The notes beneath the pieces were generated by a model, which was not told where the DNA came from, made no database searches, and was given only the letters and a program-made list of their open reading frames with translations. Below, piece after piece: positions 1 to 42,981 of a DNA stretch of 42,981 nucleotides (the stretch's first letter is position 1; each line of letters opens with the position of its first letter). This DNA comes from an uncultured Bacilli bacterium (lineage in GTDB: Bacteria; Bacillota_I; Bacilli_A; RF39; UBA660): NCBI GenBank assembly GCA_947627225.1, contig CANQVB010000003.1, forward strand, positions 1-42,981. The letters are read 5' to 3'. A program made the translations under genes and the position numbers.

Positions 1-7
1 ATTTATT

Positions 8-1177
8 GTGCTACTTATTTGTTATTTATGTATTTTAGGAGCCATGCACATTTTAAACAGACATTTTCTAAAAAAATCAATGTTATATTGTATAGTGGTT
101 TCATTTGGTATACTGACGTTTTTTGCACTTTGGTTACCTTCTCCTGTAGAAGGAATATATTGGTATAATGGTGCAATGAATTATATGCCTTGGGTATTTG
201 CAAATTTCTTAAATGTTTGTTTGTTGATTGAAGTATGGTTTAACAAAAACAAGCGCATAAGTAATGCTTTGATTATTGGCAGTATTCTTTTATCATTTTT
301 AATATCAGGTGCAAATCATGACACTGCTTTTGCAAATATATTGCTACTCATCTTTTTCTCTATTTATTTAATTCGTAATAAACGATATTATTCTTTACTC
401 CCTTTGCTTTCTGCTTTAGTAGGGTTTGGAATTATGTACATTGCACCTGGTACTATGGTTCGTCAAAGTGTTTTTGAAAAACAATCTGTTTTAGGTACAA
501 TCCTTGCAACGATTCAGCATGTTTATCAGATAAGTGGTGGTTGTTTTTCACCTATTTGGCTTTTAAGTCTTATCTTAATTACGCCTGTTGCAATTGAATT
601 TGCGAATAGCAATAAAAAGAGATGGCAGGGAATTTCCCTAAAACATATTATTTTTACAGTGTTAGGAATGTTGATGATTTTATGCGGAATGTTCTGTGTA
701 CCTTATTATGCAATGAAAAATTTTGGTGCTGGTAGATTAGAAAATGTTGTTTGGATTACTTTTATGTTTTTTAGTTGGATACTGTATACTATGATTTGGT
801 TATTTTTGACTGTGAAGAACTATGTTAATATTTCTAAATTTACTGCATCAAAAACAAAAATATTTTTGGGAACTGTTACCTGTGTAGGACTTGTTTGCTT
901 GTTTTTAATGCCTATTAATGGAAGAGAGTCCAATTCATTGATTGCTTACCATGAACTTCGAAATCATACAGCTTCTAACTATGGAGAAGAAATGGATGAG
1001 AGAATAAAACGATATAATGATAAAACATTAAAAGTTGTGGAAGTAGAAGAATTAAGAGCAAAATCAAGATTATTATACTTTGATGATCTTGGATATTCAC
1101 CAAATAAATGGCCAAATACAGCAATGAACAAATATTATAAAAAGGAAATTTATAAAGTAGCAGATTCTAACGAGTAG
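8..1177 (+). CDS. Polytopic membrane protein of polysaccharide loci (DUF6056-like, putative GT-C fold); probably 5'-truncated by the window edge
   Basis: About 10 hydrophobic segments; PSPVEGIYWYNGAMNY and APGTMVR motifs; soluble C-terminal tail; the frame is open back to the window start. Confidence 0.6.
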   Translation: MLLICYLCILGAMHILNRHFLKKSMLYCIVVSFGILTFFALWLPSPVEGIYWYNGAMNYMPWVFANFLNVCLLIEVWFNKNKRISNALIIGSILLSFLISGANHDTAFANILLLIFFSIYLIRNKRYYSLLPLLSALVGFGIMYIAPGTMVRQSVFEKQSVLGTILATIQHVYQISGGCFSPIWLLSLILITPVAIEFANSNKKRWQGISLKHIIFTVLGMLMILCGMFCVPYYAMKNFGAGRLENVVWITFMFFSWILYTMIWLFLTVKNYVNISKFTASKTKIFLGTVTCVGLVCLFLMPINGRESNSLIAYHELRNHTASNYGEEMDERIKRYNDKTLKVVEVEELRAKSRLLYFDDLGYSPNKWPNTAMNKYYKKEIYKVADSNE

Positions 1178-1209
1178 TAATTTTATTTAGAAGATATACT
1201 AAATTCAAA

Positions 1210-1258
1210 TTAAAAAACAATTTTTACCTTAAATAGTGAAGATTGTTTTTAATTTTTA
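1210..1258 (+). terminator. Intrinsic terminator-like hairpin
   Basis: TTAAAAAACAATTTTTAC...GTGAAGATTGTTTTTAA imperfect inverted repeat (G-U pairs) followed by a T-rich tract, about 30 bp after the stop. Confidence 0.55.
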
Positions 1259-1298
1259 TTGTTTCTTTTTCAAGGAAAATAGGAATAATTCTATAAAA

Positions 1299-1895
1299 TT
1301 ATTATTTAAAGAGAAAACCCCAATTCATACATAAGTCCATATTCAACAAGTAAATCAAGTGTAGATTTGTTGTTTATGGCTTATCATAGAACGTATGGCT
1401 TACCTGCTACGATTAGTCGTTGTCCTAACAATTATGGATCTTATCAATTTCCAGAGAAATGGATACCAGTTGTAATTTCTAAAGCTTTAAAAAATGAAAA
1501 AATCCCTGAATGGTAAGGGAGAAAATGTACGCGATTGGGTATATATTCACGGTCATAATGTTAGTGCTGATTTGATTGAAAGAAAAGGGAAAGTAGGGGT
1601 TTACAACCTTGGTGGTCATGCTGAGAGAAATAATTTGGAAGTGGTTAAAACCATTTTAAAACAGATGGGAAAAAGTGAAGATTTAATTACGTTTGTGGAA
1701 GATAGAAAAGGGCACGACTTAAGGTATGCAATTGATTCTTCTAAGATTGAAAAAGAACTATCTTGGGATAGAACTTACACTTTTGAGGATGGAATCAAAG
1801 AAACCGTCGATTGGTATTTAGAACACAGAGACTGGATAGAGGATATTTTAGAAGGACATTATAAAGAGGCGTACCAAAATAGTAGGAAAATATAA
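1299..1895 (+). pseudogene. rmlB: dTDP-glucose 4,6-dehydratase remnant; N-terminal Rossmann part missing, two frameshifts
   Basis: Three frames read LLFKEKTPIHT (1299-1331) / SPYSTSKSSVDLLFMAYHRTYGLPATISRCPNNYGSYQFPEKWIP...KIP (1334-1507) / GKGENVRDWVYI...DRKGHDLRYAIDSSKI (1512-1895), all RmlB signatures; breaks near 1332 and 1509. Confidence 0.9.
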
Positions 1896-1930
1896 AAAAA
1901 TAGGCACAAATGAGAGGTGTCTATTTTTTT
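1894..1930. terminator. Bidirectional intrinsic terminator between convergent genes
   Basis: AAAAAAATAGGCAC-9 nt-GTGTCTATTTTTTT with A/T tails on both sides. Confidence 0.75.
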
Positions 1931-3665
1931 ACAATTTTAATAAATCTTCAAGTAAATCTTGTGGCAAATAAGGCATTTGATTATACATTTCTTTTCCGAA
2001 AGGAGTCTTTGGGTAGGCTTTTGTTCCAATTGGTATTTTAATTTCAATAAGCGTAGGTTTATGATTGTCATAAGTGGTTAATACTTTATGAAATTTTTTT
2101 ATAGAATCAACTTGATATGCGCAAATGCCATATGCCTTTGCAATTTTAGCAAAATCTGGTGCAGAATAACCAAATTCACTACAAGAACCATAAAACTGAT
2201 GATTAAATATATCACATTGTTGTTGATGAATTAAACCTAAGGAAGAATTATTAAAAACAAAGATAGTTATTGGTAACCTTTCTTTTTGAATGAGTTGCAA
2301 TTCTTGAATGTTCATCTGCATGCCACCATCTCCTACAATTACATATGTAGTGTTATGCTTATTAGCAATGCATCCTCCTATTGAAGCCGGTAAAGCAAAT
2401 CCCATAGCTCCTAATCCACCAGAAAATATGATTCTTTGATTTTTTCTTATTTTTATTGAATGTGCAGCCCAAACTTGATTTTGACCGACGTCTGCGAAGA
2501 TATAACTGTTGTTATTTGTAAACTGATTAATCAAATTGATATATTGATTAGGTAACCATTCTGGAATTTTATCATCTATATCCTGTAATTGCTTTTTTAT
2601 ATAAGAGCATTTGGCTAGCCATGATTTTTTAAAGGATAAATTCTTTTTTACAAGTATATTGTTCATTGCTTGAATAACTAAATTTACATCGACATTGTAT
2701 GTTAAGTCATTGTGAATAGGTAATTTTAACTCCTCTTTATCAATTTCAATTCGAATGATTTGTGCTTTTGGGTTGAAATTTTCTCTCTTAATTCCAATGG
2801 TGCGGCCGCACATTCGACAACCCAATGAAACGATAAGATCAGCCTTTTGGAATCCAATTATATTTGCATATCTTTGTCCATAGGCAGAACCCATAAAACC
2901 AAAATTATAAGTTGAATTTTCTTCAAGTAAATCTTTTGCTAACATAGAATAGACAACAGGAATTTTTAAGTAGTTCACTAATTTTCTAATGGCATCTATT
3001 GATGCTTTTGTCTTGCTTATTCCATTTCCTAAAACTAATATTGGCTGTTTACTCGCTTCAATTTGGTTCAAAATTGTTTGCCCAATTTTTGAGTAATCAA
3101 TTTTATTTTGCTTTGGTTTTTTAAAATGTTTCAGCGTAGAAATATCAATTTCACTTCTTTGTATATTCATTGGTAAGTCGATAAGTACGGGTCCTTTTCT
3201 TTCTTCCTGCATAATAAATAATGCTTTTTCTAATTCATATGCAATTTCTTGAGCATTTTCAATTTTTACAGCATATTTTGTTATCGGTTGTACAATACGA
3301 ACAATATCACTTTCTTGAAATCCCTGTTGTCGTATGGTATCAACGTTTGTATATTCATAAGTGTTTAATTGTCCAGTAATAAATAAAATCGGCACACTAT
3401 CATAATATGCATCGGCAATTCCTGTTGTTAGATTGATCGCCCCAGGTCCACTCGTAGAATAAGCACAAGCTATTCCACCAGTTGCTTTCGCATAACCAAC
3501 AGCTTCCAATGCAGCACCTTGTTCATGATAACAAACATGATTTTTTACTCTATGATTTTTGCCAAGGGAATCAACTAGGTGAGCAATCATGGTTCCTTGA
3601 TAACCAAAAAAATCAACAATCCCATTTTTATGTAAAAAATCAACTATATAATCACTAACTTTCAT
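1929..3665 (-). CDS. Thiamine-diphosphate-dependent enzyme, acetolactate synthase large subunit/YerE-like
   Basis: HEQGA catalytic Glu, TSGPGAINL, DVGQNQVWAA, GAMGFALPA, GDGG...NN ThDP-binding motif; GGAGG RBS. Confidence 0.9.
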   Translation of the reverse strand: MKVSDYIVDFLHKNGIVDFFGYQGTMIAHLVDSLGKNHRVKNHVCYHEQGAALEAVGYAKATGGIACAYSTSGPGAINLTTGIADAYYDSVPILFITGQLNTYEYTNVDTIRQQGFQESDIVRIVQPITKYAVKIENAQEIAYELEKALFIMQEERKGPVLIDLPMNIQRSEIDISTLKHFKKPKQNKIDYSKIGQTILNQIEASKQPILVLGNGISKTKASIDAIRKLVNYLKIPVVYSMLAKDLLEENSTYNFGFMGSAYGQRYANIIGFQKADLIVSLGCRMCGRTIGIKRENFNPKAQIIRIEIDKEELKLPIHNDLTYNVDVNLVIQAMNNILVKKNLSFKKSWLAKCSYIKKQLQDIDDKIPEWLPNQYINLINQFTNNNSYIFADVGQNQVWAAHSIKIRKNQRIIFSGGLGAMGFALPASIGGCIANKHNTTYVIVGDGGMQMNIQELQLIQKERLPITIFVFNNSSLGLIHQQQCDIFNHQFYGSCSEFGYSAPDFAKIAKAYGICAYQVDSIKKFHKVLTTYDNHKPTLIEIKIPIGTKAYPKTPFGKEMYNQMPYLPQDLLEDLLKL

Positions 3666-3673
3666 GTTACCTC

Positions 3674-4408
3674 CTAAAAATAATCATAGCCACCATGAAT
3701 ATCAATGCTAGCACCATTAATGTATTGATTTTTAATAATTTCCATACAAATGCTAGCCACTTCTTCAGCTGTTCCAAAACGATGAAGGGCTATTTTTTTA
3801 CAAATTCGATTATAGCTCTCAATAGGTCTATCTTTATGATATGGAGTATCAATAAAACCAGGACAGATGCAATTGACAGTAATCTGATTTTCGCAAAAAT
3901 ATTTGACTAAGCTTTTACATAAAGAAATAACAGCAGCTTTAGAAACATTATAAACAAGGGAAGTACTATGAGGGTACTTTCCCATTATGGAGCTTATTAA
4001 AATGATTCTTCCAGCACTGGAATTTCTTAAGCAAGAGTTTAGTCCTTGAATTAGATAAAAAGGACAGTTCAAATTAATGTTCATTGCATTTTCCCAAGCT
4101 GATTTGTCAATTTTTCCAAATTCGCTTTTTTCTGTTACACCACAATTTAATATAAAAACATCTATTTTTTGTGTAATTTGTAGTACTTTCTTACAAAATT
4201 CCATAGCATTTTCATAAGTATTTAAATTTAATTTAATGCAATCAATTTTATTTTTATATTTCTGATTTTCTTCTAAAAATGTTTGATAAGCAATATCATC
4301 TGTTGCATAATTCATTATTACATGATAACCATTTTGTAGTAGGGCAATTGCAATAGCTCTGCCAATTCCTTTTGTTGATCCTGTTACAATAGCATATTTT
4401 TCATTCAT
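3674..4408 (-). CDS. Classical SDR family NAD(P)-dependent oxidoreductase (FabG-like fold)
   Basis: TGSTKGIG glycine motif, YNVSK catalytic YxxxK, CPGFIDT. Confidence 0.9.
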   Translation of the reverse strand: MNEKYAIVTGSTKGIGRAIAIALLQNGYHVIMNYATDDIAYQTFLEENQKYKNKIDCIKLNLNTYENAMEFCKKVLQITQKIDVFILNCGVTEKSEFGKIDKSAWENAMNINLNCPFYLIQGLNSCLRNSSAGRIILISSIMGKYPHSTSLVYNVSKAAVISLCKSLVKYFCENQITVNCICPGFIDTPYHKDRPIESYNRICKKIALHRFGTAEEVASICMEIIKNQYINGASIDIHGGYDYF

Positions 4409-5672
4409 AAATTCTCTCCATTATTTTACTAATAAACATTGATTCATCTGCAAATATTTTTTGATAACTGTTTTCTGATAAAACAGTATTTAAAAAATCT
4501 GATAATTCATAGCGAGTACCATCTTCCTCAAAATCAAAACTATGTTTTCTTGTTTTTTCTTGATTAAAAATTGTAAACGTTTCTGTTTTCCACCATGGTT
4601 TTTCAACAATTACATAACCACTCTTTCCGATAATTGTCAGTTCATCATTTAAATTCATTCCTTGACTTACTTGGATGGTTACAATAGAGTCATCATATTT
4701 TATAATAAGTTTTTGATAGATAATTCTGTTATTTTCGTAGACATTAAATTTATCTATATCAGTATAATGTACACCAAGCAGTTTAGAAACGGCTAGTAAA
4801 GGATAAACTAATGCTTCTTTTATATTTTGATGTCGATTACTATAAGTAATATCAATGCTTTTAACTTTACCAATACTACCAGACTTTATCATTAAAACAA
4901 GTCTAGAAAAACCAGGACAGTAAATTGTATTATTTGCTTCAAATAAGGTAAGTTGCTTTGTTTTTGCTAGATGATATAATTCAAAAATTGCATTTTCTTT
5001 TAAATCTGGATTTCGTTCAAAAAGCACATGTTTGTTATTTTCTAATGCGGTACGAATGTAGTTATATTGATTTTTGATAGAGGTAAAATACAATGCATCT
5101 ACTTTAGATAAAAGTTCTGTAAAGTTTTCTGTATAATTTTCGAGCATATTTTCCTTGCAAACTTTTAAGGCTTTTTTCTGATTTTCATGATAAGAAATAG
5201 TAAATTCTAAACCACTGACATATTTACTTTCTAAAATAATATTTTTTGCCTTTTTGAAGGATCCAACATATCCAATTTTTAAAATTCCAAATTGTTCATT
5301 TCTTAGTTGTGTACTAGATACGCCTTTTGTTCTTTCAAGATAAACAACATCACAATATTCTTTTAAATAGTCAAATTTGCCAAACCAATCCGAACCAAGA
5401 ACAAATTCATCAACGTGATATTTAATAATGTCATTGATTTTTTGCCCCATATATTCTTCTACAATAATTTTATCTGCAAGGCCGGTCTTTTTAATATTTT
5501 CTATTCTTTCGCTTAAGGTTTGTTTTACATTTAATTTTCCTCTTGCTTTATCATATGCATCTGAGGTTACCCCAACAATTAGATAATCTCCTCGTTCTTT
5601 AGCTCTTTTAAGAATGTTATAATGTCCAGTATGAAATAAATCATAAGTACCGTATGTAATAATTGTTTTCAT
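4401..5672 (-). CDS. Fusion of a TagD-like (glycerol-3-phosphate-type) cytidylyltransferase and a Gfo/Idh/MocA-like C-terminal domain
   Basis: GTYDLFHTGH (HxGH) and RTKGVSST motifs in the first ~125 aa; C-terminal KHVL, YCPGF, GSIG, GKSGY...PWWKT pattern; start moved to ATG 5672 behind GAGGTG. Confidence 0.85.
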   Translation of the reverse strand: MKTIITYGTYDLFHTGHYNILKRAKERGDYLIVGVTSDAYDKARGKLNVKQTLSERIENIKKTGLADKIIVEEYMGQKINDIIKYHVDEFVLGSDWFGKFDYLKEYCDVVYLERTKGVSSTQLRNEQFGILKIGYVGSFKKAKNIILESKYVSGLEFTISYHENQKKALKVCKENMLENYTENFTELLSKVDALYFTSIKNQYNYIRTALENNKHVLFERNPDLKENAIFELYHLAKTKQLTLFEANNTIYCPGFSRLVLMIKSGSIGKVKSIDITYSNRHQNIKEALVYPLLAVSKLLGVHYTDIDKFNVYENNRIIYQKLIIKYDDSIVTIQVSQGMNLNDELTIIGKSGYVIVEKPWWKTETFTIFNQEKTRKHSFDFEEDGTRYELSDFLNTVLSENSYQKIFADESMFISKIMERIYE

Positions 5673-5824
5673 CTGTATCACCTCTATCTATCACTATATA
5701 GGATTAAAAACAAGGAAACACATAAATGTGCTAACTTAATTATAATGTTTTTTATCAGATTTAAGAATTTTTGTTTTGCAATTCTAAAAAAATGAAAGAC
5801 ATCACTATTTTAGATTGTAGAAAA

Positions 5825-6982
5825 TCAGTGATGAAAGAAATCTTCTTTTATACATTCTACAATTTGTTTACTCGTGTGAATATAATTTTTTTTAAATAAC
5901 TGGGAAGTTAATTGCTTTCGTTTCTCTTTTAAAGGATCTTTACCACAAGACAAATCTTTTAGAATATTTTCAATGTCATTAAAACTTTTGGCTTGATAAC
6001 AAACTTTGTCAATTTTATGCATTAATTCAGAAAATAAATGTTTATCTTGTGTACACATAATAATTGGTTTTCCTAAAATAAGATAATCAATGATAATTGA
6101 AGAATAGTCTGTAATTAAACAATCAGAATCCATAAATGTCTGAAAATATTCACTTGCTGTGTCATAAAACATATTGGGATACTGAAATTGCTTTAAAAAG
6201 GAAGTTACTTCTTTTTTTTGCATCAAACCTTCCGCAATGAAATTTTGAAAAGCCAATGGATGTGGACGAAATACAAGTTGCATTTTTTGATGTTTATGAA
6301 AAAATTGAATCATTTGCTCTTTGTAATCAAAAAAAGTAGTTTTAACTAAAGCTTGGTCATAGCTCCATCTAGGAGTCCAGATAACTTTTAGTTCTTGAGA
6401 TGGAATTTGATCAAAAGCAGAATAATGTGAAAAATAGTTCTGTAATTCAGTTTCTAAAGCAGGATAGCCTAAATCTATACTATAATGACCACAACCATAT
6501 TCTTTCATTATTTTTTTCACATAATTATATTCATAAGTGTTTTCTGCAAAGAAGAAGTACAAATCTTTTAAGAAGGACCTATTCAGAGATACATCTCTTA
6601 TATTAAGTAAATTAAATCCATAGGGAATATAACAAAGTTTTGTAAATTTTGCAATATTTTCCGTGCTATATGCACTTGGCAAGTAGTTATTGTAAGGCCT
6701 TTGTACAAAAACGTAGTCTGGTTTTTCTTTTTGCAAATCGAACCAACCTTGTTCAGTGACAGCATTGATTACAATATCCCCAAATTTTTCTTTCCAAAAT
6801 GGAAGATTTGTGTTTTTTGGAAATTGACTGATATCTTCTGGAAAAGCGAGCACTTTTATATTAATACAAGGATCTTGTTGCATAGCGTGAATCACATCAC
6901 AGAATTTGTTATAACCTTGCATATATTGACAGATATAATAAATCTTAATTTGTTTAGAGAATATATTTTTAATAAGCTTCAT
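5825..6982 (-). CDS. CDP-glycerol glycerophosphotransferase (TagF/TagB-like) family transferase
   Basis: VIWTPRW, LVFRPHP and SDCLITDYSSIIIDYLILGKPII motifs. Confidence 0.8.
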   Translation of the reverse strand: MKLIKNIFSKQIKIYYICQYMQGYNKFCDVIHAMQQDPCINIKVLAFPEDISQFPKNTNLPFWKEKFGDIVINAVTEQGWFDLQKEKPDYVFVQRPYNNYLPSAYSTENIAKFTKLCYIPYGFNLLNIRDVSLNRSFLKDLYFFFAENTYEYNYVKKIMKEYGCGHYSIDLGYPALETELQNYFSHYSAFDQIPSQELKVIWTPRWSYDQALVKTTFFDYKEQMIQFFHKHQKMQLVFRPHPLAFQNFIAEGLMQKKEVTSFLKQFQYPNMFYDTASEYFQTFMDSDCLITDYSSIIIDYLILGKPIIMCTQDKHLFSELMHKIDKVCYQAKSFNDIENILKDLSCGKDPLKEKRKQLTSQLFKKNYIHTSKQIVECIKEDFFHH

Positions 6983-6984
6983 GT

Positions 6985-7518
6985 TTATTTATCCTTTCTA
7001 GTAGGACTGTTATATTTTAAGTTAAATGCATCGTATTCTATTGCATACCATACTAAATCACAGTAGGTTTCATTTTTTTTAATGTGATTTTTAAAAATTC
7101 CTTCTTTTTGAAAACCGATTTTTTCGTAAAAGGAGATTGCTCTTTGATTACAACTTAAAACATTCAGATAAACTTTATTCAAATCAAGTTCAAAAAAGGC
7201 TTTTCTTAGTAATTCTATTGTGGCAAAGGTAGAAGCCCCTGTTCCATGACTTTTTTCAAGAAATGAAATAGCAAATTCAGCATGTTTATTCGTTTTATCG
7301 ATATTTTTTAAACTGACAGTTCCCAAATAATTATCATTTTCATCTACACATGCATAGTGCAGTTCGGTATTGTTTTGAGCAGCATGCTGAATGAAATTTA
7401 ATACATCAACTTTTGTATAATGATTAAAATCTTTGGCAAAAACTTTAGCAGATAGAGGGGAATGCATCCATGCTAGCATTCCATCAGCATCTTTTTCTAG
7501 AATTTTTCTTAATCTCAT
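6985..7518 (-). CDS. GNAT N-acyltransferase (RimL/PseH-like), probable sugar-nucleotide N-acyltransferase
   Basis: YLGTVSL, AEFAI, HGTGAS, NQRAISFYEKIGF; directly downstream of the aminotransferase; ATG 7518 behind AGGTG. Confidence 0.8.
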   Translation of the reverse strand: MRLRKILEKDADGMLAWMHSPLSAKVFAKDFNHYTKVDVLNFIQHAAQNNTELHYACVDENDNYLGTVSLKNIDKTNKHAEFAISFLEKSHGTGASTFATIELLRKAFFELDLNKVYLNVLSCNQRAISFYEKIGFQKEGIFKNHIKKNETYCDLVWYAIEYDAFNLKYNSPTRKDK

Positions 7519-7533
7519 GTAATTCACCTTTCC

Positions 7534-8622
7534 TTAGTATTGATTTAAAAGATTGATAACATATTCAATTTCTTCTTCGGACATCCCATAGTAAAGTGGA
7601 AGACTTAATTCTTCATTTGCTATTTTAGAAGCAATTTCTAAATCATTCAAATGATCGTTTAAATAAGCTTCTTGTTTCGCAATTGAAATAGGGTAGTGGA
7701 TTCCTGTTTCAACTCCATGTTTTTCAAGATAACTTTTTAAATCATCCCTTGTTTGACAACGAATTGCAAAAACGTGAAAAACATGTGTTCTGTTTGACCC
7801 AATTGTAGGCAAAATAATTTTAGGATTCGTAATTTCAGTAAGATATTTTTGGGCAAGTCTTACACGTTCTTTTGTATATTGATCTAGCCTTTTTAGCTTA
7901 ATTCTTAAGAAACCTGCTTGAAGTTCATCCAATCGAGAATTGATGCCTTTATAAATATGATGATATTTTTCAATAGAACCATAATTAGAAATAGCTCTTG
8001 CTTTCTTAGCAATTGAAGCATCATTTGTAACAATGGCACCAGCATCTCCCAAAGCACCTAAATTTTTTCCTGGATAAAAGCTAAAACAACCAATATCCCC
8101 TAAAGAACCCGTTTGTTTTCCTTTATAAAGGGCATTATGAGACTGTGCACAATCTTCAATTACATATAAATTATGTCTTTTAGCAATTTTAATAATTTCA
8201 TCCATATCAGCACTTTGACCATATAAATGAACCGCAATAATTGCTTTCGTTTTTTTAGTAATGGCATCTTCTAAACCGTTAGCAGATAAGTTATAGGTAT
8301 CAATATCCGGATCCACTAAAATTGGTTTAGCACCAGCATAAGAAACAGCTAATGCAGTTGCAATATAGGTATTGCTTGGAACAATGACTTCATCTCCTTC
8401 ACCAATATCTAAGGCTAGTAGGGCAATATATAATGCTTCTAGACCATTTCCAACTCCTATACAGTATTTGGTTCCAATATGTTCTTTATATTCTTTTTCA
8501 AACTTCGAAACTTCATCGCCTAAGATGTACCAACCTTTTTGATATATTTCTTCGAATTTTTTGGTTATTTCTTCATGGATTTCTTCTTGCATATATTGCA
8601 TCGTCGAAAAAGGAATTTTCAT
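7534..8622 (-). CDS. fdtB: DegT/DnrJ/EryC1/StrS PLP aminotransferase (FdtB/QdtB-type, C3 amination)
   Basis: [37 protein letters not shown] (PLP Lys), NSRLDELQA. Confidence 0.85.
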
Positions 8623-8624
8623 GT

Positions 8625-9047
8625 TTACTTCTCCTTCTTTTTAAATTTTTCTTTATAATACTTTTCGTATTCATCATATCCTCTAATATAGTCATCAATG
8701 TTATAGTGCTCACTTGCTAAAACTAAAAGGACAGCACTATCTTGAAAGTCATACATTTCCCTCCAAATATCTGGACCAATATATAAACCTTCACTTGGAT
8801 TATCTAAGGTAATTATCTGTTCTTCTTCTGGTGTTTTTAAAAGAATTTTTACAGAGCCATGTACACAAATTAGCGCTTGCTCCAAATTCTTATGGGAATG
8901 AAAACCTCTCCGCACATTTTCTTCTACTTCATAGATATAATAAACTCTTTTAATTGCAAAAGGAATTGTATCTTCCCCTTCAATAGGGCTTAATTTACCA
9001 TACTTATCATAATAGGTGTTAAATTTTTTAAATTCTACATTTTTCAT
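8625..9047 (-). CDS. fdtA: dTDP-4-keto-6-deoxyglucose 3,4-ketoisomerase (FdtA/QdtA cupin)
   Basis: [29 protein letters not shown]...DYIR; ATG 9047 behind GGAGG, with ATGA overlap on the upstream stop. Confidence 0.88.
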
Positions 9048-10183
9048 TTTTTTAACCTCCCCATAAGCTCTCTCAAAGGTTTCGTTATTTTCCAAGATTT
9101 AGAATTGTATACTTGTTGTAACTCCTTTTCTAAATTATTTTTGTCGGTTACTAATTTTTTTAATTCATCGTTTTCTTCTAATAGAAGACTCAAGGGGTAT
9201 TGTTCATAAATTTTTCCAGTATCTTGGTAAAAGGTATTTAAGGTATAGTGATATTTTTGTTCTAAAGTTTGGATAATTTTTTCGCTATCGGGGTGTTCAA
9301 ATAGCATGTTAATCGCAATTTGTTTATTTGTAGTCCCAAAGATATTTAAATTTAGTAAAAGTAAAAATTTTTCACAAAATAATTCTTCTTTGGAAGAGGC
9401 ATGTTTGTTGACAAATAAATCTTGAAATCCTTCTTTAAAAATTTGATCATCCATAATGTCAAACATTTCTTTGATGATATGATAATGCTCATTCATATGA
9501 CGTATTAAATTGGTAGTAGTCACACTACTTAAATTTTCATGTTGAAATCTTCGATATCCTACTAGATTTTCATTTAAAATGGCAATATTAAATTCATTGA
9601 TTAAACGAATCCAATATTCAAAATCATGTAGTTGTCGATAGGTGCAATTGTAAAGCCCAATTTTTTCAACTGCTTTTTTAGAAATGACGGAACTAGGATG
9701 GCATAGGTGATTTCCAACTTCGTAGAATAGTCGCATTCTTTTGGCTCGACTTAAATTGTCTGCATGAAAAATTTTACTTGAAAAGTTGCCATCATCTTTA
9801 TAAATATTGCCATTTTCATCGATGATATCAGCCATAGAAAAGACAGCTTCTACATCATGTGTTTCAAGATAGTTGATTTGTTTTTCCAATTTTTCTTGAT
9901 ACCAAATATCATCAGAACCTAGAACAGCAATGTAATCTCCATGACACATGCGCATTAAATGATTAAATGTTCTAACAGCACCTCTATTTTTCTTGGCATA
10001 TATTTTTTTGAGTCGCTTATCTTTTATATGCTTTAATACTTCAACAGTATGATCGGTCGAAGCGTCATCTTCCACAATAAGCTCGATATTTTGATAGGTT
10101 TGATTTAACACGCTTTCTATAGCAGATGCAATATATTTTTCATGATTATAAGATGCAATAATAACACTAACTAATTTTTCCAT
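9044..10183 (-). CDS. GT2 glycosyltransferase with short C-terminal coiled coil and SxSWxxTxPLR motif
   Basis: VSVIIASYN, EDDASTD, GSDD, LHDFEYWIR; C-terminal LEKELQQVYNSKSWKITKPLR. Confidence 0.88.
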   Translation of the reverse strand: MEKLVSVIIASYNHEKYIASAIESVLNQTYQNIELIVEDDASTDHTVEVLKHIKDKRLKKIYAKKNRGAVRTFNHLMRMCHGDYIAVLGSDDIWYQEKLEKQINYLETHDVEAVFSMADIIDENGNIYKDDGNFSSKIFHADNLSRAKRMRLFYEVGNHLCHPSSVISKKAVEKIGLYNCTYRQLHDFEYWIRLINEFNIAILNENLVGYRRFQHENLSSVTTTNLIRHMNEHYHIIKEMFDIMDDQIFKEGFQDLFVNKHASSKEELFCEKFLLLLNLNIFGTTNKQIAINMLFEHPDSEKIIQTLEQKYHYTLNTFYQDTGKIYEQYPLSLLLEENDELKKLVTDKNNLEKELQQVYNSKSWKITKPLRELMGRLKK

Positions 10184-10206
10184 TCAAACACTCCAATCTA
10201 TAAAAT

Positions 10207-10235
10207 ATTATAGCATTCCTTATTTTAAAGGTAAA
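10207..10235 (-). promoter_or_regulatory. Sigma-A-type promoter for the minus-strand block
   Basis: TTTACC-17 bp-TATAAT with extended TGn on the minus strand, about 24 bp upstream of the GT2 start. Confidence 0.65.
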
Positions 10236-10399
10236 CAATTTTAAAGGGATTTGTCTGTATCGTTGCACTGAATTTATTTGGTTTGTGTTTTTTTGAAAAC
10301 TGATAATTCAAAAACTTTTGTTGACAGAGTGCAAAATTAAATTTTGTTTTCATTCCTTCAAATTCGTGATATATTCAATAAGTAGTAAGAAGGTGTTGT

Positions 10400-11299
10400 A
10401 TGAAAAAAAATAGGAAATCAAAGCAAGGGATAAAAAGTATGAATAATGCTCCTAAAAAATTAACTAGGACAAAGAAAAATGAACATTTATATGAAAGCCA
10501 ATTAAGAGAATTAGAAAATACAATCCAACAAAAATTTAATTTTGAAGAAAATTATGTAGAAGATGAACTTGATGTTAGCTTTTTAGAAAGGAAAAAGAAG
10601 AAAAAACCAGCTGTTATAGAGAAAAAAGTGTATCCCGTAAAGCTATTAGTTTGTCTAATAGGTATTCTTATTTTATCTATGACTTTTATTACAGTTCACT
10701 ATATTACTTTTAATCATAACCAAGAAAAAATAGTGACAAAAACTATAAAAAAAGAAGTGCTCTCAGAAAATATATTATTTTTAGGAGATTCCATTACGGA
10801 TTATTATGATGTAAAAAAGTATTACCCCGACCATCATGTTGTAAATAGTGGAATTGCAGGAAATAAAACCTTTGATATTTTAGAAGATATGGAAGGAAGA
10901 GTTTATCAATATAATCCCAGTAAAATTTTTTTGTTGATTGGAACCAACGATTTAGAAGAAAAAAGAGGAATTGATAAAACTTTTGAAAATATTAAAAAAA
11001 TTATAAAGGGAATTAAAGAAAATCGTGGACAAGCAGAGATCTATATAGAAGCAATCTACCCTGTAAACAAACAACTGGATGAAAATATGGTTCATAATCG
11101 TGAAAATGATTCGATTAGGACAATAAATAAGCTTTTAAAAAAATATTGTAAAGAAATGAAGTTAACTTATATTGATACGTATGCATTATTACAGGGTGAA
11201 GAAGGAAATTTAAAAGAAGAATACTCAGATGATGGCCTTCATTTAAATGAAAATGGCTATGAACATTTAACAAAGAAATTAGAAACTTATTTAGATTAA
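10400..11299 (+). CDS. Membrane-anchored SGNH/GDSL esterase-like protein
   Basis: One TM helix at about aa 82-104; blocks GDSIT, NSGIAG, IGTND, DGLH. Confidence 0.88.
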   Translation: MKKNRKSKQGIKSMNNAPKKLTRTKKNEHLYESQLRELENTIQQKFNFEENYVEDELDVSFLERKKKKKPAVIEKKVYPVKLLVCLIGILILSMTFITVHYITFNHNQEKIVTKTIKKEVLSENILFLGDSITDYYDVKKYYPDHHVVNSGIAGNKTFDILEDMEGRVYQYNPSKIFLLIGTNDLEEKRGIDKTFENIKKIIKGIKENRGQAEIYIEAIYPVNKQLDENMVHNRENDSIRTINKLLKKYCKEMKLTYIDTYALLQGEEGNLKEEYSDDGLHLNENGYEHLTKKLETYLD

Positions 11300-11421
11300 A
11301 AAAGATGAAGAAAATTGCAAATAAAAAGGAAGTTCATCTTAATTGGATATTTTCTTCAAAAAATACGTTTTCAAAAAAAATATTGAACAGAAAATATAAA
11401 ATATGATATAGTTTTTGTAGG

Positions 11422-12573
11422 GTGGGGAAGGAAATGAAAAACGGAATAACAAAAAGAAAAATGAATTTTGAGTTGATGCGTGCCATATCTATGATGATGA
11501 TTGTGTTTTGGCATGTGCTATGTAAATATGGAAGAGGATATCCATCTACGATTTTTGCGAGTACTACAGGCGGAATTCATTTTGGCCTAAATGTAATTTA
11601 TATTTTATTTACAATACATGTTAACTCATTTGTTTTAGTAAGTGGGTATTTTAATTGTGAAAAGGAATTTTCTAAAAAACAATTTTTAAAGGTGTTTCTA
11701 GCAAGTTGGTTTTATCGAGTTTTATTTGTAATTCTCTTTACCTTGTTAGGATATGAAAAATTCCCATCTCTTTCTTTCTTAAAACAAATATTCATTCTTG
11801 ATATTAACTCTAATTATTGGTTTGTAAATATTTATTTGGCACTCTATCTTTTTACTCCATTTTTAAATTTGTTTATAAAACATGCATCACAACAGGTACA
11901 CCGTCGATTGTTATTGGTTAGTTTCATCGTTTTATCAATGATTCCAAGTTTTACCAATATGATGACTATTTCATCAGTTGGAACAGATGTATTATTTTTT
12001 ATGTTTCTATATATGATAGGTGCCTATTTTAAAAAATATCCAATTGAAGAGAATGCACATTTTAAAAAATATTCTAGAAGAAAACTTAGAAATATCCTTC
12101 TCTTTCTAGCAATAGGTTGTGGTCTTCTTAATGTTTTATTAGAACAGTATGGCGGTTTCTTAGCTTCTTTTGAAAATTCTTTGCTGAGTTTTTTGGGGAG
12201 GACAATTAGTAGTTTCATTTGTAATTATAATAATCCGATTGTAATCGTACAAAGTGTATTCTATTTTCTCTTCTTTAGTACGATATCTATTCATGGAACA
12301 ATAAAAAACAAAATTCTATCTTTTCTATCTCCTGCTATCTTTGGCGTTTATCTCATTCATTTTAATTCTTATGTAAGAACCTATGTTTTTTCATTTTTAG
12401 GAATAGATCCTGCACAAGGCCCATTTTCAAAAATTATAATCATCAAGGTAATACTTTATGTTATTGGTCTTTTCTTTCTCTCAATCTTCATTGAAAAGGC
12501 AAGACTTTTTGTAGCGAAGCAAATAAAATCTCTCTGGCAAAAAAGAAAGAAAAAACGAATGGTTACTGCTTAA
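11422..12573 (+). CDS. Acyltransferase family 3 (OafA-like) integral membrane O-acyltransferase; alternative start ATG 11434
   Basis: ELMRAISMMMIVFWH (RxxxxxxxxxxH), VNSFVLVSGYF, YWFV, FGVYLIH; about 10 TMs. Confidence 0.88.
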   Translation: MGKEMKNGITKRKMNFELMRAISMMMIVFWHVLCKYGRGYPSTIFASTTGGIHFGLNVIYILFTIHVNSFVLVSGYFNCEKEFSKKQFLKVFLASWFYRVLFVILFTLLGYEKFPSLSFLKQIFILDINSNYWFVNIYLALYLFTPFLNLFIKHASQQVHRRLLLVSFIVLSMIPSFTNMMTISSVGTDVLFFMFLYMIGAYFKKYPIEENAHFKKYSRRKLRNILLFLAIGCGLLNVLLEQYGGFLASFENSLLSFLGRTISSFICNYNNPIVIVQSVFYFLFFSTISIHGTIKNKILSFLSPAIFGVYLIHFNSYVRTYVFSFLGIDPAQGPFSKIIIIKVILYVIGLFFLSIFIEKARLFVAKQIKSLWQKRKKKRMVTA

Positions 12574-12645
12574 GCACTTAAATAAATGGAACAAAAAATG
12601 AAAATTTACACTTGACAAGGCTGATAAGAATACAATTTCATCTCG

Positions 12646-12674
12646 TTTACATCATAAAAGTCACATGTTATAAT
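12646..12674 (+). promoter_or_regulatory. Sigma-A-type promoter upstream of wzt
   Basis: TTTACA-17 bp-TATAAT with TG extension (TGTTATAAT). Confidence 0.7.
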
Positions 12675-12688
12675 TAAAAAAGAGGAAG

Positions 12689-13444
12689 GTGCACAAAAAC
12701 ATGGATAAAAAAAAGAATTATGCCATTAAAATAGATCATGTAACAAAAAAATTTAAAGTCTATTATGATAAAGCAAATACTTTAAAAGAGCGCTTGGTAT
12801 TTTGGAAAAACAAAAAAAATATCGAAGAACGAACGGTTTTAGAAAATATAAATCTAGAAATCAAAAAAGGGGAGACAGTTGCTTTAGTTGGAGTTAATGG
12901 AAGTGGAAAAAGTACCCTCTTAAAATTGATGACTAAAATTATCTATCCCACAAAAGGAAAAGTTGAAGCAGTTGGTAAATTAACTTCGTTACTAGAATTA
13001 GGAGCTGGATTCCATGATGATTTCACAGGAAGAGAAAATATCTATTTTAATGCTTCCATTTTTGGTTTAACAAAAGAAGAGATTGATAAAAAAATAGAGG
13101 ATATTATTGCCTTTTCAGAATTAGAAAAATTTATCGATAATCCTATTCGCACATATTCTTCTGGAATGTACATGCGTCTTGCTTTTTCTGTTGCTATCAA
13201 TGTAAATGCTGAGATTCTTTTAATTGATGAAATTCTTGCCGTGGGGGATCAACATTTCCAAGATAAATGTTTTCAAAAATTAAAAGAGTTAAAAGACAGT
13301 GATAAGACAATTGTCATTGTAAGTCATAGTCTTTCTGCTTTAAGAAAAATCTGTACTAGAGCTATCTGGATTCATGAAGGACATATTAGAATGGATGGCG
13401 ACATAAACGAAGTGATAGACAACTATTTGAAAACATGTGAATAA
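12689..13444 (+). CDS. wzt: Polysaccharide ABC exporter ATP-binding subunit (Wzt/RgpD/TagH-like), no C-terminal CBM; alternative start ATG 12701
   Basis: GVNGSGKST Walker A, LLELGAGF, YSSGMYMRLAF signature, LIDEILAVGD Walker B, VSH. Confidence 0.93.
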   Translation: MHKNMDKKKNYAIKIDHVTKKFKVYYDKANTLKERLVFWKNKKNIEERTVLENINLEIKKGETVALVGVNGSGKSTLLKLMTKIIYPTKGKVEAVGKLTSLLELGAGFHDDFTGRENIYFNASIFGLTKEEIDKKIEDIIAFSELEKFIDNPIRTYSSGMYMRLAFSVAINVNAEILLIDEILAVGDQHFQDKCFQKLKELKDSDKTIVIVSHSLSALRKICTRAIWIHEGHIRMDGDINEVIDNYLKTCE

Positions 13445-13459
13445 GAAAAGAGGTAAATT

Positions 13460-14233
13460 ATGCAATTGATTAAGAATTTATATAATTATCGTGAATTATT
13501 AAAAAGCAATATAAAAAAAGAAATACGAGGAAAATATAAAGGCTCTTTTTTAGGAATTCTATGGTCTTTTGTAAATCCTCTTTTAATGGTTGCTGTATAT
13601 GCAATTGTTTTTCCTTATATTATGCGTGTTCAAACTGATAATTATTTGCTTTACTTAATTACAGGTATTATTCCATGGAATTTTTTTACAATGGTGATTA
13701 ATCAAGGTATGATAACAGTACGAATGAATGCAGGCATTATAAAAAAAGTTTATTTTCCAAGAGAAATTTTACCGATTTCAGTAGCAAGTAGTGGGTTGGT
13801 TAACTTTTTTATCAGTTGCCTAATTATTTTATTATTTTGTTTGTTTAGTGGGGCTGGTTTATCGTGGTATTTGGTGTTTGTTCCTTTTTTAGCACTCATT
13901 CAGTATTTTCTTACCTTAGGAATTGTTTTTGCACTTTCAGCAATCAACATTTATATAAAAGATACGGAATACCTTGTTCAGTTCTTTTTAAACTTATTGT
14001 TTTATGCGACACCTATTTTATATCAAGCGACGCTTTTCCCAGAAAAAATTAGATGGCTACTTTATTTAAATCCTATGTCACAAATGGTAGATGCTTATCG
14101 TGCAGTATTTATATATCATCAGTTACCAGAATTTTCTGGGTTATTATACTTAATCGGTATTACAATCATTATTTTCTTTGTTGGACTCTTTATTTTTAGA
14201 AAATTAGAAAAAGGTTTTGCAGAGGAAGTATAG
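13460..14233 (+). CDS. wzm: Polysaccharide ABC exporter permease (Wzm/RgpC-like)
   Basis: KYKGSFLGILWSFVNPL, IKKVYFPREILP, FYATPILY, NPM; 6 TMs. Confidence 0.93.
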   Translation: MQLIKNLYNYRELLKSNIKKEIRGKYKGSFLGILWSFVNPLLMVAVYAIVFPYIMRVQTDNYLLYLITGIIPWNFFTMVINQGMITVRMNAGIIKKVYFPREILPISVASSGLVNFFISCLIILLFCLFSGAGLSWYLVFVPFLALIQYFLTLGIVFALSAINIYIKDTEYLVQFFLNLLFYATPILYQATLFPEKIRWLLYLNPMSQMVDAYRAVFIYHQLPEFSGLLYLIGITIIIFFVGLFIFRKLEKGFAEEV

Positions 14234-14287
14234 GATGACAAACTTAGAACAATAAATATAGTCAAAATAGCAAATCGTGGAGGACTT

Positions 14288-16432
14288 ATGAAACAATGTA
14301 AATTTATAAAAATTGAGGATGCTATCGTCACAGGTGTATTACAACCCGTGTTTGTTATCAAAGGAAGTAGTACTACAGATACTTATGAATTTTTAGTTAA
14401 AGTGGATGATGTTGAAACAGAATATAATAATTTGACACTCTCAGATCGCAAACAATATGCAATTATTGTGAATCTTTTAAAATATTCAAAAAAAATAGAG
14501 GTCTATTGTAGGGAAAATGAGAAACAGAATTGGTTTCTTCTGTACAAAACAAAGACATTTTTAATAAAAAGAGTGCAAACTAGGTTATTTGAAGTTATAA
14601 AAACAGGTTTTAGGAAAATTGGACGCTGTTTTTATGTATTAGGACGAGGAATTCGTTTTTTATGGAAAGAATATCATTTTTTAGTGCCAATCCATTTATG
14701 GGGAAAATATTTCCATGATTTTAAAGAAAGTATATCTCGGGGATCAAATAAGTTTTATAATCCTAATAATTTTTCTGATTATCAACATTGGTTAAAGCTA
14801 CATGACAAAGATAAGAATGAAAAGATGGAGTTGAAATATCAACCCTTGATTTCGATTTTGACACCGGTTTATAATGTAGATGCTTCACTCCTAATGGAAT
14901 GTGTTAATTCAGTTTTAAATCAGAGTTATACTCATTTTGAATTATGTTTAGTTGATGACTGTTCTAACAAGGAAGATACCAAAGAAGCATTACAGCAATG
15001 TGAAGCGTTAGACGCAAGAATTAAGGTTCATTATAGGGAAAAAAATGGTCATATTTCTAGGGCTAGCAATGATGCGTTGAAAATGGCAAATGGAGAGTTT
15101 ATTGCACTTTTAGACAATGATGATGTGTTAGATAGTGATGCTTTGTATGAAATGGTAAAAGTATTGAATCAAGATAAAAAAATTGATTTTATTTATAGCG
15201 ATGAAGATAAACTCGATTTAAATGGGAAACGGTGTGAGCCACATTTTAAACCAGATTTTTCACCGGATACACTACTTAGTTTAAATTATATATGTCATTT
15301 CTCAATGATTCGGAAAAGGATAGTTGATGAAGTAGGCGGTTTTGAAGTCGGTTTAGAGGGTGCCCAAGATTATGATTTGTTCTTAAAAATAGTAGAAAAA
15401 ACGAAGAAGATTGCACATGTACCTAAAATTTTATACCATTGGAGAAAAACGAAAACTTCAACAGCACTCTCTTCTAAAAATAAAGATTATGCAGCTGACA
15501 AAGGGAAAATTGCAATTGAAAATGCATTAAAAAGAAGAAAAATTAAGGCAACAGTAGAAAAAGAAGAAAAAAGTGGATATTATCGAGTTCATTATGAAAT
15601 TAAAAAAGAACCACTTATTTCTATTATAATTCCTACAAGAGACTATGTGGATGTATTAAAAACGTGTGTAGACTCTATCCTAAAAAAAACAACTTATAAA
15701 AATTATGAGATCATTGTAGTAAACAACGATAGCAAAGAAAAAAAGACACAAGAATTTTTTGCAAATTATACTAAAAAATATAAAAATTTTCATATTGTCG
15801 ATTGCATTATGCCATTCAATTATTCAAAAATTAATAATATAGCAGTGTCAAAGGCAAAAGGAGAATATATTGTCCTTCTCAATAATGATACGGAAGTAAT
15901 CAGTGCCGATTGGTTAACGACAATGGTAGGATATGCTATGCAAAAGCATATTGGTGTTGTTGGAACAAAGCTTTTATATTCAGATGAAACGATTCAACAT
16001 GCAGGAGTTATTTTGGGATTAGGTGGTGTTGCTTCTCATGCTTATATTGGTTCTAGCAAACATGACACAGGCATGTTTGGAAGACTTGCAGTTCCATATA
16101 ATTACAGTGCTTGTACAGCAGCATGTATCATGATTCAGAAAAAAAAGTATGAAGAAGTAAATGGTTTGAACGAAAAATTAGAAGTAGCCTACAACGACAT
16201 TGATTTTTGTCTTCGGATTCGAAAAGAAAACTATTATAATGTTTTTTTACCACAAGTTTCCTTAATTCATTATGAATCCAAGTCTAGAGGTTTAGATACA
16301 ACAACAGAAAAATATAAAAGGTTTTTAAAGGAATCTGACTATATGTACAAGCATTGGCAACAGGAACTTCAGAATGATCCATTCTATAATTCAAATTTTA
16401 GTAAAAAGGGTTGGTTTATGCTAGATAAGTGA
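14288..16432 (+). CDS. Two-domain GT2 glycosyltransferase (probable backbone polymerase)
   Basis: Domain 1 ISILTPVYN/DDCS/LDNDD/GAQDYDL/LYHWR; domain 2 ISIIIPTRD/LLNNDTE/IQHAG/NDIDFCLR/HYESKSRG. Confidence 0.9.
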   Translation: MKQCKFIKIEDAIVTGVLQPVFVIKGSSTTDTYEFLVKVDDVETEYNNLTLSDRKQYAIIVNLLKYSKKIEVYCRENEKQNWFLLYKTKTFLIKRVQTRLFEVIKTGFRKIGRCFYVLGRGIRFLWKEYHFLVPIHLWGKYFHDFKESISRGSNKFYNPNNFSDYQHWLKLHDKDKNEKMELKYQPLISILTPVYNVDASLLMECVNSVLNQSYTHFELCLVDDCSNKEDTKEALQQCEALDARIKVHYREKNGHISRASNDALKMANGEFIALLDNDDVLDSDALYEMVKVLNQDKKIDFIYSDEDKLDLNGKRCEPHFKPDFSPDTLLSLNYICHFSMIRKRIVDEVGGFEVGLEGAQDYDLFLKIVEKTKKIAHVPKILYHWRKTKTSTALSSKNKDYAADKGKIAIENALKRRKIKATVEKEEKSGYYRVHYEIKKEPLISIIIPTRDYVDVLKTCVDSILKKTTYKNYEIIVVNNDSKEKKTQEFFANYTKKYKNFHIVDCIMPFNYSKINNIAVSKAKGEYIVLLNNDTEVISADWLTTMVGYAMQKHIGVVGTKLLYSDETIQHAGVILGLGGVASHAYIGSSKHDTGMFGRLAVPYNYSACTAACIMIQKKKYEEVNGLNEKLEVAYNDIDFCLRIRKENYYNVFLPQVSLIHYESKSRGLDTTTEKYKRFLKESDYMYKHWQQELQNDPFYNSNFSKKGWFMLDK

Positions 16433-16497
16433 TTTCAAACAACAAAAGCTATACTTTTTGGCTAAATTTAGATATAATTTAAAAAAAGGAGAAAAGT

Positions 16498-18669
16498 ATG
16501 AAATCAAAAAAACAAACTTGTTATATTTTATTATTGCAGACAGTGGTGGCATATATTTTTACAATTCTTATGCTTCATAACTCTTTTAATAGTACAGTCT
16601 TATTCAAAATTGATATCTTTTTATTTCTTTTAATATGGCTTGGTCTTTTCTTCATCTCAAGTCATTTCATTTTCCCAATAAAAAGAGTGTATCAATTTCT
16701 CTATGAAAAAAGATATCCAATTGCACTCATTTTATTAGCTATTTTAGTTCTTGGTAAATTTAATGGCAGTTCATATGGAATGTACAATAGTTATGTAGAA
16801 CCAAATTATAGTGTTCCTGCATTAACTCCAATTTTTGGAACAAGTAGAGCAATTCGCAGTGATGGATGGCTTGTAAATTCTGCATATGTCTTATCACAAA
16901 TCAAGACGGGATTTCATTATTTCAATCCGCTTATGCGTGGGGTTGCAACAGATGTTTTTGCAACACTTCCAGCACCTGTATTTAACATATTAGGGCTTAC
17001 AAAGCCGTTCGTATTTGGCTATGTCTTTTTAGGAAATGATTATGGAATGGCATTCTATTGGTTTGGCCGAATTATTGCCTTATTCTTAGTTACGTTCGAA
17101 TTATTAATGGTGCTTTCTAAAGGAAAAAAAGTTTCTTCTTTGATAGGAACCATCTTAATTACAGCTTCCCCTCCTGTTTTTTGGTGGTACTCTACGCAGT
17201 TGATTGAAATTTTAGTTGGTGGGGAATTTGCAGTTTTAATGTTTTATCACTTTTTACGAGAAAAAAATTGGAAGAGAAAAGTATTATATTCAATTTTAAT
17301 TGGATGGGGCTTTTTAGTGTATGCATTTGCATTATATCCAGCATGGCAAATCCCATTTGGTTATGTCTTCTTGTTATTGGCATTTTATTTATTGCTTGAT
17401 GCGAAAAAACAAAAACCTATTCGAATAAAAACTTTATGGCCTATATTGCTTACAGTAGTAATGATAGTTGGTTCTGTTGGTTATTTCTTATATTTAAGTG
17501 GATCTACCTATCAACAAATTATGTCTACAGTTTATCCTGGCGCCAGATTTGTACTTGGTGGAACTGGATATGGACCTGTTTCCTCTTATCCACTTGCTAT
17601 TTTTTTCCCTTACTTTGATGCAGGAAATCCATCAGAACTTAGTAGTTTTTATTCTTTTTTTCCACTCGTTTTAATTGTTGCTATTTACTATCTTATTCGG
17701 GAAAGAAAACACTGGAAGGAAAACATATTACTGTTGGGACTTACAGTTCTTACAATCATTTATCTTATATTTGCCGTATTGTCATTCCCATCTTTTCTTG
17801 CTAAAATCACACTTATGTATATGGTTCCGGCTGGAAGATTAGGGATTATTATTTCCTTTTTGTGTATTTTATTGTTTACACTTTTACTGGACAAAAAACT
17901 TATAACAACAAAAAAAGAAAAGATTGGCTTTATAGTTTTATTGGTTTTGTCTAGTCTTTATACAATAAATGAAGCACATACTGTTTTAGGTAATTATGCG
18001 ACACCAAAACGATTACTGATAGGCTTTCTTTTATTAATTATTCCAAGCTTTTATTTTCTATTCCATGATAAAATGAAAGAAAAAAGAAAAACAAACAGGA
18101 TCATGCACGAAACCTCCCTTTTAAAAAGGGGTATTTCAAAAGTATATATTCCTAGAAAGGTAGTTTTACTTTTTCTAGTTACGGCGATTTCTTTTGTAAC
18201 TACGATTTATGTGAATCCGTTGATGAAAGGCTTTTCTGCATTAGATGAAAAACCACTTTCAAAAGAATTAAAGAAATACGGCGATACAAAGGATAAATGG
18301 GTTGCTTTGGATTCTATTGTTGTTGCAAATTATTTAGGAACACAAGGGAAACGTGTTATCAATAGTACAAACATTTATCCTAATTTAGCTATGTGGAAAA
18401 AATTAGATCCGAAAATGAAATATAAAGATATCTATAATCGTTATGCACATGTTAATGTCGAATTAACAAAAGGGAAATTAAACTTTAAATTAACAAGCTC
18501 TGATTTATTTACTGCATATTTAAATCCAAATGATTTATGTAAGTTAGATGTCGATTTTTTAACTTCTTATAGGAATTTAGATGAATATAATCAAGGACAA
18601 ATTCTATTTGATGAAAAATATCACAAAGATAATCTTTATTTATATCAAGTGAATTGTAAAGAAAGTTAG
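16498..18669 (+). CDS. Large polytopic membrane protein, putative GT-C-type extracytoplasmic glycosyltransferase
   Basis: About 15 TM segments, extracytoplasmic loop with RAIRSDGW, LYPAWQIP, TVYPGAR, C-terminal soluble domain with YNRYAH; polysaccharide locus context. Confidence 0.6.
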   Translation: MKSKKQTCYILLLQTVVAYIFTILMLHNSFNSTVLFKIDIFLFLLIWLGLFFISSHFIFPIKRVYQFLYEKRYPIALILLAILVLGKFNGSSYGMYNSYVEPNYSVPALTPIFGTSRAIRSDGWLVNSAYVLSQIKTGFHYFNPLMRGVATDVFATLPAPVFNILGLTKPFVFGYVFLGNDYGMAFYWFGRIIALFLVTFELLMVLSKGKKVSSLIGTILITASPPVFWWYSTQLIEILVGGEFAVLMFYHFLREKNWKRKVLYSILIGWGFLVYAFALYPAWQIPFGYVFLLLAFYLLLDAKKQKPIRIKTLWPILLTVVMIVGSVGYFLYLSGSTYQQIMSTVYPGARFVLGGTGYGPVSSYPLAIFFPYFDAGNPSELSSFYSFFPLVLIVAIYYLIRERKHWKENILLLGLTVLTIIYLIFAVLSFPSFLAKITLMYMVPAGRLGIIISFLCILLFTLLLDKKLITTKKEKIGFIVLLVLSSLYTINEAHTVLGNYATPKRLLIGFLLLIIPSFYFLFHDKMKEKRKTNRIMHETSLLKRGISKVYIPRKVVLLFLVTAISFVTTIYVNPLMKGFSALDEKPLSKELKKYGDTKDKWVALDSIVVANYLGTQGKRVINSTNIYPNLAMWKKLDPKMKYKDIYNRYAHVNVELTKGKLNFKLTSSDLFTAYLNPNDLCKLDVDFLTSYRNLDEYNQGQILFDEKYHKDNLYLYQVNCKES

Positions 18670-18734
18670 TTGCTAAATAATATACTTTTGCTATTGCAAA
18701 TATAGACAAAATTAAAAATGAAAGGTGAAGTATT

Positions 18735-21665
18735 GTGGATAAAATTAAGAATTTATTTTTAAGAGATAGTTATCAAGATTTAAAGAAAAATTATGAAGAA
18801 ATTTTGTTGAAAAAGAAAACGACTTGGGATATTGTTGTAATTACAGCTTCCAATAAGATGCAAGCAGATACTTACAAGACAGAATTACAAAAACGAAAAA
18901 AGGAAGGCTTAATTCCTTCACAAACAGATTTTTATGTAATTCCTGACTTAAGAGGAAATAGGATTGGAAGTGGTGGTTCTACTTTATATGTTCTTGCAAA
19001 ATTACAAAAAAAATATGATTTATCGAAGAAGAAAATTTTAATTGTTCATTCTGGAGGGGATAGTAAGCGAATTCCACAATATTCTTGTTTTGGAAAACTT
19101 TTTGCTCCAATTCCTCGCGAATTTGTTCCGGATAGTTCATCAACTTTGTTTGATGAAATCATGATTCAGATGGCAGACATCCCCAATCGCATGGACGAAG
19201 GTATCTTTGTCATGTGTGGGGATGGATTAGTTCTTTTTAATCCATTACAAATTGACTTGCAATATAAAAAGGCAGTTGCCATTTCTATAAAAGTGCCCAA
19301 AGAAATGGGCTGTAATCATGGTGTCTTTGTTTCTGATTCTGAGAATACGATTACAGAATTTCTTCATAAAAAACCTCTTTCTATTCTAGAACAAAAGGCG
19401 GTTCGCAATAATACTGTTGACTTAGATACAGGAATGGTATACCTTCACTCTGAAATCGTTATCAAATTATTATCATTAATTCAAACCCAAAAAACTTTTT
19501 CTCAGTTTATTTCTAGTAAAGTAAGTCTTAATTTTTATGGGGATTTCTTATATCCTTTAGCTAAGAACGCAACCTTAAAAGATTATTTGCAAGAACAAGG
19601 TGAAAAAGAAAAATCTGTGCAGCTTGAAGAATGCAGAAAAAAAATTTGGGAGGTACTTTCTGGATATGCATTACAAATTGTAAAACTAGTTCCTGCTTTG
19701 TATCTTCATTTTGGAACAACAGAAGAAGTTTTAAATATTATGACACAAGATTTAGAAGAATATTATTATCTTGATTGGAAAAGTGAAGTTTCTTCTTACA
19801 TGTCTCAAAATTATCCAATTACAACAATTAACAGTTGGATTCAAGATACATCATTTGCTAAAAACATCTATATTGAAAATAGTATTGTTGAAAATGCAAC
19901 CATTCATTCTAATACAATTTTATCCAACACAACAATTAGAGGGAAAGAATTGCCAAATAATGTGGTACTTTCAACGGTTTTATTGAAAGGTGGCCAATAT
20001 GTTACAAGAATTTATGATATTTCTTGTAATCCAAAAGAACCACTCGCAATCAATACTGTATTTAAAAATGCTACCAATAAAAAATTCTTTCAGTCATTTT
20101 CTGAAACAAGTATTTGGGATGCTTCTTTATATCCGGTAAAGTCTACACTGGAAGAAAGCGTAGAGGCAGCACTTTCTCTTTATAGAATCGTACATAATAT
20201 GGCAACCAGCGAAGAGGAAAAAAGCTATTACGATTCAACTAGAATTAGCATGTGCGATAGTTTTAATCAAGCCAATACAAAAGAAATGAGTATGCAATTA
20301 GAGAATTTGAAAGAGAATATTCTTTTGAAAAAAATAACAACGGTACTTGAAAAAATGGGGCCTTTACAACCTGTTTATGATATTCTTGTGTCATCTTCTA
20401 AACAAAAGAAAATCTTGCAAAAATTAACAGATGCTTTAAAAGATAACAATCATAGTTTCAATATGAGAGTTTACTATTTACTTTCCATGTTGGATCCGAA
20501 AAAACAGGAAGAATATCTAGAGAAGGTTTTTCAAGAAGTAAAACAAAGTGTTGCCAAACCACATGAGAAGGCCTCTCCTAAATTCGAAAAAGATTTCATT
20601 GAATTAAAAAGCCCTGTACGTATTAACCTTGGTGGAGCTTGGAATGATGCACCTCCTTATTGTATTGAAAGGGGAAGTTGTGTTTTAAATGCTGCTGTTT
20701 TATTAAATCATTGTTATCCTATTTCTGTGTGTATAAAAAAATTAAAAGAGCGAAAAATTGTCTTTGAATGCATTGATTATAATGATAAAACTGAAATGAA
20801 AACATTGGGTGAAATTTTAGATTGTAGTAATCCAAATGATTCCTATGCGCTTTTAAAATGTGCTTGTGTAATTAGTGGTTTAGTTAGTGAAAAAGAAACT
20901 TTGCAAGATATATTTACTAAAATTGGTGGCGGAATTCAAATTACAACAAATACTGAAATGATACCCCGAGGAAGTGGTCTTGGGACAAGTAGTATTTTAG
21001 CAGGCACTGTTTTAAAGGCACTATATCAATTTATGGGATATGAAATTGATGACAGCACAATTTTTCACGAAGTTTTATGTTTGGAACAGCTTATGAGTAC
21101 AGGTGGTGGTTGGCAGGATCAAGTTGGTGGACTTGTAAAAGGATTAAAAATAACAAGAACACAGCCAGGTAGTTATCAAAAATTTCAAATTCAAAAGATT
21201 TCTTTACCAAAGAAAATTAAAGAAGAATTAAACGAAAGATTGCTGTTAATCAATACAGCACAAAGACGTCTTGCTCGTAATATTTTGCGTGAAGTTGTAA
21301 AAAAATATATAAAAGGAGATCAAGAATTTTTACAACTTTTAGCGGATGTACAAGTTATTGCACAGGATATGGTAAATGCTCTTGAAAATGGAGATTTTAA
21401 GCAATTTGGAAAGCTATTGGATGAACATTTGGAATATATCAAAAAATTAGATCAAAATTCTACCAACACATGTATTGATTTTATCTTTGAAAGCATCTCT
21501 GATTTAATTGATGGAAAAAGTGTATTAGGCGCTGGGGGTGGAGGCTTTTTAATCGTTTTATTGAAAAAAGGCGTCACTAAAGAGAAATTTGATCAAAGCA
21601 TTATGGAAGTGTTTCAGGATACAGGCGTTATGAGTTTCCAAGTTGAAGTAGAGGAGGAAGTATGA
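18735..21665 (+). CDS. fkp: Bifunctional L-fucokinase / GDP-L-fucose pyrophosphorylase (Fkp-like)
   Basis: N-terminal RIGSGGSTL, HSGGDSKRIPQYS..GKLF, HGVF, FLHK, HFGTT; C-terminal GHMP kinase PVRINLGG, PRGSGLGTSS, GGGWQDQ, GAGGGG. Confidence 0.88.
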   Translation: MDKIKNLFLRDSYQDLKKNYEEILLKKKTTWDIVVITASNKMQADTYKTELQKRKKEGLIPSQTDFYVIPDLRGNRIGSGGSTLYVLAKLQKKYDLSKKKILIVHSGGDSKRIPQYSCFGKLFAPIPREFVPDSSSTLFDEIMIQMADIPNRMDEGIFVMCGDGLVLFNPLQIDLQYKKAVAISIKVPKEMGCNHGVFVSDSENTITEFLHKKPLSILEQKAVRNNTVDLDTGMVYLHSEIVIKLLSLIQTQKTFSQFISSKVSLNFYGDFLYPLAKNATLKDYLQEQGEKEKSVQLEECRKKIWEVLSGYALQIVKLVPALYLHFGTTEEVLNIMTQDLEEYYYLDWKSEVSSYMSQNYPITTINSWIQDTSFAKNIYIENSIVENATIHSNTILSNTTIRGKELPNNVVLSTVLLKGGQYVTRIYDISCNPKEPLAINTVFKNATNKKFFQSFSETSIWDASLYPVKSTLEESVEAALSLYRIVHNMATSEEEKSYYDSTRISMCDSFNQANTKEMSMQLENLKENILLKKITTVLEKMGPLQPVYDILVSSSKQKKILQKLTDALKDNNHSFNMRVYYLLSMLDPKKQEEYLEKVFQEVKQSVAKPHEKASPKFEKDFIELKSPVRINLGGAWNDAPPYCIERGSCVLNAAVLLNHCYPISVCIKKLKERKIVFECIDYNDKTEMKTLGEILDCSNPNDSYALLKCACVISGLVSEKETLQDIFTKIGGGIQITTNTEMIPRGSGLGTSSILAGTVLKALYQFMGYEIDDSTIFHEVLCLEQLMSTGGGWQDQVGGLVKGLKITRTQPGSYQKFQIQKISLPKKIKEELNERLLLINTAQRRLARNILREVVKKYIKGDQEFLQLLADVQVIAQDMVNALENGDFKQFGKLLDEHLEYIKKLDQNSTNTCIDFIFESISDLIDGKSVLGAGGGGFLIVLLKKGVTKEKFDQSIMEVFQDTGVMSFQVEVEEEV

Positions 21666-22414
21666 AAATTTCAGTAGTAACCGTTTGTTATAATTCAGAA
21701 AAAACGATAAAAGATACTTTGGAATCTGTCTTAAAACAAGATTATAAATCGTATGAGCACATTATTATTGACGGAAAAAGTAGTGATAAAACATTAGAGA
21801 TTGTAAAATCTTATGAAAAAAAGTATCAGGGTAGATTAAAAATTGTTAGCGAAAAGGATAAGGGACTTTATGATGCTATGAATAAAGGAATTGAACTAGC
21901 CACAGGGGATGTTATTGGACTTTTAAATTCAGATGATGAATTGGCAGATATCACTGTTTTGAAAACGATTGCGGGTGCCTTTTCCAAAGAAAACTGTGAT
22001 GCAATTTATGGAGATTTAGAGTTTCGTGATGAAACAATGCAAAAAGTAACACGTATTTGGAAAAGCAAAACGGGAAGTTATAAGTGGGGGTGGCACCCAC
22101 CACACCCAACACTCTATGTGAAGAAAGAAGTTTATAAAAAATTAGGGTTATTTAATTTAAAATATCCTATTTGTGCAGATTATGATTTTATGATTCGTCT
22201 GATGAAGAGCAATATTCAACTATTTTATATAGAAAAAGTTTTAATTCATATGCGAAGAGGTGGACGTTCGACAGATGGAATAAAGGGCTATTTTAATAAT
22301 TTTAAAGAAAGCTATCGAATGTTAAAGGATAACGAGATTCCTTTTGCATTCTTTGTAAATTTGAAAAGAACATTTAAAACGTTTAAACAGGCAATTCAAG
22401 CTAAATTTAATTGA
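21662..22414 (+). CDS. GT2 glycosyltransferase, WcaE/WfgS-like (candidate fucosyltransferase)
   Basis: ISVVTVCYN, IDGKSSD, SEKDKGLYDAMNKG, LNSDD, PPHPT, ADYDF; ATGA-coupled to fkp. Confidence 0.8.
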   Translation: MKISVVTVCYNSEKTIKDTLESVLKQDYKSYEHIIIDGKSSDKTLEIVKSYEKKYQGRLKIVSEKDKGLYDAMNKGIELATGDVIGLLNSDDELADITVLKTIAGAFSKENCDAIYGDLEFRDETMQKVTRIWKSKTGSYKWGWHPPHPTLYVKKEVYKKLGLFNLKYPICADYDFMIRLMKSNIQLFYIEKVLIHMRRGGRSTDGIKGYFNNFKESYRMLKDNEIPFAFFVNLKRTFKTFKQAIQAKFN

Positions 22415-22445
22415 GTTTTAATCCAAGAAAAGAGGTATAGTAGTT

Positions 22446-23177
22446 ATGAAAAAAGACAAAGTATTATTAGTTATTCCTGCTTATAACGAGGAAGAAAATA
22501 TTGGAAAAGTTTTAGAGGAAATTAAAAAAGATATACAATATGCAGATGTTCTTGTAATCAATGATTGTAGCAAAGATCGTACACGAGAAATTGTAGACGA
22601 ACACCATGTAAATTGCATTAACAATATTTTTAATATGAAGTATGCAATGGCTATTCAAACAGGAATTAAGTATGCTTTTGAACATGATTATGATTATGTC
22701 ATTCAATTTGATGCTGACGGACAACATATCGCCAAAGAAGCAGAAAAATTATATAAGGTTGCAAAATCTGAGCAGTATGACATTGTAATAGGTTCTCGTT
22801 ATTTGGAGGACACAGGTTATAAATGTCCATTATTTAGAAGGATTGGTACCAAAATATTTGAAATTTTAATCAAATTATTCTGTCGAAAAAGAATAGCGGA
22901 TCCAACGTCTGGTTTTCAGTGCTTAAATAAAAGAGTAATTAAAAAATATGCTCAAATGGGAAATTATCCTGAGTTCCCTGATGCTAATTTAATTATTGAA
23001 ATGTTAAGAGGCGGTTATACAATAAAAGAAGTGCCAGTTAAAATGCGGAATAGAGAAACAGGAGAAAGTATGCATGGAGGAATAATAAAGCCAATCAAAT
23101 ATATGATTACTATGTTTTATACGATTGTGTTTATTGTAATTTCAACTCCAAAAGTTAAGGGTGATAAAAATGAATAG
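22446..23177 (+). CDS. DPM-synthase-like GT2 (GacI/WpsA-like polyprenyl-phosphate glycosyltransferase)
   Basis: IPAYNEE, INDCSKD, QFDADGQH, IGSRY, DPTSGF, EVPVKM..R..GES; followed by a DUF2304-like gene. Confidence 0.85.
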   Translation: MKKDKVLLVIPAYNEEENIGKVLEEIKKDIQYADVLVINDCSKDRTREIVDEHHVNCINNIFNMKYAMAIQTGIKYAFEHDYDYVIQFDADGQHIAKEAEKLYKVAKSEQYDIVIGSRYLEDTGYKCPLFRRIGTKIFEILIKLFCRKRIADPTSGFQCLNKRVIKKYAQMGNYPEFPDANLIIEMLRGGYTIKEVPVKMRNRETGESMHGGIIKPIKYMITMFYTIVFIVISTPKVKGDKNE

Positions 23178-23511
23178 AATATATTTTATAATAATTGCAC
23201 TACTGTGTATGATATATATTGTGAATGATATTAGAAAGAAAAGGTTTTCCATCAAAGAAAGTTTTTGGTGGGTAATGGCAACACTTGTTATATTATTTTT
23301 GGCAATATTTCCTTATAGTATTAACTGGATAGCAAAACAAATTGGAGTAGAATATCCACCTTCTTTATTATTTGTTTTCTGTATTTTATTCCTAATTTTT
23401 ATCAACTTTAAAAATAGTAAAAGAATCAATGAAAATCAAATGAAAATAATAGAATTATCTCAACAATTAGCTTTATTAAAAGAAGAAGCAAAAAAAATAC
23501 ATAAAAAATAA
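23170..23511 (+). CDS. DUF2304-like small membrane protein (GacJ/WpsB-like activator)
   Basis: 3 TMs, IRKKRF..KES..W, AIFP, IGVEYPPS, C-terminal coiled coil ELSQQLAL; ATG 23170. Confidence 0.8.
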   Translation: MNRIYFIIIALLCMIYIVNDIRKKRFSIKESFWWVMATLVILFLAIFPYSINWIAKQIGVEYPPSLLFVFCILFLIFINFKNSKRINENQMKIIELSQQLALLKEEAKKIHKK

Positions 23512-23569
23512 TAGCATATATTATGCGTAATATTTGAAAATAACACAAGAAATACAAGGATGTGAAAAA

Positions 23570-23917
23570 ATGAAATATTTATTAACAATTATATACATTC
23601 TCTTGACAACTGGGGGACTTTTCTGCTTAAAAGCAGGAGGAAATACCTTATCATTAACATTAAAAGATGGAATTAACTTCAGGATTGGTTTTGTTACTAC
23701 GTTTGGTTTTCTTCTTTATATTGGGAGTTTTCTTCTTTGGCAAAAATTATTAGCAACCTATGATTTAAGTTATATTGTACCGCTTACAACTGGAATTGTA
23801 CAAGTCGTTGTTTTGCTAGTAAGTTATTTCTTTTTTAAAGAATCCATTAGCCTTGTAAATCTAATTGGAATTATTTTTGTAATAATAGGCGTGATCTTTA
23901 TTTCTATAAAAAAATGA
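23570..23917 (+). CDS. Small 4-TM EamA/SMR-like protein (ArnE/F-type lipid-linked sugar flippase candidate)
   Basis: 115 aa, four TMs, LY..SF.LW..LL...DLSYIVP, FFKE.IS...IG...IIG pattern; ATG 23570. Confidence 0.7.
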   Translation: MKYLLTIIYILLTTGGLFCLKAGGNTLSLTLKDGINFRIGFVTTFGFLLYIGSFLLWQKLLATYDLSYIVPLTTGIVQVVVLLVSYFFFKESISLVNLIGIIFVIIGVIFISIKK

Positions 23918-24016
23918 TACTTACCCACTTTCAAACTGTATTAAAGAAAAAGATATTTAGTGAAAGAAAATAAACAAGGGATAATGCTTTCCTTTACATC
24001 TAATTTGGTCGTATTC

Positions 24017-24045
24017 TTGTCAAAATAAATTTCTTCTCATATACT
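24017..24045 (+). promoter_or_regulatory. Sigma-A-type promoter of the glmS transcript
   Basis: TTGTCA-17 bp-TATACT. Confidence 0.75.
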
Positions 24046-24082
24046 AAAGGTAGAGATTTATCAAAAAGGAGGTTCTATAAAT

Positions 24083-24224
24083 CTTAAGCGCCAGAGCTGT
24101 TGTTAGCTGACGAGGAGAGTAGTTATCGAAAGATTCGGCGGATGCTACTACGGATCCTGTAGTTCGTAAGATTTGTTTTTAAAAACTTAAATCAAAATAA
24201 GAACAAAGAAACAAGTCACTACAG
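24083..24224 (+). ncRNA. glmS glucosamine-6-phosphate-activated ribozyme
   Basis: Conserved core AGCGCCAG...GACGAGG...TTATCGAA...TTCGGCGGATGC; predicted cleavage between A24087 and G24088; CTGTAGT (24157-63) pairs with ACTACAG (24218-24); directly 5' of glmS. Confidence 0.95.
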
Positions 24225-24241
24225 AAATTTAGGAGGAATTT

Positions 24242-26038
24242 ATGTGTGGTATTATTGGCTATATTGGGTCGAATCATCCGATTCAAAAGTTAGTCAATGG
24301 ATTAGAAAATTTAGAATACAGGGGGTATGATTCAGCAGGGGTAGCACTTTTAAATCAGAAGAATTTACAGGTCATTAAGTGTGCTGGAAAAATTCGAAAT
24401 TTGAAAGAAAAAATAGAAAAGACAAATGTTATTGCTTGTCATCTTGGAATTGCACATACAAGGTGGGCTACACATGGTATTGCAAATACAGCAAATGCGC
24501 ATCCACATACAGTTGGAAAGGTGACAGTTGTACACAATGGAATCATTGAAAATGAAGCTATTTTGCGGAAAAAATTAAAAAAAGAAGGTTACTCTTTTCA
24601 GACAGAAACCGATACGGAAGTCATTGCAGCATTGCTGGATTCTTATCGAGACGAGGGGATTCTTGTAGCGATTCAAAAAATGTATCAGGAGGTAGTAGGA
24701 TCTTATGCGCTTGGTATTGTAGTAGAAGGGGATAGTAATCATCTTTATGCGATTCGAAAAGCTTCCCCACTTTTTGTTGGAATATCTGATACTGGATTTT
24801 ATATTACGAGTGATGTGGGTGCGATTTTACAAGATACGAACCGCTACTTTTTGCTAGAAGAAGGAGAAATTGCCATCTTAAGTCAAAAAAATGTAAAAGT
24901 CTTAAATCAAAATGGGAAAATTGTTAAAAAGAAAGTTTTAACGTGTGATGAATCTAATCGTCCTAGTTCAAAACAAAAGTATGCGCATTACATGTTAAAA
25001 GAAATGTTGGAAGAACCCAAATTACTAGAAAATTTATTGGATTACTATGCAAAAACAACTTCCTTTTTCTTAAAAAATTTTCCGGATATCAGTGCTTATG
25101 AAGAAATTCATATCGTTGCTTGTGGAAGTGCTCTTTATGCAGGAATGATTGGTAAATATTTATTAGAAGAAAAAGCGAAAATTCCAGTACGTGTTGAAGT
25201 AGCCAGTGAATATCGATATCAACATACGCTATACAATCACAAAACACTAGTTCTTTTAATTTCTCAATCTGGAGAAACCGCCGATACAATTGCATCACTC
25301 AACAAGGCGAAGGAAAATGGAATCGATACAATGGGAATTGTCAATGTTGAAATGTCTACGATTGCAAGAGAAGTGGATCATGCGCTTTTCCTTCATGCCG
25401 GTCGTGAAGTGGCAGTTGCTACTACCAAAGCTTATTTATTGCAAGTAGCACTTCTATCGCTTCTTGCATTAAAGGCAGGTGTTCAAAAGAAATTCATTTC
25501 AAATACGGAATTAGAAGAAATATTTATAGCATTTCGAAAAGCACCTTCCCAAATTCAAGCTGTATTAGATGGGGCATATCGAACTTATGCCAAGCAGCTT
25601 TCCAAGCAGGAAAACGTCTTTTTCTTAGGAAGAGGGATGGACTATGCCATTTGCTTAGAAGGAAGTTTAAAATTAAAAGAGATTTCATACATACACAGTG
25701 AAGCTTATCAAGCAGGAGAATTAAAACACGGAACCATTTCTTTAATTCGTGAAAAAACGCCTGTTCTTGCTGTAATTACCAATCCTGAATTAAGCGATAA
25801 AACCATATCCAATTTGAAAGAAACAGAAGCAAGAGGTGCAGATACAATGGTAGTGGTAACGGATTCTATAAAAGACAAAATAGAGGGGGCGAAAATCATC
25901 ATTCCAAAGACACATGTCTTTGTACAAACACTTCTTGTGGTTCCAGCTTTACAAATGTTAGCCTATGAAGTTGCCAAAGAAAGAGGTTGTGAGATCGATC
26001 AACCAAAAAACTTAGCTAAATCTGTGACGGTAGAATAG
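24242..26038 (+). CDS. glmS: Glutamine--fructose-6-phosphate transaminase (isomerizing)
   Basis: MCGIIG N-terminal Cys, LEYRGYDSAG, HTRWATHG, SQSGETADT, ELKHG, PKNLAKSVTVE. Confidence 0.98.
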   Translation: MCGIIGYIGSNHPIQKLVNGLENLEYRGYDSAGVALLNQKNLQVIKCAGKIRNLKEKIEKTNVIACHLGIAHTRWATHGIANTANAHPHTVGKVTVVHNGIIENEAILRKKLKKEGYSFQTETDTEVIAALLDSYRDEGILVAIQKMYQEVVGSYALGIVVEGDSNHLYAIRKASPLFVGISDTGFYITSDVGAILQDTNRYFLLEEGEIAILSQKNVKVLNQNGKIVKKKVLTCDESNRPSSKQKYAHYMLKEMLEEPKLLENLLDYYAKTTSFFLKNFPDISAYEEIHIVACGSALYAGMIGKYLLEEKAKIPVRVEVASEYRYQHTLYNHKTLVLLISQSGETADTIASLNKAKENGIDTMGIVNVEMSTIAREVDHALFLHAGREVAVATTKAYLLQVALLSLLALKAGVQKKFISNTELEEIFIAFRKAPSQIQAVLDGAYRTYAKQLSKQENVFFLGRGMDYAICLEGSLKLKEISYIHSEAYQAGELKHGTISLIREKTPVLAVITNPELSDKTISNLKETEARGADTMVVVTDSIKDKIEGAKIIIPKTHVFVQTLLVVPALQMLAYEVAKERGCEIDQPKNLAKSVTVE

Positions 26039-26058
26039 CTGTCAACTCTTGTCAATGT

Positions 26059-26089
26059 AAGAAAGAAGAAGGAAACCTTCTTTCTTTTT
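26059..26089 (+). terminator. Intrinsic terminator after glmS
   Basis: AAGAAGG-AAA-CCTTCTT hairpin followed by TCTTTTT. Confidence 0.6.
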
Positions 26090-26135
26090 GGCTTAAAATA
26101 TAGTATACTTAAAGTAAGAATGGGAGGGAAGAAAA

Positions 26136-29100
26136 ATGCAGAGAAAAAGATTGCTCTTATTTGGAATTTTATTGTTTGCTTTTGCTTTTACTCCTGATGT
26201 ATTTGCTTTTTCATCTAGTAATTATCGAAATAAAAGTTTATGTGGAGTCTTTGAAGTCGCAGGGTTTCATAGTGATGGGGTCATTGATCCAGTGAGTTGT
26301 CATGGAAGTTATGATGCCGCCAAAGCTTGGATGAGAAATAATGGCGCAGATGACCTTGCAATTCTTACTAAAGTGAATGGCGTGACTGAAATTATTGATG
26401 CAAACGTTGCGCTTCTTGATTTGACAATACCGCCTGATATGACATATTTTTATACCAATCCTGAACTTTCAGGTTACGCATATACGTATATGGATACAGG
26501 TTCTTTATATGGAGGTGTCGATGGGGCTTTACTGGATGCATCATATTCTTCTTCAAAAGGAACTTGGACTGCGAAAGTTAGAACGGGAAATTGTACAGCT
26601 TGGATTGAAAAAAGAATGTATGAAATTGTTCCAATTACTTGGGTTCGATCAAGTAGTAGTTATACCGTAACAAGTGAATCAATTCGACATAATTATGTTG
26701 AAAAAATTCAAAATACCTATAATGGAAGTAGGGGAAGTACCATTGGTCCAAAACCTTCTATGCTTTCTGCTGGAACGTATTATAGTTATGATGGTCACTA
26801 TTTCTATCGCGATTTAACAACCATGCTAAAAGACTACAGAAATGGAACGTATCAACATGCCGTGAATGCGAACAATGTCTATTACAACTACTATATGTAT
26901 CTATCTAATCATACAAGGACCAGTTACTCTAGTGTAAACATCGATGAATACATTCGAAATTCCTTAGGTGTTGTGGGGGATGCTAACGGAACAACAGCTT
27001 ATGGTGGTAGATCTCGACTTTATGGAAAAGGAACTTTCTTCTACTATGCCCAAGAAAAGTATGGGGTGAATGCAGTTCTTGCCCTTAGTTTAAGTCGGAA
27101 TGAAACGGGGAATGGAACAAGTAATTTAGCGGTAAATAAAAACAATGGCTTTGGTTTAAATGCAGTTGATAGTAGTCCAACAGAATCTGCCAATTGGTAT
27201 GCTTCTTTCGCAGAAAGTATATTGGGTTACGCTTCTAAGTGGATTACTTATGGATATGCGCATCCAAGAGATTGGCGTTATTTCGGACCACAGTTTGGGG
27301 ATAAATGGAGTGGTATGAACGTCAAATATGCATCCGATACATTCTGGAGTGAAAAGATGGCTGCGAACTACTATGCACTTGATAAAGCAAAAGGCCTTCA
27401 AGATTACGACTACTATCAATTGGGTGTTGCGACAAGACAAGTCAATGCCATGAGTGATGCATCCAACAGTTCTAAATTTATCTATTCATACCCTGAAGCA
27501 GAAGATGCTGTTGTTATCGTTGGAGAGAAAAAGGGAGAAAGCGTAAATGGCAATAACCTCTGGTATCAAGTAGTGAGTGACTTAAACATCGATTCTAACT
27601 ACAACGAGATTACATCTGGAAATTATAACTGGAATGGAACCGTTTATGTGCCTGCCGCATACATCAAGAAAATCAATCAAGGAAAACGAGGTTATGTATC
27701 TCCTAACAGTGTGACAGAGTACCAAGATAAATATTATACCTATGATTTATATGTTGAAAATACTGTTTTAAAACCAAAAGTTGCGAAAACAGTCAAAGAT
27801 ACAAATTATTATTATGATCCAGCACTCACAAGTCAAAAGAGTCAAAACGTCGTAAAAGACCGGTATGTTATGGTTTATACAACGGCTTATAATAAAGCAG
27901 GAACTCCAGTATCTTATCTTATTACTTCAGATTACTTCTATGACCAAAAAGAATGGGTCAAGGCAGATACCATTCAATTTGTAGATAGTGATTATGGAAA
28001 AGTAACCATTTCTACTGGCTCAAATGACTATACATGGGTTAACTCTGTTCCCCAAGAAACAGCTAATACCGTCATTGGTGGACAGTTTAACAACTCTTAT
28101 GTCCCAATCTTAGGACAAACCACTGCAAGTGATGGTAGAGTTTGGTACAAAGTTCCCGTTGACCTCAATGGAACAGAGCAAGAATTTGGATGGACCTTAC
28201 AAGCATCACCTGGTGTTGCTGTTACAAAGCTCCATGCCAAAGCAGACAATCATGCCCCTGTAATTCGTGCTCAAAATAGAAGCATTGTGCAAGGTAGTAA
28301 ATGGGATCCTAAAGCAGGTGTCAGTGCGACAGATCAGGAAGATGGCAACTTAACTGCCAAGCTTGTCGTTTTAAAAGATGCTGTTCAAATTGATGTACCA
28401 GGAACTTATGAAGTCATCTATTCTGTTACAGATAAAAGTAATTTAAAGACAACGAAAACCATTCAAGTGACAGTAACAGAAAACAAAAAACCAGTGCTTG
28501 TTGCGGAAGATATGAAGATAACCATTGGAAAAGAATTCCATGAAAAAGAAGGAGTAACAGCAAATGATGCCGAAGATGGAGACCTGACTTCAAAAATCGT
28601 CGTGACTGAAAACAAGGTCAATACCAAAGCATTAGGCAGCTATCCAGTTACTTATTCTGTTACAGATAGCTACAACCAGACGACAGAAAAGACCATTACC
28701 GTTACGGTTATCGAAGACCAAAAGCCAGAAATTACAACGACAACTACAACGGCATACTTAAATCGTGATTTTGAACCGCTTAAAATCGTAAAAGCTACTG
28801 ACTTTGAAGATGGAGATCTTACCAAAGCAGTTGAAGTGGTTAAAAATGATGTAGATACCACAAAGATAGGTCCCTATGAAGTTACATACCGGGTTCGTGA
28901 TTCTTATGGACACGAAGTAACCAAAACCTTTACGATTACGGTACAAGAAAAACAATTGGAAGAAAAACCTGGTCTATTCTACTTTGATTCTCTAAAAGAA
29001 GAAGCAGGAAAACTTGTTATCAAAGGATACCATGCGATTCAAGGAATCGATCATAAAAAGGATACGGCTATTTCTTACAAGCTCGTCTTCCAAAATATAA

Positions 29101-29888
29101 CAACCAAAGAAGAAACATCACAGGACTTAGAAAGAATTTTAGATACCAAAGAAATGGGAAGACCCGTTTATAGTAGTGATGGAAAAGATTACACATATTC
29201 ATGGTTTAAAGGCGCTCTTGCTGTAGATGATTTAGAGGATGGCGATTATAGAATCTATATTCTAACGGAATCAGATGATTATTTTGCCAAAACCGTTGTC
29301 AGCAACAAAGTTTTAAAACAACAGGTCGCAACCTATACAGGCAAAAAGACAGTAACCACTAGAAACAATTATCAAGATAGTCATGTTGCCTTAGAACTGA
29401 TAGTAAGAAATAAGGCAATTGCTCCAAAGACTGCGAATAGTGTCTATAACCAGTACAATCAATATCGTACACTTACCTTTGAAGATAATCTTTTACATCT
29501 AAAAGGTACTGCTTATTCCATGGGAATGAATCTTGCGAAAGATAAAACAGTAAAACGTGAAATTATCTTTGAAAATACCAAAAATTATGAACAATATCGG
29601 TATTCCATTGGTAGTACAACAGAAGGTCTTTATAAAGTCGGAACGACATTAGGAGATGGCTTTGATAAGACACGTGCTTGGTTTGATACAAAATTAGATC
29701 TTTCTAAAATTCCAAAGGGAAACTATGCCATTTATCTTGCGACAGAGAGCAATATTAGTGACTATGGCGAATTTACAGAATTACTTTTGAGATCTTTAGA
29801 CGATGTCAAAAAGGAAATAAATGGTAATACTTATTCTTTCACAGTAAGAAAGGACTTACGTTATAGAATTGAGCTTCATGTAACGTAA
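26136..29888 (+). CDS. Secreted GH73 (LytB-like) N-acetylglucosaminidase/autolysin with three Ig-like (DUF5011-type) repeats and a duplicated C-terminal domain
   Basis: Signal peptide ending in VFA; AQEKYGVNA..ALS...NETG (catalytic Glu), NNGFGLNAVDSSP, GMNVKYASD..W; repeats with A.D.EDG.LT. Confidence 0.85.
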   Translation: MQRKRLLLFGILLFAFAFTPDVFAFSSSNYRNKSLCGVFEVAGFHSDGVIDPVSCHGSYDAAKAWMRNNGADDLAILTKVNGVTEIIDANVALLDLTIPPDMTYFYTNPELSGYAYTYMDTGSLYGGVDGALLDASYSSSKGTWTAKVRTGNCTAWIEKRMYEIVPITWVRSSSSYTVTSESIRHNYVEKIQNTYNGSRGSTIGPKPSMLSAGTYYSYDGHYFYRDLTTMLKDYRNGTYQHAVNANNVYYNYYMYLSNHTRTSYSSVNIDEYIRNSLGVVGDANGTTAYGGRSRLYGKGTFFYYAQEKYGVNAVLALSLSRNETGNGTSNLAVNKNNGFGLNAVDSSPTESANWYASFAESILGYASKWITYGYAHPRDWRYFGPQFGDKWSGMNVKYASDTFWSEKMAANYYALDKAKGLQDYDYYQLGVATRQVNAMSDASNSSKFIYSYPEAEDAVVIVGEKKGESVNGNNLWYQVVSDLNIDSNYNEITSGNYNWNGTVYVPAAYIKKINQGKRGYVSPNSVTEYQDKYYTYDLYVENTVLKPKVAKTVKDTNYYYDPALTSQKSQNVVKDRYVMVYTTAYNKAGTPVSYLITSDYFYDQKEWVKADTIQFVDSDYGKVTISTGSNDYTWVNSVPQETANTVIGGQFNNSYVPILGQTTASDGRVWYKVPVDLNGTEQEFGWTLQASPGVAVTKLHAKADNHAPVIRAQNRSIVQGSKWDPKAGVSATDQEDGNLTAKLVVLKDAVQIDVPGTYEVIYSVTDKSNLKTTKTIQVTVTENKKPVLVAEDMKITIGKEFHEKEGVTANDAEDGDLTSKIVVTENKVNTKALGSYPVTYSVTDSYNQTTEKTITVTVIEDQKPEITTTTTTAYLNRDFEPLKIVKATDFEDGDLTKAVEVVKNDVDTTKIGPYEVTYRVRDSYGHEVTKTFTITVQEKQLEEKPGLFYFDSLKEEAGKLVIKGYHAIQGIDHKKDTAISYKLVFQNITTKEETSQDLERILDTKEMGRPVYSSDGKDYTYSWFKGALAVDDLEDGDYRIYILTESDDYFAKTVVSNKVLKQQVATYTGKKTVTTRNNYQDSHVALELIVRNKAIAPKTANSVYNQYNQYRTLTFEDNLLHLKGTAYSMGMNLAKDKTVKREIIFENTKNYEQYRYSIGSTTEGLYKVGTTLGDGFDKTRAWFDTKLDLSKIPKGNYAIYLATESNISDYGEFTELLLRSLDDVKKEINGNTYSFTVRKDLRYRIELHVT
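28248..28949 (+). repeat. Three tandem 234-bp (78-aa) Ig-like domain repeats
   Basis: Units start at 28248 (NHAPVI), 28482 (NKKPVL) and 28716 (DQKPEI); each has DxEDGxLT and GxYxVxYxVxD. Confidence 0.9.
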
Positions 29889-29889
29889 A

Positions 29890-29916
29890 AAAGCCAGTAC
29901 AAAATGTACTGGCTTT
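29890..29916. terminator. Bidirectional intrinsic terminator
   Basis: Perfect 12-bp stem AAAGCCAGTACA-AAA-TGTACTGGCTTT between convergent genes. Confidence 0.9.
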
Positions 29917-29926
29917 CTTGTATGGT

Positions 29927-31324
29927 TTAATTTTTGTTGTCTTCTGTTTGCTTGATAGGAACTGTACCTGGATAGGGCATAGGTGGGTTTGTAAAAAAAG
30001 AGTCAAGAGATGGGATGGTTATTTGCGGTGGAGAAACAGTATTTTTATTCTTGCTTTTCTCTTGCTTGAGATCCTCCTGTTTCTCTTCCTGTTTTTCTTC
30101 CTGTTTTTCTTTTGATTCTAATAGCACGTTTAAATCATCATCAATATCAATAATTCTATAAATTTCATCGAAGGAAGTAATTCCTGCCAAAACCTTATCT
30201 AACCCATCTTGTAACAGTGTAATTACGTCGGAGGTATAGACCATTTTACGAAGTTCATCACGCTCGAGTGTTTCATTATTTAAAGCATCTCGAATCGCAT
30301 CATTAATGACCAAGACTTCTTGCACTGCAATACGACCATGATATCCATGAATACAGTGTTCACAACCTTCTTCATTTGCTACATAAAGTTCTGTAACTTC
30401 TTTTCCGAGTGCTAATTGAAAGACTTTTTTCTGGTATGCATCAGGCGCTACTTTTTTACGACAATGTGGGCAGAGCATTTTTGCAAGACGCTGCGAAATA
30501 ATACCCGTTAAGGCACTGGATAACAAATATCGTTCTACGTTCATGTCCAAAAGACGTTCAATGGTACTTAAAGAATTATTGGTATGGACGGTTGATAAAA
30601 CTAAGTGTCCTGTAATGGAAGCCCGAACTGCAATTTTCGCTGTTTCACTATCACGAATTTCACCAATTAAGATAATATTCGGGTCCTGTCTTAGAATAGA
30701 ACGAAGTACCGTCGCAAAATCAAGACCAATTTCACTATTGACTTGCACTTGATTTAATCCTTCTATATTCATTTCAATAGGGTCTTCTACCGTAATAATA
30801 TTCGTCTCTGCCTTATTCAGTCGTTGCAAAATAGAGTAGACAGTGGTACTTTTTCCAGAACCCGTCGCACCAGTAATTAAAATAATGCCATTGGGTACTT
30901 CAATCATTCGTTTTAATTTTTCAAAGTTCGTATGACTAAATCCAAGTGATTCGATTCCAGATAAACTTCTTGTATAGTCTAAAATACGAATGACACACTT
31001 TTCTCCTTCATTCGTAGGAAGCGTAGAAACACGCATATCAAGAGAAAGGCCCCCAATGACTCCTTTAATCGCACCATCTTGAGGAAGCCTGTTTTCCGTA
31101 ATATTCATATTGGAAATTAGTTTAATACGGGTAATTAAATTTCTTTCATAAATTTTGGGAACACGTGTATAATCTTTTAAATCTCCATCTACACGAAAAC
31201 GAACCAACAAATCATTTTCTCTAGGGTCAAAATGAATATCACTTGCTTCCATATTAGCAGCACGTACAATAATATCATCTACAACTTTAATGACAGGAAC
31301 TTTTGTAAAATCATATGCTACCAT
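29927..31324 (-). CDS. pilB: Type IV pilus/T2SS assembly ATPase (PilB/GspE/ComGA family)
   Basis: ASDIHFDP, RFRVDG, RLPQDG, GATGSGKST, TVEDPIE, LRQDPN....GEIRD, TGHLVLSTVH, CPHC...CEHC zinc motif. Confidence 0.9.
   Translation of the reverse strand: MVAYDFTKVPVIKVVDDIIVRAANMEASDIHFDPRENDLLVRFRVDGDLKDYTRVPKIYERNLITRIKLISNMNITENRLPQDGAIKGVIGGLSLDMRVSTLPTNEGEKCVIRILDYTRSLSGIESLGFSHTNFEKLKRMIEVPNGIILITGATGSGKSTTVYSILQRLNKAETNIITVEDPIEMNIEGLNQVQVNSEIGLDFATVLRSILRQDPNIILIGEIRDSETAKIAVRASITGHLVLSTVHTNNSLSTIERLLDMNVERYLLSSALTGIISQRLAKMLCPHCRKKVAPDAYQKKVFQLALGKEVTELYVANEEGCEHCIHGYHGRIAVQEVLVINDAIRDALNNETLERDELRKMVYTSDVITLLQDGLDKVLAGITSFDEIYRIIDIDDDLNVLLESKEKQEEKQEEKQEDLKQEKSKNKNTVSPPQITIPSLDSFFTNPPMPYPGTVPIKQTEDNKN
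30075..30110 (-). repeat. 3 x 12-bp in-frame tandem repeat (EKQE) in the ATPase C-terminal tail
   Basis: Plus strand reads tcctgtttctct tcctgtttttct tcctgtttttct. Confidence 0.85.
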
Positions 31325-31400
31325 GAAAGAGCCTCCTTTTTACTCTAGTATTTTACTATAATTTATTATATAATATTTCTAAAGGATAGACAAGAGGTGA

Positions 31401-31907
31401 ATGAAAATGCGCTGTAAAACGAAAGGTTTTGTTCTTGTTGAAACGTTGATTGTTAGTGTTTTTATTATGGTTCTTTTGTCCCTTCTTTATGCAAATCTTT
31501 TCCCTGTCGTCGCAGAATATGAACGAAGAAAAAACTATGATACTGTAGAGGCAAAGTATATTGCACACTGGGCTAGAAAAATGTTAATCGATTCGGGAAA
31601 AGAAAATGCTTTTGTTCTTGTTGATGGTTATTTAGATGTTACAGATTGTAGTTATTATACCAATCCATCTTGGTGCGAAGAATTTAAAGAGATGAACCAG
31701 ATTTCCAAAATTTATATTACAAATTATAATTTACAAAACTTTAAAAATTATGTAAAAACAAGTAATCGCTTTGGAAGAAGCATGGAAGAATATATTGCAT
31801 CTTTACCAGATTATAAAGAAAAACCAGGCGTGTATCGCGTGATTGTCGAAGTGATTGGAAGCGATACAAATCAGATGATTTATGGAACAATCGAGGTGAA
31901 AAAATGA
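31401..31907 (+). CDS. Type IV prepilin-like protein (class III signal peptide)
   Basis: KTKG|FVLVE with Glu at +5 followed by a hydrophobic helix; Cys pair in the globular part. Confidence 0.8.
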   Translation: MKMRCKTKGFVLVETLIVSVFIMVLLSLLYANLFPVVAEYERRKNYDTVEAKYIAHWARKMLIDSGKENAFVLVDGYLDVTDCSYYTNPSWCEEFKEMNQISKIYITNYNLQNFKNYVKTSNRFGRSMEEYIASLPDYKEKPGVYRVIVEVIGSDTNQMIYGTIEVKK

Positions 31908-32386
31908 GATCAAGAAAAGGATTTACATCCATTGAATTATTAGTTTCTTTTGTCATTGTTTCTGCAATTACGATTAGTCTTTTCAGTGTAGTCTTAAATT
32001 ATCGCAACAAACAGCAAATTACTTCGTATGAAACCACGATCGATGCATACATCAATGAAATGACCAAATTAGTTCAAGACGATTTAATTAAAAAACATGT
32101 ATTTATTGTCGAGAAACGGGAAAATAATACTATCTTTTTTGGATTTACTCAGGCAGGAACAGGTTCAGCAAGTGCCATTTTTCAAGTTTCCAAAGACACC
32201 AACAGTTTGCGCTACGGACCAACAGATGCCACTGTCACGTATCCTGTTCCAAACATTCCTGATCTTAAGATAGAATCATTTCACTTTGAACAAGATGACT
32301 ACTTTTTCTCGATAGAAGTTGTCTTTTCACATCCAAACTTTAACGCCAATAAGAAATTACGCATTGTATCACCTTATGGATATTAA
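31904..32386 (+). CDS. Type IV prepilin-like protein (class III signal peptide)
   Basis: RKG|FTSIE with Glu at +5 and a hydrophobic helix; ATGA-coupled to the previous gene. Confidence 0.85.
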   Translation: MRSRKGFTSIELLVSFVIVSAITISLFSVVLNYRNKQQITSYETTIDAYINEMTKLVQDDLIKKHVFIVEKRENNTIFFGFTQAGTGSASAIFQVSKDTNSLRYGPTDATVTYPVPNIPDLKIESFHFEQDDYFFSIEVVFSHPNFNANKKLRIVSPYGY

Positions 32387-33316
32387 TAAGAGAAAAATCA
32401 TAACAGCAAGGCAAGTCGCTTCTATTCTTCCTTTCATAAAGATTCCATAAGAAAGTGTGCTATCTTTTAAAACATTCAAAACTTGCAGATGTACGGAAAA
32501 ACCACCAAAGGAAAGAAAAACTGTCGCCATAAGCCCTTTCATAAGTGGTATAATGCCTGGTGCTTGTAAGCGAAAGATACCACTCGTTAAATCTAAGATG
32601 CCAGTTAGGAAGCTTTTGAGATATAAATTGGGAACAAGTTTGGTACACATGGTTGCAAGAAGCATAAAAAAAGTAACAGAGCCCAACATAAAAAGCATGG
32701 TAGATAGAGCACTTTGAATGGCATCTAATACTTTCAGTCCAAACGAAGAAAAATCCTGGACTTTCTTTTTAAAGATGACAGGAAACGATGCATTTTGGCA
32801 TGTCTTTTTTTGGGCTTTTCCACGATGTAAAAAAGCAAGGACAAAGTTGGCGGCAATATGAGAAAAAAGAACACACAGCGTAAGGTTGTTATCCCGTAAG
32901 ACAAAAGCAACCGTAGAAAGTACGAAGAGGGGATTTGAAAAATGCACAAGTTGAAGTAGATGATTCGCCTCTTCTTTGGAAATTTCGTTTTGTTCAAATA
33001 AAAGCTTTGTATATTTAGGTCCACTGGGAAAGCCTGAGAGCATACTCATCAGAAGGAGAAAGGATGCCTTCCCGTTTAGGTGAAAGAGCATTTGAAAGGG
33101 TTTTTCAAAAAGTGTTGCCAAATAATTGGGAAGGCCTAAAAAAATTAAAATTTCCCCTAAAGCAAGAAAAGGAAACAGGGATGGAAATAAATTTTCACGC
33201 CACAATGTAAGGGATTCTTGTGCTACTTCTAAAGTCGTATTTCGCTCTTTTAAAAGAAAGCATAGAAAAAAGCAAAACATGATTAAAATTGTCAAATAAC
33301 CTAACTTTTTTTTCAT
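32369..33316 (-). CDS. ylbJ: YlbJ-like sporulation integral membrane protein
   Basis: W...LFPSLFPF, SMLSGFPSG, FSNPLF, GILDLTSG, SFGGFSVHLQV; divergent from ylbL as in Bacillus. Confidence 0.8.
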   Translation of the reverse strand: MKKKLGYLTILIMFCFFLCFLLKERNTTLEVAQESLTLWRENLFPSLFPFLALGEILIFLGLPNYLATLFEKPFQMLFHLNGKASFLLLMSMLSGFPSGPKYTKLLFEQNEISKEEANHLLQLVHFSNPLFVLSTVAFVLRDNNLTLCVLFSHIAANFVLAFLHRGKAQKKTCQNASFPVIFKKKVQDFSSFGLKVLDAIQSALSTMLFMLGSVTFFMLLATMCTKLVPNLYLKSFLTGILDLTSGIFRLQAPGIIPLMKGLMATVFLSFGGFSVHLQVLNVLKDSTLSYGIFMKGRIEATCLAVMIFLLLISIR

Positions 33317-33366
33317 AATTCAAAACCCTTCTGCTATAATAAAATTGAAAGAGGAGACGATTTGTC

Positions 33367-34389
33367 ATGTTCAAAAAAATAAGGGATACCATCAAACAAT
33401 ATATCCGAGAGAATTATCGTTTTTTAATTACGCTTCTTTGTCTTTATCTTTTTCTTGCTTTTCCTCTTCCATATTATATTTATACAGGCGGCGGAATTAT
33501 TCCTATCAAGGATCGGATTGAAATTGATACAGACAACAAAGAGAAGGGAAGTTTCAACCTTGCCTATGTAAGTGAAATAAGGGGAACTCCCTTTTATCTT
33601 CTTCTTTCTCATGTTTTCAAAGACTGGGAAGTGGTCAAGGAAGAAGACTATAAATTAAACGAAGAGGAAAGTGAAGAAGATATTTTATTCCGAAATAAGA
33701 TTGCTTTAGAACAAGCCAACCAAAATGCGATTCTTTTTGCGTATCAAAAAGCAGGAAAAAAGACGGAAGTTTTGCAAAAAAACTTTTATGTACTTTATAT
33801 CGATGACAATAAAAAAGCGCCTCTTCAAGTAGGAGATCAAATTGTAAACGTAGATGGAAAACCAATTTCTTCGTTAGCCATGTACCAAGAAATCGTGCAA
33901 AAATCTGCCGTCGGGGATAAAATCACTCTTTCGATTTTAAGAAAAGATAAGCCACAAAAGGTTTCTGTGGAAGTTTTTGTCAAAGAAGGAAGAAAAATGA
34001 CGGGTTTATCCATACAAGAAGTCGATGCTATCAAAACGAATCCTAAAATTTCTTTTCATTTTAAAGAAATCGAAAGTGGTCCATCCGGAGGACTCATGAT
34101 GGCACTTGCTATTTATAATCGTCTCACGAAACAAGATTATACAGCTGGTAAAAAGATTGTGGGAACAGGGACTTTAGAAGCAGATGGTACAGTTGGAGAA
34201 ATTGGAGGCGTGCTTTATAAACTGCGAGGTGCCGTGTCTAAGCATGCAGATATTTTTATTGTACCAAGTGGAGAAAATTACGAAGACTGTTTGGAAGAAG
34301 TACAAAAAAGAAATTATAAAATCAAACTACTTGCTGTCGATACTTTTGATGATGCAGTAAGCAAATTGAAAGAACTGAATAAAAACTAG
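33367..34389 (+). CDS. ylbL: YlbL-like membrane-anchored PDZ/Lon-type (S16) serine protease
   Basis: N-terminal TM + LPYYIY.GG, PDZ (LQVGDQI..VDG), GPSGGLM catalytic Ser, GEIGG...K catalytic Lys. Confidence 0.88.
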   Translation: MFKKIRDTIKQYIRENYRFLITLLCLYLFLAFPLPYYIYTGGGIIPIKDRIEIDTDNKEKGSFNLAYVSEIRGTPFYLLLSHVFKDWEVVKEEDYKLNEEESEEDILFRNKIALEQANQNAILFAYQKAGKKTEVLQKNFYVLYIDDNKKAPLQVGDQIVNVDGKPISSLAMYQEIVQKSAVGDKITLSILRKDKPQKVSVEVFVKEGRKMTGLSIQEVDAIKTNPKISFHFKEIESGPSGGLMMALAIYNRLTKQDYTAGKKIVGTGTLEADGTVGEIGGVLYKLRGAVSKHADIFIVPSGENYEDCLEEVQKRNYKIKLLAVDTFDDAVSKLKELNKN

Positions 34390-34460
34390 TTTTTTCTCTT
34401 GCTTCTTTCTTCTTGGTTAGAGTAAAATAAAAGTAGAAAACAGGAAGAAAGTGGTAAACA

Positions 34461-37016
34461 TTGAAACGTAGTGAAGTAGATCTTGAAAAAGTAAGCCCTA
34501 TGATGCGACAATATTTAGAAATTAAAGCACAATATGAAGATAGTATTGTCTTTTTTCGCTTGGGGGACTTTTATGAAATGTTTTTTGAAGATGCCATCAC
34601 AGCTTCAAGAGAACTAGAACTTGCCTTAACAGGAAAACAAGCAGGACTTTCTGAAAGGGTACCTATGTGTGGGGTTCCTTTTAAAGCCTACAGTACCTAT
34701 CTTGATAAATTGATAGAAAAAGGATATAAGGTTGCGATTTGTGAACAGTTAGAAGACCCAAAAACAACCAAAGAAATGGTAAAACGGGCGGTCATTCAAG
34801 TGGTCACCAAAGGAACGAGGCTTGATAGTTCGCTGGATGCAAGTGAAAATAATTTTTTAGCAAGTATCTATGATTTTGGATATTGTTATGTGCTATCTTA
34901 TGCTGATATTTCTACAGGAGAATTCTTTGCGATGCTCTTAGAAAAGGAAGAGGGAAAACTCATCCGGGAACTAGAGCGCTTTGGGGTTAAGGAACTCATT
35001 GTAAATGATGCATTTGACCGAATTCTCCTTCAGAAACTAAGGCAACAATATCAGTGGCTTATCTCGATTCAAGAGAATTTATCGGATGCCAAAGAATATG
35101 CTTTTCTTTATAAAGAGATCAAAGATGTTCGGATGCAAACGGGAATTAAGCATTTGCTGTTTTATCTTTTAGATACGAAGAAAGGGGACTTATCGCACTT
35201 ACAAAAGGTAAAAGTAATTCAGGAAAAAGATCACTTACAATTCAATGCCAATACCATGCGAAACTTAGAACTTGTAGAGACCATGCGAACACGCGAAAAA
35301 CAAAATAGTTTGCTAGGACTTTTAGATAAAAACAAAACAGCAATGGGAAGCAGGTTCCTAAGACAGTCCCTTGAAAATCCTTTAACTGATAAAGGCGAAA
35401 TTTTAAGGCGATATGACTTTATTGATACCTTGCGGGTCCAATTTATCTTACGAGAAGAATTAAAAGAAGCCCTCGATCAAGTCTACGATTTAGAGCGTTT
35501 ATCTGGAAGAATTGTTTATGGGAATTTAAACGCAAGAGATTTACTGCAACTCAAAAGTTCTCTTTCTGTTCTTCCTAAAATCAAAGAAATTTTAGAAAAT
35601 CTTGGGTATGATAAAAAAATAGATACCTTTGAAGAAGTCTATGCTCTTTTAGAAAAAGCTATTCATGAAGAAGCACCGCTTTCTATCAAAGAGGGAAACT
35701 TAATCAAAAGTGGTTATTCTGAAGAGTTGGATGAACTGAGAAAGATTCGAAGTGGTTCCAAAGATTTTCTTCTACAGTTTGAACAAGAAGAAAAAGAACG
35801 AACGGGTATTCGGACATTAAAAGTTGGTTACAACAAAATTTTTGGGTATTATATCGAAGTAAGCAAAGGACAAATTCCGCAAATTAAGGAAGAATTTGGT
35901 TATGAAAGAAGACAGACGCTTAGTAATTGTGAACGCTTTGTAACACCACTTTTGAAAGAAAAAGAAAATATCATTCTTGGCGCCGAAGAAAAAATTATAC
36001 AGCTTGAGTATCATCTCTTTATGGAAATTCGAGAGGTTGTAAAGCGCTTTATTGCACCTCTTCAAAAAACAGCGAAGATTTTAGCAGAAATCGATATGTT
36101 GCAAGCCTTTTCTTCGGTTTCTGATCACTATCACTTTGTAAGGCCTCATCTTACTTCAAAAAAAGAAATTAAAATTCTTGGGAGTAGACATCCTGTGGTA
36201 GAAAGAGTACTTAAGGAAAACTATGTTCCCAATGATATCATTATGGAAGAAGATGTTGATATTCTCTTAATTACAGGGCCTAATATGGCTGGGAAATCTA
36301 CCTATATGCGACAACTTGCCATTCTTGTAATTCTTGCCCAAATTGGCTGTTTTGTCCCTTGTGATTCCTGCACGATTCCTATTTTTGATAAGATTTTTAC
36401 GCGAATTGGGGCAAGTGATGATCTAGTAAGTGGTGAGTCTACTTTTATGGTGGAGATGAAAGAAGCGAATGAGGCTCTACAGGAAGCTACCGAAAAGAGC
36501 TTGGTTCTTTTTGATGAACTTGGAAGAGGAACCGCAACGTATGATGGAATGAGTCTTGCACAAGCGATTTTAGAGCACATCCACGATAAAGTACATTGTA
36601 AAACACTCTTTTCTACCCATTACCATGAACTTACGACGTTAGAACAAACTCTTCCAAGACTAAGGAATGTACACGTTTCTGCCAAAGAGGAAGATGGAAA
36701 GCTTATTTTCTTACACAAAGTGATGCGTGGTGCGGTAGATAAGAGTTATGGAATTCATGTCGCATCCCTTGCCAATCTTCCTACTTCGTTAGTGCAAAGA
36801 GCCAAAGAGATTTTAGATGTTTATGAAAAAGAAGAAGTGCATGAAAAAGTATTTACACAGACAAGTCTTTTTGAAGAAGTCGAGGAAGAAGTACCAAAAG
36901 AAGAGGATATTCTCAGGAAACGTCTTCTTGAACTAGAGCCTTTAAAGATGACACCAATGGATGCCATCAATACACTTTATGCTTTATGCGAAGAAGCCAA
37001 AGAAGAAAAGGAATAA
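34461..37016 (+). CDS. mutS: DNA mismatch repair protein MutS (MutS1)
   Basis: SPMMRQY, FFRLGDFYEMF, TGPNMAGKSTYMRQ, STFMVEM, DELGRGT, STHYHEL, SYGIHVA; TTG start. Confidence 0.98.
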   Translation: MKRSEVDLEKVSPMMRQYLEIKAQYEDSIVFFRLGDFYEMFFEDAITASRELELALTGKQAGLSERVPMCGVPFKAYSTYLDKLIEKGYKVAICEQLEDPKTTKEMVKRAVIQVVTKGTRLDSSLDASENNFLASIYDFGYCYVLSYADISTGEFFAMLLEKEEGKLIRELERFGVKELIVNDAFDRILLQKLRQQYQWLISIQENLSDAKEYAFLYKEIKDVRMQTGIKHLLFYLLDTKKGDLSHLQKVKVIQEKDHLQFNANTMRNLELVETMRTREKQNSLLGLLDKNKTAMGSRFLRQSLENPLTDKGEILRRYDFIDTLRVQFILREELKEALDQVYDLERLSGRIVYGNLNARDLLQLKSSLSVLPKIKEILENLGYDKKIDTFEEVYALLEKAIHEEAPLSIKEGNLIKSGYSEELDELRKIRSGSKDFLLQFEQEEKERTGIRTLKVGYNKIFGYYIEVSKGQIPQIKEEFGYERRQTLSNCERFVTPLLKEKENIILGAEEKIIQLEYHLFMEIREVVKRFIAPLQKTAKILAEIDMLQAFSSVSDHYHFVRPHLTSKKEIKILGSRHPVVERVLKENYVPNDIIMEEDVDILLITGPNMAGKSTYMRQLAILVILAQIGCFVPCDSCTIPIFDKIFTRIGASDDLVSGESTFMVEMKEANEALQEATEKSLVLFDELGRGTATYDGMSLAQAILEHIHDKVHCKTLFSTHYHELTTLEQTLPRLRNVHVSAKEEDGKLIFLHKVMRGAVDKSYGIHVASLANLPTSLVQRAKEILDVYEKEEVHEKVFTQTSLFEEVEEEVPKEEDILRKRLLELEPLKMTPMDAINTLYALCEEAKEEKE

Positions 37017-37293
37017 GATGTGTTTCAAATAGGGAATACACATAGAAATAAGCGGATTTAATTGTGATGATTATCGATACTTTTCTCTTTAAAAAAGTAC
37101 CAACTTGGAGTGGTTGTGTCACTACTACTTATGGCACACTGAAAGAAAATGACATCATTAAAATTACCAACAAAAATTTTACGCAATATTTTTCTTTCGC
37201 ATATGCATTATATCATAAAACACAAAAATCAATAAAATAAATACACATTTTGTAAAAAAAATGCAAAAAATAAAAATAAAATATGAAAAAGTA

Positions 37294-37322
37294 TTGCTTT
37301 TATATAAAAAACAGCATATACT
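37294..37322 (+). promoter_or_regulatory. Sigma-A-type promoter of the ATPase-RloB pair
   Basis: TTGCTT-17 bp-TATACT with A-rich upstream region; AAAGGAGG RBS follows. Confidence 0.7.
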
Positions 37323-37348
37323 ACTAATATAAAAAGGAGGAATATCCT

Positions 37349-38593
37349 ATGATATTAGAATTTAGTATTGCAAATTTTTTATCCTTTAAAGATAAAGTTA
37401 CTTTTAGTATGCTTGCAAATGCTACAAATGGGTTAGATGATAATTATATTCTATCTAATGATCGAAGGGTGTTAAAAACAAATGCAATATATGGTGCAAA
37501 CGCATCGGGTAAAACGAATTTATTCAAAATATTGACGATTGTAATATCGATGTTGAGAAGTTCAAATATGGTTAATATCAATGCAAAATTGCCAATAACG
37601 CCATTTAAGTTCGATAAAAATACAATCAATAAACCAAGTGAATTTGAAATTAAATTTATTGTTGACGATGTACGATATGTTTATGGATTTGTGGCCGATT
37701 CAAATAAAATATATGAGGAATACTTATATTATTATCCAAATGGAAGAGAAACGAAAATTTTTGACAGGACGAATACGAATGATTATTCTTTTCCACAAAA
37801 AGATGAAAAAATATTAAATGACATAGCTTCTAAAAATGCACCCAATAAATTTTTAATTGCTACTGCAACAAATTGGAATTATGAAAAGACAAAAGTTCCC
37901 TATCAATTTTTAAGCGTAGATATTAATACTTTTAATCATTTAAGTGGTCTTAGAGATTTAGCTCTAAAAGAATATTTAAAAAATGATAAAGAGTTAAAAG
38001 ATTTTGCATTAGATTTTTTGAAAAAAGCAGATTTTAATATAGAAGATTATAAAGTCTTGGAAATAGATGTTCCAGATGATGTATTGGCCGCAATACCTGA
38101 TTTTATTAAAGCTGGAATGAATATGAAAGAAAAACCAAAAGTGTTTACTGCATTATTTAAACATAAAGGTTCTGATGTTCAATTATCCTATGAAGAAGAA
38201 TCAATGGGAACTCAAATTATTTTTTGTTTTATTCCATTTATTATGGATGCATTACATAATAAAAAAGTTGTCGTAGTAGATGAATTAGATAAAAGTTTAC
38301 ATCCATATCTGGTTGAAATGATTGTTCAAATGTTTAATGATCCCGAGATAAATAAAAATGGTGCACAATTAATATTTAATACTCACGATACTAATTTATT
38401 AAAACTAAACATTCTAAGAAGAGATCAAATATGGTTCACAGAAAAAGATGATAAGCATGGAATAAGTGATTTATATCCTTTAAGCGATTTTTCTGTGAGA
38501 AAAACGGAGAATGTTGAGAGAGGATATATGCTTGGTAGATATGGAGCTGTTCCTTTTATCAAAAATGATTTTAATCTATGGGAAGAAGAGTAG
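37349..38593 (+). CDS. ABC/AAA_21-type ATPase (RloA/AbiLi-like)
   Basis: NFLSFKD, GANASGKTN Walker A, EESMGT signature, VVDELDKSLHP Walker B, NTHD, RRDQIWF, Y..GRYGAVP. Confidence 0.88.
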   Translation: MILEFSIANFLSFKDKVTFSMLANATNGLDDNYILSNDRRVLKTNAIYGANASGKTNLFKILTIVISMLRSSNMVNINAKLPITPFKFDKNTINKPSEFEIKFIVDDVRYVYGFVADSNKIYEEYLYYYPNGRETKIFDRTNTNDYSFPQKDEKILNDIASKNAPNKFLIATATNWNYEKTKVPYQFLSVDINTFNHLSGLRDLALKEYLKNDKELKDFALDFLKKADFNIEDYKVLEIDVPDDVLAAIPDFIKAGMNMKEKPKVFTALFKHKGSDVQLSYEEESMGTQIIFCFIPFIMDALHNKKVVVVDELDKSLHPYLVEMIVQMFNDPEINKNGAQLIFNTHDTNLLKLNILRRDQIWFTEKDDKHGISDLYPLSDFSVRKTENVERGYMLGRYGAVPFIKNDFNLWEEE

Positions 38594-39216
38594 AACAGAA
38601 TAGAAAAATTAGTAACGATAGAGTAAGAAAAATCAGAAAGCCAAAAAGTAAAATATTAATAGCAACTGAAGGAAAAAATAAAACAGAAAAGACATACTTT
38701 AGTAATTTTGAAGACGGTAAAAAATCATACAATATTACATTTGCTAAAGGAAATAATACGGATCCATTAAAGTTGGTTAAGATGTTAATCAAGGAAATAG
38801 ATAAGTTAAAATTAGATTTGCAAGATGATAATGCAGCATATTGTATTTTTGATACAGATGTCGATCCCATTAAAAATAAAATCATTGAGGAAGCAATTCA
38901 ATTGGCAAAGAAAAATAATATAAAAATTATTACATCATCACCATGTATGGAACTGTGGTTCTTACTACATTATGACTATACAACTGCAAATATGGATAGC
39001 GAAGAAGTAATTAAAAGGTTAAAAAAGTATTATCCAAAATATGAAAAGAATATGAATATTTATCCTGATGTCATTGAAAGAATAGATTTAGCAATTGATC
39101 ATGCCAAAAAATTAGAAAAGTATCAAATTGATAATAAACGAAGAATAGGAACAGTTGAGGCAAATCCTAACACTGAAGTATATAAAATAGTTGAAGATTT
39201 AATGAAAAAAGGCTAG
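38578..39216 (+). CDS. rloB: RloB-like (AbiLii-like) TOPRIM-fold protein
   Basis: IATEG...TE..YF, CIFDTD (DxD), SPCMELWFLLH, NP.T.V; overlaps the ATPase stop. Confidence 0.88.
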   Translation: MGRRVEQNRKISNDRVRKIRKPKSKILIATEGKNKTEKTYFSNFEDGKKSYNITFAKGNNTDPLKLVKMLIKEIDKLKLDLQDDNAAYCIFDTDVDPIKNKIIEEAIQLAKKNNIKIITSSPCMELWFLLHYDYTTANMDSEEVIKRLKKYYPKYEKNMNIYPDVIERIDLAIDHAKKLEKYQIDNKRRIGTVEANPNTEVYKIVEDLMKKG

Positions 39217-39234
39217 GAATAATTCCTAGCTTTT
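39207..39234. terminator. Intrinsic terminator overlapping the rloB stop, likely bidirectional
   Basis: GCTAGGAA-TAA-TTCCTAGC stem with an A-run 5' and a T-run 3'. Confidence 0.8.
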
Positions 39235-39301
39235 GCCATTTAAACGATCTATAACAGAAACAACAAAGTTGAAGGCAGTATAAATATAAGAGAATATGTA
39301 C

Positions 39302-39421
39302 TTAGTGTTTCCTCGATAACACACTTTTCTCTAAGATGGTCTTTAGATTGTCAATGTTTGTATAATGAAAAAAGGAATTTTCGAGATCAATTTGTTTTAT
39401 ATCCATGCAATTATACTGCAT
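39302..39421 (-). pseudogene. 39-codon ORF resembling the N-terminus of DarT/ADP-ribosyltransferase-fold proteins; probably truncated
   Basis: GGAGG-5 nt-ATG; MQYNCMDIKQIDLENSFFHYTNIDNLKTILEKSVLSRKH*; not in the ORF track. Confidence 0.5.
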
Positions 39422-39488
39422 ATTTTCCTCCATTTGTCATCTATCAAATAGGACATAGTTGTCATGCTTATTCGTACGATTCTACAAA

Positions 39489-39517
39489 ATTATATGCTTT
39501 TCCTTTCAAAGAATCAA
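39489..39517 (-). promoter_or_regulatory. Sigma-A-type promoter pointing at the 39-codon ORF
   Basis: TTGATT-17 bp-TATAAT on the minus strand. Confidence 0.5.
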
Positions 39518-39532
39518 AAAATTTGATATGAT
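39504..39532 (+). promoter_or_regulatory. Putative promoter of nusB-xseA-xseB
   Basis: TTTCAA-17 bp-TATGAT with TG extension. Confidence 0.5.
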
Positions 39533-39547
39533 TGAATTGGTGATAAC

Positions 39548-39955
39548 ATGAGAAAAAGAAGTGAACTACGGGAAAGTATTATAAAAATTTTATACCAAGC
39601 TATGATTTATGAAGCTGCAAAACATACTTATGATATTGATGCTTTGATTTTAGAAGAAATAGAAATTGAAAATGCCTTTGTCAGTCAATGTGTAAAGGGA
39701 ATTTTAGAAAAGAAAAAAGAAATTGAACATCTTGCAAACCAATATCTCGTGGATTGGGAGATGAAGCGTCTTTCCAAAGTGGATCAATGTATTTTATCTC
39801 TTGGAATCTATGAGCTCGTTTATCTTGATACACCAAATATTGTTGCCATTAACGAAGCGGTTGAACTTTCTAAGAAGTATAGTGAAGAAAAGGTAACGCA
39901 CATGATTAATGGCGTATTAGATGCGATTTATCATAGTGAAGATAACAAAAGTTAA
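39548..39955 (+). CDS. nusB: Transcription antitermination factor NusB
   Basis: RSELRE...ILYQ, W...RL..VD..IL, AINEAVELSKKY, INGVLD; upstream of xseAB. Confidence 0.95.
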   Translation: MRKRSELRESIIKILYQAMIYEAAKHTYDIDALILEEIEIENAFVSQCVKGILEKKKEIEHLANQYLVDWEMKRLSKVDQCILSLGIYELVYLDTPNIVAINEAVELSKKYSEEKVTHMINGVLDAIYHSEDNKS

Positions 39956-39964
39956 GAGGTTATT

Positions 39965-41233
39965 ATGCGGGAAGAATATATTACTGTCAGTCAATTAAAT
40001 CGTTATATGAGGTATCTCATCGAAACGAATGAGAATTTACAAGACGTGCACTTAAAAGGGGAGATTTCTAACTTTAAAGCGCATACAAGAGGACACTACT
40101 ATTTTACCTTGAAAGATGAAACCTCAAGAATTAGTGCCATTATGTTTGCGTCGCAAGTTTCTAAAATTAAGTTTGTCCCAATGGATGGAATGAAAGTCTT
40201 TGTCTCTGGAAAAGTGAGTGTCTATGAAACAAACGGTGCCTATCAAATTTATGTAAATTCGATGATCGAAGATGGAATTGGGAATTTATATATTGCCTTT
40301 GAACAACGCAAAAAGAAACTGCAGGAAGAAGGGTTGTTTGCTGATGCACATAAGAAAAAAATTCCAAGAATTCCAGAAAGAATTGGTGTTGTGACAGCCC
40401 CAACAGGTGCAGCAATACGAGATATTTTATCGACCATTCGAAGAAGATTTCCTCATGTTGAAGTTTTGCTGTTTCCATCTCTTGTACAAGGTGAGCAGGC
40501 AAAAGAGGATATTGCAAGACAAATTAAGCGTGCAGAAGCTTTTGATTTAGATGTTTTGATTGTTGGAAGAGGAGGAGGAAGTCTTGAAGACTTATGGGCC
40601 TTTAATGAAGAAGAAGTCGCCCGTGCCATTTATGCCTCCAGGGTTCCAATCATCAGTGCTGTAGGTCATGAGGTTGACTTTACCATTGCAGACTTTGTAG
40701 CAGACTTACGTGCTCCAACACCAACCGGTGCTGCTGAACTTGCTGTACCAAACCAAAGCGATGTTAAAAATTATCTGATTCAGTTAGAAATTCGCCTCAA
40801 AAAAGCGATGCTCAATCGTCTAAATGGAAATAAGCAAGCGTTGAAACAACTCTTATCAAGACCCGTTTTCAAACAGCCATTAAGGCTCTATGAAGCTAAG
40901 GAACAACAATTTGACTTGTTGTATGAAAAACTAAAGGATGTCATGTGGCAAAAGATTGGGGCCAAAAAACATCAGCTTGAACTCATCAAGGAATCTTTTC
41001 TATTTAAAATGCCAATGGAACTTTTAGATACCAAAAAACAAAGATATGTATTTGCTTTAGAAAAGTTGGAACTTTTAAATCCAATGCTTACACTAAAACG
41101 TGGCTACACCATTGCGAAAAAGGGTGAAAAAGCAATTACTTCCATTGCGGATGTAGAAGTAAATACTAGTATTCAAATTACATTTCAAGATGGCTATGCC
41201 CTTACAGAAGTAAAAGAAAAATATCAAAATTAA
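39965..41233 (+). CDS. xseA: Exodeoxyribonuclease VII large subunit
   Basis: GEISN, GHYYFTLKD, TGAAIRD, RGGGSLEDLWAFN, SAVGHEVD, RAPTPTGAAE, L.RGY. Confidence 0.97.
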   Translation: MREEYITVSQLNRYMRYLIETNENLQDVHLKGEISNFKAHTRGHYYFTLKDETSRISAIMFASQVSKIKFVPMDGMKVFVSGKVSVYETNGAYQIYVNSMIEDGIGNLYIAFEQRKKKLQEEGLFADAHKKKIPRIPERIGVVTAPTGAAIRDILSTIRRRFPHVEVLLFPSLVQGEQAKEDIARQIKRAEAFDLDVLIVGRGGGSLEDLWAFNEEEVARAIYASRVPIISAVGHEVDFTIADFVADLRAPTPTGAAELAVPNQSDVKNYLIQLEIRLKKAMLNRLNGNKQALKQLLSRPVFKQPLRLYEAKEQQFDLLYEKLKDVMWQKIGAKKHQLELIKESFLFKMPMELLDTKKQRYVFALEKLELLNPMLTLKRGYTIAKKGEKAITSIADVEVNTSIQITFQDGYALTEVKEKYQN

Positions 41234-41247
41234 AGGAGGAAAAAAAG

Positions 41248-41499
41248 ATGGAAAAAAATTTCGAAAAAACAGAAAAAATAGAAAACACATTTGAAGAAAA
41301 CTTAGAAGAACTAGAACAATTGGTTAAAAAATTAGAAAATGGTGATGTTCCACTCGATCACGCCATTGAGGACTTTAACAAAGCCATGAAGCTTGCGAAA
41401 CTTTGTGATGAAAAGTTAAAACAAGCCGAAACGACCCTTTCTAAAATCGTAAAAGAAGATGGGACTATCGAAGAATTTAAAGAAGAAGAAACAAATTAA
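41248..41499 (+). CDS. xseB: Exodeoxyribonuclease VII small subunit
   Basis: FEENLEELEQLVKKLENGDVPLD.AI..F...M.L...C...L..AE. Confidence 0.95.
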   Translation: MEKNFEKTEKIENTFEENLEELEQLVKKLENGDVPLDHAIEDFNKAMKLAKLCDEKLKQAETTLSKIVKEDGTIEEFKEEETN

Positions 41500-41515
41500 T
41501 GGGAGGAGATTTAAA

Positions 41516-42220
41516 ATGGTAGAAGAACAATTGACGCAATTACCTTTCGCTGAAATGCAAAGAAAACGAATCAATAAGAAAGAGGCAAGAGATAAACAGC
41601 TTATCAAAGAGGAAGATTATACAAACTATCAATTGGTAGAAAGTTTATATAGAAAAGTGTTTGAAACCTATTTAAAAACAATTTATCCATTTTACCAGAT
41701 CGATCAAAAATTAGAAGAATCACCCTTAGGATACACCATGGTCGAAACAGAAAACAGAAATTTATATCATAGAACTTCATATCTAGATTCAAACTATATT
41801 TTTCTTAAAAATTTTTACTATGTAGAACGATTAAATGAAGAACAAATCCATGCGTTTTTAGAATTCTTAAAAGACCAAAACGAAAGTCGTTTTCATCGAT
41901 TATTGGAAATCGTAAAAGAAACATTTCCTGATATAGTGAGTGAAAAATCTACGACAGCAAATGGTCCAACGAATGTTTTTTATGGTCCGCCTGTTCCTGG
42001 TTTTTCGTTTTCGAATCAGACGCTTGTTTTTTTGCTAAATTATGGAAAAAACAAAATTCCTTTGGAAGAACAAGATTTTGTTTCCAATAAACAACAAAAG
42101 GAAGATTATGCAAATGAATTGATGCAATCGCTGAAAAATACAATCAGTATGCAACTTGATTATCCTGTAGAAGTAAGGTGTTATAAAGGAAATATTCAAT
42201 ATGAAGGTGAAAATGTATGA
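41516..42220 (+). CDS. Hypothetical soluble protein (234 aa)
   Basis: GGGAGGAG RBS places the start at ATG 41516 rather than 41459; no motif of a named family recognised. Confidence 0.8.
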   Translation: MVEEQLTQLPFAEMQRKRINKKEARDKQLIKEEDYTNYQLVESLYRKVFETYLKTIYPFYQIDQKLEESPLGYTMVETENRNLYHRTSYLDSNYIFLKNFYYVERLNEEQIHAFLEFLKDQNESRFHRLLEIVKETFPDIVSEKSTTANGPTNVFYGPPVPGFSFSNQTLVFLLNYGKNKIPLEEQDFVSNKQQKEDYANELMQSLKNTISMQLDYPVEVRCYKGNIQYEGENV

Positions 42221-42981
42221 AACTAAATCCAATACGACGTATAACAACACAATTTGTAAAAGACATTCCTATCAATTCGAATGTAAAATTAAACAAAAAA
42301 ATTGCTGAAAAAATTGCCCATGAAATTGAAGAAATTCAAACTGACAGTGAAACGGTAGTACCGCAAGGAAATACAGCGGAAACAGAAACAATATCTCTAG
42401 AATCTTCATTTCCGCAATCTCGTTTTCCCGAAGATTTGTATAATTACGGTGTTATTAAAAAAGATACTTATATTTTTAATGGCATCCATGCCCAATCTGG
42501 ACAATATGGAGGAAGCCAAGAGGTTTTTGATTTTGAAAGTAAGAGATTACTCCTAGATTTTCGAATTAGGCAAATCGTACAACATTATTATCCGGAAGCT
42601 ACTCTAGAAGAAACGGAAGCAATCTTATTTGCTCTTTATAATGTTGGATGTGGCTATACGGCAATCATCAATACGATTTTTAAGCAATTCACATGGAAAG
42701 AGGAAGAATTTGAACAAATATTTGGGTTTCCTATGTATACAGTACATCCAAATGGAACGGTTGACTTTAATTATGAATATTTAATTCTAGATCTATTTTG
42801 TTATCGACATATGAAAATAGCCGAACGGAATCCTCTTGGAATAGATTCTCCTATCGATATTATTATCCAACATGCAGAGTCATATAATGAATGGTTGACA
42901 CTTGATATGAGTTATGCTAATGAATGGCTAAAAGAAAAAGGAATTTCGGCAACAGTCACACGAGAAGCTTTTATTGCACCC
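42217..42981 (+). CDS. Hypothetical protein, 3'-truncated by the window (255 codons visible); possible papain-like cysteine protease fold
   Basis: AAGGTG RBS, ATGA overlap with the previous stop, no stop before the window end; MKLNPIRR...QYGGSQ...GCGYTAIINTIF...FEQIFGFPMY...DFNYEYLILD; absent from the ORF track. Confidence 0.8.
   Translation, partial: MKLNPIRRITTQFVKDIPINSNVKLNKKIAEKIAHEIEEIQTDSETVVPQGNTAETETISLESSFPQSRFPEDLYNYGVIKKDTYIFNGIHAQSGQYGGSQEVFDFESKRLLLDFRIRQIVQHYYPEATLEETEAILFALYNVGCGYTAIINTIFKQFTWKEEEFEQIFGFPMYTVHPNGTVDFNYEYLILDLFCYRHMKIAERNPLGIDSPIDIIIQHAESYNEWLTLDMSYANEWLKEKGISATVTREAFIAP

Follow-up and report, generated by a model that had tools for sequence, protein, structure and literature searches.

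A candidate pathway to a CDP-activated, pyruvate-derived polyol phosphate in a wall-polysaccharide locus of an uncultured Bacilli bacterium

What could a ThDP-dependent carboligase, a reductase, a cytidylyltransferase and a teichoic-type transferase be making together in a single surface-glycan locus? The question arises from four minus-strand genes in the window, i.e. the whole analysed stretch of 42,981 nucleotides. A preliminary description had reported them as co-oriented and situated in a polysaccharide locus, with one 8-bp overlap and one 8-bp gap, and its coordinates proved exact. All four reading frames are intact in the ORF list (1929-3665, 3674-4408, 4401-5681 and 5825-6982). Exactly 8 bp separate the ThDP and SDR genes (3666-3673), the SDR gene and the third gene overlap by exactly 8 bp (4401-4408), and 143 bp lie between the third gene and the TagF-like gene. 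The third gene, presented earlier as a cytidylyltransferase (CT), does encode a TagD-like domain, but the fused Gfo/Idh/MocA domain had been overlooked. It spans 426 aa from a GTG, while the 423-aa form on record starts from the ATG at 5672. The features are as follows:

1322..1844, plus strand: rmlB remnant (dTDP-glucose 4,6-dehydratase) adjoining the cassette, TIGR01181 in two frames
1929..3665, minus strand: YerE-like ThDP-dependent carboligase of AHAS-like fold, 578 aa (three TPP domains, tree)
3674..4408, minus strand: classical FabG-like SDR, 244 aa (adh_short)
4401..5285, minus strand: Gfo/Idh/MocA-fold domain with degenerate motifs, residues 133-426 of the fusion plus stop codon (PF01408, AF2, Foldseek)
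5286..5672, minus strand: TagD-like cytidylyltransferase domain, residues 4-132 of the fusion (2b7l/1coz alignments, motifs)
5825..6982, minus strand: TagF-like CDP-alcohol phosphotransferase, 385 aa (PF04464)
6985..10183, minus strand: upstream genes for GNAT, DegT aminotransferase, FdtA-type 3,4-ketoisomerase and GT2 (Pfam and NCBIfam profiles)

According to Pfam and NCBIfam matches, the setting is a wall-polysaccharide locus of the ABC-transporter type, which continues with GDSL, acyltransferase-3, TagH/TagG-like ABC transporter and extra GT2 genes and a Fkp-like gene, to about 23.9 kb. The GNAT, DegT, FdtA and GT2 genes probably share a transcript with the cassette and are regarded as a separate dTDP-3-acetamido-3,6-dideoxyhexose module. 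The top promoter-like site lies at 10235-10207 on the minus strand, such sites being found at chance level (56 against 55.1 expected). The two frames of the rmlB remnant cover only positions 145-208 and 204-320 of TIGR01181, and no second match to this model was present anywhere in the genome. The absence of ilvN, ilvC, PEP mutase and CDP-glucose dehydratase, noted earlier for the window, holds for the whole host assembly (1.11 Mb, 69 contigs, 91.8% complete): ilvC, ilvN and PEP mutase were not found in it, the sole match to CDP-glucose 4,6-dehydratase (22.8 bits) fell on the rmlB remnant, and RfbH gave only weak matches, on the DegT gene.

Judging from profiles, structure matches and phylogeny, the ThDP enzyme is grouped with YerE-like enzymes and not with housekeeping IlvB, a distinction which the preliminary description had left to be checked. 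Like IlvB, IlvG and IlvI, it possesses the three-domain ThDP fold (three TPP domains in Pfam, E 1.5e-40, 7.6e-31 and 1.4e-21), and its catalytic Glu and GDG...NN motif align with AHAS. Unlike them, it scored below every AHAS equivalog cut-off in NCBIfam (for TIGR00118, 389 bits against 538), fell outside the AHAS outgroup and resides in a genome without IlvN/IlvC; on these grounds, a housekeeping IlvB identity was rejected. The closest solved structure is 5ahk_A (329 bits), presumably PpYerE, whereas E. coli AHAS I reached 256 bits. No other AHAS-like gene is present in the genome. In a tree of 86 rows rooted with three true AHAS, the enzyme was placed inside the YerE-like family of 83 rows, apart from true AHAS, and within it in a nested clade of 32 rows (SH-aLRT 100). 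A CT-Gfo fusion is linked to 29 of these rows and missing from the fetched flanks of three; two of the latter loci are truncated or divided between contigs, L056 is fully flanked, and in all three genomes a different contig encodes a homologue of CT or CT-Gfo. Other branches of the family adjoin CDP-3,6-dideoxyhexose genes, with glucose-1-P cytidylyltransferase and RfbH as neighbours in 5/5 sampled loci and CDP-glucose 4,6-dehydratase beside the ThDP gene in 3/5.

As for the fusion, its CT domain matched CTP_transf_like (E 1e-16, residues 8-127), aligned over its full length with 2b7l (117 bits) and 1coz (114 bits), kept the HxGH and RTxGxSST motifs and was about 48% identical to TagD/TarD by our own count from the alignment. 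It scored 107.6 bits with TIGR01518, under the cut-off of 165.4, and is the sole PF01467 match in the genome. The second half matched PF01408 at residues 146-247 (33.6 bits, cut-off 24, E 7.4e-8); the AlphaFold (AF2) model had a mean pLDDT of 89.5 over the whole protein, and Foldseek aligned its C-terminal half with Gfo/Idh/MocA structures at a TM of about 0.8, normalised to target. Here GYVGSF stands at the position of the Gly-rich motif and ERN at that of EKP. EKP was retained in 99 of 155 aligned fusions overall and in 3/6 fusions without a ThDP neighbour, but in 0/29 ThDP-linked ones, where the Gly-rich motif is non-canonical too. The Gfo half thus appears to be a catalytically dead relic, on the basis of motif loss and of the usual roles of these motifs. 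The CT half is nearly identical between the two groups, the consensus differing at only 2 of 135 columns between the 99 canonical and the 50 degenerate fusions. This suggests that both use the same CT substrate and diverge after activation. The canonical CT-Gfo fusions that neighbour LicD genes resemble an additional, undescribed two-step CDP-alditol case.

The degenerate Gfo half, the broken rmlB at the cassette border and the small genome might also indicate that the cassette has lost its function and is decaying, as part of a reduced genome. This is very improbable, since none of the four frames is broken, the ThDP, CT and TagF-like proteins still carry their catalytic motifs, and the identical degenerate Gfo state is conserved over a 50-row clade.

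The remaining two proteins were assigned at family level. The SDR matched adh_short (E 1.3e-43) and missed all NCBIfam cut-offs, with weak matches to butanediol dehydrogenase models. It is only 22-29% identical to paralogues in its own genome, as opposed to 35-43% to SDRs adjoining related ThDP genes and 70% in the closest loci. It is presumed to be the reductase of the new keto group. The TagF-like protein matched Glyphos_transf (PF04464, E 5.5e-14, 52.3 bits, cut-off 22.1), retains the P-x-W, r-p-H and SDCLITDYSS stretches of S. epidermidis TagF (3l7i) and scored 38.6 bits with TIGR04396, under the cut-off of 125. A LicD or TagF-type gene was present in 25/32 clade loci and in 0/35 YerE-context loci, as counted with a LicD profile of 15 seeds taken mostly from these same loci. 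The transferase is interchangeable among clade loci, being mostly LicD.

Gene neighbourhoods, proposed earlier as a check on the four families, confirmed the wide co-occurrence of ThDP, CT-Gfo and SDR genes but not the exact set. Among the 31 other clade loci, the fusion lay beside the ThDP gene in 28, a FabG-like SDR was present in 24 (at most 200 bp from the ThDP gene in 23 of them), and CT, SDR and LicD occurred together in 19, while the exact set, with both SDR and a TagF-like gene, was found in none. The conserved unit is ThDP plus CT-Gfo, usually with SDR. Across 80 related loci, CT and/or Gfo were detected in the flanks of 28, both in 26; SDR was present in 21 of these 28 and a DegT-type neighbour in none, in contrast to 35 of the remaining 52 loci.

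These counts bear on two other explanations. According to the first, raised as an alternative in the preliminary description, the FdtA/DegT genes next to the cassette would supply a dTDP-keto-6-deoxyhexose for C2 branching. FdtA, DegT and GNAT indeed lie immediately upstream on the same strand, and YerE-type enzymes branch nucleotide-keto sugars (accessible portion of PMC9306805). However, with DegT-type genes in 0/28 linked flanks, no dTDP-sugar genes accompanying the trio in L002, L003 and L004, the only rmlB of the genome broken, and CT and TagF-like gene left without a role, this explanation is scarcely credible. As for the second, CT would make CDP-glycerol and the TagF-like enzyme transfer glycerol phosphate in an ordinary teichoic-type decoration, with ThDP and SDR serving unrelated acetoin/butanediol metabolism or another modification. 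The CT identity to TagD/TarD with its kept motifs, the conserved CDP-glycerol-site motifs of TagF and the weak butanediol dehydrogenase matches agree with it. Nevertheless, it is improbable: CT-Gfo and LicD/TagF genes are linked with the ThDP clade as a whole, the SDR gene is overlapped or abutted by the CT-Gfo and ThDP genes in one operon, and the ThDP enzyme has its relatives among the sugar-branching YerE-like enzymes and not in catabolic AlsS (231 bits; 1ozf 112 bits).

What was directly observed is how the genes are built, where they fall by family and clade, which of them co-occur and which motifs are lost; from this we infer all substrates, the step order and the product. It is likely, as far as sequences can tell, that the genes act in a single pathway to a CDP-activated polyol phosphate extended from pyruvate. 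The specific order of activation, C2 addition, reduction and phosphotransfer is held tentatively, at somewhat below an even chance; it is favoured by the YerE-like placement, dedicated clade, co-occurrence, phosphotransferase link, partner-tied loss of EKP and unchanged CT, and by clade-specific substitutions in the ThDP enzyme, which map to the loop at 23-25 and to the C-terminal tail at 550-566. First, the TagD-like domain would couple CMP to a three-carbon phosphate, yielding a CDP-linked C3 carbonyl (in the simplest case, DHAP would directly give CDP-dihydroxyacetone). The dead Gfo half would provide no reductase activity, so that the keto group would stay available for branching. The YerE-like enzyme would then decarboxylate pyruvate and place the two-carbon acetyl unit on the CDP-linked carbonyl, modelled on YerE acting upon a CDP-4-keto sugar, and the SDR would reduce the new acetyl ketone in the role of YerF. 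Finally, the TagF-like enzyme would move the phospho-alcohol from its CDP donor onto the glycan. Through a phosphodiester the glycan would then carry a C5H12O4 alcohol, under this order 2-C-(1-hydroxyethyl)glycerol. The YerE/YerF, TagD and TagF roles suggested earlier are thus favoured by comparative evidence, with the amendments that CT is fused and the transferase interchangeable.

Some observations count against this order. With the Gfo half dead, there is a carbonyl only on condition that a keto-phosphate such as DHAP is taken by the TagD-like domain, and we know of no TagD-type enzyme accepting one; the domain is similar enough to TagD that CDP-glycerol may be all it makes. Of the 28 linked loci, 7 lack SDR, among them L013, L017 and L020 with full 7-kb flanks, and L004 harbours the trio without a transferase, outside any sugar locus.

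The opposite order is possible, albeit rather unlikely. ThDP enzyme would join pyruvate and glyceraldehyde-3-P into 1-deoxy-pentulose-5-P in a DXS-like manner, SDR would reduce this to 1-deoxypentitol-5-P, and activation with CTP and TagF-like transfer would follow, yielding a linear 1-deoxypentitol. ThDP and SDR would have replaced the Gfo reductase function, with subsequent decay of the Gfo half. Co-occurrence data are equal for both orders, and Gfo motif loss in the presence of ThDP fits functional replacement as well as keto preservation. The ThDP gene adjoins SDR in 23/24 loci, the unchanged CT would fit if its pocket recognises no more of the substrate than the glycerol-like end next to the phosphate, and there is a parallel in CDP-ribitol synthesis, where reduction precedes activation. 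YerE-like enzymes also use many acceptors in vitro (PMC12247030, accessible part). On the other hand, sister clades act on CDP-linked ketones, the CT substrate would have to grow from C3/canonical size to a methyl-terminated C5 with only those two columns changed, and the three SDR-less loci with full flanks would need keto-phosphate activation anyway.

The cassette resembles several known systems in part. YerE/YerF of yersiniose A (Yersinia pseudotuberculosis), PpYerE, ErwE and JanthE belong to the same family as the ThDP enzyme by best solved match and tree. There too, an AHAS-fold enzyme adds C2 from pyruvate to the carbonyl of a CDP-activated substrate before an NAD(P)H reductase acts; for a CDP-keto sugar, this succession of YerE and YerF is stated in the accessible text of PMC9306805 and PMC12247030. 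Unlike YerE, the cassette lacks CDP-3,6-dideoxy-4-ketohexose genes (glucose-1-P cytidylyltransferase context, CDP-glucose dehydratase, RfbH), and its TagD-type partner points to a small acyclic acceptor. As reductase it has a classical SDR of 244 aa, while in YerE-context loci the proteins encoded beside the ThDP gene measure about 300-310 aa, and its product would leave by phosphotransfer instead of glycosyl transfer. TagD/TagF of wall teichoic acid (CDP-glycerol) share the CT motifs and the Glyphos_transf family with TagF C-terminal motifs; they differ in that the cassette CT is fused to Gfo/Idh/MocA and under the TagD equivalog cut-off, the relatives' transferase is usually LicD, and ThDP enzyme and SDR are tied to the cassette.

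Two-step CDP-alditol routes include CDP-arabinitol (AbpA/AbpB) and CDP-6-glucitol of Campylobacter. In these and in CDP-ribitol synthesis (TarI/TarJ, Bcs1), a cytidylyltransferase is likewise paired or fused with one reductase and acts on a ketose phosphate. However, they employ IspD/LicC-type transferases with MDR or SDR, whereas the cassette has a degenerate reductase half and adds a step that forms a carbon-carbon bond. The MEP pathway opens with DXS, DXR and IspD, i.e. ThDP-dependent condensation of pyruvate with a C3 unit, reduction and CTP activation, and the predicted CDP-linked C5H12O4 alcohol would be an isomer of methylerythritol. The enzymes are not homologous (AHAS fold versus transketolase-like, SDR versus DXR, TagD-type versus IspD), and the predicted product would enter a surface glycan, not isoprenoids.

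No description of such a pathway was found in the searchable literature, and the preliminary description likewise knew of no characterised pathway with this four-enzyme set. If real, it would represent a so far undescribed route to a CTP-activated, pyruvate-extended sugar alcohol on a wall polymer. Blautia and other gut bacteria commonly carry the same set of genes.

The cassette consists of four genes on the minus strand of the window, encoding a ThDP enzyme, an SDR, a TagD-like cytidylyltransferase (CT) domain fused to a Gfo/Idh/MocA domain (CT-Gfo) and a TagF-like transferase:

1929-3665, minus strand: ThDP enzyme, ORF of 578 aa, three-domain ThDP enzyme (Pfam, NCBIfam)
3674-4408, minus strand: SDR, ORF of 244 aa, classical FabG-like (Pfam, NCBIfam)
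4401-5681, minus strand: CT-Gfo fusion, ORF of 426 aa, CTP_transf_like plus PF01408
5825-6982, minus strand: TagF-like protein, ORF of 385 aa, Glyphos_transf (TagF-type)

The 8-bp overlap and 8-bp gap given in the preliminary description were exactly reproduced in the ORF listing, where a 143-bp gap precedes the fourth cassette gene. The cassette is housed in an ABC-transporter-type wall-polysaccharide locus spanning from the window start to ~23.9 kb (Pfam, NCBIfam), with GC of 0.26-0.33 versus 0.32-0.39 at 24-37 kb, where housekeeping genes such as mutS are found. The promoter/terminator scan yielded 56 promoter-like sites versus 55.1 expected, and no terminator was called downstream of the ThDP gene. 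The assembled genome comprises 1.11 Mb in 69 contigs and is 91.8% complete. Sampled relatives have 0.6-2.4 Mb; more than 20 kb are nonetheless given to this wall-polysaccharide locus. Within it, an Fkp-like protein of 976 aa, combining a fucose pyrophosphorylase domain with a GHMP kinase (18735-21665, plus strand), suggests that this very small genome obtains GDP-fucose by a salvage-type route. A broken dTDP-glucose 4,6-dehydratase gene lies at 1322-1895 on the plus strand (two-frame remnant at 1322-1844, N-terminal part absent). Both frames cover only positions 145-320 of model TIGR01181, and no second match to this model was found in the 91.8%-complete genome. The FdtA/DegT/GNAT module beside the remnant needs the product of this dehydratase.

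PF02776, PF00205 and PF02775 were all found in the ThDP enzyme (Pfam), which has the three-domain AHAS-type ThDP fold of YerE-like carboligases; its HEQGA (catalytic Glu) and GDGG...NN cofactor motif align with 5ahk and 6lpi. The best solved relative was 5ahk_A (329 bits, E 3.6e-97), and the solved AHAS-fold comparisons 6lpi (E. coli AHAS I) and 8rph reached 256 and 253 bits. We take 5ahk to be PpYerE (Hampel et al. 2018); a literature search by structure code 5AHK returned no paper. In the alignment, 8rph bears a CDG cofactor motif, as is given for JanthE in the accessible part of PMC12247030. The TIGR00118 score of the window enzyme (389.2 bits) is below the cut-off of 538.35, as are its scores with every other AHAS model, and no other AHAS-like gene occurs in the assembled genome. 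It therefore shows neither the equivalog score of IlvB nor its partners, ilvC and ilvN not being found in the 91.8%-complete genome. PEP mutase was not found in this genome either, and for CDP-glucose 4,6-dehydratase and RfbH the only matches were weak and below cut-off, on the rmlB remnant and on the DegT gene, respectively. The lack of ilvN/ilvC, PEP mutase and CDP-glucose dehydratase genes, previously noted for the window, hence holds across the assembled genome, with none above cut-off. By bit scores as well as by tree, the enzyme is nearer to YerE-like enzymes than to AHAS. Judged from these sequence comparisons, it is not a housekeeping acetolactate synthase, and the grouping with housekeeping IlvB that the preliminary description had named as refuting its proposal did not come true. 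Two candidate functions were rejected: i) branched-chain amino-acid AHAS, owing to the sub-cut-off scores, the tree, the missing ilvC/ilvN and the presence of a single AHAS-like gene, and ii) a phosphonate pathway, owing to the missing PEP mutase and the three-domain AHAS build, unlike that of phosphonopyruvate decarboxylase.

We surveyed the genomic context of related enzymes using one genome per species. At least 593 of 600 matched stretches contained ThDP relatives, and the best 80 loci were kept. CT and/or Gfo occurred in the flanks of 28 of these best 80 loci (both in 26). Among these 28, SDR was present in 21 and a DegT/RfbH-type neighbour in none, so that no association with the CDP-3,6-dideoxy-4-ketohexose pathway (DdhA-D/RfbH) was found in them or in the window's own genome. 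The remaining 52 of the best 80 had a DegT-type neighbour in 35 cases and SDR in two. In all five DegT-context loci sampled, glucose-1-phosphate cytidylyltransferase and RfbH scored above cut-off, with CDP-glucose 4,6-dehydratase doing so in three; this is the classical yersiniose-type context. There, according to the accessible parts of PMC9306805 and PMC12247030, YerE attaches a C2 unit derived from pyruvate to CDP-4-keto-3,6-dideoxyglucose, the product then being reduced by YerF. Some YerE-context loci (L037, L042, L043) contain two tandem ThDP genes; the second copy is only 30-32% identical to the window protein, and its branch in the tree is very long (1.67).

The ThDP tree (86 rows; IQ-TREE quick search, LG+G4, SH-aLRT support only) was rooted with three true AHAS; duplicates (L001, L003, L012, L091) were omitted, as was any sequence below 480 aa (e.g. 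L053), and YpYerE was not included. The 83-row ThDP family was set apart from the three AHAS (SH-aLRT 100). All 29 CT-Gfo-linked ThDP enzymes, the window's among them, fell into one 32-row clade (SH-aLRT 100). Of the other three rows, two represent loci cut or split across contigs (L011, L015) and one a locus with full 7-kb flanks devoid of CT-Gfo (L056); each of the three genomes encodes a CT or CT-Gfo homologue on a separate contig. The sister group comprises 24 rows of DegT/RfbH-context and no-context enzymes (support 98), and RfbH and CDP-hexose genes adjoin the ThDP genes of the other clades of the family. The CT-Gfo-linked clade is distinguished by positions Q23, T25, L100, D364, A550, T554, N562 and Y566, most of them in the loop 21-26 or in the C-terminal tail. 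In AHAS-type enzymes, this loop and the tail line and cap the active site. In its own lineage, the ThDP gene is accessory: 24 genomes of the same family (five of the same genus) gave no match at E <= 1e-60. The only two matches elsewhere had 30% and 34% identity, the former (in G001) scoring as AHAS above cut-off.

As for gene content, the closest loci (~70% identity) come from rabbit-gut MAGs; three of them (L002, L003, L004) retain the gene order CT-Gfo, SDR, ThDP, the fourth (L001) being cut inside SDR. Blautia-type loci read CT-Gfo, long LicD, ~400-aa LicD-like protein, ThDP, SDR. Among the 31 other clade loci, CT(-Gfo) was present in 28 and SDR in 24, in 23 of these 24 at most 200 bp from the ThDP gene; CT, SDR and LicD occurred together in 19. 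The co-occurrence of the four families proposed earlier was thereby borne out in part: CT-Gfo, SDR and ThDP recur across the clade, but the exact set combining SDR with a TagF-like transferase was found in none of the 31 other loci. One of them (L017) has a TagF-like gene and lacks SDR. A LicD/TagF-type gene was detected in the fetched flanks of 25 of the 32 clade loci (23 LicD, two TagF-like) versus 0/35 DegT-context loci, a contrast that carries more weight than the absolute count, as most seeds of the local LicD profile came from the same loci. SDR was absent despite full flanks in L013, L017 and L020. In the latter two (8770-11150), polysaccharide pyruvyl transferase and FrhB-like protein genes directly follow the ThDP gene, and the CT-Gfo is of ESP/ETP type. 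In L004, the trio lies without a transferase between gatAB and znuA. This is the only trio locus outside a sugar locus, and two small proteins (158 and 172 aa, no family match) are encoded at 5691-6743, directly upstream of its CT-Gfo. Carriers of the cassette include genomes of Blautia wexlerae, B. schinkii, Ruminococcus, Roseburia, Mogibacterium and Eubacterium. An arrangement in which plain CDP-glycerol chemistry merely adjoins an unrelated ThDP/SDR pair is unlikely, since it would leave the clade-wide linkage unexplained.

The third gene had been correctly described as a cytidylyltransferase, but its fusion to a Gfo/Idh/MocA domain (PF01408 above cut-off) had been missed. CT residues 4-132 align over their full length with TagD/TarD (1coz, 2b7l; ~48% identity by our own count), and HTGH and RTKGVSST match the TagD motifs HxGH and RTxGISTT. 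The TIGR01518 score of 107.6 bits lies below the TagD equivalog cut-off of 165.4; TagD is a stand-alone protein of ~130 aa using sn-glycerol-3-P, whereas the window CT is fused to a ~290-aa domain. In the AlphaFold model of the fusion (mean pLDDT 89.5), the Gfo domain has the two-domain fold of the family, matching 4had, 3evn, KijD10 and GnnA in Foldseek with TM of 0.76-0.84 normalised to target. In Gfo/Idh/MocA proteins, the EKP lysine is needed for catalysis and the Gly-rich motif for cofactor binding; K97V and K102A mutant structures, which occur among the fold matches, fit with this. The window protein carries neither GxGxxG/A nor EKP, reading GYVGSF at the Gly-rich motif and F-ERN at the EKP site.

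We aligned 155 fusions (35 from loci and 120 listed database matches). EKP was kept in 99 of them, 98 of which also had the Gly-rich GxGxG, and in none of the 29 ThDP-linked fusions; Blautia-type fusions read G-I-V-T-D-D and S-D-T-P at the two motifs. The six fusions from loci without a ThDP neighbour comprised three canonical ones (L005, L006, L010) and three Collinsella ESP forms (L007-L009). A tree built from 82 fusions placed the degenerate forms in one 50-row clade (support 98), which holds 27 of the 29 ThDP-linked proteins; a separate ESP/ETP clade (support 100) unites the fusions of L017 and L020 with those of Collinsella. At the level of sequence, the Gfo half is degenerate exactly where the ThDP partner is present. 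Decay of the whole cassette is unlikely, since all frames are intact and, the Gfo half aside, so are the catalytic motifs. In the CT half, the 99 canonical and 50 degenerate fusions differ in consensus at only two of 135 columns (at least 80% in each group; S/T 66, K/I 86), and ~70 columns have an identical consensus at >=90% in both. This constancy of the CT half suggests that both kinds of fusion act on the same or a very similar CT substrate, which places their divergence after activation.

The TagF-like protein scored 52.3 bits with Pfam Glyphos_transf (cut-off 22.1). Its P-x-W, H and SDCLITDYSS align to 3l7i 522-643, the N-terminal catalytic His of TagF being outside the aligned stretch. 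The window SDR is a classical protein of 244 aa, whereas proteins of ~300-310 aa adjoin the ThDP gene in YerE-context loci; due to this difference its role is probably analogous rather than orthologous to that of YerF.

Taken individually, these enzyme kinds are known; new would be their combination, i.e. a YerE-type branching enzyme, a TagD-type activation domain joined to a presumably dead Gfo half, and LicD/TagF phosphotransfer. We consider it likely that the genes form one pathway leading to a CDP-activated, pyruvate-derived extended polyol phosphate. As for the order of steps, our tentative preference is activation, ThDP branching, SDR reduction and transfer, with all substrates and the product deduced. 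The TagD-like domain would make a CDP-linked three-carbon carbonyl, in the simplest case CDP-dihydroxyacetone from DHAP; activation of a ketose phosphate before reduction has a parallel in some known routes. The YerE-like enzyme would then add a pyruvate-derived acetyl unit to the CDP-linked carbonyl, the SDR would reduce the acetyl group and the TagF-like enzyme would transfer the phospho-alcohol onto the polymer. With the Gfo half no longer acting as a reductase, the ketone would stay available for branching. Rather less probable is the reverse order, where ThDP enzyme and SDR would convert glyceraldehyde-3-P into 1-deoxypentitol-5-P for subsequent activation by CT, having taken over from the Gfo half. 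In either case the predicted substituent is a C5H12O4 alcohol in phosphodiester linkage, which would be branched if activation comes first and linear if it follows the ThDP and SDR steps. This prediction is directly testable because cultured carriers exist, i.e. B. wexlerae MSK.20.46, B. schinkii MSK.6.26, B. aquisgranensis CLA-JM-H16 and Eubacterium pyruvativorans i6. The earlier alternative, in which neighbouring genes would supply a dTDP-keto sugar for branching, appears unlikely, given that the trio travels without FdtA/DegT/GNAT genes and that the genome holds only a broken dTDP-glucose 4,6-dehydratase.

The TagD-Gfo/Idh/MocA fusions form a large family (at least 7970 of 8000 scored candidates at E <= 1e-20), named in databases only as "Gfo/Idh/MocA family oxidoreductase" or "choline-phosphate cytidylyltransferase", and the activation-first order would give them a concrete function to test. 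Canonical fusions with intact Gly-rich and EKP motifs include L005, L006, L010 and the database proteins P0146-P0241, at least one of them named from Methanobrevibacter; LicD adjoins them in the three loci examined. They may represent a further two-step CDP-alditol route. A paper by Wang et al. (J. Bacteriol. 2010) reportedly deals with CDP-2-glycerol. One idea is that a canonical fusion is a counterpart of pneumococcal Gtp2 plus Gtp1, for which PMC1391919 gives no family names. In the Collinsella loci L007-L009 (~5600-11400), ESP-type CT-Gfo occurs with LicD, a class-V aminotransferase and an FrhB-like Fe-S protein, without a ThDP enzyme. An NCBIfam scan of the neighbours of canonical and ESP-type fusions returned only the generic class-V aminotransferase in Collinsella, far below cut-offs, and no match for the ~400-aa LicD-like proteins. 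The Collinsella loci might follow the same logic with an amino alcohol of serinol type.

A broader proposal, which we regard as doubtful, would make CDP-dihydroxyacetone the hub of the TagD-Gfo family. The canonical Gfo domain would reduce it, and in a derived clade with inactivated reductase a YerE-type enzyme (in Collinsella-type loci perhaps an aminotransferase) would capture the ketone, leading to a branched C5 alditol phosphate, 2-C-(1-hydroxyethyl)glycerol phosphate, on the walls of abundant commensals, e.g. Blautia wexlerae. Such a system would parallel the first three steps of the MEP pathway without homology to them, with a pseudoenzyme domain creating a new pathway. The fusions would illustrate cleanly how inactivation of a domain can go along with a switch of pathway partner. 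If the preferred reading holds, YerE-type tertiary-alcohol chemistry would reach beyond CDP-hexoses to small acyclic CDP-polyols, a point of interest for biocatalysis, and many gut Firmicutes would carry a surface substituent absent from structural reports. Substituents of this kind are among the features shaping phage receptors, antibody epitopes and innate recognition. No description of this cassette was found in the searchable literature (supplements were outside the search), nor was any mention of CDP-dihydroxyacetone among the papers listed for CDP-glycerol dehydrogenase, and deoxypentitol-type substituents appeared only as metabolomics matches. According to the review PMC12247030, Krug et al. 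2024 surveyed YerE-like enzymes in silico, choosing clusters by similarity to deoxy-keto-sugar pathways.

Outside the polysaccharide locus, a pair of genes for an AAA_21 (AbiEii-like) ATPase and a RloB-like protein is located between mutS and nusB (37349-39216, plus strand; GC 0.26-0.28) and looks like a small defence island.

What the first reader, a model, noticed from the sequence alone, without database searches (positions are those of the whole stretch)
16498..23917. Fucose salvage (Fkp) wired into a Gram-positive lipid-carrier wall-glycosylation module
Seen: fkp is ATGA-coupled to a WcaE-like GT2, followed by GacI-like, GacJ-like and EamA/SMR-like genes and preceded by a GT-C-like gene. 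No gmd/fcl is in the window. Established: Bacteroides Fkp converts scavenged L-fucose to GDP-fucose for surface glycans; WcaE is a colanic-acid fucosyltransferase; GacI/GacJ make Und-P-GlcNAc for extracytoplasmic side-chain transfer by a GT-C. Inference: this organism builds a fucosylated HexNAc side chain on undecaprenyl phosphate from environmental or host fucose, flips it, and grafts it on the ABC-exported backbone. That would give fucose-dependent, possibly host-mimicking or phage-receptor-switching, surface decoration in a Bacilli-like cell.
Basis: partly seen in the sequence, partly recalled or inferred. Interest (0 to 1): 0.75.

Follow-up and report, generated by a model that had tools for sequence, protein, structure and literature searches.

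The report
Fucose-salvage genes inserted in wall-sugar operon
A small-genome gut bacterium has picked up a two-gene unit, a fucose-recycling enzyme plus a matching sugar transferase, inside an otherwise conserved operon that decorates its cell-wall polymer, so its surface fucose probably depends on free fucose from its surroundings.

Summary
Window 16498-23917 encodes a DUF7657/DUF7654 membrane protein, a 976-aa Fkp-type fucokinase/GDP-fucose pyrophosphorylase, a 250-aa GT2 (ATGA overlap), a GacI-like GT2, a GacJ-like DUF2304 protein and a 4-helix EamA/SMR-like protein, downstream of TagH/TagG.

The 1.11-Mb genome (91.8% complete) has no gmd, no Fcl-like gene, no GH29 or GH95-type fucosidase domain, and no FucP, FucI or FucU.

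New here: in at least 9 related Bacilli loci the operon runs TagH-TagG-double GT2-DUF7657-GacI-GacJ-SMR, with DUF7657 abutting GacI. Fkp and the GT2 sit exactly in that junction. Full-length Fkp occurs in 2 of 401 genomes of the order.

The GT2's best solved relative is the GDP-fucose transferase WrtF. In its 22-row Firmicutes clade, 20 rows have Fkp nearby or gmd in the genome.

Most likely (about 0.5): GDP-fucose made only by salvage is added to the lipid-linked sugar made by GacI/GacJ, as WpsC does in Lactococcus, then flipped and grafted. Rival (about 0.3): fucose goes onto the backbone.

The GT-C fold of DUF7657, the sugar identities and any host mimicry are untested. This is a new variant of known systems. 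The scan has noted GacI/GacJ modules 271 times, none with Fkp.

The parts
12689..13444 (+). TagH-like ABC exporter ATPase of the backbone polymer
   Evidence: ABC_tran in Pfam; NCBIfam teichoic-acid export ATPase 246.8 bits, below its cut-off. 74-83% identical in the related Bacilli loci.
13460..14233 (+). TagG-like ABC-2 permease
   Evidence: ABC2_membrane. 60-81% identical in related loci.
14288..16432 (+). 714-aa protein with two GT2 domains, the likely backbone glycosyltransferase
   Evidence: Two Glycos_transf_2 stretches. 52-61% identical and in the same position in L223, L225, L228 and L239.
16498..18669 (+). DUF7657/DUF7654 polytopic membrane protein, the candidate outer-face transferase (GT-C-like by context only)
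   Evidence: Pfam hits. A GacI-like gene lies within 7 kb in 27 of 43 homologous loci. In 9 loci GacI follows the DUF7657 match (tblastn) or ORF within about 105 bases. One homologue, P0157, is fused to a GtrA domain. D122 is invariant in 47 of 47. The neighbouring Glu is present in 45 of 47, but the window has Gly. The fold was not tested.
18735..21665 (+). Fkp-type bifunctional L-fucokinase / GDP-L-fucose pyrophosphorylase (inserted gene 1)
   Evidence: It is the only PF07959 match in the genome. Found in 1 of 41 relatives. Found full-length in 2 of 401 genomes of the order.
21662..22414 (+). 250-aa GT2, WrtF/WcaE-like, the presumed GDP-fucose-dependent fucosyltransferase (inserted gene 2, ATGA-coupled)
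22446..23177 (+). GacI/WpsA/PpgS-like polyprenyl-phosphate sugar synthase without membrane helices
   Evidence: GT2 with a D-A-D-G-Q motif, read in the translation. The DxDxQ hallmark comes from PMC10821137. Orthologues at 69-72% identity in G015 and G012.
23161..23511 (+). GacJ/WpsB-like DUF2304 small membrane partner; overlaps the GacI-like gene by 17 bases
   Evidence: DUF2304 94.8 bits.
23534..23917 (+). 4-helix EamA/SMR-like protein, the presumed flippase of the lipid-linked sugar. The real start is probably the ATG at 23570 (115 aa).
   Evidence: Homologues of 115-116 aa, 50-79% identical, follow GacJ in related loci. All 3 homologues found in 40 relatives lie within about 3 kb of a GacI-like gene.

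Best explanation
The region is a four-component side-chain glycosylation module of an ABC-exported wall glycopolymer. The four components are the DUF7657/DUF7654 membrane transferase, a GacI-like lipid-sugar synthase, its GacJ-like partner and a small EamA/SMR-like flippase. A two-gene fucosylation unit, Fkp plus a GT2, has been inserted into it.

Proposed steps:
1. Free L-fucose from outside the cell is phosphorylated and converted to GDP-L-fucose by Fkp. This is the only GDP-fucose source, and as far as I can see the only GDP-sugar source, in this genome.
2. GacI with GacJ loads a sugar onto undecaprenyl phosphate at the inner face of the membrane. The sugar is probably a HexNAc, by analogy only.
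3. The translationally coupled GT2 adds fucose from GDP-fucose to that lipid-linked sugar, as WpsC extends GlcNAc-P-C55 in Lactococcus.
4. The small 4-helix protein flips the lipid-linked glycan.
5. The DUF7657/DUF7654 protein transfers it to the polymer exported by TagGH.

What is shown: gene content, order and coupling; conserved residues; the lack of a de novo route; the insertion into a conserved junction; and the cross-genome linkage of the GT2 clade to GDP-fucose supply genes and to GacI/GacJ.

What is inferred: every enzymatic step, the acceptor of the GT2, the flippase and transferase roles, and the source of fucose.

My odds: about 0.75 that Fkp plus GT2 is a salvage-fed fucosylation add-on to this wall-glycan locus, and about 0.5 for the whole chain as written, with the lipid-linked sugar as acceptor.
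For: **Fkp.**
- It has two domains in one chain.
- It matches BfFKP 5yys at 226 bits, E 5.5e-66.
- BfFKP residues named in PMC11982464 (section 8) are kept: D31, G38, S39, H73, G75, G76, S78, R80, K89 and D136, and for the kinase R592, W599, D601, E751, G759, Q761 and D762.
- In 14 of 80 loci of Fkp homologues from species genomes, gmd and fcl lie beside Fkp. This fits a fucose role for this Firmicutes branch.

**No other route in the own genome.**
- No gmd.
- The best intact Epimerase-family ORF scores 26 bits over model positions 1-119. Two Fcl-type proteins found beside gmd in other genomes score 199-200 bits.
- There is one weak NTP_transferase hit and no ManC-like gene.

**Insertion.**
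- 9 loci (L223, L225, L226, L227, L228, L231, L238, L239, L240) have DUF7657 followed directly by GacI. In those I read in full (L223, L225, L228, L239) DUF2304 and SMR follow, and TagH, TagG and the double GT2 lie upstream at 52-83% identity.
- 0 of 43 DUF7657 loci hold Fkp.

**Rarity.**
- Fkp: 1 of 41 relatives. Full-length in 2 of 401 genomes of the order, G000 and G204.
- DUF7657: 1 of 41.

**GT2.**
- The best solved relative is 9omh at 115.7 bits; the next scores 71. I identify 9omh as WrtF because the residues named in PMC12595478 fit with an offset of one.
- Kept: D66 (binds guanine in WrtF), N-S-D-D at 89-92, H148 (= H142) and D173 (= D167).
- Of the 80 best homologous loci, 14 have gmd within 10 kb (12 of them also fcl) and 2 have Fkp. 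In 9 the gmd hit starts within about 350 bases after the GT2.
- In the tree the window's GT2 lies in a starred clade of 22 Firmicutes rows. 16 have Fkp nearby. 4 lack Fkp but have gmd over the cut-off in the genome, 4 of 4 tested.

**Link of the GT2 to GacI/GacJ.**
- 14 of 80 Fkp loci have both a GT2 orthologue (39-59%) and GacI (39-45%); 13 are in the order Fkp, a gene of about 1.2 kb, GT2, GacI. In the 3 such loci annotated, that gene is a GT4, GacJ follows GacI, and two of them carry a GT-C-like gene next (DUF6056, or a weak GT87 match at E 5.7e-6).
- G204: GacI, GacJ, Fkp, GT2 (58%, overlapping), then a Wzx-like gene and further GTs.
- G015: GacI (69%), GacJ, Wzx-like, GT2 (48%).

**Precedent.** WpsA/WpsB make GlcNAc-P-C55 and WpsC extends it (PMC10821137, passages).
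Against: - No Wzx-type flippase lies in the cluster. The flippase candidate is a small 4-helix protein of the kind that accompanies plain GacI/GacJ monosaccharide modules in relatives. Flipping and transfer of a disaccharide by these parts is unproven.
- GT2 orthologues in G015 and L123 sit directly beside TagG/TagH, which fits action on the backbone.
- Three small-genome Bacilli have close GT2 orthologues but neither Fkp nor gmd was found: G015 (48%), G544/L123 (56%) and G010 (64% over a truncated gene).
- The highly conserved His-Asn pair of GT2 fucosyltransferases is His-Pro here, and WrtF F191 aligns with Met.
- The WcaE and Fkp NCBIfam scores are far below the equivalog cut-offs.
- Fkp has Ala where BfFKP T602 and 14 of 14 aligned relatives have Thr; that residue bonds the fucose 3-OH.
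- The DUF7657 protein has Gly where 45 of 47 relatives have Glu, next to the invariant Asp.
- No fucose transporter, mutarotase or fucosidase was found.
- The genome is 91.8% complete, so absences are not proof.
- Part of the Fkp-GT2 linkage count comes from loci that were fetched through Fkp and is biased. The unbiased figure is 16 of 80.
Confidence: 0.5

Rival explanations
1. Fkp and the GT2 fucosylate the main chain. The GT2 adds fucose in the cytoplasm to the undecaprenyl-diphosphate-linked polymer before TagGH exports it. GacI/GacJ, the SMR-like protein and DUF7657 independently add a single sugar outside the cell. The adjacency then reflects only a hot spot for gene gain in a variable locus.
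For: - The characterised GT2 fucosyltransferases WrtF and WbdO work on O-polysaccharide synthesis (PMC12595478, passages).
- GT2 orthologues abut TagG/TagH in G015 and TagH in L123.
- The flippase is the small type found in plain GacI/GacJ modules of relatives such as G005 and L223.
- There is no Wzx in the cluster. The two MOP-family genes of the genome lie elsewhere, and the one I examined sits beside a two-component system.
Against: - GT2 orthologues are linked to GacI/GacJ in 14 of 80 Fkp loci that mostly show no TagGH (3 of 80 have a TagH hit). They are also linked in G204 and G015, with a Wzx-like gene between or beside them.
- In the cassettes annotated, GacI/GacJ is the only initiating enzyme for the soluble GTs within the roughly 19-kb loci read.
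Confidence: 0.3
2. The sugar is not L-fucose. The Fkp-like enzyme activates a look-alike such as D-arabinose or L-galactose, or the GT2 uses another donor, so the decoration carries no fucose.
For: - FKP enzymes also phosphorylate D-arabinose (PMC12732313, section 8).
- The Thr-to-Ala change at the 3-OH contact is unique to the window.
- The NCBIfam equivalog cut-off is not reached.
- No fucose permease, mutarotase or fucosidase was found.
- GT2 orthologues occur in three genomes without any GDP-fucose source.
- His-Pro stands in place of the His-Asn pair.
Against: - All other fucose- and GTP-binding residues are kept, including W636, which matches the Trp that stacks on C4-C6 of fucose.
- Relatives of this Fkp branch lie beside gmd and fcl in 14 of 80 loci.
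- 20 of the 22 rows of the GT2 clade have a GDP-fucose supply gene nearby or in the genome.
Confidence: 0.1
3. The GacI-like enzyme itself uses GDP-fucose and makes undecaprenyl-phosphate-fucose, which is flipped and transferred as a single sugar. The 250-aa GT2 has another task.
For: - Fkp, GT2, GacI and GacJ travel together in many loci.
- Enzymes of this class can use GDP-sugars: the DPMS comparison in PMC10821137.
- The window's GacI lies on a long branch of its own.
Against: Orthologues at 69-72% identity occur in G015 and G012, where neither Fkp nor a gmd over the cut-off was found. The GacI-like gene's donor therefore cannot depend on GDP-fucose there.
Confidence: 0.05
4. The insert or the module is decaying and no longer works.
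For: - There are unique substitutions at two otherwise conserved positions: Fkp A639 and DUF7657 G123.
- A dTDP-glucose dehydratase remnant in the same cluster shows that gene decay occurs here.
- No uptake system was found.
Against: - All six reading frames are intact and tightly spaced or overlapping.
- The other catalytic residues are kept.
Confidence: 0.05

Closest known systems
Lactococcus WpsA/WpsB/WpsC/WpsG/WpsJ pathway for the polysaccharide pellicle (PMC10821137; passages seen)
   Same: - A GacI/GacJ-type pair starts a glycan on undecaprenyl monophosphate.
- A soluble cytoplasmic GT extends it.
- The product is flipped and grafted onto a separately made, ABC-exported backbone.
   Different: - Here there is only one extending GT.
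- The presumed donor is GDP-fucose from salvage.
- The flippase candidate is a 115-aa 4-helix EamA/SMR-like protein, not a Wzx.
- The transferase candidate is DUF7657/DUF7654, not a recognised GT-C family.
- No polymerase genes are present.
Streptococcus pyogenes GacI/GacJ/GacK/GacL, which adds the GlcNAc side chain of the group A carbohydrate (as described in PMC10821137; Rush et al. 2017 recalled)
   Same: - A membrane-less GT2 with a DxDxQ-type motif, plus a DUF2304 partner.
- A flippase and an outer-face transferase.
- The module sits next to an ABC-exported polymer locus.
   Different: - GacK is a Wzx-type flippase.
- The group A side chain is a single GlcNAc.
- There is no sugar-salvage gene and no second cytoplasmic GT.
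- The window's GacI lies in a separate clade, and its donor is unknown.
Bacteroides Fkp (BfFKP; PMC11982464 section 8; PMC8068183 passage)
   Same: - Same two-domain architecture.
- The catalytic and substrate-binding residues are kept.
- It would feed scavenged fucose into surface glycans.
   Different: - Similarity to BfFKP is 226 bits, and only 38 bits in the pyrophosphorylase part.
- It belongs to a Firmicutes branch.
- Bacteroides also has the de novo route and a fucose permease (recalled). This genome has neither.
- One fucose contact, Thr602, is Ala here.
GT2 fucosyltransferases WrtF, WcaE, WbdO, Bf4306 and GtfD (PMC12595478; passages)
   Same: - WrtF is the best solved relative.
- Kept: the Asp that reads guanine, the catalytic-base Asp, the His, and an NXDD-type donor motif.
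- Homologues often lie directly beside gmd-fcl.
   Different: - The Asn of the conserved His-Asn pair is Pro.
- WrtF F191 aligns with Met.
- The WcaE model scores 82.6 against a cut-off of 369.
- The known enzymes act on lipid-diphosphate-linked repeat units or polymers, not on a lipid-monophosphate sugar.
Mycobacterial PpgS/Rv3632, and ArnE/ArnF (named by the NCBIfam hits; their biology is recalled)
   Same: - PpgS with its DUF2304-type partner makes polyprenyl-P-GalNAc for an outer-face GT-C.
- ArnE/ArnF are small DMT-type flippases of a lipid-monophosphate sugar.
   Different: The hits are weak: 90.5 bits against a cut-off of 370 for PpgS, and E 1e-4 for ArnF. Neither system has a fucose step.

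Membership tests
FKP (bifunctional L-fucokinase / GDP-L-fucose pyrophosphorylase) | N-terminal fucose-pyrophosphorylase domain and C-terminal GHMP kinase in one chain | tested here: met
   PF07959 265.4 bits at residues 96-469, and GHMP_kinases_N at 723-797. The match to BfFKP covers both parts.
FKP (bifunctional L-fucokinase / GDP-L-fucose pyrophosphorylase) | Catalytic and substrate-binding residues of BfFKP (PMC11982464 section 8) | tested here: met
   20 of the 21 positions checked are kept or conservatively placed. The exception is T602, which is A639 here and Thr in 14 of 14 relatives. The Lys at the K187 position is K213, and the clade-invariant Lys is K212.
FKP (bifunctional L-fucokinase / GDP-L-fucose pyrophosphorylase) | Score over NCBIfam's equivalog cut-off (PRK13412) | tested here: not met
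   448.6 bits against a cut-off of 721.
FKP (bifunctional L-fucokinase / GDP-L-fucose pyrophosphorylase) | Makes GDP-L-fucose from L-fucose, ATP and GTP | not testable with these tools
   This needs an enzyme assay.
GacI/GacJ (WpsA/WpsB, PpgS/Rv3632) lipid-sugar synthase pair | GT2 without membrane helices carrying the DxDxQ motif of polyisoprenyl-phosphate glycosyltransferases | tested here: met
   D-A-D-G-Q read in the 243-aa GT2. The motif is defined in PMC10821137. The absence of membrane helices in the GT2 was judged by eye from the translation only.
GacI/GacJ (WpsA/WpsB, PpgS/Rv3632) lipid-sugar synthase pair | DUF2304 small membrane protein encoded directly beside it | tested here: met
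   DUF2304 94.8 bits; the gene overlaps the GT2 gene by 17 bases.
GacI/GacJ (WpsA/WpsB, PpgS/Rv3632) lipid-sugar synthase pair | Donor is UDP-GlcNAc and the product is GlcNAc-P-undecaprenol | not testable with these tools
   The window's GacI forms its own starred clade with G015 and G012, apart from the other 43 rows.
GT2 fucosyltransferases (WrtF/WcaE/WbdO/Bf4306/GtfD) | Conserved active-site residues Asp66, His142, Asn143, Asp167 and Phe191 (F/Y), as listed in PMC12595478 | tested here: inconclusive
   By the HMMER alignment to 9omh, D66, H148 and D173 are kept. N143 aligns with P149. F191 aligns with M197; the residue before it is Tyr in 3 of 6 family members and His in the window. I could not see the paper's own alignment (SI Figs S7 and S16).
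GT2 fucosyltransferases (WrtF/WcaE/WbdO/Bf4306/GtfD) | Score over NCBIfam's WcaE equivalog cut-off | tested here: not met
   82.6 bits against a cut-off of 369.2. The protein is therefore not a WcaE orthologue.
GT2 fucosyltransferases (WrtF/WcaE/WbdO/Bf4306/GtfD) | Genomic association with a GDP-fucose supply | tested here: met
   16 of 80 unbiased homologous loci have gmd or Fkp within 10 kb. In the 22-row clade, 20 rows have a source nearby or in the genome. The 2 exceptions are G015 and G544.
GT-C fold outer-face glycosyltransferases (GacL, WpsJ, ArnT, YfhO) | GT-C fold | not tested
GT-C fold outer-face glycosyltransferases (GacL, WpsJ, ArnT, YfhO) | Detectable sequence or profile similarity to a known GT-C family | tested here: not met
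   - PDB profile search: only BioY at E 0.31.
- hhalign against one YfhO: probability 0.6%.
- hhalign against five DUF2142 proteins: probability 4.7%.
- Pfam scan of 47 members: no GT-C family recurs.
- The language-model neighbours DUF6044 and YfhO are leads only.
GT-C fold outer-face glycosyltransferases (GacL, WpsJ, ArnT, YfhO) | Polytopic membrane protein with a conserved acidic residue in an early loop, encoded with a lipid-sugar synthase | tested here: inconclusive
   - A hydropathy scan gives 16 partly overlapping hydrophobic segments up to residue 577.
- D122 is invariant in 47 of 47, but the window lacks the neighbouring Glu.
- GacI lies within 7 kb in 27 of 43 loci.
- One homologue is fused to GtrA.
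Wps-type dual-chain pathway | Wzx-type flippase for the lipid-linked oligosaccharide in the cluster | tested here: not met
   No Polysacc_synt gene is in the window. The two in the genome lie on other contigs. The one I examined is beside a two-component system.

The most novel reading that the evidence does not exclude
Gut Firmicutes carry an undescribed, mobile class of decoration cassettes in which a fucose-salvage enzyme, one or two fucosyltransferase-like GTs and a GacI/GacJ pair build a fucosylated glycan on undecaprenyl monophosphate for grafting onto wall polymers.

In reduced-genome Bacilli such as this one, the cassette is cut down to Fkp plus one GT2. It is dropped into a module whose outer-face transferase is a new family (DUF7657/DUF7654). 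It is fed only by fucose that other community members or the host set free. Surface fucosylation would then be a community-dependent trait.
Probability: 0.35. Interest if true: 0.65.

Novelty: new variant of a known kind. Interest (0 to 1): 0.48.

Why it matters
Fucose salvage into surface glycans is known from Bacteroides, where it matters for gut colonisation (passages in PMC8068183 and PMC12355684).

I found no paper that places Fkp in a Gram-positive wall-glycan module:
- Two searches turned up none among the papers listed.
- The FKP phylogeny paper's main text has no occurrence of Bacillota, Firmicutes, Clostridi..., Gram-positive or Lachnospir....
- No paper in the library holds the word DUF7657.

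If the reading is right, three things follow:
1. A 1.1-Mb, uncultured gut bacterium with no way to make or release fucose displays it anyway, at the mercy of its neighbours or host.
2. The two-gene Fkp-GT2 unit is a portable way to add fucose to GacI/GacJ-type side chains, and larger versions are common in Lachnospiraceae.
3. DUF7657/DUF7654 becomes a candidate new family of outer-face glycosyltransferases.

All three can be tested with standard assays, and with alkynyl-fucose labelling of gut communities.

Tried and rejected
The origin of the 51-54% relatives stays unknown.
- **Locus searches for close Fkp relatives.** The single-protein search found none. The metagenome scan with the close clade's alignment returned only relatives of 35-45% identity; of its 80 loci, 1 has both GT2 and GacI.
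- **Sequence and profile searches for a GT-C link** of DUF7657 found nothing.
- **Expression.** No RNA holder was listed, so I say nothing about expression.
- **Laid contigs are short and fragmentary.**
  - Stretches without cover in X5 and X6 are not used.
  - One X6 contig joins 18387 to 22458, skipping the insert. Only 27 letters lie on one side and the threshold was 85% likeness, so it may come from a relative with the uninterrupted junction. I do not count it.
  - The two Fkp pieces listed for X5 and X6 carry 34 of 272 and 43 of 305 other letters.
- **GT11 fucosyltransferase search** of the genome found nothing, but the control rang nowhere, so it is uninformative.
- **Phase variation or mobile-element scars around the insert.**
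  - No convincing flanking direct or inverted repeats and no long simple tracts.
  - Promoter-like sites: 71 against 63.2 ± 8.7 in shuffles. Terminator-like sites: 7 against 3.9 ± 1.7.
- **Und-P-fucose synthase idea** for the GacI-like gene: rejected because of close orthologues in genomes without a GDP-fucose source.
- **Wzx-type flippase.** One MOP-family gene on contig 15 lies beside a two-component system, not in a glycan cluster. The other, on contig 57, was not annotated further.

Full report
**What is there**

The + strand of window 12689-23917 carries one tightly packed gene row:
- TagH-like and TagG-like ABC exporter genes.
- A 714-aa protein with two GT2 domains.
- A 723-aa DUF7657/DUF7654 membrane protein.
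- A 976-aa protein with a fucose-pyrophosphorylase domain and a GHMP kinase domain.
- A 250-aa GT2.
- A 243-aa GT2.
- A 116-aa DUF2304 protein.
- A 127-aa EamA/SMR-like protein.

The stop codon of the Fkp-like gene overlaps the start of the 250-aa GT2 as ATGA. The GacI-like and GacJ-like genes overlap by 17 bases.

Upstream and on the other strand lie further wall-glycan genes: a TagF-like gene, a cytidylyltransferase, FdtA/aminotransferase/acetyltransferase genes, acyltransferases and a DUF6056 protein.

The window is contig 3 of a 1.11-Mb assembly that is 91.8% complete. The nearest named relatives of its GlmS are uncultured Erysipelotrichaceae and Bacilli MAGs at 53-56% identity. Public runs that hold the stretch are labelled rabbit gut metagenome.

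**The Fkp-like protein**

It matches the solved Bacteroides fragilis FKP at 226 bits. The kinase part is strong (186 bits) and the pyrophosphorylase part weak (38 bits).

I read the residues that Lin et al. name for GTP, fucose and catalysis (PMC11982464, abstract and section 8). I then checked them in the HMMER alignment and in an alignment with 14 relatives.
- All are kept except Thr602. It is Ala639 in the window and Thr in 14 of 14 relatives.
- The score for NCBIfam's equivalog model is 448.6, against a cut-off of 721.

So the protein belongs to the FKP architecture but to a distant branch. That branch is large:
- 3181 proteins at E ≤ 0.001 among the 7996 candidates scored. The few that carry names are from Lachnospiraceae, Clostridia and Eubacteriales.
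- In 14 of the best 80 of those loci, gmd and fcl lie beside the Fkp gene. This fits GDP-fucose metabolism.

The window's copy sits in a starred clade with five unnamed metagenome proteins at 52-53% identity. It is apart from the copy in G204, another genus of the same family.

**No other way to GDP-fucose, and no visible way to get fucose**

In the own genome I found:
- No gmd.
- No Fcl-like gene. The best intact Epimerase-family ORF scores 26 bits over model positions 1-119. Two Fcl-type proteins found beside gmd in other genomes score 199-200 bits.
- No GH29 domain and no GH95-type N-domain.
- No FucP, FucI or FucU.
- Only one weak NTP_transferase hit, which is not ManC-like.

The assembly is incomplete, so these are 'not found', not 'absent'. 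For scale, gmd was found in 8 of 150 genomes of the class and in 0 of 13 of the family.

**The insert**

This is the main new result. Homologues of the DUF7657 protein occur in 43 loci of species genomes. A GacI-like gene lies within 7 kb in 27 of them, an SMR-like gene in 13, and Fkp in none.

In 9 loci the DUF7657 match (tblastn) or ORF is followed within about 105 bases by GacI: L223, L225, L226, L227, L228 (titled Clostridium sp. CAG:451), L231, L238, L239 and L240.

In the four loci that I read in full, the row is TagH (75-83%), TagG (60-81%), double GT2 (52-61%), DUF7657 (37-51%), GacI (39-42%), a DUF2304 protein, and SMR (50-79%).

The window has the same row, with Fkp and the 250-aa GT2 placed exactly between DUF7657 and GacI.

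How rare the parts are:
- Fkp was found in 1 of 41 relatives.
- Full-length Fkp was found in 2 of 401 genomes of the order, G000 and G204. Two further hits are partial matches of 28-31% to the kinase part.
- The DUF7657 gene was found in 1 of 41 relatives.

The window's GacI is not the type that sits at this position in those loci. In a 47-row tree it forms a starred clade with G015 and G012 (69-72% identical). That clade is apart from the DUF7657/SMR-linked clade, which includes three genomes of the same genus, and apart from the Lachnospiraceae clade. The whole stretch between DUF7657 and SMR may therefore have been exchanged, not only Fkp and the GT2.

**The 250-aa GT2**

Its best NCBIfam hit is WcaE, far below the cut-off.

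A profile of six orthologues finds one solved relative well above all others: 9omh and its sister entries, at 115.7 bits against 71 for the next. The table calls the chain only 'Glycosyltransferase'. I identify it as WrtF because Phe13, Asp66, Gly68, Ile69, G89ADD92, His142, Asn143, Cys165, Asp167 and Phe191 of Forrester et al. (PMC12595478, passages) all fit the chain with an offset of one.

In the window protein:
- Kept: the Asp that reads guanine (D66), an N-S-D-D motif at 89-92, the His (H148) and the catalytic-base Asp (D173).
- Not kept: the Asn of the 'highly conserved His-Asn pair' is Pro, and Phe191 aligns with Met.

Genomic context speaks for a GDP-fucose donor.
- Of the 80 best of at least 596 homologous loci, 14 have gmd within 10 kb (12 of them with fcl) and 2 have Fkp. 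In 9 loci the gmd hit begins within about 350 bases after the GT2, and in 6 within about 20.
- In a 90-row tree the window's GT2 lies in a starred clade of 22 Firmicutes rows. 16 of these have Fkp nearby, though most of those loci were fetched through Fkp, so that count is biased.
- I searched the genomes of four Lachnospiraceae members of the clade that lack a nearby Fkp. 0 of 4 have Fkp and 4 of 4 have gmd over the cut-off.
- Two members, G015 and G544 (the genome of L123), have neither. So does G010, whose orthologue (64% over 160 residues) is cut by a contig end.
- G204 and G545 (the genome of L029) have Fkp but no gmd, like the window.

**Which acceptor?**

The GT2 clade is repeatedly linked to GacI/GacJ.
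- 14 of 80 Fkp loci hold both a GT2 orthologue and GacI. 13 of them are in the order Fkp, one gene of about 1.2 kb, GT2, GacI.
- In the three such loci that I annotated, the extra gene is a GT4 and GacJ follows GacI. Two of them (L023, L044) then carry a GT-C-like gene, a weak GT87 match (E 5.7e-6) or DUF6056.
- G204 has GacI, GacJ, Fkp, an overlapping GT2 (58%), then a Wzx-like gene and four more GTs.
- G015 has GacI, GacJ, a Wzx-like gene and the GT2.

This is the layout of the lactococcal pellicle pathway. There WpsA/WpsB make GlcNAc-P-C55 and WpsC was shown to extend it (PMC10821137, passages).

Three things count against it:
- The window has no Wzx. It has the small 4-helix protein that goes with plain monosaccharide modules.
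- GT2 orthologues abut TagG/TagH in G015 and L123.
- The known GT2 fucosyltransferases act on lipid-diphosphate-linked chains.

I therefore give the backbone rival 0.3.

The idea that GacI itself uses GDP-fucose fails. Its 69-72% orthologues occur in genomes in which neither Fkp nor a gmd over the cut-off was found.

**The DUF7657/DUF7654 protein**

Its role as outer-face transferase rests on four points:
- Its conserved position in the operon.
- One homologue fused to a GtrA domain.
- Many hydrophobic segments followed by a C-terminal soluble domain.
- An invariant Asp in an R-S-D-E-W motif.

The window's copy alone among 47 has Gly for the Glu of that motif; the codon is GGA.

No sequence or profile link to known GT-C families was found. 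A language-model search placed DUF6044 and YfhO clusters nearest after its own family, which is a lead only.

**Comparison and novelty**

The pieces are known kinds: an FKP, a GacI/GacJ pair, a WrtF/WcaE-like GT2 and a TagGH exporter. This scan has noted GacI/GacJ modules 271 times. None was found with Fkp, either by words or by sequence.

What is new is the combination and its history:
- A salvage-only GDP-fucose source, coupled to a fucosyltransferase-like GT2.
- Its insertion into a conserved four-gene side-chain module of a reduced-genome gut Bacilli.
- A larger sister cassette in Lachnospiraceae.
- An uncharacterised family in the transferase position.

I found no paper on this (searches; term search).

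There is no evidence for host mimicry, phase variation or phage-receptor switching.

I rate it a new variant of a known kind, of moderate interest.

Noticed in passing
window 1325-1895: This is a remnant of a dTDP-glucose 4,6-dehydratase (RmlB). The ORF at 1494-1895 matches model positions 206-320 of 321, and an upstream piece lies in another frame with a stop. The FdtA-like, aminotransferase and acetyltransferase genes at 6985-9095 would need its product, yet no intact Epimerase-family dehydratase was found in the genome.
   Followed up: partly
window 16864-16866: The DUF7657 protein has Gly (GGA) where 45 of 47 family members have Glu, next to the invariant Asp of an R-S-D-E-W motif. It could be a real change of the active site or an assembly error.
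   Followed up: partly
window 20649-20651 (Fkp residue 639): The window has Ala where B. fragilis FKP Thr602 contacts the fucose 3-OH and where all 14 aligned relatives have Thr.
   Followed up: partly
window 1929-6982, minus strand: This stretch holds an acetolactate-synthase-like TPP enzyme, a short-chain dehydrogenase, a glycerol-3-phosphate-cytidylyltransferase-like domain fused to a GFO/IDH/MocA-type oxidoreductase, and a TagF-like transferase. It looks like a route to an unusual CDP-activated substituent of the polymer.
   Followed up: no
L023:6926-7720, L044:7091-7876, L028:2008-2793 (all minus strand): An ORF of 261-264 aa without any Pfam family lies divergently just upstream of Fkp in all three annotated cassette loci from Lachnospiraceae or Bulleidia. 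Whether the three are homologous was not checked. It could be a regulator or an uptake component of the cassette.
   Followed up: no
L110:8113-10470 (G012): The closest GacI relative (70-72%) is the C-terminal part of a 785-aa protein with a long N-terminal extension of about 550 residues. It is followed by a GacJ-like gene at 46% identity. An earlier scan note (e1-4422164) describes a comparable fusion in a Clostridia genome.
   Followed up: no
L029:4133-7971: In the 1.49-Mb genome with the closest complete Fkp-GT2 pair, four heptose-pathway-like genes lie between GacI/GacJ and Fkp. They are a SIS isomerase, a GT9 heptosyltransferase-like gene, an HldE-like kinase/cytidylyltransferase and a HAD phosphatase. 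This is unusual for a Gram-positive-type locus.
   Followed up: no
window 37349-39216: A pair of genes encodes an AAA_21 (AbiEii-like ATPase) protein and an RloB-like protein. It is a candidate phage-defence pair.
   Followed up: no
window 26136-29888: A 1250-aa surface protein carries a glucosaminidase domain and three Ig-like domains. It lies directly after glmS.
   Followed up: no
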